NCBI RefSeq assembly: GCF_003704095.1
Contig: NW_020845515.1
Span: 248,001 to 312,000, forward strand
Origin: Pocillopora damicornis
Taxonomy: Eukaryota
DNA: 64,000 nucleotides
Reading direction: 5' to 3'
Position 1 is the stretch's first letter; each line of letters opens with the position of its first letter. The notes under the pieces were generated by a model. The model made no database searches. It saw nothing but the letters and a program-made list of their open reading frames with translations, and was not told the origin of the DNA. The position numbers were made by a program, and so were the translations under genes. This document shows, piece after piece, positions 1-64,000 of this stretch.

Positions 1-12900: not shown

Positions 12901-15900
12901 AGAACTTTCCAAGTTTCCATAAATGTATATCAACGACTCTCCGGTGATTTGGAACGCTTTGAGTAGCTATGACCCATGTTGGTGATATGTCTATCATTGA
13001 ATTTGTCCATCGAATACCTCCACGATTACCACGCAATGTAAATCAATCGAATTGGAACTTAGGCTATTTATCGCACTGAAAATTCAATTAAAATCTAATA
13101 TAAAAACCTTTTCCCAAATGATTGTTAAACAAACATGGTTTCAGTAATATTCACATTTGTGTCTCTTACAGTGAAAAGTGTCAGGTCGGTGTCACTTTTC
13201 GGGCTTTGAGCTAATTGAATTTTTAGCTTTGTGAAAATGAGATTTTCTCACGTACTGTTAAAAAAAGACGTTTTCTCGCGCTCTGGAATGAGCCATGATC
13301 AACATCAATCGTTTGGTCTATTATACCGTTTAGCTTTTAATTAATTTAACAGTTTGGTGTTACTAGAGCGAGGAAACAAGGCGAAACGCAGAGAGAAGAC
13401 CCGTAGAAAGCAATCCCTTATTCATTACATTAGGTGCGAAGTATGACACTTGAGATAAAGATGATTTTAAATAGCATGAAAAAGGAAATAGGATGAATTG
13501 GCTGGTTATTAGCTCAAAGTATTTGAGTAAACTGGGAATCGTCAAATGCTAACGTTTCGAGCGCCGGCCGGAATAAAATTGGGAATTGTGGGTCGTGCGT
13601 GTGTCACTGCGGCAGCTATTTGTAAATCGTGCATTCAGATCCCGCGCTTGCGGCTAGGTTACTAAGGATTTTTCAATGCAGCGGCGACCATGGTTGATTT
13701 CTTAATTCAATTAAAGTCTGTTATTGAACGGTTGCGATACTCTTAGGAAACTCGAAACGTGGTATAAGCGAAAATTCATATCCTTTTTAAAGATGGAGAT
13801 AGAGATCTAAATGGTTTCTGCAGTATGGTCTCTGGGATGGGCTGATACGGTAACTGGTTTTAAAAATCGATACAAGACCGAGTATACTGCTGACTTTTCT
13901 CTCCGATATCGATACTGTGACGTCACTGACTAAACTGGTCTGTCACATGACTTGTTTGGAAGTGAACTGATTGATTATTTTATTATCCTCCGTAGTCAAA
14001 CCCAGTCTTCACTCAGGTGTCGAGTAAGACAAGGCGGTTGCAGCGTCAAGCATCGTTTTCTGGAGTCGCCAGTAAACTGATGGACGCCAGGAGCGAAACC
14101 TCCAGAAAGCTGAGCCGACAGATCAGTAGAATGGCCAGAGCACAGGAGGAGAAGGAACGACAGAAAATGAGAGAGAAGGAAGAAGCCGCTGAGGAAGAGA
14201 AGAAGAAGAAAGAGCAGGAGTTTGATCGTTCTACCATCACGCGCAAGTTGTCAATTTTCGGCTCATACCGCAGAATGTCGTTTAATCAAAAAGGGAAACT
14301 CTCTGAAGAGGTGAGTGATTGACAGATCGCATCGAGCCATTGAGCACCGTCTTTTCCAGTCCAAGCTCCTATATCGTATTTTCCTGCATCTTTTCCCCTT
14401 TTGATGTTTCCTCGGGTGTTATTTTTTATCCAATGTCATCTCGTTCCTTGATCGGGGCATTTATGCTCCTGCTTACAGCTGAGAAATATGTTATTGACTC
14501 AGCGAATAACTTCAGTTGTCCTCGGTTCAAATACAAAGCTCTCTCTAGAACTGACAACCCTGAATATATCAATTAATATATCTGTGTATATAACCATGGC
14601 ACCTACCTCAACCGATTCACCACAGCTCTTGACGTCAAACCATGGCCGTAATGGCTGGGAAAAGGATGTGGTGACTCCGACAGTTGCGTCGAGGAACATA
14701 AAAGCTCAGCCCTAACATTGGCTTGTAGACCTAAAGTACACGTTCTGTCTTCAAACACGTGTTAATCGTGTTATAAATGCTGATTTCTATTCTCTTGAAT
14801 TAAAAAAACTCTACTCCTGCTCCCAGCCTACTCAAACTGGTTAACTTGCAAAGAAAAGCTTGCGGTAAAGACACCAGTTTTTAAAGATATGTCTCAAATA
14901 GTCTTCTGGTGATTGTTTAAATGATCTCTGCTAGATCATAGAGGCTTGACTCTTAATCACAACGCGCATGCGTTTTATTTCTTTTTAAAAAATAACCTCT
15001 GATCAGCGAGCAACCCATTTGACTAAGCAAAAAGCATTCAATTATAAAACTTGCTTCCAGGGCCTTCTCGGCTTTGAAGTCCAAAATGGCGGACATTCAA
15101 CATCAACTACGGAAAATTCAACCGATTGCTATCGCTTGAAAAATCAAAAAATACAATTAATTATGTTGACTTCATTAGTAAGATTGATAGCTCTGCCTTG
15201 GATTTGTTTCCGTGGGCATAAGTAAATAGTTCTGAATTCCTCTCTATAGCCTCAATGCAAATTTCTTTAATGGGTTTCCCACTGTTAATTGCAACCCCAT
15301 GCGGCGTCGTATAAAAACTTACGCGACGCAATTTGAATTACTAGTAACTGCGGACAACAGAGCAAACTGTGCGCATCCAATCGAGTGGCTCGTTAAATGG
15401 GTTTTAACAAAAATAGATTCTATCGCTGCCTCCTGAGAGAGCAATGATGCATGTAGTGCCCCCTTTAAGCAGAATATCAAACCCTCAGGGTTACAAAATA
15501 ACAAAGATATGCCTATCAGTGTACATACCTTGAAAGCTTCGTCACTTTACGATTTTGAATTATTTACGTGATTGATACAAAAATTAGCAAACAAACTGTT
15601 TATTTTTCAAAAGATTTAGGTCGATTTAAAAACTTTGTTCAGTGACAGATTATCTCGTATAAAACAGAGATAGAACAGTACCTGATACGGCGACACAAAA
15701 ATTGTCGAATTTTTGATGACGAATGAAACTCACCCTTCCCTGTAGAACCAATAACAACCGACCCCGAATGAAACGAATCATCTGTCAAGCATGGTAATTC
15801 ACGTTTTCTTTTGACAAATCCCGTTGAACTGAAACCGTCAATCGTTTGGCTTATTGACGGCGATTTCGACGCAAAGGTTAAATCTGTGCTGAACTGTTGA

Positions 15901-18900
15901 CCGCTTGTTTGTTTAATAAGTTCCAATCTTTTGTTTGCGTAGTTATGGATAGTGCATTTTGATGCAAACCAGACAAATCGTGTTTACAGAGAGAGTCTTA
16001 TGAATTTTCAATTAAGCAGCCAAGCATTAGATCGGATTCTGCTTGCAAGGAGTAATTTGACAAGAAGATTAATCGATGATTTGGAATTTTTGTGTTAGTG
16101 ATACCGATTGCAGTGGAGACATTAGTTTCAATTTAGGTTGAGGCCTGATTTAACGATGTAAGAAGCAGTGCTGAAGCACAAACTTCAGTTGTGCCATTTA
16201 CTAAAAGATTGCTGCATATTGCTACGCAACGCACGCGAAAAGTTGAGAAGTTTAACAGTTGAGTTAAAAAAATCCTGAACCACAGCAACTGGTGAAGAAG
16301 ACTAACTTATGGTTTAACCTGGTGAATTCTGTTTCAAAGAGGACATGACGAAGCAGGAGTATGTCACCTTCCGCTTCCAGAGAAGCTAGTTAAGTATCTG
16401 TCCGATTTAACACAACTGAAACACTACAACCTACAAATGGCGATTATGTTAGGAGGTAAAGGAGACAACCAACTAACAAAAGAATGCTGGAATGAAACGA
16501 AATCAAGAAATTCTTTTTTCCGAAGTCAATCGGAAAGCCCTCACGCAAACGGACATGAAGCTAACAATGAAACAAGCAGAGAGAATATGTCTAACTTAAC
16601 TGAGGGAACTCAGTCAGAGAGAGAGTCGAAGGAAATCACGAGTTCAGGAGGCTTTCCTCGTATTTCTTCTGATCCTTATTCTCTTGTTGATATTTCATTA
16701 ATTTCTGACGAAGAGCAAGGTAGCACAAAACTCAGAAAAACAGTTTCATCCGATGCAGCTGGCCTGGAAAAACTAGTTCATATTGACGGCGTACTACGTA
16801 AAATTTCATCGAAGCCCAAACAAGACCAGAAGTGGCTTCCAAATCAAGTTTCAAAGAAAGGAAGACTTTCTAGACGGGCTTCCCTCCCGCCAACTTATTT
16901 AGGAAATTTCCTGTCTGTAAACAACATCAGGAAGCGAGCAATAAGCAGCGCTGCGGACGATGCAGACGATGGGGTCATATCTACACACATAGACGATCGA
17001 CTTCCTTCGCAAAATTCAACGCGGAAAGCTAAAAATGCTGGACGAAAGAAAGTAAGACCAATCATAAACGAAGAGCATCTTGTTTCAGAGAAAGAAGAAA
17101 CAGAAGTAGTTCTGCCCGCAGTCGAAGTAGACGTTTTGAGTGAAGAGGTAGTTGAAGAAGAGAATGACGGCTCGGAGGTAGCGGTAGGTTTCGTGGCAAG
17201 CTAAATTTTCGTTACGGTCGAGTTATTGCCTCGCGTGAGCCATATTTTATTATTTGGATTCAAGAGACGTGTATTTCACAACAAGTACCTTTTAAGTCAA
17301 ACTAAATTGCAGTTCCGCTTTAGTTTAACCAAATTATGATCGAGTGTCTTAATCAACGACCTTACAAACTTTACGCAATATCCCCTGTAGATCTAAAGAC
17401 TATTGACTTTTTGACGGAATCAGACAATGTACTAAACCACAAATTTAACTTTGGAAATAATCAAATCTCTGATCTTTTTCTCTTTCAAGATTTGCATATT
17501 ACACTAGATAATATCTTAATTATGATTTGGGCCCGAACACGGAACTTTTTTGAACATTTTGAAAATGTTCAAAAAGTTCCGTGATGGCGGTTTGGTATAT
17601 TAGAATAATTACCAACAGTAAAAATAGTTTGCTAATGTAAGTAAACCCTCTCAAAACCCAGAGGCTGGTGACGTCAATGGATCGATGGGAAGTCAAAATG
17701 AAGAAAACTTTTTTTTTCTTCCAAGAAAGAGTCAAGTAGTTCTGTTTACCGGAAATTGAGCAGAATTAGAGCCAAATTTTTTGGAAAAAGAAAACCAACA
17801 GATGTAACAAATCCAGAAGCAAAACAAAAAAGTTAAAATTAATTATCAGACGATGGCTGGTATGTAATTCGATCGCTGAAGTGCAGGCAACTCTCTCGAG
17901 GCACATTTCCGTGCCGGAGGTATCAAATTCAAAACGGATGTATTTTTCCTTTGCACAAAAGACGCTTTCGTTTCTCATTCAGCACAAATTACCTGAGGTT
18001 TCAGGGCCACGCAATCTCTTCTTCATCCATGATGCCTTCTTTAATTGCTGGCCCCCTGCCTTGCATGTATTATTATCCGACCGATATTTTTTTTTTCTCG
18101 CTTTTCAGCCTATCGAGCGATTTCGAAAAATTGTTCAACTTCTTTGTTTCCTGCTGAAAATGAAGACTTCTATGGACAGGTATGTGTTGTTGTTGTAATT
18201 TTCTTAAGCTGAAATTTAAGGCATTTGATACTAGCTAGAACCAGGAGGGCATGAAATTTCTGATCCTCTCTCGTCAGAACTGAGCACATAGCCACGCCAG
18301 TCTGCACTTATTCCAGTTAAAGAGAAATACGTTACTGATAAGAACTGCTTCTTCTCCAGATCAGTCAATTATTTGAGTGTAAAACCAACCTGTCATAAGT
18401 TTAGTTTGACAAAAAGAAATAGGAAAAACTTCGAAAACTTTGAATTTTCAATCTGGAATTTCATTCTAACTAATGCTGAGCGCCCAACTATTTCTCCGTC
18501 AAACTGACCATCATTGTTTTTACAGTAGGTTTTTAGTTGGAATCAGGCGATGTTAGATTTCTATCAGTTTTTGAGTAAAAGGACAAATCCAAAGACTTAA
18601 ACATTAATTTTGCATAATTCCCAAATAGAAAGTTGGCATTTGAGTCAGAGGTGGCACAGGAAGCCCATGTCTTGTAAATTCTCCCAGGGGGAAGGGGTTC
18701 TCGCGGGCGTTTGTTTGCCCTCGCATTCTAGAAGCTAATGACTTCCTCTCATTCATCAAGTACTGTCTAAGTTTTAATTGATATGATAACTGTGATATTA
18801 TGTCGTAAAGATTGCTACCTACAGACACATTCAGATGACGTCACCTCGGGCTGATGCCGAGCCAATCAAGATTCAAATGCTAATTTGTCCAATTAACTCT

Positions 18901-21900
18901 GTGAAGCTGAATTTTTGACGCAATCAATTTTCGGTGACATAAAATGTATACCTAATGGACAAGTTACTTAAAGCAACCCATCTAGATAGAAATTTCAACT
19001 TCAAGAAGTTACAATGACCATTCGATTTGATACGCGGTACCTTTGAATTGAAAGTACATGTACTTGGCTCGGATAATAACTTCCGCTGAGGAAGTCAAAA
19101 CTTCTGAGTCACAGCCATCGGCAACACATCCTTTCACAGTTCACGATCAAATCACTTTTGGACCATTTTTTTTTTTTTGGCCGGGGGTGGCTGAAATGAG
19201 ATTATGAGCATTTCATACGTTTATTTTAAAAAATATGCATTTCATCCACGTTTCTTTCACATGGCGTTTTGTTTTTGGAATTTTATTGCATGCACGCTTG
19301 AAAACTTCTTCGCTCACAGCGCTGCTGTCTCCCTTCAGAAATGAGGCATTGACTTTTGACCTTTTTTTTAAAATCGTAGGAAATATCGCTCTCAAAACAC
19401 AAATGTGTTCGCTGAACTGGACGCGGAGACCGTAACCAGCGTGGATTGTGATGGCATGATTTTTGATCCAACTACCTTTAAGGCGGTGCGAGAGGTAAGC
19501 TATTGATTTAAAGTCACATGACATCATCTCAATGCTCTTTATACCCACACGTTTGAAACTAATGGCGCGAGAGCTGGGTACAGGAGAGAGACAGAGAGAG
19601 CTTGAGAGAGTGAGAGAGAGAGCTGCTTTTGTTAACATTTGCTTTGGTTTTTATATTGAGCTAAGGATTAGAGTGTCAATCAGTTTAAAATAAATTCAAT
19701 TCGGATCAAAGTTATCTCGAGGCTATTTCTCATAGTTTTACGATTTGGTTTTGCCAAGAGAAAATAATGGTCTCCTTATAAAGCGATGTGCGTCATGTCT
19801 TTATGAACGATTCGTAAGAATTGTTACATGAATTGATATTGAACCAAAAGATAGCAGGTTTACTGTGATTAAATTATTTTGATTTACATCCAACAGGTAC
19901 AGTTAAGTCAAGAAGCCATTCACATCCTCTCTCTGAGTCCCGGATCAAGAACGGAGGAACAGCTTCAAACTGTAAGTATATTGCCTAATATTCCATTTTT
20001 GAGCGCAAATTTTCTTGATGTCTCCCTGCTCCTCCTATTTATCAAGAGTTTCAATTGGGTTGGAACAGAATCAATTTTCTTTCTTCAGTAGAAGCTCTAG
20101 TATTATGACAAAAAACTCTGTGTAAACATTTGTTCTGTCTCCATTTGTTTCCAGGCCTTAGTTGCGCTGAAAACCAGTGTTGCTGCCTTCGGCGAGTATC
20201 CGCTGAAGATGCAGCGACGGTTGGTGTCTGTTGGCTGGTATGAAAGGTGAGGGGAATTTATAACATCATCAAACAACAGAAATGATCCGTTATGCGTTAA
20301 AACACCTGAGCTTTGAGCTAAGTTCTCAGGTAAAATACATTGCTAAAAAACAATGATAAAAAATCGTGCAAGACTTTTATGAAGCTTCAAAACAGTCGGA
20401 ATACGTACCAATTCTTAGATTTTGAAAAGAGGAACGTTCAAGGATATTTAGTTCAATTTACGCGAAACATAGCTGCTTTTTTGTCCTAAAGAACCTAGTT
20501 CAATATGGATTTTTTGCCTATTTTTGAGAAAAACTTCAGCTCTAAAGATAATTTAATGACTGAGTCTTAAGACTCACTAAGCTAATAAAATAATATTTTG
20601 AATACGCGCTGTTATGGTTGTTCTTCGCACTTAGGAGTTATCTCAACTTGTGTCATGACCATCTCAGTCTTTCTGTTGTTTTTTCTGTCATGTTCACATT
20701 GTATCATTCCTTGTGGACCTTATGAATTGAAGATATGAGCTCTTTTGTTTTTAAGATTTGAGGCCAAGAGAGTTATAATTCGCCAAGGCCACAAAGCGGA
20801 GAACTTCTATTTCATTCTGTCTGGGACAGGTAATTAAGCTTGCTTCGTTAGATCTTTTTAGAATGTTAAAAAGACAAATTTTCCTTCGAAGCCGTCAGCT
20901 TCGAGNNNNNNNNNNNNNNNNNNNNNNNNNNNNNNNNNNNNNNNNNNNNNNNNNNNNNNNNNNNNNNNNNNNNNNNNNNNNNNNNNNNNNNNNNNNNNNN
21001 NNNNNNNNNNNNNNNNNNNNNNNNNNNNNNNNNNNNNNNNNNNNNNNNNNNNNNNNNNNNNNNNNNNNNNNNNNNNNNNNNNNNNNNNNNNNNNNNNNNN
21101 NNNNNNNNNNNNNNNNNNNNNNNNNNNNNNNNNNNNNNNNNNNNNNNNNNNNNNNNNNNNNNNNNNNNNNNNNNNNNNNNNNNNNNNNNNNNNNNNNNNN
21201 NNNNNNNNNNNNNNNNNTTACGCTATTAGTCAACGATGCGAAGTCCAGAGAACAGAGAAACACAACAGTTGCAGTTCTGGGGAAAGGAAGCAGCTTTGGG
21301 GTACGTAACCAGCCGTAATGAACAAAGAGTGTCCAAAGCCGGATTGAAATAACATAACCCGCATATTATCTTGAAATAATTTGACATTTGTGGAGGGTAA
21401 CACATTGGAAAACAGATATTTTATGTTTGGTCTAAAACTGTTAACTAAAGGAGAAAAGGTTTCTCAAAACAACTTTATTACCGTTAGGTCCTTTCTTGGT
21501 TACAGTTTAATTTATAATAACCAACATATGCTTTTGCATGTGCTTTATTAAACTTTAGTGAAGATCTCTAAGTGCAATGCGCAAAACTTGAAAAATTACC
21601 TATATTTTCTCTTAATCTTTCAGGAACTGGCCCTGCTTCATCACAAAACGAGGAGTGCGACAGTTTTATGCAAGGATGAAGTTTCTCTCTTAGCGGTTTG
21701 CAGAGAGGTGGGTTCAGTCTCTTCGTGAGTTCAAAAATCTCTTCCAAAACACAACAATTAATTTCATTAAGGAGCGCTTGATAGTTCTCGTGAGGAAACA
21801 ACTTGGAGCATCACGGGAACAAGATCACTTTTGACTGATTTTCAAATTAAGGTCTGTGACATCATGTTAGGCCGGGTTTGCAGGATAACAACTTTAAAAT

Positions 21901-24900
21901 GTCTAGAGTATATTCAACAAAATAATTTTCAGTTTCCTGAGCTTCTCTCGCACCATTTATTTTAGGATTTTCGGGATATTTTTATGAGTTACGAGGACGG
22001 CAGAGAACCAGAACATATCCGATTTTTAAGGTGAGAATTTTTCTTGTTAAATGTTCATTCAGTTTCAAGGTATATTAAAAGTTATAACTTAGTGAAAGAT
22101 GTTTTTCCTCTTGCCACGAGCGTGGGACAAAGAAAACTAATTCTGAGTCCCCAGGAGGAATCGAGGCTCAGACCTTCGGATTTCGCGCTCCGATGCTCTA
22201 CCACTGAGGCCCGGTTCAGACGCCGTACTTAAGCCGCGCCGAATCGAATTCAACGATAGGCCGACCTAAATTAGTTAATCCTGGCTGAATTGATTCAAAC
22301 GCCGAACTNNNNNNNNNNNNNNNNNNNNNNNNNNNNNNNNNNNNNNNNNNNNNNNNNNNNNNNNNNNNNNNNNNNNNNNNNNNNNNNNNNNNNNNNNNNN
22401 NNNNNNNNTAAAGCGGTCAGCCGGCAGTCCAGAGAAAACAAACGCAGTCCTTCCCGTGATACCTGTGGACGAGGCAGACAGGAGGAAAGCGCTGTATACA
22501 GGTATCGCCTCGCCTTTGTTTCTGTTTATAAGCATTGTGTAAGATGCAAAACGTTTAAATGAATTTAAGTTACTTTTATCACTTTACCACTTTTGTTTTA
22601 GCTGCGCAAACTAATGCTGATTGATATTCACAGTGGAATTTTGTGTCACGTATCTTTTCCTGAGTTTGTCAACCGATGAATCTCTCCTTTCTATTATATA
22701 ATTCTTGAAGGCTTTCGTCACATAAGTAATGTGAGCTTGGCTCCAAATGCCTATCTTTGGAGCTTATGACAAACGGTGTGTAGGGCAAAGACGACGCCCA
22801 GATTTGTCACTATTTTTATCGATTTATCTGCTAAAATAATTATCCTTTCGACAAGCATTCGTGCATGTTTATGCACGCAGACAAGTAGACAAGTTAACAT
22901 GGCAACCCTGCAGGGCGACAATAATCTGATAACGAGACACATTAAGCACATTTAAAACTGTCTGACGTTGCTTTAAACTAAAATTTAAAATTAAAAAGAA
23001 TTAAATTCGATTTAACCTATTGAGTTCGTTTCAATGTCAGTTCTCCTTAATTCATTTCTCGCTGACCATCGATTGTTATTCGTAGGGTACCTAGAGAAAA
23101 ATAGAAGCAGATTAGATGAAAAAGCTGAGGATAGTATTCGCGTTTGGCAACCGTTCGCTTTTTCGCCGGCATTGCGTGGGTTTTGATTTTAACCTATCTT
23201 TTTGCGGTAAACAAAGAACTTCGGGCGGATTGTATTTCTATGAGAACTCGATCGCAGATCTTGGATCGAGTTTTATTTGAATATGTAAACGAACTTCCAC
23301 CGCTTTGTGCCATCATTGCTCTTCATTTCGAGAACGTTATGAATTTGATCACAGATTTGTTTCTATTTTGCATTTTAGCCATGAAATTTATGGTTTCTCC
23401 TATTTAGACGACAATGATAAATACAGCGAGAAGGAAACAAAGCCAGTATATAAAAAACTTGCAAGATATGACTTTTTTTTTAAGAATAGAAGATCAGAGA
23501 CGGGTAGTTTAGCTGAGAAAATAAATTCTTACCGTCTGTCAGAAAGGCTCATCGTTTTCCTGCGGCCTCGGACGCTGTCGCAGCAATGAGTTGTTGGCGA
23601 GGTTTTCTCTTGCAGGCCAATCAGTACTTCTTCTTTGTTTTCCTCTTCCCCTTTTTCTTTCCTGAAGGTGGTTTTCAGCAAAACGCTCACCTTGATGATC
23701 AGCCTCCACCGAGCCACGGATCATTTTGGCAACAAAGTAAAGCAGAAAAGCAGCCATTGTAACGCATACACTCAGCGCTATCATAACTTGTTCAAAGTCG
23801 AGCTTCATTTTGGCCACGACATTAAGAGAGAGCACCATGTTGTAATTTCAACTTCTACCGAAAAGCGATTTTGAAACTATTTAGCGTGACTAAAGGAACC
23901 ACGAAGATTACTTCTAGTTATGAAGTGAACGTTATTATATCTGTTCCTTACTGCACATGTCTGCACGTGAAAGTAATTTTACTGTACGCGCCACTGGTTG
24001 CTGAACTTTCGGTTTCGACCGTATTAATAATTCAATAGGGAGTTTAAGAAACGACGAAGGCGACGCTGTGGACAACGTAGGTTAAAATATGAACTTATAT
24101 TTTACCTACGAATCTCGCGACGCTCTAAAGTTATTAAGTTTGTTTCTCGCTGTCAAAACTATTTCGAAACTGAACATGGAACACAGCATTAAATTAGAAA
24201 AAGAAATTTAAAAAACTAGCCATCACCGAGTACGTTGTCCAGACAACACAAGGTTTTGTCATTTTACGTTGTCATTTTGCAGAGGACGCAAAAAAATTTA
24301 CAAAGATTTGTAACGCACGTCCACAGCCATTGTTCTGCTCATTAAAACGTTTTGTTAAGTGACATTCCCGTTGCAGTTGCCGCCATGGCTTTCTTAAACT
24401 CCCAGATATGATTTCATAGACCTACATGCACTCGCATACCAGAAAATACGCCTACTACGTAGGCTGATAGAAAACTGAGGCAGTTAACCTTGGCGTTATT
24501 TCGTCCATTTTTAGCTGCTGGTGATCGTATCCGACCAATCTTATGGTCACCGGAAATTAAACGGCCTAAGACTGAACCTTCCTTATCCTCAAAGAACAAC
24601 AATGATCTAACACTGCCTGCCTTGGTTGGTGAACCGGAAAAATTCAGGGTAAGAGATGAACGAGGAATCCATCTTTATTATTTATTCATGATATGTGGTC
24701 CTGTCCAAAACACAGCGGTCGAACGTCGGGCATGCGCGCGGGGATCAATTCTCTCGCCCACGCGCCAATTTCCCGCGCAAAATCTCAAAGAAAACATCGC
24801 AAACAACCGCTGTCTCGCAAAATAACCTTGAAATAGTTGAAATGTTTATAGAAAGCTGTAAAAGGGAACAAAAGAAAAGATATAGAGAACTCAAGAATTT

Positions 24901-27522
24901 TTGAACGCAAAGCTTAGTCAAGTAAGGGTATCTTGTTGATTTACAGAAAACGTTATGCGCTTTTAAAACACTATGACCAACTGACTAGTGTGGTCTGAAA
25001 GCACGCCGCCTAGTCATCACAACGTTTGCACATACAGAGACGTTTGACCGCTATGTTGTCCACTCCACTGAAATGCAAACCCTTCCGTGAGCGCTATAAA
25101 ACTAACGGGATCTGGCTTTTATAACGGGTAAAATACTGGCACAGGCAATCATACAATTTCGAGTACAATTTGTAACAAAGAACCACGATTGGTTTTCTTA
25201 AAGATCGTCAAAGCGCGCGAATGAATAATGTATTCAAACCTCCTACAATTCATGTTGCCAGCCACAAGCATTGCGCTGGGTTTTAAGGTCTTAGTTTTCA
25301 CTTTCAATTTTTCCTAGACCTTGAATTAATGTGCCTCTTTTGCAGGCCATCTATATATTGACGGCGATCTTTCATATCCTCAGATCAATCGTCTAATTGC
25401 TAGGGTCTAATGGATTAACATTTTTTTACTCCTCAGAAAACCGCTAAAAACGTGACTTGGATGGGACGTCTGAGCGCATTATCTCGAGATAGTGAGTTTA
25501 TTTAAACGTTTAAGTTGATTTCGAAGGAGTCAACTGGTCATTCTTCAAAATTTTTCGAGTTCGTCACTTGTTATACTTGTAAATTTTTTCAAATCCAGTC
25601 ATTGCTGTTGTCCTTCGTTGTTAAGTTTTGCCTGTTTTGTCTCTGTCTTTCCAATCAAACTTATACTTCGCAGTTCCTTACAGGCTGAGGCACAAGAAAA
25701 AAACATTATTTCATCGTAGAGTCCCCTTATGAACATTTCAGAGTATTTTAGTGAAAGCCTAAAAAAAAAAAATGAATAATTTTTCTAATACTTTTCTTAT
25801 CATGCAGTCAGAGATAGCGAAGAACATCGGCAGAAAATTGAACGCCTCCACAAACGGATTAGTAATGTGGAAAAACCCCGAAATAAAACTCCTTCGGTGA
25901 GTACTAAAAGCTCGTATTTTTCCTCTCATGACAGTCATGACAGTTTCTAGCCTGGTTAGGGTCAGTGATTGTAACTCCGAATAAAGGGCGTGGCTAAGAT
26001 AGGGGAGGACTTCAAGTAATCCCGTCCCTCTCTTTGCCAAGAAAAAAGTGATAGGTCAGAACTCTAAGAGAATTTTCATACTCTCAAGTGCCTGTAACAC
26101 GTAAGTATCGATATTAGAATCGTCATCATCGCTGTCATGGTAAATTTTCTTAACGGCTAAGCCCAGATGGAAGAAGGACAAAACAAATTCAAGCGTAGGT
26201 TTTGGTTCTTATCCGTAAAAAGGAATTCGCCCTAAAAAAAAATTTGTATCATTTTTATTCCAGAATAACAAAATACAACTTGAGACACCAGAGGCGGACT
26301 CAAAAAACGAGCAAGTGGTGGTGCAGATAGAATTACTTAAACCCAAGGATCAGTTTGTAAGTAATTCTATTATAAACTACAGCAAGAGAAAATTAGACTC
26401 AAAGAGTGACTCTCTTACATAGGCCTCACTCACTCAAGGGAGTCCTTCTTAGGGTATTTACAGATCATTCAGGAGGGATCTCGGTATAACTAAGTTTGTT
26501 CTAATTAGAGGAATAATAATCTCATGCGGCTTCTCCTGGTTGCTGTCCACCCATACAGACAAACGACTCGCAATGTAAATGCAAAATCATTCCGTGCGTT
26601 TAAGACTTTTATTCTTTAAACTTAAACTTTTAGGTCAACTTAGAGCATATAATCTCATCTCTCATCCCTACCGTGTCCAAAACTCACAACTATCAAGTTC
26701 CTTTCACGTCACAACCTTGTGATAGTTACAATTTTTTGTTTCCCTTCTAGGGTCTTTCGATGCTACTTTTCGATAATCCTGCCGTCAAATGCCATTTGGT
26801 AAGAACATGTGATAGCAATTTTAGTTGCACCGTGTTAAAATCGTTTTGTTTCACTTCCTACCTTATGGTATTTCGTTCCTCTTGCCTTTGTATGATATGA
26901 GAGACAAACCTCTTCAACTCAATATGGGCCTCTTGGATCCCAAAGCAAATCTGGAGTTATCATGACGGAGAGGAACTCTTTGGACCCTCCAAAGCCCTTT
27001 TAATGGGACTTTGAAGAAGAATACTTGTGATAGAATATTCCGTCTTAAGCTATGTGTTATGTACTGTGCATTTTCAGGTTAGCAATGGAGCGGAATGTGT
27101 TTTGATAAAGAAAAGTTGGTTCCTGCAGCATGCTACAGAAGCAACATTGCGAAAACTTAGAAATCAGGTGATTAGATTACAATTTGTTTCTTGAAGCAGC
27201 TTAACGGTAGCAAGTGCATGCTTTGTGATATCCTTACAACTCTGAAGCCATGTAATAACGCTTTGTGGGTATGAGCATATGTAGAAATTTATTTTTCACT
27301 TTTTTTGTGAGATAATTTAGATGTGTTGCAAAAACTGACACAGAAACACACTGATGTCAGAAATTAACGGTAATGTCATGTGTCGATCAACTTTACTTTT
27401 TTCATCAGATTCCTCCATACCCAAGTCAAGCCACTCTAGAACAGAAAATGCAAGATCAGGCCAACTGGGACTCGTTTAAAACACAAACAATCAATTCTCT
27501 TCTAGATACACTTCATTTATGA
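9949..27522 (+). CDS. CNBD2: Cyclic nucleotide-binding domain-containing protein 2-like. Clear exons: 9949-10009, 10684-10844, 13996-14310, 18109-18179, 19380-19494, 19897-19971, 20155-20246, 20756-20829, (gap)-21300, ~21624-21707, ~21966-22030, then exons near 22410, 24515, 25437, 25808, 26263, 26751, 27078 and 27409-27522
   Basis: In-phase GT-AG exons encode IFDPTTFKA, RTEEQLQ, FGEYPLKMQRRL, RVIIRQGHKAENFYFILSG, GSSFG-ELALLHHKTRSATV (cNMP phosphate-binding cassette), VSNGAECVLI and PYPSQATL..QANWDSFK. Some exons are hidden in gaps 20906-21217 and 22309-22408. Exons in the 23-24 kb region are uncertain. Confidence 0.85.
16437..17183 (+). CDS. Probable alternative first coding exon of the CNBD2-like gene (~247-249 aa, low-complexity Ser/Lys/Glu-rich)
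   Basis: ATG-initiated 255-codon ORF with phase-0 donors after 17177 (gtagcg) or 17183 (gtaggt), compatible with the phase-0 acceptor at 18109. Contains RRASL, a PKA-type site. Confidence 0.6.
22094..22208 (-). mobile_element. tRNA-derived SINE, interrupted near its 5' end by another element
   Basis: Reverse complement reads ctcagtggtagagcatcggagcgcgaaatccgaaggtctgag..cgattcc (A and B boxes). Same family as 61040-61150. Confidence 0.75.
22209..22308. mobile_element. Start of a MITE/non-autonomous DNA transposon (PIF/Harbinger-like GGCCC terminus), running into a gap
   Basis: ggcccggttcagacgccgtacttaagcc starts immediately after TGA inside the SINE. The other end is not visible. Confidence 0.45.
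24038..24403. mobile_element. MITE with 14-bp terminal inverted repeats
   Basis: gggagtttaagaaa ... tttcttaaactccc; non-coding interior; intronic. Confidence 0.8.
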
Positions 27523-29005
27523 TACATTCTCAGACAGTTTAGAAATATTTCCAGTTATAATTTCGCCAACTCTTCAGATCAGTGATCACAAGAACCAGCT
27601 GGGGCCCTCTATTATTGTATGACATGGTTTCGGTCACGAACTGATTTGCTTCTGTAAGTCTGCTCCACGCAATTTTTTTCCTGCGTGGGATCAAAGCGGG
27701 CAAACCCGTGCGGGCAGATGGGCCCATGTTGCCCGCTCATGTAGCCAATCAGAACACAGGATTTTCCCATTTTAAGTAATATGGATACCATCAAACTGCT
27801 TGAAACGCGGTAAAAAAAAATTGTGACCAAGCGCGAATGGTCAAACACGATCATTTAATTCGATAATTGTAAAAGACAAATTAAGCTTTGATATTTTTCG
27901 GTTATGGTAGAAATGAAAAATTTATTTAAACCTACTAAACCTAGTGGACTACTTTTCTAAACAAGAAGAATAAGGCGAAATAAAATGAGCGAAAAACTTC
28001 GAGAAGGTTAAATGCATTAGGAAAATAAAACAGAAGCAAGNNNNNNNNNNNNNNNNNNNNNNNNNNNNNNNNNNNNNNNNNNNNNNNNNNNNNNNNNNNN
28101 NNNNNNNNNNNNNNNNNNNNNNNNNNNNNNNNNNNNNNNNTTTCAGTATATCTCCATACAGGATAGCAAGACCCCTCTGTGTTTTTAACCCTTCCATGCA
28201 TGGATATTTAAAAAGGGACAATTTGAACATTTAAATTATTTTTATCTTGTAGTTTCTCTTTGATACTTTTGGCTTCCGCTCGAAAATAATTCTGTTAAAC
28301 TTGGCGTTACTCGGGATATTTGAACAATACGTGAGAAATACCTGATACCCATTGTTTTTCGTGATACATATTACTTTCATCACGGTTCGAACCATATGCC
28401 GTACTTTATATTATTTCTTATTTTCCAGGCTTAATTCATGACGTTTTTATGACGTTATTCAAATTGTCCAATCAATTTTAAGCTTGTCAAGTAAGAAGTC
28501 ATTTATGATTAAAAGAAAACCGCGTAAACAAAAGGCCGCCAAAGATGAAGTTGGCAGAGCAATTGTAGAACAAAGTAAACATGAGTTATTTTTAAAAATG
28601 AACGAAAAAAAAGGTTTTTTTTTAGTTGAAAATACAGCGGTTTTTTTGTTGTAACCGGTCGAGTTCAGATTCGAAATCAGTTTGTTCCTTAACGAGCCTG
28701 CATGAAACAGTAGCCTCCTTGTGTAGAGAAGAAAAACACGAACTAAGATAGAATCTTATTGTTCTGTATCATCATCGTTTACAAAGAAAATTTCATTAAA
28801 ATTCGTTAAATGCGCATCTGTGTTTGTGTTTCACTGGCCGGGTGTTTTACTGTTAATTCATAATGCGCAATGATTGATGTTACATTTTGCCGACAGTGAA
28901 AACAAGATTGGAAGTGAACCGGTCTCTGTTTGAAGTTGCGTCAAGAGCATGTAAGGAAAAGAAAAACCAATTTTCCCTATTGTAAGGTCTTTAGTCTGAG
29001 GTACA

Positions 29006-32000
29006 ATGCGGTCTGAGACAATTTTAAGACTGCCTTTGTTTTTCAAGGTCATTCTGCTGTTCGTAGTACAAGGTAAGCGGTTAGATTGCCGTTTGAATGA
29101 ATTTTAAAATGATTAGAAATCGCATCTTAATGCTTTCATAGTTTTACTATACAGAGCTGCCTAAGGAAACTGCCTATTTTTGTCAAAGGAAAACGAATTT
29201 TCATATTCCACGTCTCTTTTGCGTAACGTCTCTTATTCCAAGTCTCTTTTCCTAGCATAAGCTTGAATACGTGCAAAATGTTCCTGTGTCTGTTTATTGA
29301 CTTTTCATTAGCGGAGCAGATGAGACAATTCAAAATGCCATCTGGAAAAAAACAATTTATAGAGTTTCACAGCGAGATCAGTACATTTTTATTTATCGGA
29401 ACAATAGATGTGCATTCGTAACTGATTTGGCCACTGTGCTAACGTAGAATTGAAGATTTCTCTTAACGAAGTACTTTATTAAAGGAGAGGCGGTCATTTG
29501 GGCTAATAAACTGATTAAAAATTGAAATTATTTTTGGCTTAGCATCCAGACTCAAAAAGACATTCGAAAAAATACAAAAAGTTCCATTGTTTAGGTTTGA
29601 TTCAATCTTGCAAAAGATACTCGCCACAAAATACGAAAGGATACAAGATTTTTTCAATGAAATCCTTAATGCATATAGGATTTATCTGAGATTAATGTAT
29701 GGTGACTACTCCTTCGTTCACAGGGACGTGCGATAAGGAATTTGCGTTAACAGGTACAACTTTTCTTCAAGCACAGCGCGGAGAGTTGATTACAATTAAA
29801 GGTACGTCGGTTTTTTTTCCCATCAATCTGGCTTGAGAGGGTCATCAGGTTTTCAAGACTTTCAAATCTTTGAATAAGTTTAATTCTAACCTTGTTGATG
29901 CACCTGAGAAGTCTGGGAAACACATGAGAAGGGTTAAAGTTGTCCAAGACGCTGTCGGCTTGTTTAATGCTCTCCAAATTTCCCATGCACTTTCACATTA
30001 GATCTTGATATATTCAGTTAAAAACACAAACTATTTATTAATAACATAGAGGGGACAGTGTGTATACAAAAAAATGCGTTTTGTACGTGCATGACTGCAG
30101 AGTTCTGACGATACAGGCTGAAGAGAGTATAATGACGGAAAAAGGATCCTACTGGCAGGTGAAAACGACGTTAAAAGAGTTTTCACAAGCGAAAAAATGA
30201 TCTTTGGTTTGTGCTAAAATAGCGAAGAATTTTTTTCCTTTAGTAACAAGCTTGAGCTCGCATTTAAACTCGATTGAAACTTTGCAGTCAAAACCTGATA
30301 ATACTAATATTAATTTTCACAGGTTATTACAAATATTGTCTTACACCTTCGTTCTATTGTCCGTCCTGCGTACGACAAGTGTATCTGAATCTCTTCAACA
30401 AAAGCATCTGTCTTGCGTCCTTTGGAAAAGCGCAGCTGGACTGTCAGGAAAAACATTTCTCTCAGCCATTTACTACTCCCAATTCTGGTGGTACCTATGA
30501 AATTAAGGTAATTTTAGCTTAATACAATATGACCCCGCTAACATGTAAGGGAAATAAAAAAAAAAAAAGCAATTGGAGTCGTCAAGAACATCCAGGTTGA
30601 ACTAGGTGATAAATGAGCCTAAAAAGGACCGGCCTCTGCTTTGATTTTGTGGGGCACTGTTGTGGATAATCCAAATCTCTCCATAGACATTAAATTTGTC
30701 GGAAACGAAAATGCCCGCGAGTACTATTGTTCTAAAGGTGATTTCCTTTTTGAATTGTCTGGAGGGGCGACGAGCGGGAAACAGATTCTGCCATTTCTGA
30801 TCTGCAGTTTACCTTACTCCTCGTTAAATTATGATTGGTTGCATTTTATTGGTGATCATGTGGCGTTGAATAGATTTATTTACATCCCACCAGCGATACA
30901 TTTTAAACAAATGTTTCCTCGCGGAATAAATGTTACTGAAAGTGAAAGTGCGTGATCAGCACGTGGCAAAGGCCAGTGGTCAGACGCCCATTTTGCTGGA
31001 CCAAATTTTTTAGCTCGAGACTATTTTATGTATTTTAAATGCCGTCCATCATGATCTAACAGAATATTTATTTTCAGATGGAAGAAATACTGGATTTTAG
31101 CTGTGTGCTAAGCCGAAAATCAAACACCGGCCTATCGCTTGGTACAGTTTTAGTTAAAGGTTGGTTGACGACAGACTTATGAGGAGTTTTGACGGTAACA
31201 TTGCAGTTCATAGTTGTATCCAATTATTTTTCGATGAAAATACTTGTTTGGTGACAGAAAGTCATGTGACAGTGTATTATGGGGTGGTGTGTAAATTGCA
31301 TGAGAACAATGCGGAAAAGATTTAGTTCAAGACGACGACACTCGGAAATGAGATTAAATTATAGGCTATTATCAAGTAACTCATTGCGTCGTGAGGATAA
31401 TTATGAAGCGACGGAAAGGAGAGGTTATGATCTTAAAGGGTTTTGTGCTTTTTTCCCTGAGGAGGGGAATACATGTACTGTAATAATGCTTTTGCAACCC
31501 TTGTAGAAGGAATCCATTGACAAGTTATTGCGACATAAAATTTCATTCGTTTCTCAGAACCACCCACCATCATCAACGTCTCCAGTTTTCTATTTGAAGT
31601 TGTCACAGGAGATTCCTTGACACTTCAATGCTCCGCGCGCGGCTATCCTTCACCAGCAGTCCGCTGGTACAAAGACAATAAACTGGTCCATAATGATACA
31701 AGTCTTGAGCTCTCCTCGATCAAACAGTCCGATGCAGGACTCTATGCTTGTAATGCGTCAAACGTCGCTGGGAGTGACTCTCGTGTTGTGGAGGTCCTGG
31801 TGAGAGGTGGGTGTTCACGAGGATTTTCACATGACTCATACGGCTCCGCGCGCAATTCCATTGAAAAGAATTGAAAAAAGAAAGCATTCCCGTGTAAAAG
31901 CCGGGGGTTATGGTGCATAAAGGGCCCTACCTACAGGCCATAAGTCCCAGCTCAAGGCCTTGCGAGAAGCACGGCGAAAAAAACGGGTGCAAAGAAAGGA

Positions 32001-34698
32001 AGAAGGAGTAAAATTGGCAGCCATAAATTGCTGTTGACCGAGAATTAGGGGAAAAATATCCCAGGAGTTTAAAGTTTAAGGTTTATTTGTAAACTCTTTA
32101 AACCGTGAAACTAAGCATTAATTTTCTTTTTGCAGCAAGGAGACCTACAGTACACCAGACCGTATCAACATACGATGCCAACAATTTGTTTCAAAAGTGA
32201 GTGAGAACTGAACTAATTTTTTGCTCACAGATTACATCGTTTTCCTGCAACCAACAACTTATTAAGTTTTCTTCATCATGAGTTATTAATTTCTGTGCTT
32301 ACATCCTTTTATAGTGATTCAGTAACTTTTACAGTAATTTTATCGCACGACTTGTGGTCGCGTGACACTGCCTTTAATACAATATTGGTTTGGACTCTTC
32401 CTTACTACGCGAGTATGCTGAATCACGTGCCTTTGACAAATGTGTCCAGTCCTTACCCTGGAGAGTATAATTTTAAGGTGAGCCCATGAAAAAAATACGT
32501 AAGGCTCATTTACCTTAGGCTTCATTTCCTGCTGTTCGATTCATAGTTTTGTTGCATGCCAAGGAGGTAACCTCTCAATTGTCCGTTGATTATTAAAAAG
32601 TTCGAAAGCTTAGGGCCAACTGAAAGCGTTTTTGCAAGACAACGTCTTTTCCAGCACGCAGTGTCTTTTAAAAAGCCAATTGACTGAAGTTCTGAGACTT
32701 AAGTCATGACCGTCTCAGTGAGAAGAAGAAAAATCGTTAACTTTCGGCAGATGTTCAATTCAGCTCGGGGCATTTGCCTCACACGTCTGTACTGCATAAG
32801 GAAAGCCTATACAATGCTTATTTAATCAAAGCCAATAGTGGTTTCTTACGGCTAACAGCTTCGCCAATAGTTTTCAGTTATCTTTCTCTAGGTTAATGGT
32901 ATCGTCATGAATTGTTATTCAAGCGAGGCGCGCAGACGCCATAAGACAATCAAATGCAAATGACATTTTTAACTCAATCCTACTTTTGTAATTTTTTATG
33001 TTTGTTAGATTGGAGAAATTCAGCCCGGGTCATCAAAGCAAATTAACATCACGGTCCAAATTGATCCTAAACGTGTGCTTTCTGTTGGAAAATACTTCCT
33101 GTCTGTACCAAGCTTCATTCTGTATGAACAACGCATGGCAAGTAATGCTGCCAAGTTGTTCGTGGGCTCAATAGAGTCCGTAACGCTTAACTTTACAGTG
33201 AGAGAAGGTAATTAAATATGGCGGACAACAAGAGAATTTGGACCTCGATTTAACCTCAAAAATCAATTATTGAAATTTTCAGGGGATGATATGCAAAGCT
33301 AGCTTAAAGATTTCAATTTTGTCAGTAATAGATATGGTAGTAACGAATTCGAATATTTGATAGAAAGTAGTGAGTTGTTAGATTTGTAAAATTATGTTTG
33401 GTAGATCTTAAAGAATATTTTTCTATATCTTGTTAGATGCTCAGAGAGGATTTCTGTTGAATCCATTGTTTGACGAAGTATACCTCTGCCAAGAGAAGAA
33501 AAGGTCATTAAATTATTTGCAAGAGAGCATGATTTCTTGCTTAGTAGTTAAAATTATATGAGATCATCGTAAAATTACAGTTAAAAAGGATAGCGCTCTC
33601 GTACTGCCCCTGGCGGTAGACACGAATAACGACGAGTCAACAATTAACCGCTAAAACAGAGGAATGTTCACCTAAAAAAACATATGCATTGTAAGTGATC
33701 GGCGTTAGTAATCCACTGATTTCGTAATTTTTGCGGTTTGTAATCTTTACTTTATTGTCGTCCTCTTCTATAGTGATTTGAAACCTTCCTGTTACTTTTC
33801 AAATGATGGTGTTCAATGGATTGGTATGTATAAGTAATGCTTTCTCGTTAAAGTTGTCCAATGTATTTTATTTCAATGCCACTATGAAGCAAAGACTGGC
33901 ATCTTTTTACCCATAGGGCTAGATCCGCGAGTGAAAATGATTTTTGGGATGACTGTTCGTGGATCGTACAAAAGGATTTTTGGCTTGGGAACAGATAGTC
34001 GATGTCACGCAGTCAGTAGGGATGGCGTTACTTGGAGTTGCATTTTGCCTGAGAAATGGAAACGGGAATCGTCCTCTAGGGATTTCGTACCTGCTATTTC
34101 AGTTCCTGAAAGGCTCAAGTCTGATCTGCCCGAAAGCAATTACATTGCTACGAAAAATGATGGAACAGTCTCATATGGAGGTAAAGTATGATATTTCATT
34201 GTTATTGTCAATGGCGACTGGGTGTCTTATAGGATAGTGCAATGTAATCGGGATTAAATATCAGATTTCGTATCTTAGGGAAAGTCTTGACTCTAGTGTT
34301 GATTGTCTGCACCAAGGAGTACTTATGGGTTGATATGTCTGGGAAATGTTACAAGTATTTGAGGGTAACTAGCTGCGATGAGCTATGTACAGCATTTTAC
34401 CCCTAGAGAATAGCAACACCCCTTATGACCTCTTTCCTTAGAAATCAGAATATTTTATAGTAGTTGCAGTCTACAAGCTGCTTGAATTTTTCTCTTGTTT
34501 TGTTACTCTCCTTCTATCATTTTATGAAACAGAGTGTTCAAAGCAGGCATGTATCTCTTGCCTTTGCAATCGCTGTATCACTGGCTTTTAGTTTTAGTGT
34601 TATTATTTTTGCCTTTCGTTTCAGCATCAGCGAAAGGTTTACACATGAAGATCAGATCAGGAGTATGGAACTTAGTAGCCTCTTGGGAGTGTCCATAA
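29006..34698 (+). CDS. Secreted ~490-aa protein: signal peptide, Cys-rich segment, one I-set Ig domain, uncharacterised C-terminal region with two Asp-box motifs. Exons 29006-29072, 29724-29753, 30323-30507, 31078-31141, 31558-31806, 32136-32196, 32315-32477, 33009-33207, 33437-33503, 33774-33823, 33917-34180, 34625-34698
   Basis: All junctions are GT-AG and in phase (1473 nt). Leader MRSETILRLPLFFKVILLFVVQG. Ig motif LQCSARGYPSPAVRWYKD...DAGLYACNASN on a phase 1-1 exon. SNDGVQW and SRDGVTW. No TM segment. The 30-bp exon is the least certain. Confidence 0.75.
34270..34445 (+). mobile_element. Degenerate SINE body fragment
   Basis: tcttagggaaag...caccaaggagta...atgggt...gggtaactagctgcgatgagcta resembles the reverse complement of 62350-62510. 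Confidence 0.4.
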
Positions 34699-36802
34699 CA
34701 GTCGTATCGTAGAAACTGTAATGGAAATGAGAAACTTGTTCATGGCCTCTACATAACGTCGTAGGTTTCATATTGTTTCTGCTGACCCTATGTCTGGCAT
34801 TACATGCACACCACTGGAAGTATAAAGTGATCTCCAAGCAAGTCCCTTTTCGCTTTGCGCGGTGAGACAAATTCCTTTTGAATCGGGCACACTTAGCATA
34901 ACTTTGTTAAATCCTGCCACCTAAAATTCTCGCTGGTGCATCACAGTCCAACGATGTTGGACCTATACTGGACCATTGTTAGGGTATAACTTCACCTACG
35001 GAAAAATACGTTGTAAAGGTATCTTATATGGCCATTTATTTATGTAACTTTACTTCATAGGGTAATCGTTACAGCAGAGTGACTTTTAAGCAACACAATC
35101 TATCACGGACTGAGCTAAGCCCACGGCTAAGGGTTCAGTCGCCATTGACAAAAACTTACAGCAATCTCTCTTAGAACCTTTAGGGTGTATAAAACTTTCT
35201 AGGCATACAGAAGTAGCGCTCCATAGCTTCTCCAAACAGTCGGTCTCCGCTCTGCTGATAACAACAAAGTTATGTGGATGACTGATGCCTTAAGTACACT
35301 TACGACGCATTCTATAACAACTAGAATAAAGACAAAACAGACTGTTCCACGGCGTGATGACATGTAAAATACTTTACCAGATTAAATTTGGTCAGAAATT
35401 GAAGCATAAAATAATTTTATCTACGAATTTGACAATAGGAAGTATCTTGCAACTGTCCTGTAAAATCTTTAAAAATAATTCATATTTACAGTACAGTTTG
35501 TCGTGCATATTCATCTGAGACATCCACCAATTTCCTTAAAAACATTATCAATCAAACAAATTGCAAAATCTAATGTAGACAAGCTTTTGACCAGATTGTT
35601 TACTTTGGCAGTTTGACATGAGGTGTCAAACTGTCGATCTTCGGGCCTAGAAATAGCCAGTTCAATTTCGTTCAAACAGTGCTTTTCAAACGAAATAACT
35701 GACTTTGCATTTTCGTTTTTGTCTAAGCGTTGCTTTAAAAAGACTATTATTTTGCCTTTAGAGAGCTTAGAGAGGCTGAAATATACAAATATAAATTTGT
35801 TTGCAACTACAAACTAATTTTCTTTCTTGTTGAATTATGGAATACGCCAATTAAAATGTGCGGTAATTTACTATCAGGAAAAGGAGATCACAATGATCAT
35901 ATTTTTTGCATTAGTGAGGAGAATAAAAAGTAAATTACCTCGACACCAATATAAATGATTACTACTTTTTTATCAATAATTTTCATTGTTGCACCTTTAT
36001 GAGAAAGTATCTGCAAACATGGAACTACGAAAGGGCCCATTTTATATTGGTGAAGTTTTGTCTTGGAAACAAAAAAGTTTTTTGTCAAAACTGCCATTAA
36101 AAATTGCTTATCCGTTCCTATTTTTTGTCCTTTTAAGCCACCTTCCTTTAGTACTTAATATTGCCTCTTCATCTTTAAGTTTTCCATCTTTTTTTATTAA
36201 TGTCCTGTGACTATACCTTTGTTTTTTTACTGAGCACATAAAATTGGTCATTTCAATATTTTTCATTAAGACTAATGAATTATGTGTTGGCTCAGAATAT
36301 TGCTGGTGTACTTATGACAGCTGAAACAATATATTTCCCAAATAATAAAAATTAATTTAAGAATGTGCCACCTTGGCGACTGTAGCGTTTTCGCAAACAA
36401 AATCATATCTAAAGTGTTTAGTGGCCGTAGACCTCATTTATTTTCTGGAGTGGCTGTTGTACTCACCACAAATAAAACTTTTTATCGAAACGTTTACCAT
36501 TGTAAGACTTTTGAGGCCATCTTTTACTAGCTATCAGCACAATCCTCCCACATGATAAGCAATTTATTTGAATTTATTCAAAAATTAACATGACATTAAC
36601 ATCAGAATCGATATTTGCTTTGGTGTTCCATTTGACGCCAAAGTTGATGTGTGCAGTTTTTAAAATTGTTGGTAAGCGATTTTAATTTCAAAGACGACAA
36701 ACCTTTTAAAGACAACATCTACAACTTTGTTCCGAGAATTAATCAAGAAACGCAGATCTGAACGGTAGGAACGAAATATTTCATTTTGACTCTTACATCG
36801 GA

Positions 36803-37840
36803 ATGGAAAACAGCACTAACTCCTCAACTGGAGGCTCTCAGGGAGAAAGCTTTGAGTTCAGACTCACAAAGGCAACAATTTGCATGTTTGTCCTCGTCAC
36901 GTCCTTAATTGAAAACATGTTGGTGCTAGTGATTCTTAAGAAGAACCATCAAAACCGTATGAGAACAGCTAATACCTTTTTCATCGCAAACATGTCAGTG
37001 GCCGACGTTCTGTTCGCTTTACAGAACATACCCCATGCTTATAACAATTATTTACTGAAAGAACAATGGAATCTTCAAGGATGGGTTGGAATTGCATTAT
37101 GCAAGATCGACATGTTCTTTTCTCTTATAACTATAGTTACTGGAAATCTTACTATCTTAGCCATTGCCGTGGATCGAGTGTTTGCAGTGTATGTTCCGCT
37201 CAAGAAGATCATTACCCGAAGAATCTGTTTTATGATCATATTTGTGACATGGTTAATACCCACGCTTTTCGCTTCACCCCTACTGTACTACGGTGACTTA
37301 ATAATTAGAAACGGTGTCACCTCGTGTAATCTCACAGATAGAAGGATTCTGAAAACGTGGTACATGGTTTTGGCGGGAATTTTAGCCACAACTCTCGCCA
37401 CCATCCTGGCGTTGTATACAGCCATTGGTTTCAAGCTTTCGGGTCGAAAATTTCCTGGCAATGCAAGTCAAAAAAATCGCGAGCGCAGATTGAAAAGAAA
37501 TCGCGATATTTTTAAGATGCTCATTACTTTGATTGTCGTGTTTTACATCTGTTCCTTGCCAATTCTGAGTTTACATGTGTCTTTGGTCCTTGGTTTCTAC
37601 GAATTGTTAAAAATAAACCACATCCGGTTTATTGCATTTTTGTTATACTTCTCGAACGGTGCCATTAATCCAATTATTTACCTCATTTTCAATGAGAGCT
37701 TTCGTGATGGGATCAAGGCTGCTCTGTCTCATTGCAAATGCTCTAGGAGTCTTGCTTACTCTGTTGAAACTGAGGCTGCTGCAAGGAAAAAAAGCACAGA
37801 TGATGGAAATGATGGACTGAGATCCTCGACTCAGTTGTAA
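36803..37840 (+). CDS. Intronless rhodopsin-class GPCR 1 (neuropeptide-receptor-like, 345 aa)
   Basis: Seven hydrophobic segments, N-terminal N-glycosylation sites, FIANMSVAD, LCK, AVDRV, TM4 W..P, CSLP, NGAINPIIY, FR in helix 8. Confidence 0.93.
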   Translation: MENSTNSSTGGSQGESFEFRLTKATICMFVLVTSLIENMLVLVILKKNHQNRMRTANTFFIANMSVADVLFALQNIPHAYNNYLLKEQWNLQGWVGIALCKIDMFFSLITIVTGNLTILAIAVDRVFAVYVPLKKIITRRICFMIIFVTWLIPTLFASPLLYYGDLIIRNGVTSCNLTDRRILKTWYMVLAGILATTLATILALYTAIGFKLSGRKFPGNASQKNRERRLKRNRDIFKMLITLIVVFYICSLPILSLHVSLVLGFYELLKINHIRFIAFLLYFSNGAINPIIYLIFNESFRDGIKAALSHCKCSRSLAYSVETEAAARKKSTDDGNDGLRSSTQL

Positions 37841-39083
37841 ATTCAGAAGCAGGGAGCGAGGAATCCTTACTCACGCTGGAACTTCGACGTGTATGAACAA
37901 GAAAACTTCTCTATGAAAACCAATTGAACATCTGAATCGACAAAGAACTTGGCTTGTCATCAACAGCTGTCGACGAGGAGTCACTCTCAGCATTATGATT
38001 ATCAAAATTCACCTTACACTTCTTACCAGATTTTCCGTGAGAATGTCTCCGTTTCCTTATGAAAAATCATCGTAACTTCACACATAAACTGTCAAGAGAA
38101 GTCGTCAAGGGACGTCTTAGCCATTTTAGGTGGGGCCATTACAAAACATTGCCAAATGGACTCCATACTTAACGAGAATTATTCAATCGTTTTTTCGTTT
38201 GCTGCATGTAAATGACCTGTTTATCTACTACAATCTTTAAAATTTTTAAATGTAAGCCAGAAAAGTTTGAATACCAACGACTGATCGAAAATATATGATA
38301 TGGAAGAAAAAAAAATGGCAAACACTGAACTTACTTGAGAAATTTATTACACACCATCTAAATATTTCATCAGGTACGAGTAGTGACAATCCTCCCAGAG
38401 TCGTGGATGTGGTTTATTGCTTAGTAAGACCCGTGATTGTACATGTCAGACTTATCAAGTTGCATCTATTGATAACAGAAGTCGTTTAAAATGTCTACGT
38501 TTTCGTTCTAAAAGGCAGTCACCTGCGATCGAAAACATGATATTGATATCTCCGTACAAATACTAACGACAATAAAAAGTTTTCTGCGGGTGTTATTCTG
38601 GTCTCTTACACTTTATTTGAAAACGGGTCTGGCATTTGCTCGTTAAATAAATTGACATGTCCATGACGGTTTTTTGGTTTAAATTTTCAATTATTTAGTT
38701 TGAGTAGTTTGCTCGGAGAGAGATCGAGAGCTTGGGAGGTAGTGGTGAACATTAGAAAACGTTTTAATGAAATGCGGCCATTACCAATGATGCCAGTTTG
38801 TTTGTTTTAATGTGAGTAACGATTTTGTAATGAAAATATTCATATGCAATGAAAACTGAAATATGATTTGAATTAGGGAGCGACACAAAAAATTATTCCA
38901 ATGTTGCAAAAAGCGAATTTTGTGCAACCAAAAGACAACCAATTGATTCTCGAGATGAAATTAACGTTAATGGCTTTTTTTTTAAAAAGGTCGCTTAAAT
39001 TAGGCATGTACGTGTCCTTTGTTTAAACATCTGAAAGCTGACGCCTATGAGGAGAAGCGTCGTTTAAAATAGTGCAATGCAAA

Positions 39084-40196
39084 ATGATTCTCGGGAACGA
39101 AACAAATTTGAGCGATTGCTCCACTGCATTGTCTGAGCCAAATGAAGATTCACAGATTACAGGGCTTGCAACTGGAAGGTTTTTCCTTGTATCCGCATAT
39201 TACCTTACAGCTTTTCTCTCTCTGGTTGGAAATGCAGTCGTCATCAGGGTATTTAGACGAATTGGGAGCAAGTCGCGAAGAAGAGTCCATCATCTTTTCA
39301 TAATGAACTTGTCCCTAGCCGACTTGTTGTTTTCGATAGAAAATATCCCAATAATCTACACTCACTTGATACTGGACGGAGCATGGCAAATTCGTGGCCG
39401 TTCTGGAAATTATCTCTGCCAGCTTGATGTGTTCTTCTCAGCGCTCTTAATTCTGACCTCGAATCTGACCATTTTAGCTACCGCCGTGGAGAAGTTTTTA
39501 GCGATATTTTTCCCATTGAAGGCATTAATTTCCACGAAACGGGCATATTTTATAATCTTATCTACTTGGCTTGTCAGCGGTATTTATTGTGCACCATTAT
39601 TTTCCTTCGCGTACCTTGAGAAAGACAATGAAGATCCCGATGGAAAGGTAACATGTACTGCCTGCCTCAGCTGCGAAAAAGTTATCCGCTGGTTTATTTT
39701 TCAAACTGTGCTATTAGCAGCCGGGTTTGTCGTCACACTGGCTCTTTATTCTGCCATTCTGATAAAGATATGGCTTCGAAAAGTACCGGGGATTCAACTT
39801 TACGACGTTAAGGGAAAGAAACCAGCCAAGAAACATAAAGCTTTGAAGTTACTGGCGACTTTAGTTTTTGTATTTTACATTTCCTTTATTCCATTTTGGA
39901 TTTATCAGCTTTCTCTTCACTTCAACTTTTACAAAAAACTTGGTTCGTACTACAGCATAATTTCAGCTTTCTTAATGCTTTGTAATGGAGCAATAAATCC
40001 TGTGATCTACTCTACATTTAACTCTGATATTCGCCGTGAATTTAAAGTTTTATTTACATGCAAATCGCCCAGTTCAGCGATCACACTGCAATCGTATAGC
40101 AACAGGAGGCAACTCAATGGAAAAAAGCAGTTTAGTACCGAAAGGAACGCGCCCTGTGTTAACAATGATACCCTATATGAAGACTCGCGCTTATAA
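39084..40196 (+). CDS. Intronless rhodopsin-class GPCR 2 (370 aa from ATG 39084)
   Basis: GN in TM1, NLSLAD, LCQ, AVEKF at the DRY position, FIP in TM6, NGAINPVIY. Confidence 0.93.
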   Translation: MILGNETNLSDCSTALSEPNEDSQITGLATGRFFLVSAYYLTAFLSLVGNAVVIRVFRRIGSKSRRRVHHLFIMNLSLADLLFSIENIPIIYTHLILDGAWQIRGRSGNYLCQLDVFFSALLILTSNLTILATAVEKFLAIFFPLKALISTKRAYFIILSTWLVSGIYCAPLFSFAYLEKDNEDPDGKVTCTACLSCEKVIRWFIFQTVLLAAGFVVTLALYSAILIKIWLRKVPGIQLYDVKGKKPAKKHKALKLLATLVFVFYISFIPFWIYQLSLHFNFYKKLGSYYSIISAFLMLCNGAINPVIYSTFNSDIRREFKVLFTCKSPSSAITLQSYSNRRQLNGKKQFSTERNAPCVNNDTLYEDSRL

Positions 40197-42867
40197 CAGC
40201 TAACGCTACGTAAAGACAACATAATAAACGCAACACTATTCTAGCTTTAAAGGTGCGAAACAAAGTGTACGGAAATTAATTGTTCCACGGCTATCTTGTC
40301 GTTAATGACAAGCAAAAATGAAATGTTTGAAGTTATTTCCGATTCATTGATCAGTGGAAAAACAGACATTTATAGTTGTCTTTAGTTTAACTCTATTAAA
40401 AATATTGTCCTTAATAAAATTGATTAAAGCGGAGACAGACCAACTATAAAGTGTCAATTTTACGGATTTTGTAAGCTTGACTAAATCAATTGTCAGAATT
40501 ACCCTAAAATTGCCTAAAACCAAGCTACTGTCAAATGAGATAGGAAATGATCTAGCGCCTTACTTCAAGACTCTCCCGTGTCCCCTCCCCTAAGTAAAGC
40601 GGAGGCACCTGTAATAAAGCGCTTATTCCTTGTATTTACGCTTATGGAGCTGCGCTCCTTTCGGTCAGCGCCAAGGATTGAAATGAGTTTAGTATGTGTT
40701 TCCCTTGGCCACATGACCACCTGAAAAAGTTGTAATTTGTTAAGTCATCTAAGTCTGATGTCTCCTGTTAATGGTTTTGCTCAGAACTAGCCTCAGGTTG
40801 TTGACATACCTGCCAACGTCATGCCCTTATACCACGAAAAAATGATTCATTATGTAAAAAGGATCATGATCATTAAAAATTTATTTTATTCAAGTATCTT
40901 CTGGGCTATTTTCCGGTAATTTTCATCTTTTTATCAGTCAACTTTTATCATTGATCTTAGTGACGAAATCGATCACTTCAACAGAATAGATATCTTATTG
41001 AAAAGGACGGAAAGAAGTGATTCTATAAAAGCTTCCGTGGGCGAGGCTGCAAGTCGTTATATTAAATGATATCTGGGTTAAAAAAAGGGACTCTTTTGAG
41101 GGAATTAAGACGAATACTTCCATTTTTGATAGCTGATCCATCTTTCCTCCTATTTTTTAGCATCTGTCAGTGAAAGGCAATATTGCAGACAATGTTTTTT
41201 CACTGGTCAGCTGACAAACCTAATTCGACCATTTAAAATAAAACTTTCGAGTAAATTAAACTTTTGAGCAAACACTTAGTTCGCGTTAAAATATACAGGT
41301 AATTTCTATTTACTGTTTTGTTTTAAAAATTTTAGTTCATTAATAAATCATTATGGGTATTTAGATGCAATAATCTTGCATGGATTTTCACCTTAAATGA
41401 TTGTGCTTGCGCTCAAAGGCAGAATTGTTCCTGTTTCGTGCTTTATTACATTTTCACGAGCAAGGGCATATATAATAGCGCTTCTCTCTACTGATCTTCT
41501 TTTTCTGCGTAATTGATTCAATCTTACGTGGAGTTTCACCTTAACTGATGTGTGCGTGTTCAACAGGGCAAAATGATTGTTCCGCGAGTGCAAAGGTTTA
41601 TCTGACAGGACTCTCTCCAAATACTGTTCCACAAGACATTATAACGAACGCAAAAGGTGGAGAATTTGGTGAAGATAAAAGTAAAAAGCACTTTTAGATA
41701 ACATCTTGGATCACCATAGATAAATACTCGTCGTGATATTGTGTCTCGTGTCTTGCTAGAAATGCTTGCTAAAAATAACCTTCCAAAAACATTCTCGGCG
41801 ACAGAATTCTGCTCTGAACAGCAGCTGATTTTTTATTTAATGTCGCAGTTTCCGCCAAGTCCTCTTTTCTATCAACTTTCATTGTCTAGTGCATGGACAC
41901 TGTCGTCATCATTTTTTTATGGTTTGTTTTTCAATTCTAGGATTCTGCATGCAGCTATTATGCCCTCAAGAGTAAATGATTATCTTATATTGTGTACGCA
42001 CGTACCGTTGTTAGCCCGTCCAACGGCCGTTTTGTTTGATGCAAGCTGCAGTCCACACCATTATCACAAAGACTTTTCAATTCGTTCTACGATTTTTCGG
42101 TTTTATTTGTCTATCTATGCCTTTGCTCCAACTGTCTAGATCCTCTTTTGAAGTTAACTTGAACGTGAATCCCAGCGATACCGCCGAAAGTCATTCTAAA
42201 AGTATCACAACATGTTTTATTGAAATATTCTGTCAACTTCCTGTGACCTAAAATATATTATACATCAATATTACTTCTCGGTTTTGTAACTTGGCTCATA
42301 ATAGCGCCAACATTATGATAAAACAAATATAAAAAATAATTAACCGCGAAAGTACGTCACACGTGGGAACTCAACAAACGGAAAAGCTTGTAATGGATCA
42401 CGTCCTTGAGTCAAAAGCTTTCAATCCCCTAAAACTTCCCAATCCCAATTGTCTATCGTTTTCAGTGATAAGATACGCTTCATGCGGTGAATTTGCTATA
42501 TTCGTCCTGAAAATGGCCGGGTAAAGATTCTTCCTGTTCAGCTTGTTGTAATTGTCTTTTCTGACAGATTCTTAATAAACTGAACTCCTAACAAAAGGAA
42601 ATCTTACTTTAGAGCGACTACCACTTCGGTTCAAAATTCCTTTTTACTTAAAAACAATGGCTGTCTTTGTCCTCGTGCTATAGAACTTATGGAAATGAAG
42701 TGAAAATGCAGGAGTGACTTTTCGGTTATGTAAATCAATATTTAGACAGCCGCAGGCGCCCTCAAAAAGGGTTTGTATGCGCTTGCACGTTTCACTCCTA
42801 ACCAAATCTCATTTCATGACCTAGTTTCGACGGGAAAACTAAGGCGTTTCACAAATATTTCTTGGAA

Positions 42868-43821
42868 ATGGAAAACGCTAGTGATTCATCGCCTGTTCAT
42901 GAAAGAAAAACCGAAGCAATAGCGAAAGCCACACTTTGCATGTCTGTTCTTGCGGTATCTCTCCTTGAAAACGCTATGGTTGTGCTCGTTCTGAAAAAGA
43001 ATTTCAGACGAAGTCACATGAGGAATGCCAACAGCTTATTCATTGCAAATATTTCTGTGGCGGATATTTTCTTTGCTATTCAAAATATCCCGCATGCGTA
43101 CAATAATCTAGTGCTGAACGGCCACTGGATTCTACAGGGAAACTTTGGAACAGTTCTTTGTAAGATAGACATGTTCCTTTCTGTCATTACCATGGTAACT
43201 GCAAACCTGACAATTCTGGCTATCGCAATTTATCGTCTTTGTGTGGTGTTCTTTCCTCTACGAAAAATTATCACGCGGAAGACCTGCTTCTTTATTATTT
43301 TTCTGACATGGCTGGTACCAGCTCTGTTTGCTTTGCCGATATTTTATTTCGCAAAATTCATCAGCAACGAGGGCATCACAATCTGTAGTCTCAAGGATCA
43401 AGTCATAAAAATTTTCTATGCAGGTTTCGCCGTAATTCTCTTCATGACGCTTCTTGCTATGCTCGTTTTGTACGCAGCCATCGGATTCAAGCTTTGGCGT
43501 CGAAACTTCCCCAACAACGTTAGTGAAAGAGCTCGCGCATTGAGAGAGAAGCGAAATCGTGAGATTTTCAAGATGTTAATAACTCTAATAGTCGCATTTT
43601 ATGCCTGTTCCTTGCCGATTCTAACCCTTCAATTGTCTTTCGCGCTTGACTTCTATGTGGTTTACAGTGAAACTCGACATTTCCGTTTCATTGCTCTTCT
43701 AATGCTGTTCTTAAATGGTGCCATTAATCCCATAATCTATATAGTTTTCAACAGGAGTTTTCGCAGTTGTGTTAAGGAAGTTTTGTCTAAGCGCTATTGT
43801 TGTCAACCTGTGTCTGCTTGA
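42868..43821 (+). CDS. Intronless rhodopsin-class GPCR 3 (317 aa; close paralog of GPCR 1)
   Basis: Shares KAT.CM, QNIPHAYNN, LCKIDMF, NLTILAIA, IFKMLITLIV.FY.CSLP and NGAINPIIY with GPCR 1. YRL at the DRY position. Confidence 0.92.
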   Translation: MENASDSSPVHERKTEAIAKATLCMSVLAVSLLENAMVVLVLKKNFRRSHMRNANSLFIANISVADIFFAIQNIPHAYNNLVLNGHWILQGNFGTVLCKIDMFLSVITMVTANLTILAIAIYRLCVVFFPLRKIITRKTCFFIIFLTWLVPALFALPIFYFAKFISNEGITICSLKDQVIKIFYAGFAVILFMTLLAMLVLYAAIGFKLWRRNFPNNVSERARALREKRNREIFKMLITLIVAFYACSLPILTLQLSFALDFYVVYSETRHFRFIALLMLFLNGAINPIIYIVFNRSFRSCVKEVLSKRYCCQPVSA

Positions 43822-44815
43822 CTTTAACTACAAAGTGGAGACCAGTTCAAAAGTAAAATTGGTTTCAGCGGACTGTCCAATGTCTTTAGTTAGTGAGAAC
43901 ATGCTAAGTCTTGTCACTCCAACTGGTGGCTGCTACAAAGGACGCTAAAGAATCCTTTACTTAGGTTTAGAAAATTTGATGTATTGCTAAAGAAGTCTTT
44001 TCCTAGAATTTTCTCTTAAATAAAGAGCTTTTTTATGAATAGATAAATGCGTCTGTTCTGTAATAGATCTCAGATGTCTTCAATAAATAAATAATGACCT
44101 GAATAAGAATAAAGGGGCAACTGTTTTAAATAGAAAGCATCATCTATGCGTGCGACCTCCTATAGATAATAACAGAGCACCAATCACAATGCCTGTATAA
44201 TTTAGGTTATCATGTAAAAAAAAAATACTTCGTTCTGATCCCTTGTAACAGGTTTCTCTGTTCAAAAGCTAACATCCCAGTCTTATCAGCCAAGAGGCCT
44301 GTTCAACAAAGAGCCAAGGACGAACTGGGAATTTGCTGATGTAGATGACCCGACAGAACACTTCCAGGGAAATTGCCGACGCAGACCAATGATGATGATT
44401 GTTTTTCTACCTCATAAAGAGGCAGCGAAGCGCTTTGACCCGTGATAATAAAGGAAGAGGGGCAAAAATAACGACACTGATTTCCCAATCGATACGTGAG
44501 AGGGCTTTGCGAATTTTACCCACATCAAAACATTAAAACAAGAATAGTAAGAAAAAAACAAACAATCAAAACAAAGCAAATTAAAATTGTAACACGTCTT
44601 AGCAACAGATATCCAGACACCCTTCCTCCTTATCATAAGGGCTATGTTATTTTTTTTTTCTGACACAGACAGGAGTTAAATATTTTTTTCTGCATCATTT
44701 TTCGGAAAGTTATAGGTATTCAATGTTGCCTTTAAAGACGATTAAGTCAACGTTTATCCATGTTAACAATAACAGCTGTGTTTAACTGAGAGGTTTGGCC
44801 TTAAAAATGAAATAA

Positions 44816-45204
44816 TTGGGTTATTAACTACTTTCAGATTCTGCCAACGTGGCTGACTTCCCTTCCGTGAAGTTTAAAATATTTTAGTGGCGTTTCTCAT
44901 CAGTCCGATTCCTTGCTGCTATCAATTTTATGCGTTCATTATTTTGCAAAAATGGATGNNNNNNNNNNNNNNNNNNNNNNNNNNNNNNNNNNNNNNNNNN
45001 NNNNNNNNNNNNNNNNNNNNNNNNNNNNNNNNNNNNNNNNNNNNNNNNNNNNNNNNNNCATCATCCATTTTTGCAAAATAATGAACGCATAAAATTGATA
45101 GCAGCAAGGAATTGGACTGATTAGAAACGCTATTAAAATATTTTAAACTTCACGGACAGGAAGCCAGTCGCGTTGGCAGAATCTGAAAGTAGTTAATAAC
45201 CCAA
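44816..45204. mobile_element. Long inverted repeat (arms ~145 bp) flanking an assembly gap; probable ends of a TIR transposon or foldback element
   Basis: 44816-44958 is the reverse complement of 45062-45204 with scattered mismatches. Confidence 0.7.
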
Positions 45205-45208
45205 CTTA

Positions 45209-45495
45209 GACTTAGTGTATTCTCACTAACTAAAGAAATTTGACAGTCCGCTGAAACCAATTTTACATTTAAACTGGTCTCCACTTTGTAATTTAAGTCA
45301 AGCAGACACAAGTCGACAACAATAGCGCTTCGACAAAACTTCCTTAACACAACTGCGAAAACTCCTGTTGAAAACTATATAGATTATCGGCAAGGAGCAG
45401 GCATAAAATGCGACTATCAGAGTTATTAACATCTTGAAAATCTCACGATTTGGCTTCGTGATGATCAGAATTACGTCAAAACCTGCATAGTAAAA
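45209..45495 (-). pseudogene. Inverted, internally deleted fragment of GPCR 3 (TM5 to 3' flank)
   Basis: Near-identical to ~43413-43910 (FYAGF.VIL, NREIFKMLITLIVAFYACSLP, IIYIVFNRSFRSCVKEVLSKRYCC) but lacks ICL3 and ECL3/most of TM7. No 5' half. Confidence 0.9.
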
Positions 45496-45813
45496 CAGTC
45501 CCAGAATGCGAAGAGCGGAACGGAGAAAAAAAGGAAAGATTTTATTATCCCAAGGTTCAAAAGGAGGGAACGAACACTGCTGGCGCAGTGATGACCGAAA
45601 GGCATGCACGTATACACTTACTTTTAGTGCGCTTTGACCCTAACCAATAAGTTGAACAGCTAATACTGGCTAGCCTTTTACACTAAAAGCCATACACACC
45701 ACAGGTGAAAGATTTGTCGCATCTGATTTCTAGAAAAGTTTCGATGAAAATTTTCAAAATTTTTTATGGAGAGGAAAGTCGTTTTGTGATCAGTGCTGTT
45801 TTTTTTCCGTCAG

Positions 45814-47226
45814 ATGTTTTGCTGTCCACATACCTTACATCAGTTATGTTCGGTAAACACTCGGGATACTAAACCTTGGGCCCAGTCCCCCTCCTGTGTT
45901 GCGTCTAAATGATGGTGGTCATGTTGAAAACCTTGGAATCTTGCCTCTTCTGAGACTCAGACTGAAAAGGATCATCTCTGTGGATGTGCGGCTTCAGAAC
46001 AAGCGTTTTGTAACACCTTGATGAACGCGCTCGAAATGGCCAGGAAAAAACTGAGATGTTCATTTACAGGAATGGATGGTCGAGACATCAATGAAGACAT
46101 TCGAATAAACTTTGTGGAGAGAAGTCCCGGAAACCAACCTAGGAGTTACAGGTTTGTGACTTAGTTTTTAAGGTTCAGCTAACTTGTATGTTGCACGAAA
46201 ACCCACTAATATGAAGTGTTGTTTAACCGCTTTCATTTAAGGTGCTGCGCACAAACGTCTATTTCAATTTAGTTGGAAATACTTAGTATTAGCTGAACAA
46301 AGTTTTTGGACCAATCCGCAAAATGTAGTCAAGCGGTTTTTTTCATTGAGACTTAACAGTGACTGGGACTGGTGTTTTACTACCCCTCTGCTCTTGGCGA
46401 GGAATGTGCACGCCATTCCTCCGGCCATTCAGATGCAAAACTAAAAACAATGGCGACCTACTAGGTCCCTTGCCTCTTTCCGCGCTTCAAACAGTTTGTA
46501 CGTTTGAGTTCCAATTGGCTCCTAAGATATGCGTTTGGTTTAGTTTATGATAAGTCCCCCCCACCTGACACTTTTTCAAATTGTTCCTCCGCACCTTTGT
46601 TAAGTTTTGTCCAACATCCCGCAATCGAAACGCACTCTTAAGTTTGCACGATTAAAGAAACACTCTAGGCAATTCGTAAAACCTACAGTTAAATCTGGAA
46701 AGAAGCTTGCTCGTCTTAAAAGTCAGACAGTCTATTGATATTTAAAGGAAAGATTTTATTATCCCAAGGTTCAAAGTCCAATACTTTGACAGAGATCCAG
46801 AAGGAGACGGCGACCACATGGTCGGTGAGGCAGAGGTGCTTTTCATTGCTCCTAGACACCCTAATAATAATTAAGATGACGCAACCTATGACGTGGAAGG
46901 AGGCTTGGAAGGAGAATCTTGATGAGGGGCATCGGGGAACTGGACCAGAGCTTCATGCCAAGGAGGTCGACAGGCTGACGTTCTGTTGCTGCGAGTCTTG
47001 TCATGGTGACGCTTGTAGGGGTTTTTCAGAGGGGATTTGTGGAGCATTTCCGCAGCATTCTACTTCGAATCAATTCTACACGTCAGTAATGTTTGCTGCT
47101 TATCATAGAGAAGGTTATCGCGCATGTTTGGAGGCAAAAGCCGCTGAATTTCTGAGGGAACAATCAGCTCAAGTGATCAATGTAGATCACATTCGTGTAG
47201 AGAATGTTGACGAAACAAAGATCTGA
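45814..47226 (+). pseudogene. Membrane patatin-like phospholipase pseudogene (copy B; last two exons 45814-46151 and 46769-47226)
   Basis: Inverted duplicate of the 3' half of copy A, including intron sequence. In-frame TAA at 45854, 7-bp deletion in the first exon (338 vs 345 nt), 1-bp deletion near 46868. No upstream exons. Shows the family C-terminus FPQHSTSNQFYTSVMFAAYHREG. Confidence 0.88.
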
Positions 47227-48547
47227 GTAATGCACACAATCTGTCGTGTTTGGTTAAAAGAAACAATCAGCACTAGATTGCTGTTTTAAAGTTTATTGAA
47301 AAAACTGCTTAATATTTTTTTAAAAAAGCTTGTTAGGGTGAGAATTTTTGGGCTCAAGATCAGTCATTGATCAAGAGCTCGAGTGAGCATAAAACGTTGT
47401 GGACTTTTAGTTATATGATTATGTGTAATTTTTAGTGAAGACTTGGAAACTTTCCCCGGCTGAAAACCGTTTTAGACTTAAGTTATATTATTTGCAATTC
47501 TTAGTAAAGATTTGGAGCCTTTCTCCAGCTGTAGCGAGTTACAGTAGCAGTACAGTGGAATGCAATAAAGGACACGATTATGGAAGGAATTTCGATGCAA
47601 CGTAAATGTTATGCGATATATCAGAGTGTTTTTTTAAGATGCGTTCTTNNNNNNNNNNNNNNNNNNNNNNNNNNNNNNNNNNNNNNNNNNNNNNNNNNNN
47701 NNNNNNNNNNNNNNNNNNNNNNNNNNNNNNNNNNNNNNNNNNNNNNNNCAATCATTAGTACTTATAAACAGGGCTGCAAAAATTTGGGATTGAATGCTCC
47801 AAGAAAAATTTTTTACAGACTTACGTACAAATTTTGAACATTAAACTTATCTATCAAACTATCAGCCTGTGTCAAAAGGGTAAATAGTCCTCTCATACAA
47901 AAACCATCGTAACATCAAAATAGATTTCTGACCAAACGATATGGGCCTAAAAATATTTTTCGCGGCATATTTGTAGCCTCAAAATTTACTTCTGGGCGAT
48001 TTATTATCCTAACTTGGCTAAAACAATGTGTTGATGAGGAGTTACTCTTATGACGGAACCGTTGAAAAAGTTTTAACGATTAAAACATCAGTCAAATATC
48101 AGTCAAATCCTCCTCTCGCACATACATGAGTTACAGGAATTTTACTTAGCTTTAGATTGGAAAAACGAGATTCGTGCGTTGTTCTTTTTTATAAAACATG
48201 TTGCCACGAAAACAGGGAAATAGTTAGGTAGTTTTCAGACTTTTGTTCTTTTCCAAATGCGAGTTAATTATTATTTGTTAGGAAATGAAGTTTACTCATT
48301 CGACGAGGAACTGTTTGCAATATTGCACCTTTGACAAAGACAGCTGGAAAAAGTGTGATTTCTTGGTCTTTCGTGAGAAATTTCCACAGCTAACAGACCG
48401 CAACTCTTATTCGTAAAATCTTTCAGAAGAGTCACATCTCCATAAAGATGATTCCACGATTCCTCATTTTCGCCATTCTTCTTGCCAACATTATTATGGC
48501 GGCAGTATTGGGTGAGCAAGATTTCAGCAGAAATATGAATGAGGTCT

Positions 48548-48986
48548 TTAAGTGCCTATGACGCCAATTTTTTTTTTTTTTTGCGTCTTCTGGTTGATAG
48601 CTGTATTTAGAATTTGAAATGATCGACCTTAGCGTCAAGCGAGTTCTCCTTGACAATTTTTTACGCATTGAAAGTACGATTTCGCGGCCAAAAAGGGTTC
48701 CCATTCAACCCGCGGCTTAAACGATCATGCATGTTACACAGCTGTGACGGCAGAAAACTGTGAAGAGGACGAACTTATTGCGTGGCCGGAGCGTCAAATG
48801 ATGTTAGCCATAAGAATAATACACATACACTGGGTTTTTCTATACACTACTTTCCAAAGGATATAGCTGTACAGCCAAAATGGACGCGTTTCGATGGTCA
48901 ACATCGGGGAGATTTTACTCTTCAAAGTCGTCGGCCTTATGCTCCGTCTCGGCTTCGAAAACGGCTGTTACAAAGGGTAACCAACC
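48548..48986 (+). mobile_element. Decayed THAP-domain-bearing DNA transposon fragment, running into a gap
   Basis: ~48775-48960 reads YCVAG..N.VS.KNN....GFSIHYFPKD....PKWTRF...HRGDF / KSSALCSV across a frameshift. This is the THAP zinc-finger pattern (C..FP..W..LCSxH) with ligands lost. Left boundary tentative. Confidence 0.6.
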
Positions 48987-49480
48987 NNNNNNNNNNNNNN
49001 NNNNNNNNNNNNNNNNNNNNNNNNNNNNNNNNNNNNNNNNNNNNNNNNNNNNNNNNNNNNNNNNNNNNNNNNNNNNNNNNNNNNNNNNNNNNNNNNNNNN
49101 NNNNNNNNNNNNNNNNNNNNNNNNNNNNNNNNNNNNNNNNNNNNNNNNNNNNNNNNNNNNNNNNNNNNNNNNNNNNNNNNNNNNNNNNNNNNNNNNNNNN
49201 NNNNNNNNNNNNNNNNNNNNNNNNNNNNNNNNNNNNNNNNNNNNNNNNNNNNNNNNNNNNNNNNNNNNNNNNNNNNNNNNNNNNNNNNNNNNNNNNNNNN
49301 NNNNNNNNNNNNNNNNNNNNNNNNNNNNNNNNNNNNNNNNNNNNNNNNNNNNNNNNNNNNNNNNNNNNNNNNNNNNNNNNNNNNNNNNNNNNNNNNNNNN
49401 NNNNNNNNNNNNNNNNNNNNNNNNNNNNNNNNNNNNNNNNNNNNNNNNNNNNNNNNNNNNNNNNNNNNNNNNNNNNNNNN

Positions 49481-52400
49481 ACCCCTACAAGCGTCACCAT
49501 GACAAGACTCGCAGCAACAGAACGTCAGCCTGTCAACCTCCTTAGCATGAAGCTCTGGTCCAGTTCCCCAATGGCCCTCGTCAAGATTTTCGTTAATGTC
49601 AATTAACGCCTCCTTCCACGTCATAGGTTGCGTCATCTTAATTCCCTTATTGGGGTGTCTAGGAGCGATGAAAAGCACCTCTGCCTCACCGACCATGTGG
49701 TCGCCGTCCCCTTCTGGATCTTTGTCAAAGTATTGGACTTTGAACCTTAGGACAATAAAATCTTTCCTTTAAATATTGGCAGACTGTCAGACTTGTAAGA
49801 CGAGGAAGCTTCTTTCCAGATTTAACTGTGGGTTTTATGAATTGCCTAATGCGTTTCTTTAAAGGTGCAAAATTAAGAGTGCGTTTCGATCGTGGGATTT
49901 TGGGCAAAACTTAACAGAAGGGCAGTGGAACATTTTGAAAAAGTGTCGGGTGTGGGGGAGGACTTGCCATAAGCTGAGCCAAACGCATGTCTTATTAACA
50001 AGCTCCAGTCAGAAAAAAGGAAACAATACAAGGAGCCAATTAGAACTCAGATCAAAACGTACAAACTGTTTGAAGCGCGGAAAGAGTCAAGGGACTTGGC
50101 CAGTCGCCATTGTTTTTAGTTTTGCATCTGAATGGCCGAAGGAATGGCGCGCACATTCCTTGCCAAGAGCAGAGGGGTGGTAAAACACAGGTCCCAGTCA
50201 TTGTTAAGTCTCAATGGAAAATCGCTTGAGTACATTTTGCTGATTGGTCCAAAATCTTTGTTCAGCTAACACTAAGTATTTCCAACTAGTTTGAAATGAG
50301 AGGCTTGCGTGCAGTACCTCACATGAAAGCGGTTAAACAACATTTCAAATTAGTGAGTTTTCGCGCAACATACAACACAGCTGAACCTTAAAAACTAAGT
50401 CACAAACCTGTAACTCCTAGGTTGGTTTCCGGGACTTCTCTCCACAAAGTTTATTCGAATATCTTCATTGATGTCTCGACCATCCATTCCTGTAAATGAA
50501 CATCTCAGTTTTTTCCTGGCCATTTCGAGCGCGTTCATCAAGGTGTTACAAAACGCTTGTTCTGAAGCCGCACATCCACCATAAACAGAGATGATCCTTT
50601 TCAGTCTGAGTCTCAGAAGAGGCAAGATTCCAAGGTTTTCAACATGGCCGCCATCACTCAGACGCAATACAGGAGGAGGACTGGGCCCAAGGTTTAGTAT
50701 CCCGATTGTTTTCCGAACATAACTGATGTAAGGTATGTGGACAGCAAAATATCTGACAAAAAACACAGTATGGCTTTTAGTGTAAAATGCTGGCCAATAT
50801 TGGCTGTTCAACTTATTGGTTAGGGTCAAAGCGCACTAAAAGCAAGTGCATACCTGCGTGCCTTTCGGTCATTAGGGAACTGAAGCATAGACGTCTTTAG
50901 ACGCGGATGGTACCCAGACGTTGAAAGTTCTTCTTGCTATCTCTTATTACGAGTAATTTGTCGGAAGAGTTTATTTTAAAATGCTACAACAAAAGATTAT
51001 GAAATTCTTTATTTTTGGTACCAAGGCGCGCCAGCAGTAGACGTTCCCTCCTTTTATTCACCATCCCCATCTTAAATGCCAGGGTTGCGGACATGCATAT
51101 CACCATGAGCAGGGGCGTTCTTACAATATAGGGAAGGATTTCAAAGAAACGCGCACACACAGGAATAGTAATACCCTCGAATAAATACTCCAAAGGTTGT
51201 CCTTCCTCGACGAGAGTGAAACCCTTAGAGGCGAACATTAAATTACTGTTAGTGACGATAAAAAAGGCATATTCAAACCTGGCCATCCTCTCCACCCGGC
51301 TGGGATTAGCAGATCCCGTGGGTATCAAGGCGATTACGGTCAACAGCAACAGAAGCAAGAAGAAACAAAATACTCCAAAGGTGAGATAGTCGTCACCGCC
51401 AAAATTATGGTAGAAAACGTATGATATCAAAAGTGGAGAGACTCTGAATATCTCGATGAAGTACGGAAGAATCTGAAAAAAAAAAAACGACGTACCACAT
51501 TAAACGTTTAATTCTGCTGTCCTAAGAATCAAGGACACTCAAGTATGTGTCAAAATATGATATTACCCCACGAAACTTCGCTCATCGGTTATTGATTGTC
51601 CTGATTCTTTTTTCGGAAGAACAAAGTTATACCAACCTGAAGGCAAATATTGAGTTTCCTGACATGCCTCGGGTCGCTGACAACAGAGTTACCCATAGCA
51701 ATTCCCAAGGTGACTTTCAGGTCTTTAAACATCTCTTCACCTTCCAGGGCACCCATGTGATGATCAACAGCAGCAGCTGACGTTGCCATGGCATCGGACA
51801 AGTAAATGTCCTCCGGCATAAGCTTGCCTTCTAACTCGCGCTCATGCGCAGGTCGATCCAGTCGTTCAATCCCTTGGGGGGACATGATAAGTGCTTCGTA
51901 GTCGGGTTCCGTGGAGGAGGTGGTGCGTCGCCATCGGTTGACCGCTGCATTGCTGATAAAGATAGGCTTGACGTTCTCAAGATCTTCCAAGGTCAGCGGG
52001 CGTTCAGGGTCGAGGTTAACACGCTGTTTGTGATCGAAATATGGGCAGCTGAGAAAAAAGTTGCGGAAGGAAATGCCGGCACAACCACACAATCCTCGAC
52101 TGGTTGGCGTGAACAAGGCTTTTTGTAGCCGCCACCTGCAACTCAAAGAAGATCAAACGGCGTATTTAGATCTAGAGTTACATGCTCAATGGGCCAATTA
52201 AGGCCAACGCGATACAGACGCTTACTAAAACGCCCACGTGCCATCCCCATGCGCGCGAGATTGTTTACAAGGGCGCACGCAACATGTTATTATTTCATAC
52301 GTAATAAGCGCTTGCATTGATTAGATGGCGGCACCATCATAAAGGCTAGAGCTCCACCTCATTGAACTTCGTTAATTTCATAATCAACGAGTAAAAGGAA

Positions 52401-53452
52401 CTATCGCTTCTATACAATTCCGCAAAAAAGTGAAATGAAAACTTTTTAGGTACTCATAAATTTTGATATAATTATGTTTTAATCTCATGGTACTAGCTAA
52501 AGGGGAGAGAAAAGGGAGACATACAATTCACATACCTGTTGTAGACATGACCCAGACGCTGTTGTATCGTTCCTATCAGAGGTGAGATCCATAAGAGTAA
52601 CCCTGAAGCCCACAACTGCTGAGCAAAGAAGTGGTCCGTGTAGGGATAAAAACTAAAGCTTTTCTTGTACACCCTATACACAATTACGTACGCGTAAAAA
52701 TACACAATTACGACGAGCGTAGCGTTTTTTCTCATCACAGGAAACGAAAACCAAAGCACCACGGTGGGTAGAATGATCAGAACTCTCATCCAATCAGGTA
52801 TGAACTCGAGCACGTCATGAAAAAACCAGGGCAGAAACACAAGGCCGAATATGACTCCAAACGAAGTGGTCAGGAAGGAGGAGGCGTTTTTTAATCCAGG
52901 TAACATTGGTGCGATGAAGTAAGAAGCAAATGCTAAGACAAGAGGAGCACCAAACAAAAGGAACCTTTCAATAGCTTTCCTCTCCCGTCTCTTTTCGCAT
53001 TCTGAGACTGTTTCGTTCACCAGCAGCGCTGAGCTGTCACAATGTGTTATGATTCCGCCGCGGATGATATCCCCCGCTAAATAGTCGACAGCGAAAGCTA
53101 GAGGGCATGCGTAAGCACTCCACAAAATAAATGGAACAACAAGGGTGACGAAAACTGGAAGACAGAAAAGAACTGTACAATCAAATACTCCATGTATAGG
53201 CCGCTGCCAGTCGCAAAAGATCCCACTCCGCTCGCGCAGATGGTTAAAGAATTTGAAATGCCAGTCTTTGCTGTCTTGCTTGCCATGACGGTACTTCCAG
53301 TCCATGTAAGCAGAGCCTGTATAACCTCCCCCTGACACGCAACTCAGATAATCCAAGTTGGTCTCTCGCTGAAGCAGTCTGCGTAAGACTCCAGAGCAGA
53401 AGGCCGCTGACCGAACTCCGCCGCCTGAGAATGCTAACCCAGCTTTGGCCAT
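49481..53452 (-). CDS. Multi-pass membrane patatin/cPLA2-like phospholipase, copy A; exons 53452-52536, 52135-51637, 51472-51279, 50752-50408, 49745-(gap)
   Basis: In-phase GT-AG junctions (phases 2,0,2,2). Motifs GLAFSGGGVRSAAF, DYLSCVSGGGYTG, LSDAMATSAAAV, LSDGGHVENLG. Several hydrophobic helices lie between the catalytic Ser and Asp. No lesions visible; the last ~65 codons fall in gap 48987-49480. Confidence 0.88.
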
Positions 53453-53809
53453 TTTCTATGAAAGATTAAAACAATTTGAATGATACTCAAAATTTAGTTG
53501 GGGACTATAGGATTGGACGCTATTCAGTTAAAAAAAATTCATTAGGGAAAAAAAAAAACATAAAACGTATGGAAATGCTCCTTAAAGAACCCGGCACCGG
53601 GTGCTCTCGCAGTTCTAATTACATGACTTGCAAAGATAGTGTATATCTCCTTAATATTTGTTTGTTGATTTTTGATTTTCCACTTTTATCTTCCCTTTCC
53701 ATCCTGCCATTATTCTTCGCATATTTAGGTGTCTTTTTCTCTATTTTTGTTTCTTTGTTTGTTTGTTTGTTTGTTTTTTTTTTCCAGAAAACGCTCTCTC
53801 GGTTTAAGG

Positions 53810-54228
53810 AGAGTCTTAATGGGGTGATGGCTTTACGGCTAATGGTTAAAATTTTGGCCAATGACGGTTAACACTTTTCCATTGTTTCCACCAGACATAT
53901 TTTTTACGATTAACTTTTCTGACGACTAACGGTTTAAATTTGTCAGTTTTTACGCCAAAGGGCTAAATGTTTTGGCCGTTTTACGGGTAACGGTTAACCC
54001 CATTGAGACCCTATTTAAAGCAGAGCGTTACGGTCCTTCTTAGAGGTCCAAAAGCGGTTAACCGTCAGCCGTAACACGGCCAATAAGTTTACTCGTCAGG
54101 CGTAAAAAAATTCTCAAATTTTAAGAGCCAATCGTAAAATACGTCAAAGAAGCTAGCCGGTAAACATAAAAAATAGCCAAAATTTTAACCGATAACCGTA
54201 AAAAGCCATTACTTCATTGAAAACCTCT
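53810..54228. mobile_element. Two copies of a ~200-bp MITE in opposite orientation (53810-54012 and 54042-54228)
   Basis: Each copy has gag(a/g)gtct.aatgggg / ccccattgagaccct-type termini and internal ttaaccgt/acggttaa repeats. The second copy is the reverse complement of the first. Confidence 0.65.
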
Positions 54229-55086
54229 TCTTATATTCTTTATTCAGTTATCTTTTTCCTCTATCTTGGATCTTTGGTCTCACTAATTTACTATTGTTAT
54301 TATTGTTTTTGTTAGCAATATTATCATTATAATAAGTATTTTTCCTTTTAAAAGCAAAGTCTTAAGTGGTCTTTAACCTGCGCCAGAGGTCCCCGACCTG
54401 GCAAAAATTACAGTTTAGAAATTGATGGACTTACAGAAAATGAAATATGACCATTTTCATTCTCTTCCTGCATGAATATATTGATCGATCAGTCATCCAT
54501 GAAGTCATTATGCAACTGAGCAAGAGTAAACATGTGAGCCGCTTTGTGTCTGTTTTAATCCGACTGTTGTGAGTTTGCCAAAGAAAACGGTTTTTGTCTG
54601 ATTAGTGTAAATCATTGATCCATGAAAGGACAGATAATTTATCGATCTTATATGAAACGACAACTCCAAATTAGATATAGACGCCACGATTGACTTTTTT
54701 TCCTTTCGCTTAGTTTAAGCACTTCCGCACAAAATTATGTTCCACATATTTCATGATATATCTCATCCACCATCAAGACAACTGATCGATGTCGTCGATT
54801 AATTAGCTTTTGAAGATTTGGACCTTCGAAGCAGAACGGGATTACTTGCCTAATGTCTCTGTCTTAAACGCTAAACATACTAAATCATGCCACAAGTTTG
54901 CTTCGTGTTTACTTACCTAATGGGAAGTTAGTAGATTGACAACGTGTATTCCGCGTTAAAAGTAATCTCACTTTGTTAGAGAGCTAAATTAATGAGTCGA
55001 GCGGCGTCTGAACAAGGCCTAACGAACTTACAAACCACTCGCTTGTGATAAATTAAGTCAACGACGTGAGACAGTAATAAGATACA

Positions 55087-55697
55087 GGGTCAATTGACCC
55101 CCCCACTGTTAGGACAGAAGTTTTTTTCCAAACCAGGGCCCGGAGAGGCATACAGTAATGTGGACCCTTGGACTATTTTTCGGACCATATTTTTGGGTCC
55201 ATTGTTTGGACCATTTTTTTTTACCTTTTTTGGACCATTTTTTGGGAACAATTTTGGACTACCAGTGGGAGGCGGGGGAAGGCAGACCATTAGTGGTCAG
55301 GGAGGGGTGGGATGCAGTCTACCACTACTGAGGGAGGGGTGGGAGGCGGACTGTTATTACTCAAGGAGGGGTGGGAGACCGTTATGCAGGGAGGGGTGGG
55401 AGGTGGTTGTATTAGTAAATACTACTGATTAATTAAGTTTTTACGAAATCATACAAATTATTTTGAGCAGTGGCACGAACAATATCATAACCGAGCGTTC
55501 AAATACAAATGTAAGATCTTAGCTTGCGGAATGTTGTAAATTGTTAATTAGAGTGTGGCTGCTGTTGCACGTCGTCTCAATTAGTGTTTTTCCAACCGGT
55601 GAGTCAGCTTCTTTTGTTTTCCATATCGCATACTTTCATTCACTATTGTTTATTCGTAATTATTGGCGTCAAATATACTTTCACTTAGTCGTTTCGC
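55087..55697. repeat. Dispersed repeat / transposon end with internal ttttggacc and ggaggggtggga tandem units
   Basis: Visible short tandem units at 55165-55260 and 55300-55405. Runs into a gap. Confidence 0.5.
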
Positions 55698-57196
55698 NNN
55701 NNNNNNNNNNNNNNNNNNNNNNNNNNNNNNNNNNNNNNNNNNNNNNNNNNNNNNNNNNNNNNNNNNNNNNNNNNNNNNNNNNNNNNNNNNNNNNNNNCAA
55801 AGCAGATAAATAAAATATTGTTGATCATTCGTGAGCTTGACAATTTCTTAGAATTATTTATAGTACACTACTTGCAAATTAAAGTAATAACATTATCAAC
55901 ATAGCTTACATTATGTGGAGAAATTACAAAACTAGTTTAATTACCCTAACCAAGTTTTGATGATCGAAGTAATGACATAACATGAGTTTTATTTCCCTCA
56001 GTTCATGGTGATATATGTTTTAGTTATGTCAATTCGTATGTTATTTGTAATGCTTTTTTTCTTTTGTTTTGTCCTTTTGTTTTATTTCTTATTATACCCC
56101 AATATCATGTACACGGACGGAGCAGCATTTAGTGTTGTTGTCTCTGTCGCTCGCAACTCTGTACTCTCAGCCGTGAAACTGTGTAAATACATTTAACTTT
56201 TTTTCACAAAATCCTTGAAACTATGTAAATACATTGTGACGTATAATTTTCTTTCGTTTGTTTTTCTCGTTTCTTTTATTTCGTAGTATACCTCAATATC
56301 ATACACACGACTGGAGCAGCATCTAATGTTGTTCTCCCATCCGCTCACAACGGTGATCATAAAACTATGTAAATACATATAAATTTTTGCCACAAATTCA
56401 ATGTAACATCTAGCTAAGAGGCGATGATTGAGAAGACGATCCTATCACGGATATGGTGTTACATGACTTAGAGATGAAATTCTAAAATTTTCATTCCAAT
56501 TAACAAGAGCAAAGTAAAGCTGCATTCTGGTATGAATTTTGGCTCACCATGACGACTACAAGAGGAAATCTCGAAGGCCCCGAAGCAGTTCATTTCAACG
56601 CTCGGTTGAAATGAAACGCGCGAGAGGTTACGCGCGCAAGTATAAGGAGCTTGCGTGACTTCCTTATCACGCCTGTTTCTTTCTTTCTTGCTGGGTAGCT
56701 GCTTCATAGAGTCATAGGCTCAACATTTCGGGTCAGTTGTGGTCACATCCTTGAAAGCTAACAATTAATAACGGTAAAAAGACTGAGTGGAGTCCATATC
56801 GGTCTCGTGATTAACAAATCGGACTCCTGCTTTGCGGTCGCCCGATTTTGTTAATCATTCAGGTGTTTACAGACAGAATTGGACGACACGAGGGTCTGTT
56901 ACCAGTCAATCAAAACTACGACAAAATTTGAGAAAAAAACTAGACGTCGGTTATAAGTTTTCAGAACCTGAATCGAGCAACTGAGTAAAAACAACCTGAC
57001 TGAGCAAAATTTTAAAACGGAAATAGTGATTGCATTTAATATGGAAAAGAGACAAGAGAAGGTAGCCATAATAAAGGTTTCTTACTCATACTTAACCTCT
57101 ATTTCTTTCCGCAGACGAAACGCAGATAGGTATAAGTTTTTTTTTTAAATTTTGCTGTTTTCTTCCATTGAAAATAGTGCAATTCCCGATATCACC

Positions 57197-59666
57197 ATGG
57201 CAAAGTTTGGGTTATCGTTCTCTGGAGGCGGAGTCCGGTCAGCGGCATTCTGTTCAGGAGTGTTGCGCAGACTGCTGCAGAAGGAGGTGCGAATAGACTA
57301 TCTGAGTTGCGTGTCTGGGGGCGGTTACACAGGCTCTGCGTACGTCGACTGGAAATACAGGCATGATAAGAAAGATGACAAGAAATGGCATCAGAATTTC
57401 TTTAATCACATGAGGGAAAATGTCGGCTTAGTTTGCAGTTTTCAAAATCCCTGCCAAGGTATTTTCGACTGCGTGATCTTTTGTGCTCTAGCATTATTCA
57501 TCTCTGTCATCGCGCCTTTCATAATTTGGGGATCATTCGCACATCCACTGGCCTATATTATCGATTACCTCTTCGGCAGAATTTTGAGGGGTGGCAGCCG
57601 TCCGTGTCCAGAAGAGGTCAGGTTGAATCCAAACACAACCCTGGACGATTGCCTGCAGAATCGTAAGAATGCGGACAAAATTTACGATCGCGTTCTACTC
57701 TTCTTCGTGCCTGCTCTCCTCGCTTTCATATTCTACGTCTTGAAAAGACGCGTCAAAAGAGGAGAAGGTCATTTCAATTGGCTTTCGCTCTTCAGTTTAA
57801 TGATGTTTGGAATTCTGTTTTTTCCCTGGTTTTTAAACATTTCCCTGCGACTTGTACCAGACGTTTTGAAAGGGTTGCTCCTTGTGCCAATGATCATTTT
57901 TTGGTTTTTATTTCCTGGCCTGCGTGACAATGCATCACTGGTATTCGTCGTGTATCTCTACTCGTTTGTCATCCACTTCAGAGTGTATCGTATAAATGCC
58001 TTTGGCATCCTCTACGATGATCGCATCTTTGATCAAGCATTTGCAGCATCTATACTTCTAATGTGGGTTGCCCCTTTGGTTATAGCGATACAACAAAGCA
58101 TTGTTCATATTTATGTCAGGTGAGGATAAGTGAGCTTAATTTTTCAATGCTGTTCGTATCTCTACTGTCACGGGGTTGTGTGCGCGGTTAATTCAANNNN
58201 NNNNNNNNNNNNNNNNNNNNNNNNNNNNNNNNNNNNNNNNNNNNNNNNNNNNNNNNNNNNNNNNNNNNNNNNNNNNNNNNNNNNNNNNNNNNNNNNAACC
58301 TATTTGTGGATATATCACCTTTTCTTGAATTCAAGGGACGTATCAGGTCATTTTCCCGTGGTGGTGTATCAAACTATAGGGACAGTTACCATTGGCGGAA
58401 ATTGTGCACCCTGATGGTGCTAAGATTAAGGGAAACGGGGACGCGATATTTGAGAGTTAACGGGAAGCGTGAGCCACGCAGGTTCAATAGATCGTTTTCA
58501 TATGACGTGTCACTGAGGCCATCGTGGTAACCAAAACATAAAATTCTCCACCACGTTGGTGTAGGGGTAGTCGTGTGGGATTTGAACCATTTTAAGTATA
58601 TAGTAAACATTTCCTTTGTTCCAGTTAATTTACATCGCTGCTCATTACGTGATTAAAAGTGTCCTTTATAGTGGAAATCCAAAATGGTGGGTCTCTGATT
58701 TAAAACGATGAACGTATTTCAAGGTTCCTCGCTCGTAATTTCATTTTATGAAAGAAAAATCAAATAACTTTTTCTCGACAGATGGTTGACAATCAATACC
58801 CTTGGTGGTCACTATCATCGTAAAGCGATGAATGTCATAAATGTTGGATCCAACCCGCCGGCTGTTTTGTCCCTAAGTGATGGCGGCCATCTTGAGAATC
58901 TTGGCATTCTCCCCTTACTGAAGCTGAGGCTTAAAAAGATCGTGGCAGTAGATGGAGGAAATACTATTCTGGATCAAGACTACGCGGACGCCCTATTAAC
59001 TGCTCTGGATATGGCTAGGAAAAAGTTAGGCTGTTCATTTTCAGCCCTGGATGGACGAGATATCGCTGAGGATATTCGGGATAACTTCGTTGAGAGGAGC
59101 CCTGGGTCACAGCCAAGCAGCTACAGGTACTTGACGTAAAACTTGATGGATAAACACTCTTTTTTGTTTGTTTCTTTTCAAGGTAATCTTTGAAAATATA
59201 TTTGTTTAAGTTTCAAATAGTCAATTTTTTCATCCATTTTAGAGCGAATGGATTTTGGGAATGGCTGATTTTTAATTTCGGGTGTAATCTTAATATAGCA
59301 AAAAAATTAAACATGTACCTCTTAATAATTACATTTATATAGCGCAGACCTCTATATGGATATATTCAGTGGTGCTTCACAATATTGTCAAAGTAAAATT
59401 ACGTAAAAAGCATGTTTCCTCTTACATGGTTTACAGGATTGTTTTTCTCTTATGTGCTTCCAGATTCAAAGTTTATTATTATGAAAAGAATGTTAACTGC
59501 GACGGAAAGACCAAAGTTGGCGAAGGAGAAATTCTCTATATAGCTCCCAGGCATCCAGGCAAAAGGGTGAAAACCTCGCCTTACGTTACATGGGAGCAAG
59601 CGTTGCGTGACATCGACGAAGATCTCGAGGCAGGCCTTTGGGGCGCTGGACCTCAGTTATCATCAG
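57197..59666 (+). CDS. Multi-pass membrane patatin/cPLA2-like phospholipase, copy C; exons 57197-58119, (exons 2-3 missing in gap 58197-58296), 58782-59126, 59464-(gap)
   Basis: MAKFGLSFSGGGVRSAAF, DYLSCVSGGGYTG, LSDGGHLENLG, VAVDGG. Intron positions and phases match copy A (exon 4 is 345 nt in both). The pieces either side of the gap could belong to different paralogs. Confidence 0.82.
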
Positions 59667-59806
59667 NNNNNNNNNNNNNNNNNNNNNNNNNNNNNNNNNN
59701 NNNNNNNNNNNNNNNNNNNNNNNNNNNNNNNNNNNNNNNNNNNNNNNNNNNNNNNNNNNNNNNNNNTACCTTAGATAAGGCCGATATCCTCCTCCATAAT
59801 TGAAGA

Positions 59807-62800
59807 ATGGCGAGAATTGGAGTTGCTTTTTCCGGTGGTGGTATTCGGTCAGCGTCATTATGCTCGGGTGTCCTGCGCAGACTGCTGCAGAAGAAGGTTA
59901 ACATAGATTACCTAAGCTGTGTCTCAGGGGGTGGTTACACAGGCACTGCATACCTTGACTGGAAATACCGACATGGAAAGAAGGACGACCCCGAGTGGCA
60001 CAAACAGTTCTTCGAGAACATGCGCAAGAGAAGTGGCATCTTTTGCAACTGGAAGAAACCCTGCCAAGGAATCTTGGATTCCATTATCTTGTCCACCATG
60101 GTGATATTTGTGGCTTTCATTATTCCAATTCTTCTTTGGACCTCCTACGCATGCCCACTAGCCTTTGTAGTTGATTTCCTGTTTGGACGTATTCTGAGAG
60201 GAGGAAGCAAGCCATGCAAAAAACTCGCCAAGCGCGATCCTAAAATATCATTGAAGGAATGCGAACTTGAACGCCATGCATCTCCAGAGGTGGTAAATCA
60301 GCAATTTATCCTTTTTGCAGTTCCTGTGGCGGTTGCCATTGTTTGTGGAGTAGTAAGAAGTATGATCCCAAAAGGAAAAGGATTCTTCAATTTCCTCATC
60401 ATGTCATGTGTCGTGTTCTTCGGCCTGGTGTTCATTCCGTGGTTCATCGACAATTTTCTGGCTTATATTCCAAATTGGATGAAGATCCTCATCATTTTGC
60501 CGACTTTTATTGTGTGGTCTTCGTTCCCGCTCATGCGCAAAAATGCCACGCTGATGTTGGTAATTTATTTCTACTCCTTCGTAATTTACTGGAGGGTATT
60601 CAATGGAAGAGTGTTGGAGATAGAGTACGATGATGAAATATTTTTTATGCTGCTGGCGATTTCAACCCTCTTTCTATGGAGTGCGCCGATTATTGGTACA
60701 GTACAGCAACGTATAGGTCACGTGTACAACAGGTAAGGTTAATTTTGCATATGAACCAGACATGAATTTCCTGGTTTTATCAGCACTAACCCTTTGAATC
60801 ATAAGAGTGACTAGCATCTAATTTCTCCGCACAATATCAACCCAACAAGATAAAGGAAATGATCACCAACTTAAAAAGCTCTTGATAGTTAAACAAATTC
60901 TCCTTTCAGCACCTGAAGAATTATTTAGAGAACACTATGGAGAATATGCATATTAATGTTAGGGTATAAAGGTCAAGCGACTAGGAGTAGTGCTACTTTT
61001 CCCGGTTCACAAATGAAGTTAGAGTGGCTTGGCTCAGTGTAGAGTCTCTGTGGCTCAGTGGTAGAGCATCTGAGCCGGAATTTGAAGGTCTGAGGTTCGA
61101 TTCGTTCTTTTGGTTTTGTTTTTTATTTTTCCTACGCTCATGACAAGACTTCTTCCATTGAGGAGGACTAACAAGGTTTATAGAGGCTTATGGCTATTCA
61201 AGCCGGGAGAAAGCCTATCTAACACTAACAAGCCTATGGGCTAACCTTCAGTTCTAAGTTTCAGTTCGAAACTTCAGCATCCCCCCACCAGGCAACTCAC
61301 GGCGTTTGACTCTCCTCCGTGTTCTTTCTACATAAAAATTGACCATTAAATCCGGAACTTGGACGGGGCATTTGAACAAAATTTTGGCCCCGGGGGACGG
61401 GAATTTAAGCGAACCAATCTCTAAAAGTTCAAATGCCCGAGGCGTTGCCCGGGGGATAATAAAGCTTCGGATTTATTAACGTATAACTGACTTGCAGATG
61501 GCGCATTCAAAGAGCACTCTACACACCAGCAAGCGTCGGTTGCTGTGGTTGTACTGGGATCTCATGGCGCGACCTTTTTCTTCGCTGTCCGAAGTGTCCA
61601 CGCTCCAGGCCACGAGAAATAAATATTTCCACAGCTTTGACACTAGAGGACCTTGATGATGTGAAGCCAATTTACATAAGCGGTATCACCATAAACAAAT
61701 GGAGACGGACTAACTCCCCCAAGGAGCCAGATTATGAACTATTGATGATGACACCTCATGGGATTGAACGACTTGATCGGCCACCCAATGAACGTGAGTT
61801 TGATGGTAAACTTATGCCTGTGGACATTTACCTGTCAGATGCCATGGCAACGTCAGCTGCTGCCGTGGATCATCATATGGGAGCGAGGGAGAGTGATGAC
61901 GCGTCCTTTAGAGATTTAAAGGTTATTCTTGGAGTTTCCATGGGAACGGCCATTGTTTCAGACGAGCGACACGAAGGAAAAAGAAATTGTTGTATTCAGG
62001 TGAGGACACCCTCTCTCTCTCGTTAAATCGTTAGCTATGATCGTCGGGTCGCAAGTTTAATGATATACGGATTGAAATTTTGCCTTAAACCTTTAACTCC
62101 CAAGATACCATTAGTAATTCTCATTATTGTCTGACATGCAATTTGTATGATGTCAATTTGGAGAATTTGGTATTAGATCAACTAATAATCCCCTAGCTAA
62201 TATTTTACTTTTTTCTCATCACTTCTATGCTTGATATTGTATTGTTGTTGTAAGGAGAAACTCTCTCTTGATCACTCATGGGCGGTAAAGGGTTAAAGAA
62301 ACGAGTTAATTTAAGTCCTGTAATTGAGCCATTGATTCTGACCCAGTCTGAGCTTATTCAGGTTTCTCTGTAGCATGAGGCGATTAGGATTATACCACTC
62401 CCCCCTGGATGAAATGCTAGTCCATCGCAAGGTTACCCCCCAGCATTTCATTGAACCCATTTATACTTGGGCAGAGAGAGGCACTGTGTGAATGAAGTCT
62501 TTCTGTCTAAGAGCACAACACATTGACCTGGCCCGGTCTTGAACCCAGACCTCTCGACCTGGAGTCCAGTGCAATGATCAGTAGACCACTGCGTGTCCCG
62601 CTTAAAGGAACAAGGATTCACACAATTTATTTTGTATTCATTCAGATTCATTTTACTCTTTAAATTCTTACCACCAGAAACAACAATATCTAACTGTTTT
62701 TAGTTTGGCTTGTTTTCAGTTCTTGCCTCTCCTTGTTGAGGTAATCCGGATCCTTCCTTTGGTGCTGTGTCTCATTATATTTTGGCACACTGACCAGCGA

Positions 62801-62913
62801 CGTTACTTAGCCTATGGCATACTGAGTTTCTTTGCTATACTTGTGTTGCTCACATTGACTGCGCTCGTACCAACCGGCGGAAGTAAGCCTGGAAGGCTTG
62901 AGAGAATCGCCAG
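59807..62913 (+). CDS. Multi-pass membrane patatin/cPLA2-like phospholipase, copy D; exons 59807-60732, 61498-61999, 62720-62913; continues past the window
   Basis: MARIGVAFSGGGIRSASL, DYLSCVSGGGYTG, YLSDAMATSAAAVDHHMG. Same intron positions as copy A (exon 3 is 194 nt in both). Confidence 0.88.
60787..60975. mobile_element. TTAA-type (piggyBac-like) MITE
   Basis: taacccttt ... aaaggtcaa termini; intronic; similar style to 62085-62295. Confidence 0.55.
61040..61150 (+). mobile_element. tRNA-derived SINE
   Basis: tggctcagtggtagagcatctgagccggaatttgaaggtctgaggttcgattc, with tail cctacgctcatgacaagac. Same family as 22094-22208. Confidence 0.7.
62085..62295. mobile_element. TTAA-flanked (piggyBac-like) MITE
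   Basis: ttaa-acctttaactccca ... tgggcggtaaaggg-ttaa. Confidence 0.65.
62340..62600 (-). mobile_element. Near full-length tRNA-head SINE (Nin/Deu-core-like body)
   Basis: Minus strand reads gtggtctactgatcattgcactggactccaggtcgagaggtctgggttcaagacc (A and B boxes), then gtgttgtgctctt..., aaatgggt..., gggggtaaccttgcgatggactagcat...catgctacagagaaacc. Confidence 0.75.
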
Positions 62914-64000
62914 GTAAGTTTGCTGTTCACTGAAGTCATCCATTCGGAATGGAAAAGTGATACGCTGCAGCCATAGACTTCGACCTGGGGCCACGGTGAT
63001 TGTGACGCTAGTTCTATTAAAAAAAGAAAAAAAATTATGAAAAAAAAAAAACCGAGAATGAAACAGTTACCATGGTGTGGTCATTTGCCTCAAATATTGC
63101 TTGATTGCTCAAATCTGGACAGGGATTTATACTTAACCGTAGGATTTGGAACGCAATAAGCAGAAGTGAAAAACACGATTTGTTACCGCAGTGCGCTCTC
63201 TCCTTTTGCATTTAAACTGTTTTATGCACAAAATTATTAAATTTTCTACATCGTGACATGCGTTTATTTGCGAACCGTTCCACTCTAGAGTGCGCTTTGC
63301 GGCTTGACCAAAATGAAAGAAGTTACAGGAAAAGATGGCTGGAAAGTTTAGGCCGAGTCTGACGTGCCTCTCCCAAGTATAAATATAGTGCTACTGCGAG
63401 TTGAACAAGGAGGCCACATGTTAAACTTAACAAGTTTAATATGCGGCTTTTTTTTACCCAAGAGAGAATCTGATTACCAACAACTGAAATAAGTATCTTG
63501 GCTGACTTTTGTCTTGGCCGCTCAACAGATAGTGTACTTTTGGGATGTGGCCGTAATGTCAAAATACAACTAGGATCAATGGCACGTTCCAGCCACAGAA
63601 TCCACAGTGAAATAAAAATACCAGCAACTCTAAGACGCCGTCGCTAAAAAACGTTGATTATTTTTTGTTTCTTCACTGCAATTTCAAAGTTGAACAACAA
63701 GGGTGTCGGTTTTTGTAAGCATATCCAGTATAAGGGAGAACTTATACAGCTCAGTGCATGTTCAAACCCATTCATTTTAGTGTTTCCTGTGATAATAAGG
63801 GGCAAAAANNNNNNNNNNNNNNNNNNNNNNNNNNNNNNNNNNNNNNNNNNNNNNNNNNNNNNNNNNNNNNNNNNNNNNNNNNNNNNNNNNNNNNNNNNNN
63901 NNNNNNNNCCCCCCCCCCCCCACCACCTCACGCTGGGAGTACGTAAGTAATGTTAGTCTATCGAAGGTTACGCCAGAATCTTCCTGGTATTACACGTGTG

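Follow-up and report, generated by a model that had tools for sequence, protein, structure and literature searches.

The window analysed here, by which is meant the whole 64,000-nucleotide stretch of DNA, comes from Pocillopora damicornis (assembly GCF_003704095.1, contig NW_020845515.1, positions 248,001–312,000 of the forward strand). The interval 45814–62913 of the window contains four related loci, designated G1 to G4, with the following parts.

45591–47022, plus strand: inverted duplication of the 3′ half of G2, beginning in part of intron 3 (blastn)
45814–46151, plus strand: G1 copy of exon 4, with a premature TAA at 45854–45856 and a 7-nt deletion relative to G2
46769–47226, plus strand: G1 copy of exon 5, with three deletions (2, 5 and 4 nt) relative to G2
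49481–49745, minus strand: visible part of G2 exon 5, the remainder lying under N
50408–50752, minus strand: G2 exon 4, 345 nt, encoding LSDGGHVENLG
50653–50655, minus strand: codon of G2 Asp570, the predicted general base, in D-G-G
51279–51472, minus strand: G2 exon 3, 194 nt, encoding the second transmembrane hairpin, of eukaryote type
51637–52135, minus strand: G2 exon 2, 499 nt, encoding catalytic-domain strands and the LSDAMATSAAA helix
52536–53452, minus strand: G2 exon 1, 917 nt, with the ATG, Gly-rich loop, Ser40, first membrane insert and Cys-bracketed loop
53333–53335, minus strand: codon of G2 Ser40, the predicted nucleophile, in C-V-S-G-G
53411–53425, minus strand: G2 GGGVR, residues 10–14, the predicted oxyanion/phosphate-binding loop
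57197–58119, plus strand: G3 exon 1, 923 nt, open
58782–59126, plus strand: G3 exon 4, 345 nt, encoding LSDGGHLENLG
59464–59666, plus strand: G3 exon 5, start only, running into N
59807–60732, plus strand: G4 exon 1, 926 nt
61498–61999, plus strand: G4 exon 2, 502 nt
62720–62913, plus strand: G4 exon 3, 194 nt
G000:C2150:312149-312596, just past the window end: G4 exon 5

An earlier sequence-only reading had described these loci as a tandem cluster of well-diverged genes, each of about 800 residues in five coding exons. The gene size and exon number are confirmed by two spliced proteins: P0001 (803 residues) matches all five G2 exons at 98–99%, and P0005 (804 residues) matches G4 exons 1, 2, 3 and 5 at 98–99%. 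All exon boundaries visible in the window are GT-AG, and the intron phases of G2 (2,0,2,2) are matched in the other loci. The divergence is likewise upheld, exon 1 showing 47–50% amino-acid identity and saturated synonymous sites. The coding motifs were located in the window sequence where they had been placed, except that FPQHSTxNQF can be read there only in the pseudogene. While the four loci are indeed clustered, they are not arranged head-to-tail: G2 lies on the minus strand, divergent from G3 and G4, and G1 repeats the 3′ half of G2 in inverted orientation.

That three of the paralogues are apparently intact was an overstatement, since no locus is complete in the window. The last ~63 codons of G2 lie under N (48987–49480), and the coding sequence of G4 is also partly under N; the assembly lacks its exon 4 and has a 100-N stretch at 63809–63908. 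For G3, the exons found are 1 and 4 and the beginning of 5. The 662 nt between exons 1 and 4, of which a 100-N stretch is part, are fewer than exons 2 and 3 would occupy (~695 nt), so that these two exons are either hidden in a gap of unstated size or really absent; no transcript of G3 was seen. G1, as proposed, is a pseudogene, truncated at its 5′ end and frameshifted. It has no exons 1–3, is 87% identical to G2 over 1292 nt of DNA (87–92% to 49481–50872 by blastn), and carries both the Cys string and FPQHSTSNQF in its copy of exon 5. Inverted pieces of the neighbouring GPCR gene adjoin its 5′ end, and the junction contains no N; one of these pieces (45208–45457) matches 43548–43911 by blastn.

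Genome-wide, P. damicornis possesses at least 14 copies of the family on 9 contigs, which together with the G1 pseudogene bears out the proposed lineage expansion; repeated local duplication with occasional loss probably generated these paralogues, which likely differ in substrate or cell type. Exon 1 is under purifying selection in all 21 pairs compared, with dN/dS of 0.07–0.46, a pooled value of 0.28 and a value of 0.19 for the N-terminal catalytic part. Pervasive positive selection was sought and not found in exon 1, the only exon examined, where pairwise averages may mask selection at single sites. G2 and G4 are expressed in spliced form, as seen from the assembled contigs of P0001 and P0005 (2888 and 3467 nt), which are shorter than the gene spans, and from word shares: eight RNA-recorded runs hold 0.51–0.62 of the G2 words, and exons make up 56% of that stretch.

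Fold, catalytic residues and membrane segments

The AlphaFold model (pLDDT 81.8, pTM 0.82) was compared with known structures by VIA-align. The top ten matches all belong to the patatin superfamily, with Z-scores from 18.0 to 9.9, after which the next match drops to 5.9. The best match is human cPLA2α (1cjy; Z 18.0, 373 aligned residues, rmsd 4.4, 14% identity), and cPLA2δ (5ixc/5iz5) scores 16.2. Patatin and PNPLA-type structures (1oxw, iPLA2β 6aun and PlpD 5fqu) range from Z 13.5 to 17.6, the latter value being that of PlpD. A Foldseek search returned no match at E ≤ 0.001, the best being cPLA2 at E 0.06. The patatin/cPLA2 fold deduced earlier from motifs is thus borne out by the structural matches, and the patatin-fold match on which that deduction had been made to depend was found for the model of the spliced protein.

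Pfam Patatin (PF01734) matches only the first ~60 residues (6–62), at 25.3 bits for P0001 and 24.8 bits for P0005, both under the curated cut-off of 27.7 bits; over that short stretch, G3 exon 1 and certain relatives do exceed the cut-off. The PLA2_B profile (PF01735) scores 8.6 bits on exon 1 alone and does not match full-length P0001, while separate PF01735 loci are present on four other contigs of the same genome. A C2 domain was not detected by Pfam, and catalytic strand 1 already starts at residue 4; nor was an ankyrin or other PNPLA accessory domain matched. An N-terminal C2 domain is typical of group IV cPLA2 and absent in cPLA2γ. The earlier statement that these are neither PNPLA nor C2-domain cPLA2 proteins is supported. 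The NCBIfam and PADLOC profiles assigned no family. Searches of solved-structure sequences with P0001 alone and with a cnidarian profile gave no meaningful match, and a bacterial profile recovered mostly unrelated membrane proteins, along with cPLA2δ at E 0.0016 over the N-terminal motif.

The predicted catalytic residues are strongly conserved. The Gly-rich loop, G-G-G-x-[K/R] as defined in PMC12480259, occurs in 47/47 full-length cnidarian-type proteins, as does SGG, and DGG occurs in 46/47. The Ser40 column is kept in 13/13 cnidarian, 35/36 other eukaryotic or environmental and 53/53 bacterial rows, and the Asp570 column in 13/13, 34/36 and 53/53, respectively. With group IV cPLA2, the coral proteins share a Gly-rich loop with an Arg, a Ser some 30 residues further on, and an Asp far downstream across large inserts, but in the coral proteins these inserts are membrane helices. 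With the PNPLA proteins they share GGGxR, DGG and a predicted Ser-Asp dyad, but they differ in having C-V-S-G-G in place of the G-x-S-x-G esterase box, a dyad 530 residues apart, and a multi-pass membrane build.

Two hydrophobic inserts split the catalytic domain between Ser40 and Asp570. A hydropathy scan gave P0001 5+1 segments, and the cnidarian median was 5+2; on topological grounds, we infer approximately 6+2 transmembrane helices. The second insert is found in 41/41 scorable cnidarian proteins (of 47) and 12/12 scorable other eukaryote-type proteins (of 28), as opposed to 1/57 scorable GTDB bacterial proteins (of 72). A Cys string, which in G2 reads CCCESCH near 49498–49519 in exon 5, was found by pattern in 36/49 eukaryotic or environmental rows, one of them off-target, as opposed to 0/53 bacterial rows. 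The density of N-glycosylation sequons is 3.3 per 100 residues within the Cys-bracketed loop, compared with 0.3–0.5 for the predicted cytosolic parts (16 of 21 sequences).

Inspection of the N-termini of 12 proteins by eye, together with hydropathy, revealed no signal peptide, as the Gly-rich loop already begins at residue 10. This bears on whether the proteins could be venom or secreted toxin phospholipases, as the cnidarian host and a fold in common with ExoU (Z 9.9) and VipD (Z 12.1) might suggest. Given the missing signal peptide, the multi-pass build and the presence of orthologues in a sponge and in non-venomous protists, such a role is scarcely credible.

Relatives and origin of the family

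The closest relatives of the coral proteins are not bacterial, but come from other cnidarians (including jellyfish), the sponge Sycon, amoebozoans, a glaucophyte, a malawimonad, Paulinella and a dinoflagellate; no bilaterian member was found in the searches made. One homologue was found in Nematostella (LOC116617811). Among the rows seen, most members of the wider family are bacterial, with 6856 clusters at E ≤ 1e-10. The resemblance to uncharacterised bacterial membrane patatins noted in the earlier reading proved correct and extends over the full length (HHalign probability 100, E 1e-53, 589 columns). The bacterial proteins have the same motif order, with the first membrane insert between the Ser and the SAAA/SGAA helix; they lack, with the exception counted above, the second hairpin, and they lack the Cys string. 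No curated family model was found for these bacterial proteins.

In a tree of 47 rows, bacteria are split from the eukaryotic and environmental rows with 100/100 support, cnidarians and Sycon group at 98/98, and these animals join amoebozoans, Cyanophora and environmental rows at 95/94; many of the eukaryote-type rows are environmental sequences. A tree of 102 rows gives the same splits. In the best trees, which are unrooted, the coral family lies outside all sampled bacteria. The relatives recovered by a metagenome scan were close ones, and many show the exon pattern of the coral genes; the search patterns were cnidarian-derived, and the scan is uninformative on prokaryotes with the eukaryote-type build.

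The description of a bacterial-type gene in an animal, taken as borrowing by corals or animals, does not agree with nearest relatives in a sponge and in protists of several supergroups, or with the eukaryotic members' own architecture. A related proposal is that early animals received the gene from bacteria by a separate horizontal transfer and that protists acquired it independently. The bacterial predominance in the wider family and the patchy eukaryotic distribution would suit this proposal, and an AU test did not reject the grouping of animals with bacteria (p 0.0655). Yet in the best tree two starred branches, with protists between, separate animals from bacteria, the second hairpin and Cys string are common to animals and protists and lacking in the sampled bacteria, and 92 pattern matches in viral contigs included no relative. 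We consider separate transfer improbable. Because the family is common to jellyfish, sponge and diverse protists and was not found in bilaterians, it is likely an old eukaryotic branch that came down from early eukaryotes, and not a recent acquisition from bacteria.

Proposed activity and the question of defence

Together, these observations suggest that the coral genes encode integral-membrane serine lipases of the patatin/cPLA2 fold, likely cutting fatty acids from lipids of their own membrane and likely belonging to an old eukaryotic branch rather than to a recent bacterial transfer; we give this reading a probability of about 0.6. The transmembrane helices would keep a cytosol-facing catalytic domain at all times on the cytosolic leaflet, either of the plasma membrane or of a membrane in the secretory pathway, and this helical anchor would thereby take the role that the calcium-binding C2 domain has in cPLA2. 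The loop following the first membrane segment (residues 131–163) would be luminal, disulphide-closed and N-glycosylated. The Cys string, located just before the last catalytic-domain motif, could be a lipidation or metal site and may tune activity. In the predicted reaction, Asp570 would activate Ser40 for attack on an acyl ester, and the fatty acid released might serve membrane remodelling or lipid signalling.

The chemistry could instead be mainly that of a transacylase or lysophospholipase, moving acyl chains between lipids in the membrane with the helical inserts as acceptor path. Transacylase activity is known in cPLA2γ, fungal PLB and several PNPLAs, cPLA2 is the closest fold, and Atlas gives a weak lead (score 0.80) towards PLA2_B lysophospholipases. 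A shared fold shows no function, and the results do not separate hydrolysis from transfer; an enzyme mainly of this kind appears quite unlikely.

The sequence-only reading had also seen in the expansion a pattern of defence, toxin or symbiosis genes. On this account, the proteins would be immune or cell-death effectors, signal-activated lipases that rupture host, symbiosome or pathogen-containing membranes in the manner of CBASS CapV, with conflict driving the coral expansion. CapV kills through phospholipid hydrolysis (PMC12480259), and its catalytic motifs, as given there, are found in the coral family too. The patatin fold is also shared (Z 13.9 for CapV, and 13.9–14.9 across CapV and CapE), and multiple copies are present in corals, Sanderia, Sycon and Planoprotostelium. 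Among bacterial loci, TIR and SLOG cluster-2 genes adjoin 6 of 79 (L025, L042, L044, L049, L060, which is from the environmental bacterium Methylomonas rosea, and L064), in four cases on the same strand and within 90 nt, and nSTAND1, TIR-CTD2 and nucleoside deoxyribosyltransferase-like neighbours occur at single loci.

Conversely, the remaining 73 of the 79 loci lack the TIR-SLOG pair and have mixed neighbours, and all six that have it fall within a single bacterial subclade of 14 rows, to which the eukaryotes are not sister. CapV is a protein of ~340 residues, activated by cyclic dinucleotides and encoded with a cyclase, whereas no cyclase was detected in the neighbour scan, which covered 90 of 210 near neighbours and 17 cluster representatives. 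PADLOC gave no match for two coral, one protist and three bacterial-type proteins, except for one row at E 0.18, and Pfam detected no sensor, death or NLR domain in the coral proteins. Exon 1 dN/dS never exceeds 0.46, as a pairwise average that may mask single sites. The purifying selection, missing signal peptide and PADLOC result leave the defence or toxin proposal with little support, which the position of the TIR-SLOG-linked members weakens further, and an immune effector role is unlikely. Distinctly improbable is a fuller version, in which lipases possibly of LECA age, integral to the membrane and cPLA2-like, were lost in bilaterians and kept in sponges and cnidarians as signal-gated, membrane-rupturing immune effectors like their TIR-SLOG-linked bacterial cousins, and multiplied in corals to keep pathogens, or the membranes that contain symbionts, under control. 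The bacterial TIR–SLOG–patatin triplets are in themselves a separate candidate phage-defence system. A link to oxylipins through haem peroxidase/catalase-like, RoxA-like and DyP bacterial neighbours was considered and dropped, because these neighbours are scattered over few loci and often lie on the opposite strand.

Known animal patatin/cPLA2 lipases reach membranes via C2, ankyrin or similar targeting parts, while in the coral branch the anchor appears to be part of the catalytic domain itself. This branch, found in a sponge and across cnidarians, with no member detected among bilaterians, seems to belong to the lipid toolkit of early animals and to have been overlooked. Corals are rich in oxylipin chemistry and symbiont-containing membranes, and a predicted membrane lipase family of at least 14 copies is a candidate for coral fatty-acid release or membrane remodelling. 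The judgement that the family is probably uncharacterised is supported: no paper on it or on its eukaryotic branch was found in a search of the open-access literature. Its members are named 'uncharacterized' in databases, where one fused gene model carries the label of a retroviral Pol protein; these names may have helped to hide the family.

Family loci in the window and their transcripts

A six-frame motif scan located the motif series described in the sequence-only reading at four loci in the window, listed here with the other features of the stretch.

Features of the window
53452-52536, 52135-51637, 51472-51279, 50752-50408, 49745 onward into N; minus strand; G2, five exons, ATG at 53452
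57197 (ATG); plus strand; G3, exons 1, 4 and the first part of 5; a 100-N stretch occupies the expected place of exons 2-3
59807 (ATG); plus strand; G4, exons 1-3, 540 codons open
45814-47226; inverted relative to G2; G1, copy of G2's final two exons
36743-37840, 39051-40196, 42820-43821; plus strand; three rhodopsin-family GPCR genes, each a single ORF, immediately upstream of the cluster
339-1547; imperfect inverted repeat (815-1545 is 81% self-complementary), with shorter related copies
16326-17204; plus strand; open frame of 292 codons, low complexity, charged

All exon boundaries of G2 are GT-AG, with intron phases 2,0,2,2, and its reading frame is open over 740 codons. Exon 5 of G4 is sited just beyond the window end, and no exon 4 turned up in the adjoining assembly sequence. 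A premature stop disrupts G1, both of its copied exons have deletions, and exons 1-3 are absent. Three apparently intact paralogues and one pseudogene had been proposed; the family and its pseudogene G1 do exist, but none of the genes lies whole within the window: G2 runs into N, G3 is without exons 2-3 and G4 without exons 4-5.

Two family proteins correspond to these genes at 98-99%: P0001, of 803 aa with 356 member sequences and a contig of 2888 nt, agrees with all five exons of G2, and P0005, of 804 aa with 150 members and a longest contig of 3467 nt, agrees likewise with G4. Because both contigs are shorter than their gene spans, they are spliced; G2 and G4 are genuine genes that are expressed. 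Eight RNA runs, among 22 listed from nine studies, contain 0.51-0.62 of the sampled G2 words; for comparison, the exon share of the G2 stretch is 56%.

Before G1 lies a rearranged junction (44816-45457), an inverted duplicate on either side of a 100-N stretch, which continues with inverted pieces of the neighbouring GPCR gene at 93-96% identity. Two of the three GPCR genes match 7tm_1, and the first and third share 65% DNA identity. The inverted repeat is possibly a small transposon remnant.

Fold, membrane anatomy and predicted chemistry

The Pfam Patatin match is confined to the first ~60 residues and falls below the cut-off, and Foldseek returned no significant match for an AlphaFold model (22 sequences, pLDDT 81.8, pTM 0.82). 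VIA-align superposes this model on human cPLA2alpha with a Z of 18.0 (373 residues, rmsd 4.4). Other patatin-type structures follow (PlpD 17.6, cPLA2delta 16.2, CapE 14.9, iPLA2beta 14.0, CapV 13.9, patatin 13.5), and unrelated structures begin at Z 5.9. GGGxR, Ser40 and Asp570 are near-invariant in the 102-row alignment and correspond to the patatin motifs given in PMC12480259; the nucleophile motif reads C-V-S-G-G in place of the patatin G-x-S-x-G box. Some members have degenerate motifs: P0126, from Sycon, lacks both GGGxR and the DGG Asp, and DGG is altered in P0151 and P0164, from Planoprotostelium and an unnamed relative. These three may be pseudo-enzymes.

The catalytic domain is split by two hydrophobic inserts, for which a simple hydropathy scan gave medians of five and two segments. 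Since the active site is assembled from two halves that have to lie on the same side, we infer six and two transmembrane helices. A signal peptide and a C2 domain were sought in the family proteins and neither was present. N-glycosylation sequons occur at 3.3 per 100 residues in the Cys-bracketed loop 131-163, compared with 0.3-0.5 in the predicted cytosolic parts, an excess that speaks for a loop in the lumen and a catalytic domain in the cytosol.

The reading favoured here, at a probability of roughly 0.6, is that these proteins are integral-membrane lipases with a Ser-Asp dyad. Such an enzyme would attack its own membrane from the cytosolic face, and the fatty acids released might serve remodelling or signalling. 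Fold, motifs, inserts and expression are observed; activity, substrate, location, topology and role are predicted. Separate PLA2_B-type loci are retained on four contigs of the same genome, and the family therefore adds to cPLA2 and does not stand in for it. That the proteins act instead as transacylases is rather improbable, and that they are venom toxins is very hard to credit.

Gene turnover and the question of defence

At least 14 exon-1 matches lie on at least nine contigs of the coral's own genome, one with an internal stop; G1 is an additional fragment, and contig C1129 carries a second clear pseudogene. Gene turnover is real. Exon 1 of G2, G3 and G4 shows 47-50% mutual identity with saturated synonymous sites, and these are therefore old duplicates; G1 is a young copy. 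Paralogues of other contigs share 82-91% identity with Stylophora proteins in most exons, which points to a stony coral as the host. Consecutive locus numbers in Oculina (LOC144653542-552) and Sanderia (gene13869-13871) point to clusters in both as well. The fourth intron is absent from three paralogues (L007:4020-4769, L011:4316-5086, L013:3562-4305), and two have extra introns inside exon 2 (L011:6035-6983, L012:4029-5322).

The proposed defence role is unproven. Bacterial neighbourhoods were surveyed at 79 GTDB loci, nine being orthologous Bradyrhizobium loci. TIR and SLOG cluster-2 genes adjoin six, from Verrucomicrobiota, Pseudomonadota and Myxococcota, and the neighbours of the remainder are mixed.

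TIR and SLOG cluster-2 (fused or split) beside a membrane patatin
L025:5260-7710
L044:3110-5370
L049:7973-10128
L060:8071-10409
L064:8418-10477
L042:6630-9041

This association would favour an immune effector, but all six loci fall within one bacterial subclade that is not sister to the eukaryotes, and PADLOC gave no match. Furthermore, when 76 exon-1 frames were collapsed to 65, yielding 21 independent close pairs, dN/dS was below 0.5 in every pair (pooled 0.28; N-terminal catalytic part 0.19, loop 0.44). An immune effector is unlikely, and the gene turnover does not by itself establish an arms race. The six bacterial loci are themselves candidates for a Thoeris-like system in which a membrane lipase would be the effector; an nSTAND1 NTPase gene lies upstream in L060, and L064 has a TIR-CTD2 gene.

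Distribution, naming and origin

A profile search over 1.84 billion representatives returned 6856 proteins at E<=1e-10, of which 321 reached E<=1e-30. Among the best 150 of the 6856 were 146 new ids, with 102 fragments of <600 aa; 100 of these fragments were nearest cnidarians and two nearest Sycon. Among animals, the named members belong to scleractinians, an octocoral, Nematostella, the jellyfish Sanderia and the sponge Sycon, and named protist members from Protostelium, Planoprotostelium, Cyanophora, Gefionella, Paulinella, Polarella and MMETSP protists. No bilaterian, placozoan, ctenophore, choanoflagellate, fungus or land plant occurs among the named hits (30 looked up, many others being unnamed).

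Together these proteins form a real branch of multi-pass membrane patatin/cPLA2 lipases in eukaryotes, one that corals have expanded and that is apparently undescribed: literature searched at the level of titles and abstract openings yielded no publication on it. In PMC10236652, orthogroup OG0000157 has 191 IPR016035 and 21 patatin hits over 25 cnidarians, and its top BLAST label, the Stylophora 'Retrovirus-related Pol polyprotein', is also the name of family member P0037. Matched by this label and not by accession, OG0000157 is probably the present family; the main text of that paper contains neither 'lipase' nor the orthogroup's id. In the database gene model of P0037 a family member is fused to reverse-transcriptase/RNase H-type domains; the Pol name given to this model appears to mislabel the orthogroup.

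The proteins had been called bacterial-type, and they are indeed homologous to a bacterial family over the full length, but their origin seems less exotic. Trees were built from 298 core columns, membrane inserts excluded, as a quick 102-row tree and a careful 47-row tree from which 55 rows, five long branches among them, had been dropped. In these unrooted trees all bacterial rows lie on one side (support 99 and 100/100, respectively), cnidarians cluster with Sycon (98/98), and protists fall between animals and bacteria. The inserts, although kept out of the trees, agree with this split: the second hairpin, a transmembrane insert, is present in 41/41 scorable cnidarian, 12/12 scorable other eukaryote-type and 1/57 bacterial proteins. 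The cysteine-rich string of exon 5, a further difference, is present in 36/49 eukaryote or environmental rows (one off-target) versus 0/53 bacterial rows. A separate bacterial transfer into animals, which concerns origin and not function, is improbable on this evidence, even though the trees are unrooted and an AU test did not reject the grouping of animals with bacteria (p 0.0655). The simplest reading is one old eukaryotic origin with many losses; spread between eukaryotes through transfer is possible.

Two unnamed environmental proteins, P0186 and P0195, have the second hairpin without the Cys string and branch between bacteria and the remaining eukaryote-type rows; where they come from bears on how the family arose. 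P0200 and P0203 are unnamed Sycon-like exon-1 fragments; P0203 stops at the YNR position of coral exon 1, which hints at an intron common to sponges and cnidarians.
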